A stretch of 60,544 nt of DNA, filler included, from Nemertoderma westbladi (lineage: Eukaryota > Animalia > Xenacoelomorpha): the NCBI GenBank assembly GCA_032718475.1. It is 3 parts of 3 records of this genome, joined end to end, with 100 filler letters (N's around TTAATTAATTAA, not from the genome) between each part and the next. Parts side by side here need not be neighbours in the genome. Positions count along the whole stretch, not along the records: positions 1 to 22,200 come from JAUCBJ010002407.1; 2 more parts are not named here. One strand, given 5' to 3'. Both the position numbers and the translations under genes were made by a program. Shown in pieces: positions 1 through 60,544 of the stretch. The number at the start of each line of letters is the position of its first letter. Position 1 is the stretch's first letter. Below the pieces are notes generated by a model. The model had not been told where the DNA came from and did not search any database. It worked only from the letters and a program-made list of their open reading frames with translations.

Positions 1-2949
1 TTTCCGAAGTCTGTTTCCATTTTTAGTGAAGTCTATTATGTCTGATTGTCTGTCTGTCTGTATGTCCGTCTGTCAAAATATAAGGAAAACCTTCCAATTA
101 GATAACAGTTTTGTTATGGAGGTTTTCCTGGTTGCTGATTTCATTTCGGACGTCAGTTTTCACTTTTAACAAAACTTTTAACAGACTTTTTGTCTGTCGG
201 TTTTGCGGTCTGCCCAGCGATCTGTCTGTCAAAATACAGTAATAGGAATGCATACTAACCAGCTAGAAATTTAGTTATAGAGGTTTTCATGGTTGTTGAT
301 TTCATTTCATTTAGTCAACCCCCGGAACCCATTAATTTATTTGCGGTATAATCACGATTATAGAACTTAGTGCAAATATGATATGAAAAATCACCACAAA
401 ATCAAATTGATTTTATGACCATATAGGTTTTTTGGGATGCTGATCACGAATATGACACTGAAATATATCGTACATTGTTGATTAGGCCATTTTTGGATAC
501 GTGTCAATGTGCGGCACGAAAAATACAAATAGCACAAATTTGATAATAAAAAATCATTACCAAATCCACCTGATTTTTAGACACTATTGGTTTTCTGAGA
601 CGCTGATCACGAATATGACACTCAAAATTATCGTATTATCCAACCAAATCTATTTTTGTCGTTTGAAATATTTTGCTACTTGTATTTTTCGTCCCACCTG
701 ACAAGCACCAAAAATGATAGATGCGTTACCACGTATGATTTTTAACGAGTTGTATCGTGATCAGCGACCTTGAAAACCAGTAAAGCTTTAGAATTACCAA
801 ACCAAAGCCAAAATTTAACAGTTTATAATCTTGTGCTACTTGTATTGTAATTTTCATTCTGGGGCACCAGAATGGCACAAAAATTGGGTTTGCATTTACC
901 AGAAATATTTATAACTAGTTTCATCGTAATCAGCGACCTCGAAAACCCATGTTCAGAATTATCAAACCAAACACAATATTTTTTAGTTTGACATTTTTTT
1001 ACTTGTACTTTTCGTCCTGAAGGACCAAAATAGCACCAAAAATGATGGTTACAGTAAATAAAATGAGTTATCAAGTTTGTAATCACAAGTTAGATATATT
1101 CATAATACAGCCGGATGTTTATGTAGGCCTAAATAGTGTACAATAATACACAAGTATAGACGTGCTTATTCAGACCTATCTCAGTACACTCATACCGATA
1201 GCCAGTCTAGTACAGTTACATTGCCAGAAGACATTTTATTTTTAACAAGTTTTCATTCTATTTTTAACAAGTTTTATTTAAGCCAATTACGTTGTAAAAT
1301 AGCCCGGGCCAGATAGGGTTAAAAAGGTATTGCATTGTTGCCCCGCTACGTATGGATTAAACAAATTGTTCCAGAACATGTCTTATTTATTTTAATAGAA
1401 TAAATAGCCTCGCGCAGATGCAAAACAAGGCAACATTTGAACGCTATGCTATTTTCAACGAAATTCAGATTATGGTTCATATTTTGAATCCTTGCACGGC
1501 ATGGTCAGTTTTCGAAATTCTAACAGCACCAACAAATCACTATAAGGTTGAATAATAACTGCGGTGTAACTGGTGCAATATCGACGGAGTCAACGATTGT
1601 ACTGTAGCTAAGGAATGAAGGCGAAAATAAAAATTCTGGCTCTCCCACCAAGGATGAGGGAGGTGATCCAGGTACAGGAATAACGACACCATATTCCAGG
1701 CCATGGGATTGCTGCTGCAGCAAATGCACCAGTAAACTATAATATGCTGCTATAATTTATCCAATTTTATTTTATCGCAACCCTATTTTTCATAACTGCT
1801 GTTCACCTTCCCTCGGCCTAGCGGCCCTAGCCCCTAAGTTACTAACTCCATCCATCCTATAACTGCACTTCCATAGCTGAATCACCACAACTTACGAGAT
1901 CTTTGCCAGCTACTCATCACGTAGGGTATACATTTTTTCAGCTACCACCGAAGTTCAGGATATGCTAGTTTTTTCAATAAATATTTTATTCTTGAAATGT
2001 AATTTACTCATTCGCTATTGTGATGAAATAAATTTAGAAATATCGCAGTCCCTAAACCAGCTGACTAGGCTATTTATTTATAAAACATTGTAGATAAGAT
2101 CATATACTGTCGAATTACCGTATTATAATATCACACTTCACATTTCTAGGTTACAATAATGGCGCCGAAAGAAATACAATAACCGAAAATCCGTTACCGA
2201 GGTACAAGAACAATGAAAAGTGGGAGTGATGAATTTCATTGTATAGGACCACACTGCTGGAACCCAATACAATTACAATAGGGGGAGGGGGGGGGGGGGG
2301 GGGGGGGTGTGAATTGCCATTCCCTTGATTTGGGCTATTCTAGCAGATTGTGGATATAGGCTGTCGATTATTGACTAAGATGACCGATCACACATCCCAT
2401 ATAAACCGCGTTCGGGGATTTTATTGGAAAGTGTGGTGTGAGTAAGTACGTATCCACCACACGGATGCTATAATACATTGACAATAAGTTATAAGGCGAT
2501 CTCTGTGGTTGATCTTCAAAGTCTAATAGGGACAAGACGCCGCATCAGAGGGCAAATAATAGCTAACGGTTTTCACCATAGCTTCAGGTTGTGCTCCAAA
2601 ACACTCTACTAAATTTCCGGCTTCCTCATCTCGCGTTTTAGACTGCCGTATTTTTGGAACACTTGCGCCGTCCACAAGGAAGTACTTTTTTACCAAGGGA
2701 AAAAGTAATCCATAGGATTGTATTGATTTTACTTTTATCCCTGCGAAAAGGGTAAAATAAAATAATTTTGGTAGAATTTCTTAAATAGTATTACATGTGG
2801 AAACTTTGAAAGAGCGAGCATCGAAGTAAAAAGGTTTGCACGTAATTTGAGCAAATTACATTCACACACTCAAAAGTTATAGCAACTTTAGTGTCTGCAA
2901 GGCGAACTCCAAAATGGAACTCAATATCCAATGTTGGTTTATGTAGTTA

Positions 2950-3155
2950 AGCGGCTCTCTAGTTATGTAATAAATATTCGAGAACACTAAATTATTTAAC
3001 ATTGAGTAAAGCAGCATCAGGAGTTGAATAGTACAATTGAATCGCAGTAACTATGGAAGCAATATAATAAAATACTGCTGTTCAATTTATTTTGTAACAC
3101 CATTATATCAGTCTATCTTTTATTAAAGAATTGAGCAACAAAAAAGTACCAATTT
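2950..3155. repeat. Dispersed ~200-bp repeat; second copy at ~13460-13660 in ATG16L1 intron 2
   Basis: Shared sequence agcggctctctagttatgtaat...gagaacactaaattatttaacattgagta...gtaccaatttaagaa at both loci. Confidence 0.7.
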
Positions 3156-3554
3156 AAGAATAAAATTACGTATTACATGGGTAAAAAACGAATAATATTT
3201 TTTTTTCAATATTTTATCGACCCTTTATTAACCTCGCTGACGCTCGGTAAATAAAATGCCTCGAAAATAATGAAAAAAAGTTCTCCTTTTTTCCCATATG
3301 TAATAAATATATTCTTTTGGGAAATCAATTTGGAATATTATCAATTTTATTTTATTCTTAGTTTTAAACTATTAAAAATAATCGTTGATTATCAATAAAG
3401 AGAATATCGTTTATCGGTTTATCATAAAAGCGAAATTCCATGAAGATTTTATTTTGATTTGGTTGTAAATTAAAAACCAATATATAGAGTATGGAATATA
3501 AAAATAATAATAACCAAAATTCCCAGAGTCATAATCGAATAGCGAATTAATTAG

Positions 3555-4859
3555 TTACATATTGAGGGCGCAGTATTGTATAACAGCGTAATTACCGCAA
3601 ACCATCCAATCAGATCGCTCGCTTTCCGCCCGTTTCCACTGAGTTTCAGCCAATCCACAGCAGGTGTCCGCCTTGAGTGCGCGAAGTGCAACGAACGGCG
3701 CTGGGCGAAACCCATTCGCCGCCGCAACTAAAGGCGTCTCGAGAGGCCACCGCCGGTCCCGAACTAACTTGCGGTAATTCAAGTCACCTTTAAACACAAC
3801 CAAACGGCTAGCAGAGAGAGTTGAGTACAAATCGGGGGCGAGAGATTCCATATGGCTAAAGTCCCAAGGGGAGGTCCAGAATGGGTGGTCCGTTACGGCC
3901 CAGGAACCGGCCTCCAGATAACCGGTCCACCGCGCAGACAGACCAGCGAGGTCTGCGGTACGAGACATCTCCTCCAACGTCCAGCTGAGATCGCGAGAAG
4001 TCGCATCGGATACGAACCACGGGATCGACTTAACGTGAAGTAGAACCGAATCCACGAGGTTGTTGTCGATCAAATAATCCGCTAAACAGAGATCCGAGAA
4101 CAGCTCGAATCCGGCGTTGTCAAGGACCAAGTCGATCGATCGGGGACCGCTGTCTGCGATTAGGAGGTCAATGACCTCGACACTATCGTCGCTAAGAATA
4201 AAAGAATCGTGTGAGTAAATCTGATCCACAAAGGAGGAGCTCGGGAGGTTCTCTTCACCCCCAGATAATGATAAGTCGAAACGGTTTCCCCATAACGACA
4301 ACCGAATTAAACTTTTCAAATCATTCCTCAAAAGAGTTCGATCTTTCAATCCTGTGTTTCGCAGACTGGACAAGTAGTTTGACAAACCGAGGACCGCTCT
4401 TTGGCTACTAACGAAGCTGTTCCTTTTCTGGGTGAGGAATGGGTCCAGGGAGGTTAAGTGTCGACTCAACTGAACCGCTTCCCATATTGACCAATACATG
4501 TGGCATTCCACCAAAAGCCACGGCGCCTCAAATGGTAATACTTCACCTGTGAGACTCTCTTTCGCGGCTTCCTCTAAGGCTCGCCCCCACAGACGAGTTG
4601 CCTCGCATTCTTCCGATCGCGGTGGTCGCAACGGTTTGTTTGTCTGCAAGCGATACCGCTGCTCCGATAAACTCCCGACTATTCGTTTTAGATCTTCGCA
4701 ACTATCAGGGTCGCCGCAGTGTTGCGATTTTTGCCGATATACCTGATCAACTGTTTTGGAATAAATAGCGGGAAGACGATCTTTGATGGTGGTGTAAGCG
4801 AATGAATTAGCATCAGATGCGCTGAGCTTCGCAGCGTCTTCAACGCTCATCGACATCAT
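3555..4859 (-). CDS. ARMT1: Damage-control phosphatase ARMT1/DCPH1 (DUF89 family), intronless, 434 aa
   Basis: Uninterrupted ORF with ARMT1 motifs FAYTTIKDRLP, APWLLVECHMY, SLWGNRFDLSL, LVLDNAGFELFSDLCLAD, HVKSIPWFVSD and FKGDLNYRKLV. Confidence 0.95.
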   Translation of the reverse strand: MMSMSVEDAAKLSASDANSFAYTTIKDRLPAIYSKTVDQVYRQKSQHCGDPDSCEDLKRIVGSLSEQRYRLQTNKPLRPPRSEECEATRLWGRALEEAAKESLTGEVLPFEAPWLLVECHMYWSIWEAVQLSRHLTSLDPFLTQKRNSFVSSQRAVLGLSNYLSSLRNTGLKDRTLLRNDLKSLIRLSLWGNRFDLSLSGGEENLPSSSFVDQIYSHDSFILSDDSVEVIDLLIADSGPRSIDLVLDNAGFELFSDLCLADYLIDNNLVDSVLLHVKSIPWFVSDATSRDLSWTLEEMSRTADLAGLSARWTGYLEAGSWAVTDHPFWTSPWDFSHMESLAPDLYSTLSASRLVVFKGDLNYRKLVRDRRWPLETPLVAAANGFRPAPFVALRALKADTCCGLAETQWKRAESERSDWMVCGNYAVIQYCALNM

Positions 4860-6399
4860 AGGCCTAATAAATTAATGTAAAACGTGCAACAATGAATTAT
4901 GCTGACCTGAATGGCAATGGAATAATGGTAACTCGAAGCGGGATGCCTTACTGCCTTTATACAGTATTTTCTTAGTGAAAAAATATCGTGCAAAAGTTGT
5001 GCTGTTAAATAAAAATACATAAAATTAAAATTGTAACATTTAATTTGAATTGATACAATCTAAATTAAATTGAAGTTGTTCCAAATGTCGGTACAACCTA
5101 ATGCAACTGTGTACTGGACTGGACTGGCCTATGAAGATCTGATAAAACAAAATAAAACATGTAAAAATAATATAGGCCTAATCCATTCAAACCAGTCAGG
5201 TCGGGATCGCAAGATCTTGCTACCACTATAGCAGTAATGGGGTAAAATCGGTTCCAGTACATGCAAAATGACATTTTTGCAAAATGACATGTCGAAATGT
5301 CATTTTGACAAACATAGATAGCATAACATAGCATATCATAGCTTAACATAGCATGAGTACACCCACTTGGCAATTTTTTGAAGTTCTAAAACCCGTTGAT
5401 TTTCTGACTGTACTGGTATATATTATATATATACCAATTGAGGGAAAGGAGAAGGTTACAGGCAGGCTTTTCTAACCAAAACAATAAACGGCCACTTTAC
5501 CAATTGATGGAAAGGAGCAGGTTTACAGAGGAGACCTATTGTCCATCGGAAACCTGACCGTGGTATCCGAACGTTGCAAAGGTAAGATCGGTGTGAATTC
5601 AACTTACTCATACATCTCTAATGTAGATGTACGGCGATTCTTAAGGTTCAGCGGGTACCGGTATAGGTTTAATAGTCTAATACACTTTAAATTAAGTCAC
5701 AGCAGTTGGGAAACATCAGAAACGTTATTAATTAACAGTCAAAACAATTAACAGGCAAAGGAGTTGCAGCATTGTATATAAACTAATGTTACCGGTACTA
5801 CGAGAGTTAGAAAAAAGTACACAATAATCAATATATTAGGTTACGTATGAACAATGGCAGAATGGGGAGTGTGCACAAATTTTCAATAAAAAAAAGAGTG
5901 GACATTATTCTAGAGGTTAGTAGATTCTGGTTCAGTCAATCCTTTAGTGCCACCAGCCTCCAGCTCACCAGACCAGGGTGGGGTGTTGTGAACTTCAGAG
6001 GTAGGACTTTATAGTACAGTAGTCAGGTAGTAGGCCTAATTATTGAGTGATGACTTGACACTCTGTCAGGCTATTCAAGGATTCAACTATCCCTCCCTCC
6101 CATCTGCCAATCATATACCTGTATACAACTGTATAAAATAATCAACCAACCACAAACCAGTAAACTTTCCCCAGTTGCCAGTACAGTATGCAGTACATTA
6201 CATCATTACAAGTGCAGAGGAGAATTTTGAAGTTGAAGTACAACATTCTGACATTACTACAGTGTTGTTATGTACCACCTGTGTACTACTGTACTACAAC
6301 AACTGTACAACAGTTTACAGTTTTTACACTGGCAGACTGGTACAAGGCGTTTTTATGCAACTGTCAGACCCGTATCCGGAACCTGAAAATCTGTAGAAT

Positions 6400-8500
6400 G
6401 TTGATTATATAGTAGGCTGCTGCAGAAACAGGAACAAGGAAAAGGAAACAGGAAAAGGGCCCCCTGGACTGACAACAAAACCCAGAAGTGCCGAAATGAC
6501 CTATATATAAAGGCGCAGAAAGAGTCCCGACTCAAACAGACTACAGCGGCCAAGAATGCAGTTAAGGCTGCATCTAGGTCCCTGAACAGGCAGTACTCTG
6601 TTAATCTACAGGAGCTAATAAACCAACAGGTTGATGCCATCAATGATGCTGACGACAGCAGGCAATCATCCCAGACATGGAAATCTATCAACTTGCTTAC
6701 TGGGCGGAAAAGCCAACCAACTGACCAACCACCAAGGGTTAAGGCTGAATCACCTGCCGATCGCCTCAATGGTTGGATGGCCCACTTTGAAAAGCTCATC
6801 AATAATGACAGGATATTGCCTGATAACTTTATATTACTGTATAGAAGTAAAAGTGTCTGAGTCTGTACTCCCAGATATTCCCATTGGCGATATCTCCTTT
6901 GCAGAAGTGAAGGCGGCTGCAAAGAGCATTAAGACCAATCGTGCCAGTGGAGTAGATGGTGTTCCCCCTGAGGTCTTTAAAATACCTGAGTGTTTAAAGC
7001 TCATCTATCCCATCATAGTAGACATGTACCGAACAACAAGAGTCCCACAAGAAATGAAAAAAAATAAGTTGGTGCCAGTTCCCAAGAAGGGCAACCTAAC
7101 ATTCTATGGTTCTTTTCGGGGAATCTCATTGATCTCGATTGCTGCAAAGCTATACAATAGAATTCTATTAAATCGCATCAGGGATCCCATTGAGAGACTG
7201 CTCCGTGGAAATCAGAATGGGTTCCGTAAAGGTCGTGGAACCATGGAACCCATTTTGGCACTTAGAAGGATAATTGAAGAGTTATCAAAAAAGAAAGACA
7301 GGCATCTGGCTGTTATCTTTGTTGACTTCTTCAAGGCCTTTAAATCAGTCCCCCGCTCTCGTATGTTCAGCATACTTTCATTATATGGGATTCCTGATGA
7401 AATTATTGCAGCAATCAGATCACTATACGATGGTTCGACAACATTTGTGTCTACTGTTGATGGTGACACAGAACCATTTGAAGTGTTATGGGGCGTCCTC
7501 CAGGGAGACACACTTGCACCATTCTTGTTCATAATTGTGGTTGACTATGTTCTACGCATGTCCTTAGATCATCATAATGATGATGGGGTGATGATAACTC
7601 CACTTAATGGCTCCAGAAGTGGAGGGAAATCCTGCCAAGTACCTAACTGATCTAGACTTTGCTGATGACTTAGGAGTACACTCAGAATCACTAGAGGGAG
7701 CCCAACGGCTCCTCAGCTCATTAGAACATGCTGCTTCTAGTTTTGGTCTTTTTATTAACTCCAGAAAGACCAAAATTTTGACAGGTAACTTTGAAAGTTC
7801 TCAGCAAGTCTCTGATCGGATGAGCATAAGCTCAAAGGATGGTATGCTTGCGCATGTGGACGACTTCTGTTACCTGGGATCATGGATCCGGAAGTCAGGT
7901 GAGGACCTTCGAATACGTAAGGGAAAGGCATGGGCAGCCTTGAATAGGCTTTCCAGGATTTGGAAGTCACCGAAAAATAATCGGAAACTTAAGGTCCGAT
8001 TATTTAGAGCAGCAGTAGTTCCAGTACTCCTCTATGGGAGTCCATGCTGGGCTCTAACTGCTGAGGACACCAAATCTCTGGATGGCACATTCACAAGAAT
8101 GCTACGCCGGGTTCATTGTGTCAAGTACAAATGAACACATCTCCAACCAGACACTATACAGTATAACATTGGAGGTGTCTCATTGGTTCCCCCAAGCTTG
8201 ACACTAGAACAAAATCGCCTCTGCTTTGCAGGACATTGCTTTCGCCGTGAGGACCAGCCAGTGCATAATCTTGTTCTTTGGCAGCCTCATGTTAATTGCA
8301 TATTAATTAACAGCACATATTAATTGTGGACAGCCCATGACTTTCTTGAGACGCATCTTAAAGGACACTGGCCTTGAAGATGCGGATGATCTAGCAAATG
8401 TCATGGGTGATAGGGAGTTGTGGCGGCGCAATTTTGTCGACAAGCCGGCACAGCATTCTTAAAAATGCAGCTGCAATGCAGCATGCCGATACTAGTAGTA
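6400..8500 (+). mobile_element. 5'-truncated, frameshifted non-LTR retrotransposon (RTE/RTEX-like LINE), copy A
   Basis: RT motifs VPVPKKGNL, FRGISL, QNGFRKGR, GVLQGDTLAPFLFIIVVDYVLR, DLDFADDL and FCYLGS across ORFs 6631-7650 and 7607-8134; (TAG)n tail; ~28-bp direct repeat gtatccgg(a/t)acctgaaaatc(t/c)gtagaat at 6372-6399 and 8501-8528 as target-site duplication. Confidence 0.92.
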
Positions 8501-9295
8501 GTATCCGGTACCTGAAAATCCGTAGAATTATATACTGTAGTAGGCCTTTAATCAACAGTCCACGTAATTACTGTATAGGATAATTATTTCCTGTATTACA
8601 GTGTTGCACAATGGTAAACATTTAAAAGCCAATGGGATGATTCATTCTTTAAGTTCCCTTTCAGCTTCAGCCTATGTAAATGATTGAGCCATTCAGGTTA
8701 CAATTTACCGGCTTCAGTCGAGAGAGGGCTGTTGCGCTGTCAGTCAGAGAGGTAACAGCCTGTGGGGTAAGGATTTACCTCTGGGACCTGTATTAGGCAA
8801 AATAGCAGTAGCTGTGTAGGCCCACCAGTACTGTGCACGGTACAAGACCCGAAATTTAGCCTACATCTGTAAATAATACACGGTTTCGCGGTACAAGACC
8901 ATATAAATTAGACCACCATCTGTAAAATGCTCGCCTGAGTTCAGAAATTGCACAGATGTCAGGATGTGCTGATTCTATATCATGCACTAGGCCTAACGGA
9001 TTCTGGTAGCCTGGAACTAGACCACCTGACCACTACAAAAACTGATGCAACAGAGCGAGGTGCCGTTAGCCTAACATTTCTCGGAGGCTGGTCCGATAAC
9101 ACTCAACGCATTGTTTGGTTGGACATTGACATTACCGGTATTGCATTACAGTGTACATTACTGCATTATTACATACGGATTAGTATGGATTGAGAAATTG
9201 GATATATTTGACGTCAATGGAGGTTTGGTTTGAGAAATTAATACAGTAATATCACGTAGGCCTACCTAATCATATCTTTGCGTTAATTATTACTA

Positions 9296-9481
9296 GATAC
9301 ACTGGCCCCCAGCCACCTTCAACAAACCATCATTGCCGAGGGGCACTCAGCTAAGGGGGCGGAGCGCATTAAAAACTCTAAGTATCGCGACCTAATGGAC
9401 CGGGGCCATTTATTTCACCCCGTGGCCTTTGAGACCTTTGGCCGCCCTGGTCCAGAGACATCCACCTTCCTCCGGGAGATC
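9296..9481 (+). pseudogene. Fragment of the restriction-like endonuclease C-terminus of a CRE-type non-LTR retrotransposon
   Basis: Manual translation DTLAPSHLQQTIIAEGHSAKGAERIKNSKYRDLMDRGHYFTPVAFETFGRPGPETSTFLREI fits the DTLAPSH...AE..K..KY...F.P.A.ET.G pattern. Confidence 0.7.
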
Positions 9482-10479
9482 CGGGTGACCTTGGCTTAAC
9501 GAGCCTAAAAGATTCTCCATTCAAATATTCAATTCGGTACTGTACCTTCAATTAAATATTCAATCTTAGTATTATTGGTAATTTCCGGTAATTTCTGTGC
9601 TTCGTTATTTAATAATGTGATTAGATAAAAAAAATAAATTAATGAAATATAATTATTAATCTGTTAATTATTACAAAAAAAAATCCAACATTATATTAAC
9701 ATTTATATAGTTTTGAATTAAATGTTTCGAAATCAACAGTCATTCAATGAACTTATACAGCAGTGTCATATATCGCGTATCCCTTGGTTTAATCACTATT
9801 CTTTATTCAAGTATAACTGAATCCTGGCCCGCGCCTTCACCCTCCACTGATAATTTAAAATCGTAACTTATTCAATCTTTGACTAAATTATACCAAACTT
9901 GGTAAACATGTAATCTTTGTCTATCGGCTAAAATAAACACAACTTGCTAAAGTTTCCCCTATAATGTTTTTTCCTATAGAACAGGATGCAGTTTTATTTT
10001 AGTCGTAAACAAGCTGTTATTTGCGTCGATTTTCACCTGGAGAGGGAAGAATATTGATTGCCCCCCCCCCCCCCCCCCCCCCTACCTGCAGTTAAGTGAA
10101 AATATTTCGGCACCATTTAATTTTATTATCACGGTCGCGTATCAAGTAGTCTGTCAAAAGATACAATTTATTATAAACATAACAAAAATTAATTATAATA
10201 ATTCAAAAAATATAAGGCAGATCTTCCTAAAGTTAGCTCTTTAGTCTTTAGCAATCTTATACATTGACAAGACTTATAAAATAATTGATGTTGAATAATT
10301 TATTATTAAGATTAAAACATATTATTAGGAATTCGAAGAAAGCAAATTGTATTGAGTTAGTATTGGCAAGTTAATCTCACAAACCAGTCTAGTCTAACTT
10401 TAGAGTAGCCTTGTTCGCATTGTTCCAGGTTTAGGCCTATAGATTCCACCGTCTTCGTTCCAGGTTTAATTCTGTAATA

Positions 10480-10778
10480 GACTCCGTTATCCGTCTCGAT
10501 CGCTTCGCTATGCACCATCTTACTTGGTTTAATAAACTCCATCGCCTTCCTGTCGTTCTCTGTTTTGTAGATTACTTCGCCATCGTCTGATCGCTTTGGT
10601 TGCGTGTTTAATACTGTAATAGACTCCGTTATCCGCCTCGATCGCTTCGCTATGCACATCTTACTGGGTTTAATAAACTCAGAAACTCCATCGCCTTCCT
10701 GTCGTTCGCTGTTTTGTAGATTACTTCGCCATCATCTGATCGCTTTGGTTGCGTGTTTAATACTGTAATAGACTCCGC
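10480..10778. repeat. Tandem duplication of a ~140-150-bp unit inside an AGACTCC-rich subrepeat region
   Basis: agactccgttatccg..tcgatcgcttcgctatgcac...tgcgtgtttaatactgtaat occurs twice in tandem. Confidence 0.75.
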
Positions 10779-11810
10779 CGCCATTGTATCGTTCTGAATA
10801 CATTGAATAGACTCCATCAGTCCATTGTCCATCGCGATCGTTTCATTTTTACGTTTAATTGACTCCGTCGCCTCCTCGGATTAGGAATCCGGCCGGGTTT
10901 CGTAGATTCCGCCATCGTTCAGCAGTTCAGTGTTTTTAATCAAAGCCAAAATTCCGGCACCGGCACCACGATCAACGATTTCGGAAGTAACAGACTCCGT
11001 CAACAACACTCGGGGTTTAAAAAATACAACTATCAGGCAACTAGTAACTGGGCGATCATCTATCTGATAGTTGAAAAAGACTGTCTGACAGTTGGTATCA
11101 GACTATCTGATAGTTAGCGCCCCATGGGTAAATCCTTACCCCATGGGCTGTTACCTCTCTGACTGACAGCGCAACAGCCCCTATACTTTCAGTCCGCCAT
11201 TTGTCCAGACAACAAAGAGCGGATTCTTAGTTTGGAAGTCGATAATTCAAATTGACCGCGCGGATTTTGGCAATCCCCAGTCCGCCAGTCCGCTCTTTAC
11301 ATGCACCCGTGCAGTATTGGAGTGGAGGCTGATAATTCTGAATTTTGATTCTGTCAGTCTGTTATTATATTATATTTCTGTTAAACAGTTAAATGTCAGC
11401 GCCAGCCTGTCCAGCTGTCTACAGTCTGGCTGTCTGGTGACGGTGACTGGTTCTGTCTGGACTGGATGTGCTGTGCGTGTGCATGTGTCTATGGCCTGAT
11501 GGCTGTCTGGGCCGGGAACGTCACAGGCTGACAGGCAATACGACGGCAAGTATTAAACTACCTGACTGACTATGGATTATGGATGGACTACTAATACTGT
11601 TCTGTTGTAGGCCTACCGTCAGACAATCCTAGCGGTAGACTGGCAGACCGGTAAAATAATGTAGGCCTAGGCCTAATCAGCTAATTCTATAATTAGTAAA
11701 TCAGTCCTGCTCCTGCATTCTGAAATACTTTTTCTGTGCTTCGCCAGAACAGCAGAACAGCCTCACACTCACACAGGAATCCTACAGCCTGAATTCTGCC
11801 AGATGTAACT

Positions 11811-12038
11811 ATGAACAGACCAAGCTTGGGACTTGTAGGAGGCGACACTCGAAGTTGGAGGAGGTTAATTTTGGATTCATTGCGGGATCGCAACAACATA
11901 GAAACGGTGCCGTTCCAAGATATCGTTAACAGTCACGCTAAACTTCTCGATTCTGTTGAGTCTTTACGTTTACAAACTATTCAACTCAGTGTAAAAAATG
12001 AGAAATTACGTCAGGAGAACACAGCTCTTGAGATACAG
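11811..12038 (+). CDS. ATG16L1: Autophagy-related protein 16-1, coding exon 1 (ATG5-binding helix)
   Basis: WRRLILDSLRDRNNIETVPFQDIVNSHAKLLDS resembles the ATG16L1 N-terminus; ends at CAG|GTAAGT, phase 0. Confidence 0.88.
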
Positions 12039-12432
12039 GTAAGTGAGCTAACCAAAGAATCTAGCAAAAATTGTCAAAACTTTAAGTAGGCCTACATTAG
12101 TACCAGTAAGGAAAACGAACTTTCTTTCCATAACTGCATAATCCCGATGTGCCGTCGATGTACGCCGGCCGCCACTACTGTAAACTGGGGAGACATGTAG
12201 TTACCCCATCACAATCCTGACTCTCCTGGTCCTGCATTCCCCATATTTGTCTGTTTGTGCGGTCGGACGACATTGCTTTGTATCTGACTGCCTGATATTG
12301 ACGACGTTATCGTGCCTGATATCAAATGTGTGGTTGGATGTATCATGTAGACAGACCATTATGCAGGTTTCCTAAACAATAACTTCCGGTATTTTATTAT
12401 TGTTACAGCTTTTCCGTTTTTCGTTTGTTTAG

Positions 12433-12585
12433 GGTGGAGGATCTGCTGGCGGGGATATCAAGGCCAACGAGCGGATCACTGGACTCGAAAAGAAATTGTT
12501 TAAGTTGCAGGAAGAGCTTACCGAATTACACAGACGTAAAGGGGAGAACGCCCAACAGGTGGTAGACCTCAGTACCGCTTTACAG
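12433..12585 (+). CDS. ATG16L1: ATG16L1 coding exon 2 (coiled coil)
   Basis: Pyrimidine tract and tttag acceptor; KLQEELTELHRRKGENAQQVVDL is characteristic of ATG16L1; CAG|GTAAGT donor; phase 0/0. Confidence 0.92.
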
Positions 12586-12737
12586 GTAAGTAGGCCGACA
12601 TCGGGAATGGAGTCTCGTAATCCAGTAGCGCGGATCCGATATCGGACCTGGTTGGCGCGTCTGTGTCAGATTGTTATTTCACCATAAATATGACGTCCAC
12701 TTGCACTTATCACATTGACTTAACAATAATTAAGTTA

Positions 12738-13361
12738 ATTAATTCTGAGCTTACATGCAAAAATTTAGGGTCCAATACAAAAGTATAAAAAGTGTATAGG
12801 CTATTCTTTAAACCTATCTTTCGTTATTTTTGATTTAATCACAATTAAAAAAATATAATTTATCCAGCGTTAGTCATCAGATTTACAGCCATGCTTCCCC
12901 TTTGCAGCACGGGGAGCTCCTCGATAGTGGCAAAGGATGTTGGCCCTTAAAAGGGCCGTTTTGGTTTGAGTTCAGTTTGATTATGTCACAGAATCACGAC
13001 CCTCTCTAAAAGTAACATCTCTGATCCTGTTAACCATACGTTTTTCTTCAGAGTCATCGAAGATTGTACTGGAACTTGTCATTTTAATTACTTCTGTTAG
13101 GCCTAATTCAGTAAAATTTCCAAAGAAACACAAATACCGGTAACTGAATACTGTATTATATTGCAATACAGCAAAAGTCAGGCAGTAATAACTGTTTAAA
13201 CAGGGCTGCGAAATCTGATGACTAACGCTGGATAAATGATATTTTTTTAATTGTGATTAAATAAAAAATATTGAAAAATAAGATTGGTTTAAAGAATAGC
13301 CTATAAAATTTTTATACTTTCGTATTGGACCCTAAATTTTTGCATGCTAGCTCAGAATTAA
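12738..13361. mobile_element. MITE-like element with ~150-bp inverted arms in ATG16L1 intron 2
   Basis: aattctgagc..catgcaaaaatttagggtccaatac...ccagcgttagtcatcagattt at 12740-12885 is mirrored at 13205-13360. Confidence 0.7.
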
Positions 13362-13895
13362 ATTATCTTTCGAATGATATATTACACTAAGGTACATGTC
13401 TGGCAGTTTAGGCTGGCCAGGGGGGGGGGGGGGCAATCATTATGGAACACCCGGTAGTTCAGCGGCTCTCTAGTTATGTAATATATATTCGAGAACACTA
13501 AATTATTTAACATTGAGTATGGTAGCATCAGGAGTTTAAAAGTACAATAATTGGAATCGCAGTAACTATGGAAGCAATATAGTAAAATACTACAGTTCAC
13601 TTTATTTTATAACACTACATCGCTCTATCTTCTATTAAAGAATAGTACCAATTTAAGAACGACCTTATACATAAAAATTTCTTCACCTCAGTGAAAAAAG
13701 TTCTACTTTAACTTTTTCAAACCCATTGTTTTTTTTTATAATTTCACTAAAAAGTCTAAATATTTGTAGTTTCCTATTTTGCTAGACAGCCAGCCACTAT
13801 AATTAATTGTGAGTCAGTTTTTCACGTTACTTCACAGTAAATATAATTTATTTCTTCTTTACTTAACGGTTTTATATTATTATGTTTTGTTTCAG

Positions 13896-14021
13896 ACGCG
13901 GGAGAAACAAAATCAGGCGCACGAAATTAAAATCAATGACTTAGAATCATCTGCGGTTTCGTTAAGATCAGCCAACAAAAGTCTCGAACAGACCATAGTG
14001 GACATGCAACAGGCCAACCAG
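13896..14021 (+). CDS. ATG16L1: ATG16L1 coding exon 3 (coiled coil); downstream exons not found in the window
   Basis: ttttgtttcag acceptor; TREKQNQAHEIKINDLESSAVSLRSANKSLEQTIVDMQQANQ aligns with the ATG16L1 segment ending in ANQ; CAG|GTAAGT donor; phase 0/0. Confidence 0.85.
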
Positions 14022-17000
14022 GTAAGTAAAGTGCCCAGACCATAGTGGACATGCAACAGGCCAACCAGGTAAGTAAAGTGCCACAGACCATAGTGGACAT
14101 GCAACAGGCCAACCAGGTAAGTAAAGTGCCCAGACCATAGTGGACATGCAACAGGCCAACCAGGTAAGTAAAGTGCCCAGACCATAGTGGACATGCAACA
14201 GGCCAAACAGGCAAGTGAAGTCTCGAATAGACCATAGTGGACATGCAACAGGCCAACCAGGTAAGTAAAGTGCCCAGACCATAGTGGACATGCAACAGGC
14301 CAACCAGGTAAGTAAAGTCTCGAACAGACCATAGTGGACATGCAACAGGCCAACCAGGTAAGTAAAGTGCCCAGACCATAGTGGACATGCAACAGGCCAA
14401 CCAGGTAAGTAAAGTGCCACAGACCATAGTGGACATGCAACAGGCCAACCAGGTCAGTAAAGTGCCACAGACCATAGTGGACATGCAACAGGCCAACCAG
14501 GTCAGTAAAGTCTCGAACAGACCATAGTGGACATGCAACAGGCCAACCAGGTAAGTAAAGTGCCCAGACCATAGTGGACATGCAACAGGCCAACCAGGTA
14601 AGTAAAGTGCCACAGACCATAGTGGACATGCAACAGGTCAACCAGGTCAGTAAAGTCTCGAACAGACCATAGTGGACATGCAACAGGCCAACCAGGTCAG
14701 TAAAGTCTCGAACAGACCATAGTGGACATGCAACAGGCCAACCAGGTAAGTAAAGTGCCACAGACCATAGTGGACATGCAACAGGCCAACCAGGTCAGTA
14801 AAGTCTCGAACAGACCATAGTGGACATGCAACAGGCCAACCAGGTAAGTAAAGTGCCCAGACCATAGTGGACATGCAACAGGCCAACCAGGTAAGTAAAG
14901 TGCCCAGACCATAGTGGACATGCAACAGGCCAACCAGGTAAGTAAAGTGCCCTGACTATAGTGGACATGCAACAGGCCAACCAGGTAAGTAAAGTGCCCA
15001 GACCATAGTGGACATGCAACAGGCCAACCAGGTAAGTAAAGTGCCCTGACTATAGTGGACATGCAACAGGCCAACCAGGTCAGTAAAGTGCCACAGACCA
15101 TAGTGGACATGCAACAGGCCAACCAGGTCAGTAAAGTCTCGAACAGACCATAGTGGACATGCAACAGGCCAACCAGATAAGTAAAGTGCCACAGACCATA
15201 GTGGACATGCAACAGGCCAACCAGGTAAGTAAAGTGCCACAGACCATAGTGGACATGCTACAGGTCAACCAGGTAAGTAAAGTGCCACAGACCATAGTGG
15301 ACATGCAACAGGCCAACCAGGTAAGTAAAGTGCCACAGACCATAGTGGACATGCAACAGGCCAAACAGGTAAGTAAAGTGCCCAGACCATAGTGGACATG
15401 CAACAGGCCAACCAGGTCAGTAAAGTCTCGAACAGACCATAGTGGACATGCAACAGGCCAACCAGGTAAGTAAAGTGCCACAGACCATAGTGGACATGCA
15501 ACAGGCCAACCAGGTCAGTAAAGTCTCGAACAGACCATAGTGGACATGCAACAGGCCAACCAGGTAAGTAAAGTGCCCAGACCATAGTGGACATGCAACA
15601 GGCCAACCAGGTAAGTAAAGTGCCCTGACTATAGTGGACATGCAACAGGCCAACCAGGCAAGTAAAGTGCCCAGACCATAGTGGACATGCAACAGGCCAA
15701 CCAGGTCAGTAAAGTCTCGAACAGACCATAGTGGACATGCAACAGGCCAACCAGGTAAGTAAAGTGCCACAGACCATAGTGGACATGCAACAGGCCAACC
15801 AGGTCAGTAAAGTGCCCAGACCATAGTGGACATGCAACAGGTCAACCAGGTAAGTAAAGTGCCACAGACCATAGTGGACATGCAACAGGCCAACCAGGTA
15901 AGTAAAGTCTCGAACAGACCATAGTGGACATGCAACAGGCCAACCAGGTAAGTAAAGTGCCCAGACCATAGTGGACATGCAACAGGCCAACCAGGTAAGT
16001 AAAGTGCCCTGACTATAGTGGACATGCAACAGGCCAACCAGGTAAGTAAAGTCTCGAACAGACCATAGTGGACATGCAACAGGCCAATCAGGTAAGTAAA
16101 GTCTCGAACAGACCATAGTGGACATGCAACAGGCCAACCAGGTAAGTAAAGTCTCGAACAGACCATAGTGGACATGCAACAGGCCAACCAGGTAAGTAAA
16201 GTGCCACAGACCATAGTGGACATGCAACAGGCCAACCAGGTCAGTAAAGTGCCCAGACCATAGTGGACATGCAACAGGTCAACCAGGTAAGTAAAGTGCC
16301 CAGACCATAGTGGACATGCAACAGGCCAACCAGGTAAGTAAAGTGCCCTGACTATAGTGGACATGCAACAGGCCAACCAGGTAAGTAAAGTCTCGAACAG
16401 ACCATAGTGGACATGCAACAGGCCAACCAGGTAAGTAAAGTGCCCAGACCATAGTGGACATGCAACAGGTCAATCAGGTAAGTAAAGTGCCACAGACCAT
16501 AGTGGACATGCAACAGGCCAACCAGGTAAGTAAAGTGCCCAGACCATAGTGGACATGCAACAGGCCAACCAGGTAAGTAAAGTCTCGAACAGACCATAGT
16601 GGACATGCAACAGGCCAACCAGGTAAGTAAAGTGCCGCAGACCATAGTGGACAGGACATGCAACAGGCCAACCAGGTAAGTAAAGTGCCCAGACCATAGT
16701 GGACATGCAACAGGCCAACCAGGTAAGTAAAGTCTCGAACAGACCATAGTGGACATGCAACAGGCCAACCAGGTAAGTAAAGTGCCCTGACTATAGTGGA
16801 CATGCAACAGGCCAACCAGGTCAGTAAAGTCTCGAACAGACCATAGTGGACATGCAACAGGCCAACCAGGTAAGTAAAGTGCCCAGACCATAGTGGACAT
16901 GCAACAGGCCAACCAGGTAAGTAAAGTCTCGAACAGACCATAGTGGGCATGCAACAGGCCAAACAGGCAAGTAAAGTGCCCAGACCATAGTGGACATGCA

Positions 17001-20000
17001 ACAGGCCAACCAGGTAAGTAAAGTGCCCAGACCATAGTGGACATGCAACAGGCCAACCAGGTAAGTAAAGTGCCCTGACTATAGTGGACATGCAACAGGC
17101 CAACCAGGTAAGTAAAGTGCCCAGACCATAGTGGACATGCAACAGGCCAACCAGGTAAGTAAAGTGCCCAGACCATAGTGGACATGCAACAGGCCAACCA
17201 GGTAAGTAAAGTGCCCTGACTATAGTGGACATGCAACAGGCCAACCAGGTAAGTAAAGTGCCCAGACCATAGTGGACATGCAACAGGCCAACCAGGTAAG
17301 TAAAGTCTCGAACAGACCATAGTGGACATGCAACAGGCCAACCAGGTAAGTAAAGTGCCCAGACCATAGTGGACATGCAACAGGCCAACCAGGTAAGTAA
17401 AGTGCCCTGACTATAGTGGACATGCAACAGGTCAACCAGGTAAGTAAAGTGCCACAGACCATAGTGGACATGCAACAGGCCAACCAGGTAAGTAAAGTGC
17501 CCAGACCATAGTGGACATGCAACAGGCCAACCAGGTAAGTAAAGTCTCGAACAGACCATAGTGGACATGCAACAGGCCAACCAGGTAAGTAAAGTGCCAC
17601 AGACCATAGTGGACATGCAACAGGCCAACCAGGTAAGTAAAGTGCCCAGACCATAGTGGACATGCAACAGGCCAACCAGGTAAGTAAAGTGCCCAGACCA
17701 TAGTGGACATGCAACAGGCCAACCAGGTAAGTAAAGTCTCGAACACACCATAGTGGACATGCAACAGGCCAACCAGGTAAGTAAAGTGCCCAGACCATAG
17801 TGGACATGCAACAGGCCAACCAGGTAAGTAAAGTGCCCAGACCATAGTGGACATGCAACAGGTCAACCAGGTAAGTAAAGTGCCCAGACCATAGTGGACA
17901 TGCAACAGGCCAACCAGGTAAGTAAAGTCTCGAATAGACCATAGTGGACATGCAACAGGCCAACCAGGTAAGTAAAGTGCCCAGACCATAGTGGACATGC
18001 AACAGGCCAACCAGGTAAGTAAAGTGCCCAGACCATAGTGGACATGCAACAGGCCAAACAGGCAAGTAAAGTGCCCAGACCATAGTGGACATGCAACAGG
18101 CCAACCAGGTAAGTAAAGTGCCCAGACCATAGTGGACATGCAACAGGCCAACCAGGTAAGTAAAGTGCCACAGACCATAGTGGACATGCAACAGGCCAAC
18201 CAGGTAAGTAAAGTGCCACAGACCATAGTGGACATGCAACAGGCCAACCAGGTAAGTAAAGTGCCCAGACCATAGTGGACATGCAACAGGCCAACCAGGT
18301 AAGTAAAGTGCCACAGACCATAGTGGACATGCAACAGGCCAACCAGGTAAGTAAAGTGCCCAGACCATAGTGGACATGCAACAGGCCAACCAGGTAAGTA
18401 AAGTGCCCAGACCATAGTGGACATGCAACAGGCCAACCAGGTAAGTAAAGTGCCCAGACCATAGTGGACATGCAACAGGCCAACCAGGTAAGTAAAGTGC
18501 CACAGACCATAGTGGACATGCAACAGGCCAACCAGGTCAAGTAAAGTGCCCAGACCATAGTGGACATGCAACAGGCCAACCAGGAAGTAAGTGCCCAGAC
18601 CATAGTGGACATGCAACAGGCCAACCAGGTAAGTAAAGTGCCCAGACCATAGTGGACATGCAACAGGCCAACCAGGTAAGTAAAGTGCCCAGACCATAGT
18701 GGACATGCAACAGGCCAACCAGGTAAGTAAAGTGCCACAGACCATAGTGGACATGCAACAGGCCAAACAGGTCAAGTAAAGTGCCCAGACCATAGTGGAC
18801 ATGCAACAGGCCAACCAGGTAAGTAAAGTGCCACAGACCATAGTGGACATGCAACAGGCCAACCAGGTAAGTAAAGTGCCCAGACCATAGTGGACATGCA
18901 ACAGGCCAACCAGGTAAGTAAAGTGCCCAGACCATAGTGGACATGCAACAGGCCAACCAGGTAAGTAAAGTGCCACAGACCATAGTGGACATGCAACAGG
19001 CCAACCAGGTAAGTAAAGTGCCCAGACCATAGTGGACATGCAACAGGCCAACCAGGTAAGTAAAGTGCCCAGACCATAGTGGACATGCAACAGGCCAACC
19101 AGGTAAGTAAAGTGCCACAGACCATAGTGGACATGCAACAGGCCAACCAGGTAAGTAAAGTGCCACAGACCATAGTGGACATGCAACAGGCCAACCAGGT
19201 AAGTAAAGTGCCACAGACCATAGTGGACATGCAACAGGCCAACCAGGTAAGTAAAGTGCCACAGACCATAGTGGACATGCAACAGGCCAACCAGGTAAGT
19301 AAAGTGCCCAGACCATAGTGGACATGCAACAGGCCAACCAGGTAAGTAAAGTGCCCAGACCATAGTGGACATGCAACAGGCCAACCAGGTAAGTAAAGTG
19401 CCACAGACCATAGTGGACATGCAACAGGCCAACCAGGTAAGTAAAGTGCCACAGACCATAGTGGACATGCAACAGGCCAACCAGGTAAGTAAAGTGCCCA
19501 GACCATAGTGGACATGCAACAGGCCAACCAGGTAAGTAAAGTCTCGAACAGACCATAGTGGACATGCAACAGGCCAACCAGGTAAGTAAAGTGCCCAGAC
19601 CATAGTGGACATGCAACAGGCCAACCAGGTCAGTAAAGTGCTCGAACAGACCATAGTGGACATGCAACAGGCCAACCAGGTAAGTAAAGTGCCCAGACCA
19701 TAGTGGACATGCAACAGGTCAACCAGGTAAGTAAAGTGCCCTGACTATAGTGGACATGCAACAGGCCAACCAGGTAAGTAAAGTCTCGAACAGACCATAG
19801 TGGACATGCAACAGGCCAACCAGGTAAGTAAAGTGCCCAGACCATAGTGGACATGCAACAGGCCAACCAGGTAAGTAAAGTGCCCAGACCATAGTGGACA
19901 TGCAACAGGCCAACCAGGTAAGTAAAGTGCCACAGACCATAGTGGACATGCAACAGGCCAACCAGGTAAGTAAAGTGCCACAGACCATAGTGGACATGCA

Positions 20001-20970
20001 ACAGGCCAACCAGGTAAGTAAAGTGCCCAGACCATAGTGGACATGCAACAGGCCAACCAGGTAAGTAAAGTGCCACAGACCATAGTGGACATGCAACAGG
20101 CCAACCAGGTAAGTAAAGTGCCACAGACCATAGTGGACATGCAACAGGCCAACCAGGTAAGTAAAGTGCCCAGACCATAGTGGACATGCAACAGGCCAAC
20201 CAGGTAAGTAAAGTGCCCAGACCATAGTGGACATGCAACAGGCCAACCAGGTAAGTAAAGTGCCCAGACCATAGTGGACATGCAACAGGCCAACCAGGTA
20301 AGTAAAGTGCCCAGACCATAGTGGACATGCAACAGGCCAACCAGGTAAGTAAAGTGCCCAGACCATAGTGGACATGCAACAGGCCAACCAGGTAAGTAAA
20401 GTGCCCAGACCATAGTGGACATGCAACAGGCCAACCAGGTAAGTAAAGTGCCCAGACCATAGTGGACATGCAACAGGCCAACCAGGTAAGTAAAGTGCCC
20501 AGACCATAGTGGACATGCAACAGGCCAACCAGGTAAGTAAAGTGCCCAGACCATAGTGGACATGCAACAGGCCAACCAGGTAAGTAAAGTGCCCAGACCA
20601 TAGTGGACATGCAACAGGCCAACCAGGTAAGTAAAGTGCCCAGACCATAGTGGACATGCAACAGGCCAACCAGGTAAGTAAAGTGCCACAGACCATAGTG
20701 GACATGCAACAGGCCAACCAGGTAAGTAAAGTGCCCAGACCATAGTGGACATGCAACAGGCCAACCAGGTAAGTAAAGTGCCCAGACCATAGTGGACATG
20801 CAACAGGCCAACCAGGTAAGTAAAGTGCCCAGACCATAGTGGACATGCAACAGGCCAACCAGGTAAGTAAAGTGCCCAGACCATAGTGGACATGCAACAG
20901 GCCAACCAGGTAAGTAAAGTCTCGAACAGACCATAGTGGACATGCAACAGGCCAACCAGGTAAGTAAAGT
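13978..20970 (+). repeat. Minisatellite of ~145 copies (47/48/50-bp units) derived from the ATG16L1 exon 3 / intron 3 junction
   Basis: Unit is ACCATAGTGGACATGCAACAGGCCAACCAG + gtaagtaaagt + one of gcccag, gccacag, ctcgaacag or gccctg. Copy number estimated from length divided by unit size. Confidence 0.98.
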
Positions 20971-21682
20971 GGCATTTGGTGAATATTAATAATATAGGTT
21001 CAATTTGAGTAAAATTATTTTTTGTAGAATTGCTGTGGGGCCGGACGCCATAAACATAAAATAATTGGAACGTAATTCAATTGCTTTAATTATAATTAAT
21101 TATAATTATCATTATAAGATAATATAATTTAATTGCAATCAATAAAATTAAACACGTTCGTGAGGCCTTCGCGCAGCACGAGAATGGTTAACCTGAGAAT
21201 GATAAGCTGTATTACCGGTACCGACTGACAAACTGTCTGATTTTTGACCAATCTTCGGATTCTTTCTTAACTTTGACGGACTACATACGTACCCAGTTTG
21301 GTTTAATTTCAAGGAATGACCGAGTTATTAGCGCTCAAAAGTTAGACAACGACAACAAACACCTCGTTAGTGGTACCCCTCTGCTAAGGTTTCGCCAATT
21401 TCGTGGCTAGCCCCACAAGTATACTGTCATACATGCCATGCAATATAATATAGGGCCCAATTATTTTGTTCATTAGGCATTAGTGGACGAGCACCAAACA
21501 CTACACCTGCTCTGCACCACAGCTGAACAAGAATTAAAAAAAGTGAAAATTGAAAACTTCGATCTGGTTAATCGTTGGGTGGAACAAAAACGAAAGTAAG
21601 TTTTTTGTGATAAATATTTTGTTATTTAGATAATAAATTGTTCTCAGGAACATATATTCAAATAAATATGATTTATAAATAA

Positions 21683-21800
21683 GGGGCCATCCATAATTGA
21701 CGTCACGCTGGACAGCGGGCGGGGGGTGAGGTATGATATTTCGTGACGATTTGTGACGTGGGGGGAGGGAGGGTGTCCGCAATGTCGTGACGTCACATTG
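21683..21800. mobile_element. Probable PIF/Harbinger-type MITE terminus (partial)
   Basis: taa|ggggccatccataattgacgtcacgc followed by gtgacg subrepeats; opposite end not seen. Confidence 0.4.
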
Positions 21801-22200
21801 TAAGTTTCCGATAAAAGTACTGTATATTAAATGCATGGAAACGTGAATACTTTCAGGGTACCATCAGTAGTAAGAAAATGCCACTCAACCATTGTTTGGT
21901 ACAAGTTCACTGCAGTATTTCTATGGTTCAACCATATCATCAGCGTATACAATACACGAAGTGGGGACTTCGCGCAGCACGAAGTTGGCAGAGCCTTAGC
22001 GAATTGACACTGTTAGGGGGTAGGTCAATTTATGCAAATAGTCACGTTGGCCCTCTAGCGGCAGACTGGAGAACTGCAGATGGATTCGCCTCCTTTGAAA
22101 GTCACATCTAATGGTCTAATACATATCTGCCAAGTTTCAGCTTAAACGGATTAAAAGCAAAGAAATGGGAGGGCATTTAATGTTTAGACATGTGGCCCTC

Positions 22201-22300
22201 NNNNNNNNNNNNNNNNNNNNNNNNNNNNNNNNNNNNNNNNNNNNTTAATTAATTAANNNNNNNNNNNNNNNNNNNNNNNNNNNNNNNNNNNNNNNNNNNN
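22201..22300. other. Assembly gap with artificial TTAATTAATTAA linker
   Basis: 100-bp block of Ns with a central 12-mer that gives stops in all frames; same design at 51417-51516. Confidence 0.97.
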
Positions 22301-23090
22301 GCACTATTTTAAAACAATATTTTAACCGATAATTTTTCGATTACAATTAACCATAGGCCTACATATGTATGTTTATCACATACGTACAGTAAAATTTATT
22401 TAACAAGGTACAATAAAATACGAACACGTAGTTTAAAACTTATCACATATTATGTATAGTAAAATTAACTCGGAGTATCAGTACGTAACTACAGTTTAAA
22501 AAGTAGTATCACATACATACAATGAAATTTATTTAACAAGGTACAATAAAATTTATTTAACAAGGTACAATAAAATACGAACACATAGTTTAAAACTTAT
22601 CACATATGTACAGTAAAATTAACTCGGATTAACATATGCATACATACGTATGTGATACTACTTTTTAAACTGTAGCTACGTAACAGATATATTTTAAACT
22701 GTAAATTTTATTTTATTTCAAGTTTAATGTATGTATATACGGTACACGTGATTTATTGTAAACTACTGTACAGAGTTAGACCATTTATGATACCTAGGCA
22801 AGACAATTTTATTATATAATTTCAAACATGTATTATACCATCCATTCATTTACATAATTTACATAAAACAATGTAAAATAAATTACCGGTAAATTGTGAT
22901 TTATATATATTATTTCAGTATTGTGCAGTATGTATTTTTTATATGGGAAAAAATTCAATCAATCAATCAATCAATCAAACATCGCGGTAACCTTTAGTCT
23001 CTTCACAGTAGGGTCTTCATTACTTCACTGGCTACACATAGTGAACTATCTACATCATGCCACGTACTTGTTTAGTATGCAAGTCAAAAG

Positions 23091-24451
23091 TACGGTGGCT
23101 GAATGTGGCCAATTTAATTAATTTTAAAATGGGAAATATAAAAGGAAATTAATGAAATATAATTCCTTAAAACAGGAATTAATCAAATATAATTCAACCC
23201 AAAACAGGAATTAATCAAATATAATTCAACCCAAAACAGGAATTAATCAAATATAATTCAACCCAAAACAGGAATTAATCAAATATAATTCAACCCAAAA
23301 CAGGAATTAATCAAATATAATTCAACCCAAAACAGGAATTAATCAAATATAATTCAACCCAAAACAGGAATTAATCAAATATAATTCAACCCAAAACAGA
23401 AATTAATCAAATATAATTCAACCAGAAACAGAATTTAATCAAATATAATTCAACCCAAAACAGGAATTAATCAAATATAATTCAACCACAAACAGAATTT
23501 AATCAAATATAATTCAACCCAAAACAGGAATTAATCAAATATAATTCAAACATTTTGGAGGGAAATTTAAAATACTGTCTCAGTGCAGTGCAGCAAATTG
23601 TCGTTTCCTTTTCAGTCTATCAGTGCAGTACTGCAGTAACGGTTGCCCGTACCTCTGTAAGCTTAGCTGCTTAGTTCTGTGGTTAGTTGTTAATCTTTTA
23701 ATCACTACTGACTACCAACAGACCGATACGACCTGACTACGGGGAAATCCGGCAGCTTTACCTTACCAATCTTCAGAAAGACCGGTAATTCCGTAGGATT
23801 AGTTAGTTCAGTAGTTGTATATAGAACTGTACTGCAGGTGTACTACTAGTATCTGCATGCTGCATTGCAGCTGCATTTTTAAGAATGCTGTGCCGGCTTG
23901 TCGACAAAATTGCGCCGCCACAACTCCCTATCACCCATGACATCATGACATTTTGTACTACCATCATTACGTAGATCGGTAGTCAGTAGTGCTGTAGTGA
24001 TTAAAAGATTAACAACTAACCACAGAACTAAGCAGCTAAGCTTACAGAGGTACGGGCAACCGTTACTGCAGTACTGCACTGATAGACTGAAAAGGAAACG
24101 ACAATTTGCTGCACTGCACTGAGACAGTATTTTAAATTTCCCTCCAAAATGTTTGACTTATATTTGATTAATTCCTGTTTTGGGTTGAATTATATTTGAT
24201 TAAATTCTGTTTGTGGTTGAATTATATTTGATTAATTCCTGTTTTGGGTTGAATTATATTTGATTAAATTCTGTTTCTGGTTGAATTATATTTGATTAAT
24301 TTCTGTTTTGGGTTGAATTATATTTGATTAATTCCTGTTTTGGGTTGAATTATATTTGATTAATTCCTGTTTTAAGGAATTATATTTCATTAATTTCCTT
24401 TTATATTTCCCATTTTAAAATTAATTAAATTGGCCACATTCAGCCACCGTA
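23091..24451. mobile_element. Foldback non-autonomous DNA transposon, IS3EU-like termini
   Basis: Long inverted arms starting TACGGTGGCTGAATGTGGCC and ending GGCCACATTCAGCCACCGTA; 6-bp TSD CAAAAG at 23085-23090 and 24452-24457; 32-bp tandem repeats in both arms (~12 left, ~7 right). Confidence 0.88.
23843..23943 (-). mobile_element. 3'-end fragment of the RTE-like LINE in the centre of the foldback element
   Basis: Matches the LINE 3' end (VMGDRELWRRNFVDKPAQHS*, gcagctgcaatgcagcatg, TAG tail). Confidence 0.85.
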
Positions 24452-26866
24452 CAAAAGACCATTTGCACCGGTTTCCTATTGATGTTGCTGTTTGCAATGA
24501 ATGGAAACAAGCGATTCGTCAGGGGCTGAATACGCCAGGTAAGGATTTTATTATTATATCATGCATGAAATGTTCTACGACATGTTATCTATTTGGTACT
24601 ACTATAGTATGTGTGTAGCCATGGTACAGCAAATTTATAAAATTTGTATGTCTTTTTATTTGGTTTTATTGCATTTTATTATGTTCTAGAACATTTGTGA
24701 TTGTTCTAGAACCTTAGTAGACATTTTTTCTACCATCTAGTAGTATTTTTTTCACTGGCTAGTATTTTTGAAAATAAAGAAAATAATATTTTATTTAGTG
24801 TTTTTTAATATTGGAAAACATTCTAGAATCAATGATTTCACATTTTTTTATAATTTCAAAAAATACTAGCTAGTTAAAAAAAACGGCTATCCGTATGCCA
24901 CATGCGTATGCGTATGTTCCTTAATCATTGTTACTATGGCTTCAATATTAGTTATAGAACAACATATAAAAGTTATTTAACTATTCTAGAATAAAATAAA
25001 AAATAAAATGATCTAGAACATATAGCTATAGTTATTTTTTCGATTTTTTCGATTTTTTGATTCGAGTTCAGTAGTAATTAGTTTACATTGCAATGTGAAA
25101 TATAAATACTGGCACGGGCGGAACACTAGCCGTATAAATTATTTTAGATTAATATTTTTGTTAGGTCGAGAATTCGATTACGATAAAGATCGAATTTGTA
25201 AAGTTCACTTCGAGCCGAAGGATTTTATGATGAACAGAAATTTGCAGTTTCGAAGTTCCAATCTCAAAAAGGAATCAATTCCATCAATATTTACATTGGC
25301 TGTGCAATTACCATCCCCACTACGCAAGTCACCAACTAAACGAAAAGTTGATCCCACACTATACAACCTACTCAAAAATAGAAAATTAGTTGAAGACAAA
25401 TTGGAGTGGCAGTTGGGAAATATAAAGAAATGGATTGAAGACGAGGATGTTTTTAAGAATAGAGAGGTACATGCGTGTAAGTGTGATGTTGAAAGTGAAG
25501 ATGGAATTATGATTTATGAAATTTCCCCCGAAAATCTAAAACTGAATTACTTCCTTAAGATCTCAACGACGTACTTTATTGTTTCTCAAAATACCTCTAA
25601 AATACCCCTCGTTAATTTTAGCTATTTACCACGTAACAAAAGTGGGTATAATAAAGTTCAGAAGAAAAGCGTTTTGCTTAGGCTAATGAATGAGGTCAAG
25701 TTTCATTCATTGCCTAATTTTGACTCAGATTTCATGAAATTTCTAGACGAGTACCGCAATTATAAAAAGATAGGAATATACCCCAAGAATATCATTAGAA
25801 AGTGTCTTATTCTACGTTATAAGAGCAGCAGGAATGGATATAAAGAGCTCTTGAAGCTGATGCCGAACCTACCCAGCATTTCATTCTTTGAAAAGTTGAC
25901 AAGAGGTGATGTAAAAGTTTATACACTTCTAAAGAGCATTGGTATGGATCAGAATGTTGTAATATACGCGGATGAAATTTACTTACAGAGAAAATCAATA
26001 TTTAGTGCAGGAGGTATTATTGAATCACCAAAGACCCTGCTGGATATTATGGTAAGAGGTCTAAGTGGGGGAAATGGAATAATTGTCAAGTCAGTGCCAT
26101 GTTACGAGACATTAACTGGAGACATGTTGATAAAAGAATTCAAGGAAGTTGTGAAACATTTAAAAGAGGCCGAGTTTCAGCCACGAGTGTTTGTTACTGA
26201 TGGCCTTTCAGTTAATGTCAATGCTTACACAAAGATTATATATGAACCAGAGCTTTGTGATATAATTCCGTTGTTTGATTATAATCACCTCATGAAGAAT
26301 ACACGAAATAACTTATTTAACACCGACATATTTTATCCTCCTGAATTTAAGTGGAGTTATATGAATGACGTATTTCAAATAGGAGCAAATGCTAAAGTGT
26401 CGATGTCTGATGTTCGTATGGTGTATCAGATGGATACAGAGAGAATTAATTGTGATTCTTCAGTCAATCTGCGAAAAGCCCACAAGCTGGTGGTCGCTTC
26501 CTTGTAAGTCTGCGGGAAGCCACTAACTCAAACAAGATAATTCAAATCAAAGAAGCTCTACAATTTATTTAAATATATTTAATATATATATATATTAATA
26601 GATTTTACCTCGTTGCTATAGTTACCTGTGCTAGAAATAAAAATAAATAGGATAAAAATAAATAGGGTAGTAGATGGAAAAAATAATTAATTCATGGCAA
26701 AACCTAGAAATTTTATGTTTGCCCGGTTTCCATGGAAACGCTCCGGTCAAATTTGCTTAAATTTTTTTTCTGAGGTTTCTATGGCATATACTACCATTTA
26801 TTGAAAAAAATTTCGGGGCCGAAAAAATAACACTAATGCGGTTCCGTGTATATTTAGTATTCCATG

Positions 26867-27665
26867 GTTTAGTTTAGTTTAGTTTAGTTTAGTTTAGTTT
26901 AGTTTAGTTTAGTTAGTTAGTTTAGTTTAGTTTAGTTTAGTTTAGTTTAGTTTAGTTTAGTTTAGTTTAGTTTAGTTTAGTTTAGTTTAGTTTAGTTTAG
27001 TTTAGTTTAGTTTAGTTTAGTTTAGTTTAGTTTAGTTTAGTTTAGTTTAGTTTAGTTTAGTTTAGTTTAGTTTAGTTTAGTTTAGTTTAGTTTAGTTTAG
27101 TTTAGTTTAGTTTAGTTTAGTTTAGTTTAGTTTAGTTTAGTTTAGTTTAGTTTAGTTTAGTTTAGTTTAGTTTAGTTTAGTTTAGTTTAGTTTAGTTTAG
27201 TTTAGTTTAGTTTAGTTTAGTTTAGTTTAGTTTAGTTTAGTTTAGTTTAGTTTAGTTTAGTTTAGTTTAGTTTAGTTTAGTTTAGTTTAGTTTAGTTTAG
27301 TTTAGTTTAGTTTAGTTTAGTTTAGTTTAGTTTAGTTTAGTTTAGTTTAGTTTAGTTTAGTTTAGTTTAGTTTAGTTTAGTTTAGTTTAGTTTAGTTTAG
27401 TTTAGTTTAGTTTAGTTTAGTTTAGTTTAGTTTAGTTTAGTTTAGTTTAGTTTAGTTTAGTTTAGTTTAGTTTAGTTTAGTTTAGTTTAGTTTAGTTTAG
27501 TTTAGTTTAGTTTAGTTTAGTTTAGTTTAGTTTAGTTTAGTTTAGTTTAGTTTAGTTTAGTTTAGTTTAGTTTAGTTTAGTTTAGTTTAGTTTAGTTTAG
27601 TTTAGTTTAGTTTAGTTTAGTTTAGTTTAGTTTAGTTTAGTTTAGATTTAGTTTAGTTTAGTTTA
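26867..27665. repeat. (TTTAG)n microsatellite, ~160 copies
   Basis: Near-perfect pentamer run. Confidence 0.99.
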
Positions 27666-28792
27666 ATTTAATTACGCCAGTATCAATAAAAATATATCTC
27701 AAAAGTCAAACATACAAACACAAATGACAGAAATAAAGATAATCCATGATTAGTATGTAGCAATGTACGTAATGTACGTACGTACTGTAAGTAATGTACA
27801 GTAATATATACACGTTCTGTTATACAGTCTGCATTGCACCAAGATAAATAATATTCAGGTATTATAAACATTTTGTTTTTCGCAATGGCTGGCAAAAAAG
27901 TTACGCAGTGTTGCGTTTTAAGGCGGGATTAAAATATAAATAAAAAATAGATTAATTAATTAAAGATAAAATTCGATAAAAAAAATAAATATTAAGTTAT
28001 ACCATAAATTCGTAAGTATACGTTATATATACGTTATATATACGTATATATATACGTTATACCATAACTAACAAGCAATATGTGCCTCGAACATGGGAGA
28101 AAACAAGTTACAAATTACATAGGCCTAGTTTAAAAATAATGCATAATACGATAATACGCGGTGTAGTGTCCACATAAGGGGCCTATTATGACAACGTTAT
28201 GATAAAATGCATCAGTCAATTAAGATTGCAGGTAACATATGACGTATATGTAATCATGAAATTTACAGTATATTTCTAAATTCATTGCAGTATTCGAAGA
28301 TTCTGCCAAGTTACGCAATTGCATTTTAAAGCCGGGAAAAAAATTTTTAAATAAACTTATTATATGTAATAATGCTTAAATATTATTTATAAATATCATA
28401 GATGTATAAAAATCATAGGTGTGGAAATAAAATTCGATAAAAATTATTTATTATTATTATTATTTAGTATTTTGTGTTGGTCTACCCATACGGTGCTGCA
28501 TGGCATAGGCAATATATTAGCCTAGCTTTACAATTAAAAAATTACAATACCTGCAATACATTTCAGTATTTGGCCATAGTGTTTTTGTTCAGTGTAACTG
28601 TATAGTAGTAGTAGTAGTATACTGCAGTACTGGTATAAAGATTACGGATACAGTACAGCAGTAGCAAGTAGGCCTACCTGAGCTGCTGAGGATAGTACAT
28701 ACTGACATACGGACTGCAGTACTACCACCACCACGACCAGACGACCCCGGTCAGACGGTACGGCACTGTAACATATTGAAAATTACAATACA

Positions 28793-29872
28793 ATGTTTAA
28801 TGAATCGCCCGCTACCGAATATAAACAATCCGGGTTTACCATATCCCCGGAAATATTTACGAATATTTGTTTGGATAATTGTTCTTTCGTGAGGTGTTTT
28901 ATCGAGGATTACATCCGCGCAAACACCTCGTTCCTCGAGGACTATATAACCGCTAATTGCACCGCCGGGGAAATAACCGACTGGCTTCACAAGGTTGTGA
29001 GTAAAATTGAAACAACACAAAGCGATGTAATATATGATCAAGCGATCGTAGATACCGACAATCTGACGTCCAATGAGTGGCAGTTCATTGGAGAATACGA
29101 TAAGTATACAGACGAGACGCTACAACAAACTCCCGCAACCAATGACGTCACCGGTTGTGGAGTTTTACAACCGTTATTTCAACCATTACACTCCAAAACT
29201 GGCCATAAACGTTCGCTAAGACCTCTGAATTCCTACAAACTTAAACGCGACTCCAGAAACCCTCCGTTGTCTGCCGCTAGGAGGGGCAGCAGACAAATTA
29301 AACGCCCTAAACATTTCAACCAATATATCGACTCCAGTTTCAGCTCTATATCTCCGTTAGTTGACATCGACGACGACAACGAATCCCTCGCGTTAACGGC
29401 GAATGAAACCCCCAACGAATTAGCCCCCGGTATCTCGGCCTATACGAGCGCCATTAGCGCCGCTTACCGCGACACAACAGCTTATCATTTAATCGAAGAT
29501 AATAATGTCTTAGAACCCGTTGAATCGGTCAACCAATCGGAGACGATAAATTCGGAAGTTGTTGATTCTCCGACTATCGACTCTCCTCCGGTCGCCGATG
29601 CTTCCCGCGTTACCATGGTAACTATCGGGTCCGACCATTTGGTTCCCGCGAACGCCAAGAGTTTCGTATGGAAACACTTTACTATCCTACCAGACGAAGC
29701 AGATCGGGTTAAGTGTCTGTCCTGCGGGAAGAAATTCACGTACGGCGCGGGCATTGGCTCCAGACCGACAACCTCCCTGTTGCGTCATCTTAGACTGCGG
29801 CACCGGGCCCAGATTGTGGGCGAGAAGTGTCGGATTGGGCGACAACCCGAGGGGGACATCGAACGGTCGTAG
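28793..29872 (+). CDS. Intronless protein with a C-terminal BED zinc finger, paralog 1 (359 aa)
   Basis: KSFVWKHF...VKCLSCG...TTSLLRHLRLRH is a BED finger signature; no transposase catalytic domain follows. Confidence 0.8.
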   Translation: MFNESPATEYKQSGFTISPEIFTNICLDNCSFVRCFIEDYIRANTSFLEDYITANCTAGEITDWLHKVVSKIETTQSDVIYDQAIVDTDNLTSNEWQFIGEYDKYTDETLQQTPATNDVTGCGVLQPLFQPLHSKTGHKRSLRPLNSYKLKRDSRNPPLSAARRGSRQIKRPKHFNQYIDSSFSSISPLVDIDDDNESLALTANETPNELAPGISAYTSAISAAYRDTTAYHLIEDNNVLEPVESVNQSETINSEVVDSPTIDSPPVADASRVTMVTIGSDHLVPANAKSFVWKHFTILPDEADRVKCLSCGKKFTYGAGIGSRPTTSLLRHLRLRHRAQIVGEKCRIGRQPEGDIERS

Positions 29873-30704
29873 CCTCTCTGTGGCGTCGCGTCAGACGCAT
29901 TCCTCTACAACTACGGGTTCAGGTTGGGGCCAATAAACAAACAGAAGTTGTGCGACAACAGTTACGGGTTCGAGGGAAACCTGTAGCGAAGCTTCTGCAG
30001 GCTGGTTTATTCTAGCCAATTCAGATAGGAATGACTCCCTCTCCAGGGCAAATCTAGGCAAATAACAGCTGATTACTCTCTAAAATAAGATTTATGTTCT
30101 ATTGAATTTTGTTTTAGTTTATCAAATATTCCAAAATTAACCCAAATATTTTATTACTTTTTATTTATTATAACTGATTTATTTCGGTACAGAAGGCGGT
30201 AGGTAGGTTTGAGTTTTAGGTTGGGATATATTAGTATTATTATTGCAGCTAATCTTTAACAATAATTTATTGTTATTGGCTATTGATTGGCTAGGCCATC
30301 TCGTAAATTTGTATTAAAGAACTTCAATTCGAATCCGTCGGTAAGTGAGATAAATATATTTATTTAGGATATCATGAAATTAATTAACCAATGAATTGAT
30401 GCGGTCATCCAAAAATGATTCAGTACGATTTGGTTGGGCAAAATCGAGTTATTTGCATTGTAATTTAATGTGTTTCATCCGCTACTCGGCACAGCTGGCA
30501 CTGTGGCGTTAATATTTACTCTAAAGAAAAGATACCCAAGTAATTCAATCAAATTCGAAAATGAATGTAAAACAGTCCCTTTTGTATCTCACTGTAATCA
30601 ATCCATTGATGTATTTCAAGCGAAAGATAATGTCAGAAATTACACTAAATTTATTTGATAAATGACTTCTGGTTTGGGTTACATTATCAACAACTATATT
30701 AGGT

Positions 30705-31600
30705 TATCTTGGGGGGGGGGGGGGGGGGGTTCACCCACAGTCTTTTTTCGACAGTTTTTTTTTAAATATGTTTTCAGATGTAAAATTTTGTGGTGCTTCC
30801 GAATCTGTAATCGGTCTTTCGATAAGTTGTGTTTGGTTCTCGAGTTATGGCAACTTTTGTAATTTTGGTGCAACACCACATATTGCACCAAAATAGACCC
30901 TCAAACTTTGAAATATTTGGCTATTTTCCGAATCAGCGCAAAAAATTCGCCTATTGGCATCAAAACCATAAAAGAAGATCATTTTTGAAAAAATTCAAAA
31001 TTTTTCACCTTTGGTGCATGTTTGGTCAGTTGTACGAATACTTAAGTTGTACTAATACTGTTACTCACCCGATTTCCGGAATTATGTAGAATAAAAATTG
31101 CGTTGAAAATTTTGTTTATAAAATTTTTCCGCGCGATGTTTCTTCTACATAATTCCGCAAACAGAAATAAAATCGGTTGAGTAGTTAAAAAGTAGATAGA
31201 GAAAGTAGATAGAGAAAGTAGATAGTGAAAGTAGATAGTGAAAGTAGATAGAGAAAGTAGATACCTAGTGAAAGTGTCCCAAAAAGGCAACGCGAGACAA
31301 ATGACATTTACATTTCCTCCTTTACCACAACTGCCCGAACATGCACCAAAAGTGAACAATTTTGAAATTGTTTGGTGAAAAGTCTTTTTTGGTGTCAAAA
31401 GTGCTCCTGCACCAAAATTACTAATTTTCAAATTTTGGGTGAATATTACTAAAGTTGCCATAACTTGAGTTGAGAACAAAAAAAATTATCGAAAAACTGA
31501 TCTCAGAATCGGAATCACAATAAAATATTACATCGGAAAATACATTAAAAACTGTCTAAAAAAGACTGGGGTGACGCCAACACCCCACCCCCCCCCCCAA
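30705..31600. mobile_element. Degenerate non-autonomous DNA element with long imperfect inverted arms
   Basis: poly-G/cagtcttttt...gagttatggcaacttt on the left mirrored by aaagttgccataact...aaaaagactgg/poly-C on the right; central gaaagtagata repeats. Confidence 0.55.
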
Positions 31601-31916
31601 AAAAAAAAAGAAAATATGTAAAATACCATTACGATCTGTGTTTCATTATTTGTAAACGTAAACCTGCTTTTTCACGAATTTCTCACTAGGCCTATCAGTG
31701 TACATTTTGCAGTGACGTCATCATCACTACATTGTTGTTTTACATAGTCCACTGCCACTCAATAACATGTAATTTTATAATCTTACAGATTTAATACTAC
31801 TAATGAACATTACTAAATATTATACAATTTATCTTAATTTCTACGGCACCTATTATTTTTCTTTAACCTTAGAAACTTAAATTTGACGAAATATTTACTT
31901 TCATGCGTTAAGATTC

Positions 31917-34900
31917 ATACCCACACACCCGTGGGACCTACTAACAGCTAATACCCACACACCCATGGGACCTACTAACAGCTAATACCCACACACCCGT
32001 GGGACCTACTAACAGCTAATACCCACACACCCGTGGGACCAATACTAACAGCTAATACCCACACACCCATGGGACCTACTAACAGCTAATACCCACACAC
32101 CCGTGGGACCTACTAACAGCTAATACCCACACACCGTGGGACCTACTAACAGCTAATACCCACACACCCATGGGACCTACTAACAGCTAATACCCACACA
32201 CCCGTGGGACCTACTAACAGCTAATACCCACACACCCGTGGGACCAATACTTACAGCTAACCCACACACCCGTGGGACCTACTAACAGCTAATACCCACA
32301 CACCCGTGGGACCAATACTGACAGCTAACCCACACACCCGTGGGACCTACTAACAGCTAATACCCACACACCCGTGGGACCAATACTAACAGCTAACCCA
32401 CACACCCGTGGGACCTACTAACAGCTAATACCCACACACCCATGGGACCTACTAACAGCTAATACCCACACACCCGTGGGACCAATACTAACAGCTAATA
32501 CCCACACACCCGTGGGACCAATACTAACAGCTAATACCCACACACCCGTGGGACCAATACTAACAGCTAATACCCACACACCCGTGGGACCTACTAACAG
32601 CTAATACCCACACACCCGTGGGACCTACTAACAGTAATACCCACACACCCGTGGGACCAATACTAACAGCTAATACCCACACACCCGTGGGACCAATACT
32701 AACAGCTAATACCCACACACCCGTGGGACCTACTAACAACAGCTAATACCCCCACACCCGTGGGACATACTAACAGCTAATACCCACACACCCATGGGAC
32801 CAACTAACAGCTAATACCCACACACCCGTGGGACCTACTAACAGCTAATACCCACACACCCGTGGGACCTACTAACAGCTAATACCCACACACCCGTGGG
32901 ACCTACTAACAACAGCTAATACCCACATACCCGTGGGACCTACTAACAGCTAATACCCACACACCCGTGGGACCTACTAACAGCTAATACCCACACACCC
33001 GTGGGACCAATACTAACAGCTAATACCCACACACCCGTGGGACCTACTAACAGCTAATACCCACACACCCGTGGGACCTACTAACAGCTAATACCCACAC
33101 ACCCGCGGGACCTACTAACAGCTAATACCCACACACCCGTGGGACCAATACTAACAGCTAATACCCACACACCCGTGGGACCTACTAACAGCTAATACCC
33201 ACACACCCGTGGGACCAATACTAACAGCTAATACCCACACACCCGTGGGACCAATACTAACAGCTAATACCCACACACCCGTGGGACCTACTAACAGCTA
33301 ATACCCACACACCCGTGGGACCTACTAACAGTAATACCCCCACACCCGTGGGACCAATACTAACAGCTAATACCCACACACCCGTGGGACCTATACTAAC
33401 AGCTAATACCCACACACCCGTGGGACCTATACTAACAGCTAATACCCACACACCCGTGGGACCTACTAACAGCTAATACCCACACACCCGTGGGACCTAC
33501 TAACAGCTAATACCCACACACCCGTGGGACCTACTAACAGCTAATACCCACACACCCGTGGGACCTACTAACAGCTAATACCCACACACACGTGGGACCA
33601 ATTCTAACAGCTAATACCCACACACCCTTGGGACCTACTAACAGCTAATACCCACATACCCGTGGGACCAATACTAACAGCTAATACCCACACACCCGTG
33701 GGACCTACTAACAACAGCTAATACCCACATACCCGTGGGACCAATACTAACAGCTAATACCCACACACCCGTGGGACCTACTAACAGCTAATACCCACAC
33801 ACCCGTGGGACCAATTCTAACAGCTAATACCCACACACCCTTGGGACCTACTAACAGCTAATACCCACATACCCGTGGGACCAATACTAGCAGCTAATAC
33901 CCACACACCCGTGGGACCTACTAACAACAGCTAATACCCACATACCCGTGGGACCAATACTAACAGCTAATACCCACACACCCGTGGGACCTACTAACAA
34001 CAGCTAATACCCACATACCCGTGGGACCTACTAACAGCTAATACCCACACACCCGTGGGACCTACTAACAACAGCTAATACCCACATACCCGTGGGACCA
34101 ATACTAACAGCTAATACCCACACACCCGTGGGACCTACTAACAGCTAATACCCACACACCCGTGGGACCTACTAACAGCTAATACCCACACACCCGTGGG
34201 ACCAATACTAACAGCTAATACCCACACACCCGTGGGACCAACTAACAGCTAATACCCACACACCCGTGGGACCTACTAACAACAGCTAATACCCACATAC
34301 CCGTGGGACCTACTAACAGCTAATACCCACACACCCGTGGGACCTACTAACAGCTAATACCCACACACCCGTGGGACCTACTAACAGCTAATAGCCACAC
34401 ACCCGTGGGACCTACTAACAGCTAATACCCACACACCCGTGGGACCAATACTAACAGCTAATACCCACACACCCGTGGTACCTACTAACAACAGCTAATA
34501 CCCACATACCCGTGGGACCTACTAACAGCTAATACCCACACACCCGTGGGACCAATACTAACAGCTAATACCCACACACCCATGGGACCAATACTAACAG
34601 CTAATACCCACACACCCGTGGGACCTACTAGCAGCTAATACCCACACACCCGTGGGACCAATACTAACAGCTAATACCCACACACCCGTGGGACCTACTA
34701 ACAACAGCTAATACCCCCACACCCGTGGGACCAATACTAACAGCTAATACCCACACACCCGTGGGACCAATACTAACAGCTAATACCCACACACCCGTGG
34801 GACCTACTAACAGCTAATACCCACACACCCGTGGGACCTACTAACAGCTAATACCCACACACCCATGAGACCAACTAACAGCTAATACCCACACACCCGT

Positions 34901-36736
34901 GGGACCTACTAACAGCTAATACCCACACACCCGTGGGACCTACTAACAGCTAATACCCACACACCCGTGGGACCTACTAACAACAGCTAATACCCACACA
35001 CCCGTGGGACCTACTAACAACAGCTAATACCCCCACACCCGTGGGACATACTAACAGCTAATACCCACACACCCATGGGACCAACTAACAGCTAATACCC
35101 ACACACCCGTGGGACCTACTAACAGCTAATACCCACACACCCGTGGGACCTACTAACAGCTAATACCCACACACCCGTGGGACCTACTAACAACAGCTAA
35201 TACCCACATACCCGTGGGACCTACTAACAGCTAATACCCACACACCCGTGGGACCTACTAACAGCTAATACCCACACACCCGTGGGACCAATACTAACAG
35301 CTAATACCCACACACCCGTGGGACCTACTAACAGCTAATACCCACACACCCGTGGGACCTACTAACAGCTAATACCCACACACCCGCGGGACCTACTAAC
35401 AGCTAATACCCCCACACCCATGGGACCTACTAACAGCTAATACCCACACACCCGTGGGACCTACTAACAGCTAATACCCACACACCCGTGGGACCTACTA
35501 ACAACAGCTAATACCCACATACCCGTGGGACCTACTAACAGCTAATACCCACACACCCGTGGGACCTACTAACAGCTAATACCCACACACCCGTGGGACC
35601 AATACTAACAGCTAATACCCACACACCCGTGGGACCTACTAACAACAGCTAATACCCACATACCCGTGGGACCTACTAACAGCTAATACCCACACACCCG
35701 TGGGACCTACTAACAGCTAATACCCACACACCCGTGGGACCAATACTAACAGCTAATACCCACACACCCGTGGGACCTACTAACAACATCTAATACCCAC
35801 ATACCCGTGGGACCTACTAACAGCTAATACCCACACACCCGTGGGACCAATACTAACAGCTAATACCCACACACCCGTGGGACCAATACTAACAGCTAAT
35901 ACCCACACACCCGTGGGACCTACTAACAGCTAATACCCACACACCCGTGGGACCTACTAACACCTAATACCCCCACAGCCGTGGGACCAATACTAACAGC
36001 TAATACCCACACACCCGTGGGACCTACTAACAGCTAATACCCACACACCCGTGGGACCAATACTAACAGCTAATACCCACACACCCATGGGACCTACTAA
36101 CAGCTAATACCCACACACCCGTGGGACCTACTAACAACAGCTAATACCCACATACCCGTGGGACCTACTAACAGCTAATACCCACACACCCGTGGGACCT
36201 ACTAACAGCTAATACCCACACACCCGTGGGACCAATACTAACAGCTAATACCCACACACCCGTGGGACCTACTAACAACATCTAATACCCACATACCCGT
36301 GGGACCTACTAACAGCTAATACCCACACACCCGTGGGACCAATACTAACAGCTAATACCCACACACCCGTGGGACCAATACTAACAGCTAATACCCACAC
36401 ACCCGTGGGACCTACTAACAGCTAATACCCACACACCCGTGGGACCTACTAACACCTAATACCCCCACAGCCGTGGGACCAATACTAACAGCTAATACCC
36501 ACACACCCGTGGGACCTACTAACAGCTAATACCCACACACCCGTGGGACCAATACTAACAGCTAATACCCACACACCCATGGGACCTACTAACAGCTAAT
36601 ACCCACACACCCGTGGGACCTACTAACAGCTAATACCCACACACCCGTGGGACCAATACTAACAGCTAATACCCACACACCCATGGGACCTACTAACAGC
36701 TAATACCCACACACCCGTGGGACCTACTAACAGCTA
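31917..36736. repeat. Minisatellite of ~135-140 copies (34/36/37-bp units)
   Basis: Unit ACCCACACACCCGTGGGACC(AA)TACTAAC(AAC)AGCTAAT. Confidence 0.98.
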
Positions 36737-36784
36737 CAGTAAGTTATATTATGACAACCTCGTCCTGTTTTATATGTAGACCAA

Positions 36785-37045
36785 GCAGCAGCTTGGTCTA
36801 GTGGTGACATTCCTGTGCTTCCGATTAGGGAGCCCGGGTTCGATCCGTAGATGGGGCAGCACTGTTTGGGCACAGTGCTTTAAATGCTGCAGCCTAGCCC
36901 AACCTCGGCTTTCATCCTTCAGTGGTCGATAAATGGGAACCAAGGCAACTTGGGAAACAGAGTGGAGGGGTTTACTGTGGAAGATCACCCATGGTGGTGA
37001 ACAGGCATTCCTTGGCTTAACGAGCCTAAAAGATTCTCCCATTCA
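36785..37045 (+). mobile_element. tRNA-derived SINE
   Basis: Pol III A box TGGTCTAGTGG (~36794), B box GGTTCGATCC (~36837), a core ctttcatccttcagtggtcgataaatgggaacc resembling conserved metazoan SINE cores; its 3' end ccttggcttaacgagcctaaaagattctcc recurs at ~9489. Confidence 0.75.
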
Positions 37046-37126
37046 TATGTTGTATTTGTTTGTAATTATTTTGTGTCGGAGTTTCATTCAAATTCAATTA
37101 ATTTAGTTCAAAACTGGAAAATTACA

Positions 37127-38212
37127 ATGTTGAATGATTCGCCCGCTACCGAATATAAACAATCTGGGTTTACCATATCCCCGGAAATATTTACGAATAT
37201 TTGTTTGGATAATTGTTCTTTCGTGAGGTGTTTTATCGAGGATTACATCCGCGCAAACACCTCGTTCCTCGAGGACTATATAACCGCTAATTGCACCGCC
37301 GGGGAAATAACCGACTGGCTTCACAAGGTTGTGAGTAAAATTGAAACAACGCAAAGCGATGTAATATATGATCAAGCGATCGTAGATACCGACAATCTGA
37401 CGTCCAATGAGTGGCAGTTCATTGGAGAATACGATAAGTATACAGACGAGACGCAACAACAAACTCCCGCAACCAATGACGTCACCGGATGTGGAGTTTT
37501 ACAACCGTTATTTCAACCATTACACTCCAAAACTGGCCATAAACGTTCGCTAAGACCTCTGAATTCCTGCAAACTTAAACGCGACTCCAGAAACCCTCCG
37601 TTGTCTGCCGCTAGGAGGGGCAGCAGACAAATTAAACGCCCTAAACATTTCAACCAATATATCGACTCCAGTTTCAGCTCTATATCTCCGTTAGTTGACA
37701 TCGACGACGACAACGAATCCCTCGCGTTAACGGCGAATGAAACCCCCAACGAATTAGCCCCCGGTATCTCGGCCTATACGAGCGACATTAGCGCCGCTTA
37801 CCGCGACACAACAACTTATCATTTAATCGAAGATAATAATGTCTTAGAATCCGTTGAATCGGTCGACCAATCGGAGACGATAAAATCGGAAGTTGTTGAT
37901 TCTCCGACTATCGACTCTCCTCCGGTCGCCGATGCTTCCCGCGTTACCATGGTAACTATCGGGTCCGACCATTTGGTTCCCGCGAACGCCAAGAGTTTCG
38001 TATGGAAACACTTTACTATCCTACCAGACGAAGCAGATCGGGTTAAGTGTCTGTCCTGCGGTGCGACTTTCGCTTACGGTAGTTTAGGGAAGGGCCTCTT
38101 TTCCCGGCCAACTTCCTCGCTGTTACGACATCTTCGATTGAGGCACCTGGCCGAGATTGCTCACGAGAAGTGTATACGGATGAGACAGCCAAAACGATTG
38201 CGGCATTTTTAA
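37127..38212 (+). CDS. Intronless protein with a C-terminal BED zinc finger, paralog 2 (361 aa from the ATG at 37127)
   Basis: Nearly identical to 28793-29727 and then divergent; BED motif VWKHF..CLSC..TSSLLRHLRLRH is intact. Confidence 0.8.
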   Translation: MLNDSPATEYKQSGFTISPEIFTNICLDNCSFVRCFIEDYIRANTSFLEDYITANCTAGEITDWLHKVVSKIETTQSDVIYDQAIVDTDNLTSNEWQFIGEYDKYTDETQQQTPATNDVTGCGVLQPLFQPLHSKTGHKRSLRPLNSCKLKRDSRNPPLSAARRGSRQIKRPKHFNQYIDSSFSSISPLVDIDDDNESLALTANETPNELAPGISAYTSDISAAYRDTTTYHLIEDNNVLESVESVDQSETIKSEVVDSPTIDSPPVADASRVTMVTIGSDHLVPANAKSFVWKHFTILPDEADRVKCLSCGATFAYGSLGKGLFSRPTSSLLRHLRLRHLAEIAHEKCIRMRQPKRLRHF

Positions 38213-38347
38213 TTACTGTACTGTATAAGTCAACGAACATTTTTATTTGTTACATTGTTATTAATAATTATATACCCGTAGTTCAGTGGCCAGTTTTTAC
38301 ACGTTCGTGTGGCCTTCAGGCCTGTTTACACGTTCGTGTGGCCTTCA

Positions 38348-38704
38348 GGCCTGTTTACACGTGGCAACTTTTAGAGCAACTTTTTTTGGAGCAACTTAAT
38401 TTAATCGCTGTTTACACTTTACCAGCAACTTTACAAGCAACTTGGCCAGCAACTTTTAGAGCAACTTGTCTAGTTTGACTGTAAAATAGTGGGTACTGGT
38501 TCTCAGTATTCGTACACCCCTCGCCCTCACCAAATTTTATCTACTAGCTAGTTTTTGGTTTATTCAAACTAGCAAATTCCTTAAAGTTGCCGTAAAAGTT
38601 GAAAAGCTTTTTTTCAGCAACTTACGTGTTTACACGAAGCAACTTGATCGGCAACCTGGTTTGCTCTACAAGTTACCGAGAAAGTTGCCACGTGTAAACA
38701 GGCC
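38348..38704. mobile_element. PIF/Harbinger-type MITE
   Basis: TIRs GGCCTGTTTACACGTGGCAACTTT and AAAGTTGCCACGTGTAAACAGGCC; TCA/TTA flanks; internal GCAACTT repeats. Confidence 0.75.
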
Positions 38705-41431
38705 TTAAGCGCAGCACGAGGCTCAGGTATGAGACATAAATTAAAATTGAGAGATTCTACCACAAAATCGGTATTTAAGAAATTTAACCAAACCACCAAT
38801 AAATCAAACTAGAGAGGAAAGTTCCTCCCCCTTCAACCCCCTGTTAATATGCACCACCCCAACCAACCCAAAGGCACACAGAGGATTGGTGAAAGGCAGG
38901 TATTAAAATAAAATTTGTGTTTTAACATAAATATGATTTAGGCATGGAGGCGACACAATTTGAAATTTTAAGAAATATTAAAACTTACCTTATGCCGATA
39001 GTATTGATACTGAAATATTTATTTATCATATCAACACCTCAACGAAATTATTTAGCTAATTATTCTAAGGAATCACGATTAAATACTCAGCCCATCATTT
39101 TGCGAGATAAACAATAAGCAAGCTGGCTTGTTAGTCTTACACTGCTGAAGTGGTGAAGTGGGACTGGTTCCCAGGTAGGCAATAGCAAGCACGCCATAAA
39201 TATTTATTTAATTATTCCATTGTTCCCTTTTTTGTTGTGGTGCAGATTAAAAGGGGCGTTAAAGGGGTGGAACTGTCACATCCTACCCTCTTCTTTGACG
39301 GATTGGCGGTTTGTTATAATTTCTTAAATACCGTTTTTGATGTAGAATCGCTCAATTATAAATTTTGTGTTTCATAATAATGATCAACTAACTTTGGTAG
39401 TTTGAATTAAAATTTATAATCATTTCTGAAGCATCCGTATCCCACTTCGAGGGAGGTTTCCAGTTAAGTGGGATAAAGGATAGGGTTTGGTTTACTAAAC
39501 TCTAAAAATTGATTCAAAAATTTTCAAAGATTTTAATTGACCTCGTGCTCCGCGAAGGCCCCACGAATGTGTTCTAGGGTCTTCCGTCTTATAACCTCGA
39601 ATTATACTCTTGAGTTTATTTTACCAAAAATAAATTTAGCTTTTTTACTGGCACAATTATTGGACTAAATCTCCATCTTTATCACAATGCGTACTTAGAC
39701 CGACGGATAGTGTACAATTGTGAAACATGCAGCTGGATATAAAACTATCCCTCATAGGTTGTATCTCGGCTTCCAAACTGGAGGTCCCAGGTTCTATTCC
39801 GGCACTTATCCAATCATTCTTCAATCTCAGTCAATCTACTCCCGTAGAAAAATACAGTAGTTGTTATTTACATCGATGTTCCCCTGGAGAGGGGTGGATT
39901 GGATATTGATTGCGTCAAAACTCCCTCATCTGTTTGGTTGACAACGCTACAAAATGCTGTTGTAAGGGTGGCTTTCCAGATGTTGATTGTTCGATATCTG
40001 GCTCAGGAGATGTGGGGATGCATTCCCTCCTCAACCTTCTTCATTTTGTGTGTTATGGAATCCTCACTAAGTTTATACAACAAGAGCCGAACTTCATCGT
40101 GTGAATTATTGGTAGGCCTACTGTACATAATAAGGATGAGGGCGATAATCAGCTGTCCAAGTACTGTAGAAAATTTGCTGACAGCTGATGGCAGCATGGT
40201 GAAAGCAGAGCTCTGGGGAGGCCAATAGTGGCTCGCCTTAATCACGAAAATCTCGTATAATTGTTTTCTAGATTCATTCCCGATCATAGCGGCCCAGCTC
40301 TTTCAGCCCCCAATCAAACATACTGTATTCTGGTTTCAAGGCTTACTCCAAGTGGTAACATAAGAGTTAGAGGTTAGACCACGCCATTAGCAAGTCCATT
40401 CGACTACTTTATGTCGTAATTATTAGTAGAAAGTAATGGTAGTCATCAATGACCACAGCGACTATGATTATTATGTAATATTGTGTAATCTTGTAGTATA
40501 ATTTAAAATAAATAAAGACCACACCAACAATGTAGAATACAATAAGTTGCCTGTATAGGATCTAGAGTCAGTCGGAACAAACTGGGATTTACGATTTTTG
40601 TTTGCTTAACTGAGACGATATGAAATATTAATGATTTCTCATACATAGACTGCAACAATTGAAGACGATTCGCTGTGCGTGGGCGCACATTGAATCACTC
40701 CACTCACCCTTATTTGGCTCCATTATTGCACGCAAATAGTCTATAAAGAGAGTCAATTATGGTGTTCCTACCACGGTAATAACCACTATGATGAACATCA
40801 TTGTTGTCCTGTTTGCTGCTTTTAATTAATAATAAATTGTATTATTGTTTGTTTGTACCTAATAATAATTTATGGGTTCGTTTGTTTCTGCTGGAGAAAG
40901 ATTACATTACATGACATATTACAAATATTAAATATGTAGAAACTACTGTACCGGTACTGTATCTAAATCATCTGCTCCTGATTCTCATTTATTATTTTGT
41001 TTATAAAAATCTGCCACTCTGTAATAATATTAGTGATTAGCAACACTAGTTGTAAGCCTAATAATGTCTGTATTGTATATTATATTGTACCCAATTGTCG
41101 GTAACCCGTTGCCAAAAACATTTTTTTTCCAAATATTTTACTTTTTCGATGGTATATCGTTTTCTATGCATTTTCAACCACAACCAACGAGCTACCCCCC
41201 TTAATAATGTTCGCTTTTATTGTATTTCCGGTGCGGCGACACCTAGTAGCGGATAAAGAATAAAATATATTAGCCGAGAGAGTTAGTAATGCAGCGCGGC
41301 TGCATATAATTATATTTATCTCATGTAATACCAGTAACCAATATAATACAGAATAAATCCATACCAAATATTATATAGTAAATAATTATTACTAATTATA
41401 ATTAAATCAGGACAAGTTTACAGGTTTAATA

Positions 41432-42646
41432 CTAGAATCCGTATTGCGGCCGCATAAACTTCTGTAGTTTATTGGCGCCAACCTGGACCCGTAGTTGTTG
41501 TTTGGCGGTGTACCGTCTCACCGCCATCATATCCCGTCTCCATCGTCGCATGGAGACCTCGGTGGGTCCGGAGGCCCCCCAACCCAGCGCGCGGTATCGC
41601 TTCACCAAGGTCGCGATCAGCGGCTTCTGCGATGCGACCCGGTGGCTGTTGTCCCCTGAACGCGGCGGGAGGTTCTGTTTGTAGTAGCGGGCTAGTTCGC
41701 GATGGGCGATCGTGGATCCGGACGGTAGGATCAGATGGAATCCGTCGTCCGTGGGTTTAATATCGTCCGAGGATGAACCTTCCGTCTCATCCGTGTAGTC
41801 GTAGAAATCGGCGTAGTTGAGGCACGACTTGGCGTCGTAGCGAACGCGCGCGTGCTGCTTGTCTCGACAGTGCGTCCGCACGGCCTGGACGGAGCGGAAC
41901 GTCCGACCGCACCACGGACACTCCCGTCCGACGCCGAGTTTATACCCGAGGAAGACGAGGATTCCCTCGAGATCGACGAGGAACTCGGGGTCCGGCACGT
42001 AGAACCCGTGGACCCGCGACATGTGGACGCAGTTGGAGGCGATGTCCGCCGAAGCTTCGGTGCAGAAGAGACAGCGAGTAGGTGGGATGGCGGAATCGTC
42101 GTCCTCCTCGTCCGAACAATCTTCCCAAGAACCGTCGGAATCTTCAGCATCAACGTCAACAACATCTTCCACATGTCGTGTATCTTTAACAGTAACAAAT
42201 GATAGTTTATTGACAGCTTGCGCGAGCGCATTGTTATAAGCGTCCTTCTCTTCCGTGTTGTCCATGGATTCCTTCTCTCTTCGCTTAGCAACCTCAACCT
42301 CCGCCTCCATGTAGGCTCTCCTCATCGCTCCTTCCTCGTTTTCAATGTGTTTCTTCGAACGCACGTGATTCTCATACGAATTCTGGGAAGCAAATTTCTT
42401 TCCCGAGCAGATGATGCAAACCAAGTGGATGGAATCCGAGGGTTTCTCTACCATTCCCGAGGTCTGATTGGCCACTCCCGAGGCGGCTACCATGGTGACG
42501 CGTTCATTGAATTCGTCCAGAGAGACCGGAAGTAGTTGGGCCACTCTGCGCTTCAGGTTGTACCGATGCCAGTCGGTTTTATAATGGTCGCGTTGGAGAC
42601 CATTTGTTATAAAGGAAACGCGGCAGGCAACACACGTCATAGGCAT
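41432..42646 (-). CDS. ZNF622: Zinc finger protein 622 / Rei1-like pre-60S maturation factor, intronless, 404 aa
   Basis: TCVACRVSF...QRDHYKTDWHRYNLKRRVAQL, CLFC...HMSRVHGFYVPD, LILPSGSTIAHRELARYYKQ and the C-terminal ANKLQKFMRPQ. Confidence 0.95.
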   Translation of the reverse strand: MPMTCVACRVSFITNGLQRDHYKTDWHRYNLKRRVAQLLPVSLDEFNERVTMVAASGVANQTSGMVEKPSDSIHLVCIICSGKKFASQNSYENHVRSKKHIENEEGAMRRAYMEAEVEVAKRREKESMDNTEEKDAYNNALAQAVNKLSFVTVKDTRHVEDVVDVDAEDSDGSWEDCSDEEDDDSAIPPTRCLFCTEASADIASNCVHMSRVHGFYVPDPEFLVDLEGILVFLGYKLGVGRECPWCGRTFRSVQAVRTHCRDKQHARVRYDAKSCLNYADFYDYTDETEGSSSDDIKPTDDGFHLILPSGSTIAHRELARYYKQNLPPRSGDNSHRVASQKPLIATLVKRYRALGWGASGPTEVSMRRWRRDMMAVRRYTAKQQLRVQVGANKLQKFMRPQYGF

Positions 42647-43693
42647 TGTTCAGTTGTAGTTTCAATATAGAAATCTCTGATTACTGGCTGACTGGATTAT
42701 AATTTAGCCAATGTGCAATATAAACACAGAAATAAACTAGGCCAACTAACAGACTCTCTTGCTCTCAGTCAGCAACTGGCAGACTTGGCCTCACGCGTCA
42801 CGCCTAACAGGGATTCTGGTATTGATTATATTCAGATATTTGTGATCATCTATCTGATTAACTTGATCCAACATATAGTTTTTATATTTATATATATACT
42901 TTACTGATGTTTTATTCCGTTTTTACGTTTTATCATTTTAAACCTTTCATACTTTTTAAATTTTTACATTGTCCTGTTTGCACTTTACCTCTATTCATAT
43001 ACTTATTTGTTCCTCATGGTTGTATTCCGTTTTTCATTATTTTTTAATAATTATAATTAAATCTATGGTTGTTATCTTCCATTATATTAACCTCCTTTGT
43101 CTTTATGCTTGTATTTAGTTTTTCATTTCATTTTTTAAATTGGTGTATAGGCCTATGATGTCTTGTATTTATTGTTCAATCTTGCTTTTAATCATAATTT
43201 CACTTATTTTTATTGTTAATTTTACTATCACAATCATGCGGATTACATTAGATTACACATATCACTAGGATACTATTTAGGCCTACTTAATTAGTTTCAG
43301 TTTCACTATGCAGTTTAATTATTGGTTTTTAATTACTTTGTTATACGGGTACCACAAGCTGATTAGCTTTCTAAGCCCTAAACTATTAAACATATTTAAA
43401 AGCAAAATAGATAGGCCTAATACTGTAATACAGTAATATTCCTACTACAGTATTAATGGTGTAGGCCTTGTGAAATGCTGTCGGATGAATTCGGATCCAC
43501 ACCATAATATTGTACATCGATCTATCTTGTGTTTGTTATTATGTTGGTGTTGTGTTGGGTCTATCGGTCTATCGCTCCTTATTATGTTGAAATGAAATCA
43601 ATCTATCAATCAATCTGTAATGCACAATATAGCAGTACTGCTATATCAGTATACTGCAATAAACTGGTATACTGAATACTGATATAATTTCTA

Positions 43694-45349
43694 GGGTATA
43701 TCTTTTGCGTAGAGGTATAGCCTACATAGAGGCTTCATGTAGGTATGTGTAGCCTACATGTAGATGCACGTGTAGGGTGAATGTAGGTAGGTGTAGTCCC
43801 ATAGATATTAATGTAATTTATGTGTCAACTTGCAGTAACGTGATACACGGTCGTCAATCAGGATGTATGGCAATAATCTCTGATCTCCACGGTACAATAC
43901 GGTACATCAACATGCAGACCTGCCTGCTGTCAGACAACAGGTTTTACTGCATACTGCAGTACTGTATAAATATCAAACATCGCGTTCTGATTATACTAAA
44001 GTCCCTTACTCGTCATAAATATTATGCCCTAATAAATTTGAGTATGCTAACGCCACGAAAGGCATCGTTCCATTACATTAACTCGTTCTGATTTATATGT
44101 TTATTGAGTAAGAGTAACCTAAACAATAACAGCCATCATCGCGGGGACTATAGTCTACCAGAAACCCTGACCCCCCTCTGCCCCTCTTTATCTGTTTATC
44201 AACCATACATCCATGGGACTTGAACAGTACTTCAGCATTGAAATGTTTTGGACGTTTTATTTTGAAAGTAAAAATATAGAAGTCTGGAAGTTTTGTTTGT
44301 TTTAATTTTTCAGGCAGTCACATTCCACCAACCAGCAACAGTCCCATCCCTTCCCACTATCCCGCGGACCACCACACTGTTTCATTATAAAGTATTCCCA
44401 TCTCGATGATGGGAATTAATCAGTAATCCGATGGGATTCAAATCCCATCTCGAAGTAACAGCAAAACAATAACACGAAAGTCAATAGCTTTACAGTTATA
44501 TTTGATTGCATTGAAAGTTAATAGAAAGAAGAAGTTAAATTGCATATCCATTAAAATATCATATGAAATTGATACGGCAGTTTAGTAGATTAAAACGGCC
44601 ACAGCAAGATTTATAAAATGAAAAATAAGTAAAATCAGCACAGCACACAATATTATCAATATAGACATTGAAGACAATTTAATAAACAAATACTATAAAA
44701 AAATATCTACTAACAATCAATACATGATATATATATAATATATATACATCGGCGACTACCATCGCCACTCTGGTTCAATCAGTCAGTCCGGTATCATTGT
44801 TAGCGTTTTGTTGAATTACCCACTCATCCTCAGACCCTCATGGACACCGACGACGAGCTCTAACCCTAACCGTTAGTCGATTCCTCCTTGACTGGAAACA
44901 TCAGGTTCGGGCCGTTCGGCCCATACAAAGTCATTAGCCTCCATGCCTGAACCCGCAGGATCATAAGATCTACAGTATGTATCGGTATATCGTTCAGTCG
45001 TTTTTTCCTTTGTCAGTACTGTAGTATTGATAGGCTCCGTCTCGTGGGTATTCAGGGGACCCCCATTCGACGTATTCGCATCTCCTCCTGGTTGTTTCGG
45101 GTACCACCGCCCGCCATATGCGCATCTCTTCGTAGTTGTTCCGGGTACCACCCCCGTTCGCCGCATTCGCATCTCATCGAGGAAGTTCGGGTCCGGGTAC
45201 CCCGTGTAGGCCTATTCATTCATCATTGTTGTTTTTAAAGACCTACCTACACCTACCTACATTCACCCTACACGTGCATCTACATGTAGGCTACACATAC
45301 CTACATGTAGCCTCTATGTAGGCTATACCTCTACGCAAAAGAGTGACCC
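43694..45349. mobile_element. Non-autonomous MULE/Mutator-like element
   Basis: ~105-bp TIRs (gggt..tcttttgcgtagaggtatagcctacatagaggct... and its reverse complement); perfect 9-bp TSD TAATTTCTA at 43685-43693 and 45350-45358. Confidence 0.85.
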
Positions 45350-46007
45350 TAATTTCTAAAATAATCGACGTACAGACGTACTGCCGTACCTGTGTGGTGT
45401 GATATATTAAGAATGACACCGTGGCATACCTGGACATAGATCGTAACGTAAACATCCCTGCAAACAATTTAACGTTCAAATGGCGTTGAAAAACGAAAAA
45501 TTTATAACAAATAAACGCTAGAATCTGACGTTAGTAAAAGTAGATCGAACGTTCGTTTGGCCGCTTTTGTGACGTTAAAATTTCCCCAAAAACAACGTTG
45601 AATTTTACGTCAAATTTATATATTCCAACGTTATCTTTAACCGTTGAATTTGCAGTATATTAATCGTTAAACCAACTTCAGTTAATCAACAAAACTGACG
45701 TTAGATATCCATATTCCAACGTTTATTTAATCAGGGATTTTCAGTTTTTCAGGCCACTAGGTAAATCTCACGTTACCTTACGTTGTACATTGCACATTAT
45801 AATTATCTCATCAGCATTATTAATACAACATATAGGCCTATAATATTTTATGTGAATTATAAATGAATGGAAACTTTATGTTTGAAACTTATTCATTTAT
45901 TTATTTACATTATAAATGAAATTATTACAAAATTATCAGATAGTTAGTTGACAGCACAGATACAGTCTATAGTTCGCATTGGCAAAAATAAGTCTTACTG
46001 AAACAAA

Positions 46008-49000
46008 TTACAAGTCCACATCCGCATCGTCACCATCATCGTCCTCATTATCGCTAATTATCGATCCCGCGTCGTCTTTGCTGCATCGTTCTTTCGGTTT
46101 TCCGCGTGCCACACTAAAAAAAACAAAATAATTAATTAATCAACCAATTTACTGTAAACAAATTCCTGTTTAATAATAATGTAATAACGTAAGTAAGTAC
46201 TGTATGTATATTGTATGTATTCAGCACCGCAAATTTATTAATTACTTGCAATTTAATGCAATGGAGATAAACAGTTTCAGAGCGTAATATTATAGAAGAA
46301 TGGATGCCATAATGTAGGCCTACAGTACTAACCCAATCCCCCATAATGTAGGCCTAAAGTACTAACCAAATCCCCCATAATGTAGGCCTACAGTACTAAC
46401 ACAATCCCCCATAATGTAGGCCTACAGTACTAACCCAATCCCCCATAATGTAGGCCTACAGTACTAACCCAATCCCCCATAATGTAGGCCTACAGTACTA
46501 ACCAAATCCCCCATAATGTAGGCCTACATTACTAACCAAATCCCCCATAATGTAGGCCTACAGTACTAACCCAATCCCCCATAATGTAGGCCTTCAGTAC
46601 TAACCAAATCCCCCATAATGTAGGCCTACAGTACTAACCAAATCCTCCATAATGTAGGCCTACAGTACTAACCAAATCCCAAATAATGTAGGCCTACACT
46701 ACTAACCCAATCCCCCATAATGTAGGCCTTCAGTACTAACCAAATCCCCCATAATGTAGGCCTACAGTACTAACCCAATCCCCCATAATGTAGGCCTACA
46801 GTACTAACCAAATCCCAAATAATGTAGGCCTACACTACTAACCCAATCCCCCATAATGTAGGCCTACACTACTAACCCAATCCCCCATAATGTAGGCCTT
46901 CAGTACTAACCAAATCCCCCATAATGTAGGCCTACAGTACTAACCAAATCCCCCATAATGTAGGCCTACAGTACTAACCAAATCCCCCATAATGTAGGCC
47001 TACAGTACTAACCTAATCCCCCATAATGTAGGCCTACAGTACTAACCAAATCCCAAATAATGTAGGCCTACACTACTAACCCAATCCCCCATAATGTAGG
47101 CCTACAGTACTAACCAAATCCCAAATAATGTAGGCCTACAGTACTAACCCAATCCCCCATAATGTAGGCCTACAGTACTAACCAAATCCTAACTCATCTT
47201 AACCCTATCCCAATTATTACTCCACGCTCACACTACTACCCCAACCCCTTTCTGAAACCTAAACCAGCGTGAACCCTAACCAAACCTAACCCACCCCTGA
47301 CCCAACTCAACAACAGTATTCATTGAATTAATAAAACGATTTCATTTAATTACAGTAATACTTACTAATTATCCCCTCCAGGTCTATTGCTTGCCTGCCG
47401 AAAAAACACCGATATAGCGCCATCCACCGCACCATCTTCAAAATCGTTGAGAAGAACAGCTCCTATAATACAAAATAATCATATATTTATAACAGATATC
47501 AATATTATGATTAAATCATATTTATTAAATATGATTTATAACAAAAATTTAAATCTTCCCTACACAGTATTAATTGGTACAATAGTATGATATTAATAGT
47601 AGGCCTATGCATATAGTTTATAGCAAAATAATGGTTAAACAACGGACGCAACCCCCCCCCCCCCCCCCCCCCATATCTAACGATTACAAGAAATAACATT
47701 ACACCCGTGCATACAGTACCGATTAGAACCGACTTTACAGCAATTTAATTTCAAAGTAATTTCCATGATATTAATAATTAATAATAATATTGCATTTAAA
47801 AAAGATAGCGCTGGCTGATGGTATCCATGGTTTACTTAATATTCTAGAATATTATAATATCATATAAAATTTTTTTGTCTTCTTTACACTCGCTCACTTC
47901 GTTCGTTCTTGTAACAAACCACTTGGTTCCACACAATTTAAGCGCTACATATTTACAGACATGTATGTAAATATTTATTACAGTATTTACTTTACAATTA
48001 GTCTAAAAGTACAATAAACCATTTACGCTGCAACTTACGTGAAACTCCAATTCTTGGGTTTGAAACTGGCCGGTCAGAAATAGTCGCTGAGCGATCGAAC
48101 ATGGCTTGATGAGATTGACGGTCAATGATAATGGGTTGCGAGTGTGGGCGGTCGACACTGGGCTGTGGATGTGGACGGCCAACTACCGTGGGATGTGAAT
48201 GTGGACGGTCCAAAGTAGTGGACGATTGCGAAAAATCGAATGAGACCGGGACAGGTTGCGGGGCCAATGTGGATGGGGAGAAAGCGCGCCGAGAGCGTTC
48301 TTCATTGGAAAGTAGAGAGATGCTACGTGGTTCTAGTTGTCCAATATTCAGTATTGAATTTGATTCACACTGCAAGTATTCATCACTTGGTAATTGCGAA
48401 AACTCAAGATCCTGTTGCACCACCGGCGGTGCAAGCGATGTTACATAAGGATACTCAGGAATTGCAGGAATGTTTCTGAAACCAATAACAGTAAATTCGG
48501 ATGCTCGTGTCATATATAAAGTTTACATTAAAATTATTTTATTCCAAAATTGTAACATTACTCAACGCCGTTAGTATTAACAGCGAGTTGTTATTTAGCA
48601 CTTTACAACTTTAGAGGACATTACAGCATTGTATTGGCCTGTACATTTAGTATTGTATTTGGTGTTATTGTTTACGTGGTAACCATGACGGCGTTAAGTA
48701 ATGTCCCCCTAGTGGACATTACTTAACGCCGTCATGGGTTACCACGTAAACAATAGGTGGAAATTTGTCTGACAGCCAGATAGGCCTACTGCATTACCTA
48801 CCGGTAGGCGGGGTATAGCTATTAATAACCAGTAGGGCCTAGCTATATTATTATAACATGGCTCCAAACGCCACCATAAATATAAGCTAACTTATTTATA
48901 ACATAATTTATGTCATTTTTACAATTATTTATACAGCAACTAATATAATTTGTGCAGTTTCTATCACTTATAATGTATATGTACAATCATTTCGTAATGT

Positions 49001-49797
49001 TAAAATTTTGGAATAAAACTACATACATACTTGTTGCAAAGTACTTTACAGTGTTCTGATCCTCGTGGCTTTATTTTCACTCACTCACTAACGTTCGTTC
49101 GTGTAACAAAGCCACTCGGATCATCACATTGTAAAGTGCTACTTTACACACAAGTATGTAAATAGTTATTACATAATAATTCTAATGTACTGTACTAATT
49201 ATTGGTAATGAGAACAATAATAAGATATAAATTTTACCTGCTGCTGCTAGTGCACTGAATGTCCTGTCGAACTCCAGCTGTTTCTTCATCCATAGTATCA
49301 CTCTCATTTCCAACCGCAACCCGTTTCTTTCCTCTGAATCGTGTTGCGATACCAATGGAATACCCATCTTGATCGCTAGCACTTGCAATGTCCGAACCCT
49401 CACAGACAACGCGCTCCTCTATTGCCTTAGCTGCCAATAGATCATCTGAAAAATATTATTAACATTGAAATTTAGTCTACAGTAATGTAATAATTATTAT
49501 TTGATTTAATAATTATTAGATTGTTAGATATTCATATACGATGATCCTATCTAATTATCAGAATACTACCGTTAAAATACCTTTGCATGAGTTTCGAATA
49601 AATGTGCAAGGCCAAGATCCCCATTGCCCAACTGCAGTGTCACCAGCACGTAACGACTCCCTCAGCGCCTTGGATGCAAGTTTAGTGTTTATGGGATATG
49701 CTGATGTAAGTCCATCGGCCGACAACCATCCACTACATATTGTTGCAACTTCCTCAACGCCATCCGGGCCCGTGAAGATGACAACACAATAAGCCAT
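46008..49797 (-). CDS. Five-exon transposon accessory gene (~354 aa), resembling DUF4806-associated proteins
   Basis: Exons 49581-49797, 49238-49445, 48039-48475, 47366-47462 and 46008-46113; all introns GT-AG with matching phases (1,2,1,2); 1065 nt open to TAA. N-terminal YCVVIF..EEVATICSGWL..AYP..W motif and C-terminal AISVFFRQASNRPGG plus an acidic tail. The family assignment is from memory of motifs. Confidence 0.7.
46308..47190. repeat. 34-bp minisatellite, ~26 copies, in the last intron of the 5-exon gene
   Basis: Unit CATAATGTAGGCCTACAGTACTAACC(C/A)AATCCCC. Confidence 0.97.
48666..48755. repeat. Near-perfect 90-bp palindrome (~41-bp arms, 7-nt loop)
   Basis: tattgtttacgtggtaaccatgacggcgttaagtaatgtcc-ccctagt-ggacattacttaacgccgtcatgggttaccacgtaaacaata. 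Confidence 0.9.
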
Positions 49798-50713
49798 ATG
49801 TACAGAATATATACAGAATATCGTATATAAACAGAATATCGAAATATTACAGTTAGTTCAGGTTTACCAATCAGACAGCAATTTAATTAATGTATTACAA
49901 AAATTTAAGGAAATAAAAAAAACAATAAAACTGTTAATGCAATAATATCCATCACAGTTCAGTACCTACTTGTATTGCATGCATATATGTTCTTTAGGTA
50001 AGTAGATGCATTTACTAATAATGTGAATAATAATAATAGTGTGAATACAGTAAACATTATACTGTAATATGCAAATTTACTCAAATCCTATAATATAATA
50101 ATACACAATGAGATGGCAGTGTGAGTCAGAATAATACTGACAAATATAGTGTAAGCAACCAATCAGAAGCAATATATTATAACACCATAGGCAGGTATTG
50201 TGTTGTTGGGCAGTGTGTCTACTGTAATATCCATCCACATGGGAATGTATCATGGCGTCTCCTGTCTGGCACATTGTAGAACTACAATATGAACGTTATT
50301 TCACTTAAAAATAACGTTGATAATTAACGTTTATAATTAAACTTGGAATTAACGTTGCTATCGAACGTCATCACACATTGAGAGATCGATGAAAATTAAC
50401 GTTCGAATTTTACGCTGAATTAACGACTATGATTGGTTTATTTTAAACATGTAATTTTTCTAGCATATTGGAACGTTAATCAAACGTTGAACAATATGTT
50501 ATTTATTCATGTGATTTTCCAACTTAATCCACACCTATATTAACGTAAATTTAACGTACCATGTTTGCAGGGATATGGCGTAGGGACATACTGAGAAATA
50601 ATGTCGCACTGTATGGCATACATTTGGTATTTTTATTCGATATTTGTTTTCTTCATTATAATTCTGTTATTTAAATCGCGATTAAATTAATTACTACTAC
50701 TACTAGGTCGAGA

Positions 50714-50843
50714 GTCTTGAAGATGCGGATGATCTAGCAAATGGAAATAGGGAGTTGTGGCGGCGCAATTTTGTCGACAAGCCGGCACAGCATTCTTAAA
50801 AATTCAGCTACAATGCAGCATGTCGATCCTAGTAGTAGTAGTT
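50714..50843 (+). mobile_element. 3'-end fragment of the RTE-like LINE
   Basis: cttgaagatgcggatgatctagcaaatg...gacaagccggcacagcattcttaa...tagtagtagtag. Confidence 0.85.
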
Positions 50844-50844
50844 G

Positions 50845-51395
50845 TAGGTCGAGCGAACTCGGACAGTGGAAATGAGATCCTTCCAGGCTTCCCGATTCTC
50901 CATAGTTGTCGCAATTTCGTTTCTCCCAAGTTCAGTATCCCTTTCAAGTTGATCTATATATGTTATGGCGGTCGTCCACGACTACGCTTTCCATGAGTTG
51001 GTTGTCAGAAAAGTAGATCTGTGTAGCAACCATCAATTCGTTGTTCAAGTGATTTAGTCTGTGTCCAGGTCTCACCCCCGTATAAAAATTACACTTTCCA
51101 CTGTGGCTCGAAAGAACTTAGTCTTCAGGTGCCTGGGAGAGATCTGATTTCCAGATGGTATCCATTTTTGATAGAGCTACCCAAGCCTTTGCTTTCCTAA
51201 CTTCTATGTCTTTTTTGCTAGTCTCTATCCATGATCCAAGGAACTGGAAGTCGTCAACCTTCCTCAGTTGATTATTATCAATTGTTGTCGAGTTTCCATC
51301 AACATTAAAGGTCATGAATTCGGGTCTTGGTAGCATTTATATGCAATCCAACCTCCTTAGCAGCCCTATCCACTTTATTTAGTAGAAGCTGTGCT
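50845..51395 (-). mobile_element. Degenerate fragment of a second RTE-like LINE subfamily
   Basis: LRKVDDFQFLGSWIETSKKDIEVRKAKAWVALSKMDTIWKSDL is homologous to, but distinct from, copy A. Confidence 0.75.
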
Positions 51396-51416
51396 ATAAA
51401 TTGATTAAATCGCGAT

Positions 51417-51516
51417 NNNNNNNNNNNNNNNNNNNNNNNNNNNNNNNNNNNNNNNNNNNNTTAATTAATTAANNNNNNNNNNNNNNNNNNNNNNNNNNNN
51501 NNNNNNNNNNNNNNNN
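51417..51516. other. Assembly gap with artificial TTAATTAATTAA linker
   Basis: N-run with a central 12-mer. Confidence 0.97.
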
Positions 51517-51530
51517 CAGCCTGTCAGGAG

Positions 51531-52358
51531 TAGGGTTCGATCGGTGCCAAAATTTTGCCGGTGCCGGTGCCGGTGCCGGTGTCACATTGTAAATGCCGGT
51601 GCCGGTGCCGGTGCCGGTGTTTTTAAATGTTTAGCAATTGGTGTAATTCTGTTTGAAATTCTGACAGAAAAATTCTGACCTGTAATATACAATAATATAT
51701 GATATATCTTGGAGTACCAGCTGCCACAGCAATATCATACAGTCATAAGCCTACTGATATATCTGTTGTATAGGCCTATAGCAATATACTGATATCAGGA
51801 TATAGGCACACAAAGACAAACTAATGAGTAAAAGTAGGCCTACCGCTACAGGTAACAGTACCTACCAGCATACTGACCTATACAGCTATACCTGTCTGCC
51901 TGTATACAGCTATCAGGCTATATACTGACTGACAGACTGATATAGCTTAAGCGTCTGAGCTTATAATAACATCAACAGTATAAATATAATACAGGCTGAC
52001 CGCTGACCCTGACAGTACCGTATATCATCACAATCACAAACTACTGCACTACACTACCAGACTACCACTCAGCCACTATCTGACTATCACTACTGCACTA
52101 GACTGCTAGACCAGTCCAGTACCGACAGACCGATAGACAGTCAGGCAGCTTCAGCTATAGCCTTGTAGCTGACTGATAGCTTAGCCAGACCGTCTGCAGT
52201 ACCGGTACCGGTACTGTAGTAGGCTTCAATTTGAACATCAGCAAATAATTTAAAAAAACACCGGCACCGGCAATGTTTTTGCCGGTGCAGGTGCCGGTGC
52301 CGGTGGTGCCAAACACCGGCAATACCGGTGCCGGTGCCGGTGCACCGATCGAACCCTA
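51531..52358. mobile_element. Non-autonomous hAT element
   Basis: TIRs TAGGGTTCGATCGGTGC and GCACCGATCGAACCCTA; perfect 8-bp TSD GTCAGGAG at 51523-51530 and 52359-52366; (CCGGTG)n subterminal repeats. Confidence 0.92.
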
Positions 52359-53696
52359 GTCAGGAGTTATTCATTTATGTTAAATCATAAATCCAAGCTG
52401 CTAAGCCAACCTAGGCCTAACCAATTCTGCAATTAGTGAACTACCTACCACTTACAGACTTATACCACTTAAACTACAGAACTAATTAACTACTGAACTT
52501 CACAACTGACAACACAAAGTCTATTATAGTAGGCCCACAGTGTAGTACATGTAGTAAGCCAGAAAGCCTAGCTGCCTAGGTCTATTACAGATACAGTATT
52601 AACTGTTAACAGACGAATTGCATGTTTTACGTTGGTGTAGCACTGTAGCTTTAGGTTAGTTTCCTTACTGCTGTGAACTGAGTTATAGTTCATATGCGTA
52701 CCTCTGGTATTTTCGTATTAAATAAGACATAATAAGACTATAAATATAAGACTATAAAATAAGACTATAAGTATGAAATACCCTATGTTATTGAGATATT
52801 GTTTATTGTTTTGGTTAGAAAAGCCCACCACTGTAACCTGCTCCTTTCCGTTAATTAAGTAATGGAGATTAGTTTATTGTTTTGGTTAGAAAACACCACT
52901 ACTGTAACCTGCTTCTTTTGCCAGAGGTACGCATATGAACGATAACCGTGAACTGCTTTAGACATGAATGCATGAGAATATATACAGAATACAGATATAG
53001 GGTTATAGCGACGGGGCAGTAGACTAGCCAATAAAAATGCGTCATATAAGGAACCGAAAAATAAACTAAAGTCAGAAAGTTAACATGGTTCAAGATAGTT
53101 GGATAGTAGGCCTACCGGTAATTAATGGGCAGATGGGGCAAAATTATTACCGGTACATCAGTACATACTGACATAGGCCTATTGTTTTGCCTGTACACCT
53201 GTAGTAGGCCCTAGATTGCATTGCCATCCTGATGGGGGGGGGGGGGGGGGGGGTTATTGATAATTTTAGGCCCTACCGCCCTACAGGCTACAGCCTGACA
53301 GCCCTAGTACAGTAGTAGCAGGTGTTTTAACTCAACATTCCGGCTTCTATTGATTCTGTGATTGACAGGGTCGGGTCACCCATACCCCACACATTCTGCC
53401 ATTACAGTCTGACAGTATTCTGCCGATTCCGGTATTATGGCAATGCAGAGTGGGCAGCCAATACATTCTGACTATGTTTTAAAAGTCCATGACCATGAGT
53501 GATGTCTGCATGCACACTATCTGCACTACAGTACACCTGTACAGTACACAGTCAATATCTCAATCCTACAGTAATTAAGTCTATCATATGTAAAACACTA
53601 TGCTACTGGCTACAGTCCATGCAGTCAGCCCTGTCGTACCAGACAGTGCTACAATAATAATATATGTAACATGTAATATTTAACCCTAACTCAACT

Positions 53697-54934
53697 GGTA
53701 CATGCTAAAAAGTAGAATGAGCTAGTAATGATCTAGAATGAACTAGAATGATATAGAATCACCTAGAATGAGCTATGAGGAGATGATAGAATGCAATACC
53801 GACCTATACCGAGCTATAACAAGATCAGATACAAATCGCACCTAGACTGAGCTACAATATCGGGACGTAATGAAGAACAATACCAACCTACAGTATAACG
53901 AGGTATAATACCGACCAAAATCGAGCTATGACAAGATAATATCAACCTATACCGAGCAAAATATGAGATAATGCAGAGGTTTATCGACCTATACTGAGCT
54001 ATACAAATAATGATAAATATGCCTGAATAAATAATGACAATAATGATAAATATTTCGTTTCATATTATTTCATCTTATTAAAACTAGATAGGCCTAGCGG
54101 CTCGTTAAGAAACCAACATAATACTATCTGATATAACTTTGTATATGTACAGTAGTAAACCCCTGTCTCTTCATTTTAACCTGTCTTTTCATTTTAATAA
54201 CATTAATTGTCGCAGAAATCGTTAGAGAAAGACCAATCGGAGCGTCCCGTTTGCAGAACCTTCGCCCCTTGGGTCTGAAAATTTGCGATTGATCTTAAAT
54301 TTGATGTACCTATGGTCAGAAAATTACGAAAATCGTTTTAAATTGATCATTCACTTCAATAGCATAGTTTACTTATAGAATTAGCACGTTATAGCTATGC
54401 ATTATTTTTATAGCTCAGTATAGGTCGATACACCTCTGTATTATATCACATATTTTGTTCGGTATAGATTGATATTATCTTGTTATAGCCCGGTATAGGT
54501 CGGTATTATCCCGACATCGCGACATCCCGACCCCTATTATCCCGACATTGTTCTTTAATATATCGTAATAGCTCGGTATAGGTCAGTATTATCTCGTTAT
54601 GGGTTGGTATTGTTATTCATTACGTCCCTATACTGTAGCTCCTTCTAGGTGATTCGTATCTTGTTATAGCTCGCTATTGGTCGGTATTATACCTCGTTAT
54701 ACTGTAGGTTGGTATGGTATTATTCTTCATTACGTCCCGATATTGTAGCTCAGTATCTTATCTTGCTATAGGTCTCGGTATAGGTCGGTATTGCTTTCTA
54801 TCATCTTCTCATAGCTAATTCTAGGTGATTATTAGGTCATTCTACAGTATATCATTCCAGCTCATTCTAGGTCATTCTAGATCATTCTAGGTCATTCTAG
54901 ATCATTCTAGCCATTCTACTTTTTAGCATGTACC
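53697..54934. mobile_element. Foldback-type non-autonomous DNA transposon (possibly MULE)
   Basis: TIRs GGTACATGCTAAAAAGTAGAATG and CATTCTACTTTTTAGCATGTACC; ctagaatga and accgacctata subrepeats mirrored over several hundred bp; flanks aactcaact and aactccaac. Confidence 0.78.
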
Positions 54935-55494
54935 AACTCCAACCACCTTAAGTTCAAAGTCATGGATAAGGAATGATAGCGATAGGCGTGTAGGCAGATA
55001 CGACAGGTCTATGGCTCATCGATATCGAATGCTATCTGGCTTCGATTTTATGAGTTTGGATTATTGTAGTGTATTCCCGTGTCACAGAACATGGAGAAAC
55101 ACAAATCAGTCATTTATCAAATGCTTAGAAATAAACATATAAAAACGTGCCTGGCGTTTATATGTTTGTTGTATGTTGCTTATGTGTTATTTATAAAATT
55201 TTGTATATTTCCACGTTTACTTAGTAGATTTTGCAAGTAACCCTTAAATAGTTTATAAATTTAACTGTGGCGCCACACATCTAATTTGATTTGCTAAAAT
55301 GTTTAATAGAGATCTGTGCTTTGTCAGTGTGAGTAGGCCCCTGCCCTATATAGTGTAATTTAGGAAATTTTGTATGTTTTGAAAATTATTTGTATATTTT
55401 TCTGTGGTTCCAAACAGCCAACGATTTGATTGGATGAAATTAGTAAACACGACTGGGACGAGTTATGAAGTTAGGTAACCTCTTGGGAGAACTA

Positions 55495-55620
55495 GGACAA
55501 TTGACCCCGAACAATTGCCCCTCGGACAATTGCCTCCCGGAAAATTGCCCCTCGATAATAATTGCCACCCGAGGGCAATTGCCCCCCGGAAATATTGCCC
55601 CCCGCACAATTACCCCTCGA
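55495..55620. repeat. ACAATTGCCCC subrepeat cluster, probably a DNA-transposon terminus
   Basis: About eight degenerate copies of (gg)acaattgcccc; partner end not found. Confidence 0.5.
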
Positions 55621-56221
55621 TATTTATTTAATGAATATAATATTTATTATAGAACATTATTTAATGAATATAATTTAAAGCTTGAAATCCTTTGAATGTT
55701 CTCCTATAGTTTTATTAAATTCAAGTAGGTAATATTAACCTTATCAACACTTCTAAACTTTAAATTTTTATGTTTTTTTCGAAAATTCCAAGATTTTTTC
55801 TTGAACAATCTAAACGCAAAATGTGACTTTTTGAATTTAAACAAACTATCAAATCAGTATACAAAATCAATTGCAAGTATTTATATGTTTTTCTAAACGC
55901 AAAATGCCTATTTGAATTTCAACAAACCATTAAATCCATACAAAATCCTTAGCAAGTATTTGTTTTTAAGCGCCGAATATGCTATTTCTAATTTTAAAAA
56001 TTATTAAATGCTTACTAAACATTTAGTAGCATTTGTATGTTTTGCAACAGTCTAGATTGATCTAAATGTGTACTTACTGTATAATTTAATAAATACTTCT
56101 ACAGTAAATACTTATTGTGCTTGTGCACATATAAAATTATCTAAATTCCACATGCTTTCTAAATTTTCGAGTGTTGCTCTATAAATGCTTCCGACTACTA
56201 CAGTACTACTATATATAATCG

Positions 56222-56976
56222 GCCTGCTGCATTGAAACTGCACATTGAGATGCTATGCCAGGGCCAACTTAACAAAAACATTTTGTCACCATCATGCTAT
56301 GCCGGCTTATCAAGAAAGTTTCAACGCCACCGCCCTTACATGAATAATATCCCACATGTCTTTTGCGAGATTATCCGCATCTTCAAGGGGCGTCTCACGA
56401 AATTAATGGGCTGTCCACCATGCTCATTTTCTACATGGGGCTGCGGCTACCAAAGCACAAGATTGTGCAAAGGCTGGTCCTCACAGCGAAAATAAAGTCC
56501 TGCAAAGCGGAGGCGGCTTTGTTCTAGTGTCAAGCTTGGGGAACCAATGAGACACCTCCGATGTTATAAGTGTCTGGTTGGAGATGTGTGTGCATTGTGA
56601 CAGTGACTCGATGTGGACGTAGCATTCATGTAAATGTGCCATCCAGAGATTTGGTGTCCTCAGCAGTTAGAGCCCAGCATGGACTCCCATATATAATTGT
56701 CAAAATATTGTCCTTTTATGAGTTAACAAAAAGACCAACACTAGAAGCAGCCTGTTCTAATGAGCTGAGGGGCCGTTGGGCTCCCTCTAGTGATTCTAAG
56801 AGTACTCCTAAGTCATCAGCAAAGTCTAGATCAGATAGGTACCGGTACTATTATTTTCTCGACTTCTGGAGCCAGTAGGTGGAGTACCATCACCCCATCA
56901 TCATTATGATGATCTAAGGACATGCGTAGAACATAGTCAACCACAATAATGTACAAGAATGGTGCAAGTGTGTCTC
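56222..56976 (-). mobile_element. Rearranged RTE-like LINE fragment, copy D
   Basis: Diverged 3' part, plus 56713-56976 which is nearly identical to part of copy B. Confidence 0.8.
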
Positions 56977-56979
56977 AGA

Positions 56980-57105
56980 AGCTATTTCAGAACCACAAAA
57001 CTTACCTAGAGTGGAACCACGGAGCTATTTCAGAACCACAAAACTTACCTAGAGTAGAACCATGGGGCTATTTCAGAACCACAAAACCTACCTAGAGTGG
57101 AACCA
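56980..57105. repeat. 43-bp tandem repeat, three copies
   Basis: gctatttcagaaccacaaaacttacctagagtggaaccacgga starting at 56981, 57024 and 57067. Confidence 0.9.
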
Positions 57106-58916
57106 CTACTACTACTACTAGGATCGGCATGCTGCATTGCAGCTGCATTTTTAAGAATGCTGTGCCGGCTTGTCAACAAAATTGCACCGCCACAACTCCC
57201 TATCACCCATGACATTTGCTAGATCATACGCATCTTTAAGGCCAGTGTCCTTTAAGATGCGTCTCAAGAAAGTCATGGACTGTCCACCATGCTTATTCAC
57301 TCCATGAGGCTGCCAAAGTACAAGATTATGCACTGGCTGGTCCTCACGGCGAAAGCAATGTCCTGCAAAGCGGAGGCGATTTTGTTCTAGTGTCAAGCTT
57401 GGGGGAACCAATGAGACACCTCCAATGTTATATAGTGTCTGGTTGGAGATGTGTGCATTGTACTTGACACAATGAACCCGGCGTAGCATTCTTGTGAATG
57501 TGCCATCCAGAGATTTGGTGTCCTCAGCAGTTAGAGCCCAGCATGGACTCCCATAGAGGAGTACTGGAACTACTGCTGCTCTAAATAATCGGACCTTAAG
57601 TTTCCGATTAATTCTCGGTGACTTCCAAATCCTGGAAAGCCTATTCAAGGCTGCCCATGCCTTTCCCTTACGTATTCGAAGGTCCTCACCTGACTTCCGG
57701 ATCCATGATCCCAGGTAACAGAAGTCGTCCACATGCTCAAGCATACCATCCTTTGAGCTTATGCTCATCCGATCAGAGACTTGCTGAGGACTTTCAAAGT
57801 TAACTGTCAGAATTTTGGTCTTTCTGGAGTTAATAAAAAGACCAACACTAGAAGCAGCCTGTTCTAATGAGCTGAGGGGCCGTTGGGCTCCCTCTAGTGA
57901 TTCTGAGAGTACTCCTAAGTCATCAGCAAAGTCTAGATCAGATAGGTACCGGTACTATTATTTTCTCGACTTCTGGAGCCAGTAGGTGGAGTACCATCAC
58001 CCCATCATCATTATGATGATCTAAGGACATGCGTAGAACATAGTCAACCACAATAATGTACAAGAATGGTGCAAGTGTGTCTCCCTGGAATAACAATTCG
58101 AATGGTTCTGTGTCACCGTCAACAGCAGACACAAATGTCGTCGAACCATCGTATACTGATCTGATTGCTGCAATAATTTCATTATAAAAAATATAAAGAG
58201 AGTACTTGCTGAACATACGTGAGCGACAGACTGAATCAAAGGCCTTGAAGAACTCCAATTATCCTTCTAAGTGCCAAAATGGGCTCCATGGTCCGGTCAT
58301 CCCACGACCATTACGGAACCCATTCTGATTTCCACCAGCAATTCCAGGGATCCCTGATGCGATATAATATAATTATATTGTATAGCTTTACAGGGATCGC
58401 GATCAATGAGGTTCCCCGAAAAGAACCATACTGTAGAGTGTTAGGTTGCCCTTCTTGGGAACTGGCACCAACTTATTTGTTTTCATTTCTTGTGGGACTC
58501 TTATCGTTCGGTACATGTCTACTATGATGGGATAAATGAGCTTTAAACACTCAGGTATTTTAAAGACCTCATTAATGTTCTTTGCAGCAGCCTTCACTTC
58601 TGCAAAGGAGATATCGCCAATGGGAATATCTGAGAGTACAGACTCAGACACTTTTACTTCTACAAAGTTATCAGGCATTACCCTGTCATTTATTGAGGAG
58701 CGTTTCAAAGTGGGCCTTTCAACCATTGGGGCAATCGGCTGGTGATTCTGCCATAACATTGGTGGTTGTTTGCCTTTTCCACCCAGTCCGCAAGTTGATC
58801 GATTTCCATGCCTGGGATGATTGTCTGCTGTACACGGCATCATTGATGGCATCAACATCGTTTATATCAACATCGTAATCGTTTATATACTCCTGTAGAT
58901 TAACAGAGTACTGCCT
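57105..58916 (-). mobile_element. 5'-truncated degenerate RTE-like LINE, copy B
   Basis: ORFs 57151-57768, 57938-58258 and 58403-58858 match copy A; (TAG)n tail. Confidence 0.92.
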
Positions 58917-58980
58917 AATACTTTGTATACAATACCGACAACAGTAGAATAAATAAAATAATTAAAATAATAGTTTTATA

Positions 58981-60054
58981 CTACTGTACTAGGATCGGCA
59001 TGCTGCATTGCAGCTGCATTATATATACTGTATATATTAGGCCCCTACATATACAGTATATTAAGAAAGCTTTGCCGGCTTGTCGAAAAAATTGCACCCC
59101 CACAATCCGCTATCTCCCATAATATTTGCTACTGTAGATCATCCGCATCTTCAAGGCCAATGTCCTTTAAGATGCGTCTCAAGCAGTTTCGTTGGGGAAA
59201 TCTCTCAATTTAATGTCGCCATCACCATGGCGACAATCGCGATATCCAATATAAACTTGACTATTATCGGGATTATTTAAACTCTACCTACATACTGTAC
59301 TACTAGGATCGGCATGCTGCATTGCAGCTGCATTTTTAAGAATGCCGTGCCGGCTTATCGACCAAATTGCACCGCCACAACTCCCTATCACCCATGACAT
59401 TTGCTAGATCATCCGCATCTTCAAGGCCAGTGTCCTTTAAGATGCGTCTCAAGAAAGTCATGGGCTGTCCACCATGCTTATTCACTCCATGATGCTGCCA
59501 AAGTACAAGATTATGCACTGCCTGGTCCTCACGGCGAAAGCAATGTCCTGCAAAGCGGAGGCGATTTTGTTCTAGTGTCAAGCTTAGGGGAACCAATGAG
59601 ACACCTCCAATGTTATATAGTGTCTGGTTGGAGATGTGTGCATTGTACTTGACACAATGGCGTAGCATTCTTGTGAATGTGCCATCCAGAGATTTGGTGT
59701 CCTCAGCAGTTAGAGCCCAGCATGGACTCCCATAGAGGAGTACTGGAACTACTGCTGCTCTAAATAATCGGACCTTAAGTTTCCGATTAATTCTTGGTCA
59801 CTTCCAAATCCTGGAAAGCCTATTCAAGGCTGCCCATGCCTTTCCCTTGCGTATTCGAAGGTCCTCACCTGACTTCCGGATCCATGATCCCAGGTAACAG
59901 AAGTCATCCACATGCTCAAGCATACCATCTTTAGAGCTTATGCTCATCCGATCAGAGACTTGCTGAGGACTTTCAAAGTTAACTGTCAAAATATTGGTCT
60001 TTCTGGAGTTAATAAAAAGACCAACACTAGAAGCAGCATGTTCTAATGAGCTGA
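58981..60054 (-). mobile_element. Two further 3' RTE-like LINE pieces (58981-59183 and copy C at 59299-60054)
   Basis: Same 3' UTR and tail; ORFs 59336-59668 and 59798-59989. Confidence 0.88.
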
Positions 60055-60544
60055 TGAGGGATTCATGATGAGGGATTCTTACATACGGTACTGTAAATCT
60101 AATCTAACTATTTGATTTTTTATTCACATACTGTACGTACATACTCTACCTACACATCTTACTACATACTGTAATACAGTATGTGTACTGTAACACATAT
60201 TACAGTATGTTGAAAGAAATGTTACTGTAAAATAAATAGTTCCAAGAAAAATGTTTGTAGTGAAGGTCAGCTCAAGATGCTATTAAAATATAAGATAAAG
60301 AATATGGTGATAAAAATTGAAATTATTTTGAATACTACTGTAATAACCGATAAATAGTAGGCTGGTAGTTCAACAAGGCTGTAAGGGGATTGATTCATTT
60401 AAACCCAGAGACGTCTATAAAGCTACAGTAGGTTGTATTGAATCCCCCGTTGATCAAGGGATTCATTTAAACCTACAGTAGGTTAGAATGAATCCCCAGT
60501 CAAGTGAGTCTTTTTTCAGGGGGTTCAATAGAAACTAGCATACC

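What the first reader, a model, noticed from the sequence alone, without database searches (positions are those of the whole stretch)
13896..20970. ATG16L1 exon-3 splice junction amplified ~145 times: an array of potential in-frame 30-nt microexons
Seen: each unit holds the last 30 coding nt of exon 3 (exactly 10 codons, TIVDMQQANQ, phase 0). In most units it is preceded by CAG and followed by a consensus donor GTAAGT. The module is almost invariant, while variation concentrates in the 17/18/20-nt spacer. Three different spacer types all keep GT...AG ends, and a fourth (gccctg-actat) lacks the AG. The 18-nt spacer is also open in frame (VSKVPQ). Known: this segment lies in the ATG16L1 dimerising coiled coil. 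Inference: the gene has ~145 competing 5' splice sites. The array could be a silent intronic U1 decoy field, a source of truncated isoforms, or a cassette that varies coiled-coil length in 10-aa steps by splicing any donor to a downstream CAG. Against this, the units lack a polypyrimidine tract or obvious branch point, and 17-20-nt introns are below normal animal size.
Basis: partly seen in the sequence, partly recalled or inferred. Interest (0 to 1): 0.88.

Follow-up and report, generated by a model that had tools for sequence, protein, structure and literature searches.

The report
Splice-donor minisatellite in ATG16 intron
A piece of about 48 bases covering the end of an exon and its splice signal is repeated 146 times inside the next intron of an animal autophagy gene (ATG16), but the assembled RNA skips the whole array and keeps one copy, so it is most likely an ordinary, silent repeat of a kind already described in human and lancelet genes.

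Summary
The array is real: 146 copies (13989-20971) of the last 30 coding bases of ATG16 exon 3 plus its donor. DNA contigs from two studies hold array units at 5-24 times single-copy depth. The microexon reading is not supported. Spliced contigs from two studies join exon 3 (base 14021) directly to exon 4 (21477), keeping one module. The 'acceptor' CAG is the Gln codon of exon 3, copied along. The 50-bp unit is an exact duplication of the old exon/intron junction across a 5-base microhomology. Unit AGs lack the T-rich tract of this gene's real acceptors. Any later donor gives a stop at codon 177. The coiled-coil segment has the same length in 62 of 63 homologues (one +7). Spacer variants hit the splice signals rather than sparing them, and three other minisatellites in the window vary similarly. 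It is a new, large member of a known kind: junction-spanning minisatellites ('mirages'; human F7 and ABCA7 VNTRs). This scan has noted the same kind on other DNA (14 notes, at least 11 genomes). Depth hints at about four-fold length variation between samples. Rare isoforms and stepwise (recursive) removal remain untested.

The parts
11811..12038 (+). ATG16 coding exon 1 (76 codons; transcribed leader reaches upstream of 11700)
   Evidence: Pfam ATG16 profile 2-51, E 8.9e-05; GT..AG joint to exon 2 in X4 and X5 contigs
12433..12585 (+). ATG16 exon 2 (51 codons)
   Evidence: Pfam ATG16 72-112, E 1.8e-09; 89 ATG16 homologues; joints
13896..14021 (+). ATG16 exon 3 (42 codons), ends with the single expressed module 13992-14021
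   Evidence: Fills Pfam gap 113-154; covered by spliced contigs; base 14021 is contig position 639 and base 21477 is 640 in X4
14022..14027 (+). Authentic 5' splice site of intron 3 (first of the repeated donors)
   Evidence: Loose end after 14022 is exon 4 sequence in X4 and X5; the base upstream of the single module is unique exon 3
13989..20971 (+). Junction-spanning minisatellite, 146 copies of 47/48/50-bp units (exon end + donor + spacer)
   Evidence: TRF; unit parsing; unit contigs in DNA runs X1, X2, X3
13978..13982 (+). 5-base microhomology shared with intron positions +7 to +11; likely breakpoint of the 50-bp founder duplication
   Evidence: 50-bp unit matches a simple duplication with 0 mismatches; single-copy DNA contigs of X1 and X2 stop at 14007, 30 bases past this point
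20960..21476 (+). Unique 517-nt tail of intron 3 with the real T-rich acceptor; likely the pre-array intron
   Evidence: Joint 'skips 517, GT..AG' in X4 and X5; pyrimidine fraction 0.71
21477..21595 (+). ATG16 exon 4 (119 nt), aligns to the human segment in 6SUR, 6Y09/6ZAY and 5NPV/5NPW
   Evidence: Pfam 156-192, E 1.9e-08; PDB hits; X4 contig leaves at 21595 to an exon not in the window

Best explanation
This is an intronic minisatellite that likely arose by slipped duplication across the exon 3 donor of ATG16 and then expanded; the assembled mRNA uses the first donor and drops all 145 extra copies, so the array is likely silent. Shown: the unit structure; the exact match of the 50-bp unit to a duplication of the old junction over a 5-base microhomology; exon 3 joined to exon 4 with one module in contigs of two studies. 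Inferred: a second, 47/48-bp unit type arose at the same junction (1 mismatch from a simple duplication); unequal exchange or slippage built and mixed the array, as in the other kilobase minisatellites of this window; the donor nearest the exon 3 acceptor wins, as shown experimentally for human F7; rare use of later donors would give a stop at codon 177 and would probably be removed by nonsense-mediated decay; copy number likely varies between individuals.
For: Spliced contigs: X4 (study P3; 1364 nt, depth 1605) and X5 (study P1; 364 nt, depth 52) place 14021 and 21477 at adjacent positions, 639/640 and 305/306. The sequence upstream of the one module is unique exon 3. Origin model: 0 mismatches for the 50-bp unit, 1 each for the 48- and 47-bp units. 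Unit AG contexts have a pyrimidine fraction of 0.29-0.35 and 2-3 competing AGs at -20..-4, against 0.71-0.82 and none for the three real acceptors; the three main units hold no YTRAY. Homologue spacing is 94 residues in 62 of 63 and 101 in one; 65 of 65 by a motif check, 24 lacked the second motif. Arrays fill 24% of the window; per-base divergence is 0.026 here against 0.026, 0.039 and 0.034 in three unrelated arrays. Precedents: F7, ABCA7, amphioxus mirages.
Against: Only assembled contigs were available and these drop rare variants, so minor isoforms are not excluded. X4 and X5 are labelled 'DNA?' by the tool; I call them RNA because they skip GT..AG introns that DNA runs X1 and X2 of the same species cover without joints. 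The donors here are a perfect CAG|GTAAGT; in F7 minigenes perfect downstream sites did compete with a weaker first site, although here the first site is equally perfect. Donor positions +1..+3 carry 5 of 19 distinct variants (nominal p=0.005, about 0.08 after allowing for the post hoc window), which could mean the decoys are not fully neutral. In ABCA7, array length affects skipping of the next exon, so 'silent' may not hold quantitatively.
Confidence: 0.85

Rival explanations
1. Length-dependent splicing modifier: the array makes no new protein, but its length (likely polymorphic) tunes ATG16 output by leaking transcripts to later donors or to exon 4 skipping, both of which shift the frame and would feed nonsense-mediated decay.
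For: ABCA7 precedent: retention of one repeat unit was seen, the two frameshift isoforms were at 14 and 2 percent, and exon 19 skipping rose with length. Later donors 2-6 all give a stop at codon 177. Depth of the 48-bp-unit contig over single-copy depth is about 18-24 in X2 and about 5 in X1, against about 32 copies in the window, which hints at length variation. Mild excess of donor-damaging variants.
Against: The dominant contig is clean in two studies. In F7, changing the number of units did not change splicing. Units 2-4, nearest the real donor, keep intact donors. Depth is a rough proxy and may reflect library bias.
Confidence: 0.08
2. Recursive (stepwise) removal: every unit ends in CAG|GTAAGT, an acceptor-donor junction, so splicing from the first donor to any such AG would rebuild exon 3 followed by a donor. 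The 7-kb array could be removed in steps and leave the same mRNA.
For: The motif is in the sequence 123 times. The final product would be indistinguishable from what the contigs show. The ten AG-less units carry a CTGAC, a branch-like motif, about 30 bases before the next CAG|GT (and the sequence).
Against: No pyrimidine tract before these AGs (pyrimidine fraction 0.41, T fraction 0.06). The motif is simply what the exon end looked like before copying. A 7.5-kb intron does not need recursive splicing, which is described for very long introns (review passage).
Confidence: 0.03
3. Microexon cassette: downstream CAG-module-GT units are spliced in, lengthening the coiled coil in 10-residue steps.
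For: 133 of 146 modules are preceded by CAG and 124 followed by GTAAGT; the module is phase 0. The module-to-module junction is absent from the DNA, so it is testable.
Against: Contigs hold one module. The CAG is the exon's Gln codon. No pyrimidine tract or branch motif in the main units, and competing AGs lie just upstream. Adjacent spacers are 15-22 nt; introns under about 30 nt are reported in animals only from myxozoans and a dicyemid (abstract), while this gene's introns are 394, 1310 and 7455 nt. Ten residues break the heptad; homologues show 0 or +7 only. Module variants: 4 non-synonymous, 2 synonymous, 1 frameshift.
Confidence: 0.02
4. Assembly expansion: a short repeat was blown up by the assembler.
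For: Sample S1 (X1, X3) shows far fewer units than the window. No read spanning the array was available.
Against: 28 distinct unit sequences in a polar arrangement. X2 contigs hold the 48-bp, AG-less and 50-bp unit types at depths 479, 123.5 and 143.8; the first two stand at 3.9:1 against about 3.4:1 in the window, and at about half to three quarters of its copy number.
Confidence: 0.02

Closest known systems
'Mirage' minisatellites of amphioxus (Adh3, globins BflGb6/BflGb9, TnC, PGBD5); PMC3087553 and PMC3902484, passages read; Adh3 and TnC primary papers not read
   Same: [quoted passage not shown] Adh3 units are 10-72 bp.
   Different: 146 copies against 3-6 in BflGb6; two or three unit types from one junction are interleaved; the module is a whole number of codons; a different animal lineage (no close relative in the protein collection, best ARMT1 hit 45%).
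Human F7 intron 7 37-bp VNTR; PMC1557585, parts 1, 3 and 4 of 6 read. The same introduction names 6-16, CBS, LAMIN B2 and PDGF as further cases (primary papers not read)
   Same: First unit spans the exon/intron border, identical donors repeat down the intron, and only the most upstream one is used.
   Different: F7 has 5-9 units with 4 exonic bases and a donor of consensus value 74; here 146 units with 33-44 exonic bases and a perfect-consensus donor. First-donor use here rests on contigs, not minigenes.
Human ABCA7 intron 18 25-bp VNTR; PMC5954066, passages read
   Same: Each unit starts with the exon's donor; very long alleles (12 to about 427 units, up to 10.7 kb) exceed this array; minor use of the second donor gives a frameshift.
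   Different: ABCA7 units contain no coding module; length effects on exon skipping and expression are measured there and untested here.

Membership tests
Junction-spanning minisatellite ('mirage' / F7-type VNTR) | Head-to-tail tandem repeat of minisatellite unit size | tested here: met
   Period 47, 146 copies, 94% matches; units 45-52 nt
Junction-spanning minisatellite ('mirage' / F7-type VNTR) | First unit spans a real exon-intron boundary | tested here: met
   Exon 3 ends at 14021 in spliced contigs; first module is 13992-14021
Junction-spanning minisatellite ('mirage' / F7-type VNTR) | Splice signal reiterated in many, not all, units | tested here: met
   124 of 146 keep GTAAGT
Junction-spanning minisatellite ('mirage' / F7-type VNTR) | Normal mRNA made from the authentic (first) site | tested here: met
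   Dominant contigs of X4 and X5, two studies; minor forms not visible in contigs
Junction-spanning minisatellite ('mirage' / F7-type VNTR) | Copy number varies between alleles or individuals | tested here: inconclusive
   Unit-contig depth about 4-fold lower in S1 than in S2 relative to single-copy depth; depth is a rough proxy
Alternatively spliced microexon array | Each short exon has its own functional acceptor (pyrimidine tract, branch point) | tested here: not met
   Pyrimidine fraction 0.29-0.35, competing AGs, no YTRAY in the main units
Alternatively spliced microexon array | Inclusion seen in mRNA | tested here: inconclusive
   Dominant contigs skip all copies; rare inclusion cannot be seen in contigs
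Alternatively spliced microexon array | Coding constraint on the short exons | tested here: inconclusive
   4 non-synonymous, 2 synonymous, 1 frameshift variant; 16 of 90 possible changes are synonymous; too few events for power
Recursive splice sites | AG|GT motif preceded by a pyrimidine tract | tested here: not met
   Motif present 123 times but T fraction 0.06 upstream; the tract requirement is recalled knowledge
Recursive splice sites | Splicing intermediates or lariats at the site | not testable with these tools
   No raw or nascent RNA reads were listed
ATG16/ATG16L1 | ATG16 coiled-coil domain (PF08614) | tested here: met
   Exons 2 and 4 pass the curated cut-off alone; homologues and PDB chains are ATG16
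ATG16/ATG16L1 | C-terminal WD40 propeller of animal ATG16L1 | not tested
   Exon 5 onwards was not found in the window

The most novel reading that the evidence does not exclude
A length-polymorphic field of more than 120 perfect-consensus donors, each also an AG|GT junction, acts as a quantitative dial on a core autophagy gene: longer alleles leak more transcripts into later donors, exon 4 skipping or stepwise removal, so ATG16 dose differs between individuals while the protein stays the same. It would also be an extreme natural test of first-donor selection outside chordates.
Probability: 0.1. Interest if true: 0.55.

Novelty: new member of a known kind. Interest (0 to 1): 0.2.

Why it matters
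As it stands it extends a known repeat class to another animal lineage and to a core autophagy gene. It shows that the main transcript is spliced correctly past about 120 perfect-consensus decoy donors, which makes it a convenient natural substrate for testing first-donor selection. It would matter more if allele length changed ATG16 expression, as in ABCA7. For annotation it is a warning: the repeated CAG-module-GT pattern looks like a microexon cassette but is only the copied exon end.

Tried and rejected
No whole genome is held, so genome-wide frequency of such arrays and the missing ATG16 exons could not be checked. No RNA holder was listed as such; X4 and X5 were recognised as spliced only on laying. 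In X4 and X5 no contig fitted two places of either stretch and no depth lay on the spacer-only bins; contigs drop rare variants, so this is not used as evidence. Low DNA depth over exon 4 (4.8 and 6.6) and none at 20983-21120 is a dip that the tool says is no finding. Exon 3 alone found no protein (3 candidates, none at E<=1), so this organism's own ATG16 could not be checked for extra modules. A 19-base module motif gave 6 metagenome matches, all single and with chance-level flanks (5-11 of 25-30 bases): unrelated. No sister-species locus was obtained. RNA folding of the first units is unremarkable (z=0.68): no structure masks the decoys. Selection against decoy donors: donor-variant units lie more 5' than the rest (p=0.0002), but so do module-variant units (p=0.009), and the two do not differ clearly (p=0.075; units are not independent): not accepted. 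Retrocopy as the source of the joined form: rejected because X1, from the same sample as X5, covers the introns and shows no such joints. A short, WD40-less ATG16 ending at the stop just after exon 4: rejected for the main transcript, which splices out at 21595. Intron gain by duplication: rejected because a unique 517-nt intron tail with its own acceptor follows the array. Literature: (ATG16, minisatellite, VNTR, microexon, tandem array; any two terms; 15 of 1,019 listed) showed no listed paper with ATG16; (9 of 10 listed) showed none on recursive splicing through a minisatellite. These are limited searches, not proof of absence. No supplements were read.
Full report
Observation. The array is as described. 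TRF reports period 47, 146.0 copies and 94% matches at 13989-20971. Parsing on an invariant anchor gives 146 modules; the 145 complete units are 78 of 47 nt, 38 of 48, 26 of 50 and one each of 45, 51 and 52. 122 of 146 modules equal the last ten codons of exon 3 and 124 of 146 are followed by GTAAGT. The triplet before the module is CAG in 133, CTG in 10, TAG in 2 and CAC in 1.

Gene. Four coding exons lie at 11811-12038, 12433-12585, 13896-14021 and 21477-21595. Pfam ATG16 matches exons 1, 2 and 4 at profile 2-51, 72-112 and 156-192. Exon 3 has no hit alone, but its 42 residues fill positions 113-154 exactly with one module. Exon 2 retrieves 89 ATG16 proteins from 148 candidates. Exon 4 aligns to the human coiled-coil chains in 6SUR, 6Y09/6ZAY and 5NPV/5NPW. 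The organism is an animal-like eukaryote with no close relative in the protein collection (best ARMT1 hit 45% identity); I did not place it further.

What the RNA shows. Six runs were listed, none on record as RNA. Five were laid, on the two flanks of the array only. X4 (study P3) and X5 (study P1) have contigs that skip the 394-nt and 1310-nt GT..AG introns, which DNA runs X1 and X2 cover without joints, so I treat them as RNA. X1 comes from the same sample as X5, which argues against a retrocopy. In X4 one 1364-nt contig (depth 1605) runs through exons 1-4; in X5 a 364-nt contig (depth 52) covers the end of exon 1 and exons 2-4 in part. Base 14021 and base 21477 fall on adjacent contig positions, 639/640 in X4 and 305/306 in X5. 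The sequence upstream of the single module is unique exon 3. So the main mRNA uses the first donor and holds one module. Contigs drop rare variants, so minor isoforms are not excluded.

Is the array real? The single-copy DNA contigs of X1 and X2 both stop at 14007, 30 bases past the point where 50-bp units begin to share sequence with exon 3. X2 has contigs for the 48-bp, AG-less and 50-bp unit types at depths 479, 123.5 and 143.8, against single-copy depths of 19.9-26.5. That is about 18-24 and 5-6 copies of the first two types, against about 32 and 9 in the window. X1 gives about 5 copies of the 48-bp type. X3, from the same sample as X1, has depth 189.8 for it although its interspersed repeats are mostly deeper than those of X2. 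An assembly blow-up is therefore unlikely, and length may differ about four-fold between samples. The tool warns that contig depth is not copy number, and X2 may or may not be the source of the window, so this is a hint only.

Origin. Rebuilding the locus without the array (exon 3 end plus the unique intron tail), the 50-bp unit is a simple duplication with no mismatch, starting at a 5-base microhomology shared by exon 13978-13982 and the intron start. The 48- and 47-bp units are each one mismatch from a simple duplication. The CAG before each module is thus the Gln codon that precedes it in exon 3, and the GT..AG ends of the spacers are inherited, not separately evolved. A 517-nt unique tail with a T-rich acceptor follows the array, so the intron is older than the array. 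The window is rich in minisatellites: seven arrays fill 14,450 nt, 24% of it. Three of them, analysed the same way, have the same or higher divergence (0.026, 0.039, 0.034 against 0.026) and the same uneven spread of variants along the unit; the quietest 63% of the unit holds 0.33, 0.27 and 0.15 of variants against 0.16 here. The 3' part of the array is more homogeneous (6 distinct units per 29 against 12-14), a polarity that I recall as usual for minisatellites.

Against the cassette. The three real acceptors have pyrimidine fractions of 0.71-0.82 at -20..-4 and no AG there; the unit AGs have 0.29-0.35 and two or three competing AGs, and the three main units hold no YTRAY. Adjacent spacers are 15-22 nt. 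The abstract of PMC13644364 reports animal introns under about 30 nt only in myxozoans and a dicyemid, and this gene's introns are 394, 1310 and 7455 nt. Joins that skip a unit would make introns of about 64 nt or more, so size alone does not exclude them; the acceptor context does most of the work. The first spacer is 17 nt, so donors 2-6 all give a stop at codon 177, and later donors contain the same stop. Among 63 of 89 homologues that span both anchors, 62 have the same 94-residue spacing and one has 101, one heptad more; ten residues would break the heptad. Minor variants number 7 in the module and 12 in the spacer (p=0.02), but 8 of the 12 fall in donor positions +1 to +11 and two remove the AG in 11 units. 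The module variants are 4 non-synonymous, 2 synonymous and 1 frameshift, too few to test but no sign of coding constraint.

Results that cut the other way. The donor is the perfect consensus. In F7 minigenes perfect downstream sites took 70-90% of splicing from a weaker first site; here first and later sites are equal, a case not covered in the parts that I read. Five of 19 distinct variants sit at donor +1..+3 (nominal p=0.005, about 0.08 after correction), a weak hint that decoys are selected against. Each unit end is also an AG|GT junction (123 copies), so stepwise removal would be invisible in mRNA, though no pyrimidine tract precedes it.

Mechanism. Shown: unit anatomy, founder duplication fit, first-donor use in the dominant transcript. 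Inferred: expansion by slippage or unequal exchange; choice of the donor nearest the exon 3 acceptor, as established for F7; decay of rare later-donor transcripts by NMD (recalled general knowledge); length polymorphism.

Known relatives. PMC1557585 (parts 1, 3, 4 of 6 read) describes the F7 37-bp VNTR whose first unit spans the exon 7 border, lists 6-16, CBS, LAMIN B2 and PDGF as similar, and shows first-site use whatever the unit number. PMC5954066 (passages) describes the ABCA7 VNTR, 12 to about 427 donor-bearing units, with minor second-donor use and length-dependent exon skipping. Those notes are unchecked AI notes and are not used as support. All testable defining features of the class are met except length polymorphism, which is only hinted.

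Verdict. Real, large and tidy, but a new member of a known kind. Interest 0.2. The boldest reading left open, a length-dependent dial on ATG16 dose, I put at about 0.1.

Noticed in passing
window 21595 onwards: The X4 contig continues for about 600 nt after exon 4, but the start of exon 5 is not found in the window; the rest of ATG16 lies in the gap at 22201-22300 or elsewhere, so the scaffold may be broken or misjoined here.
   Followed up: partly
window 22201-22300 and 51417-51516: Both assembly gaps are 44 N, a 12-base linker with stops in all frames, and 44 N.
   Followed up: no
window 3555-4871 (-) and 41432-42649 (-): ARMT1-like and ZNF622-like (C2H2 zf-C2H2_2/jaz; name recalled) genes are single uninterrupted ORFs of 438 and 405 codons, whereas I recall vertebrate orthologues as multi-exon; possible intron loss or retrocopies. 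ARMT1 best hit is 45% identical.
   Followed up: partly
window 31917-36736, 46307-47189, 26867-27670: Further long arrays: 34 bp x 138, 34 bp x 26, and GTTTA x 161. The first ends at a CAG|GTAAGT-like motif near 36739; whether it borders an exon was not checked.
   Followed up: partly
window about 23090-24452: A 32-bp array occurs twice in opposite orientation (23147-23549 and 24153-24395) with longer inverted flanks, like a foldback element.
   Followed up: no
window 28772-29872 and 37001-38212; 25032-26507: Two near-identical BED-finger ORFs flank the 34-bp array, and a 491-codon ORF has a weak THAP hit (E 0.0017); probably DNA-transposon derived.
   Followed up: no
window 6405-8460 and 57100-60100: Fragments of a non-LTR retrotransposon (RVT_1 hit), broken by frameshifts and stops.
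   Followed up: no
array units 20, 22, 34, 42, 49, 58, 64, 67, 71, 120: The ten AG-less units carry two linked changes that create CTGAC, the only branch-point-like motif in the array; probably chance.
   Followed up: partly
window 11745-11763: X1, X2 and X4 all differ from the window in the ATG16 leader (8 bases left out, one substitution), so the window is another allele or has a local error.
   Followed up: no
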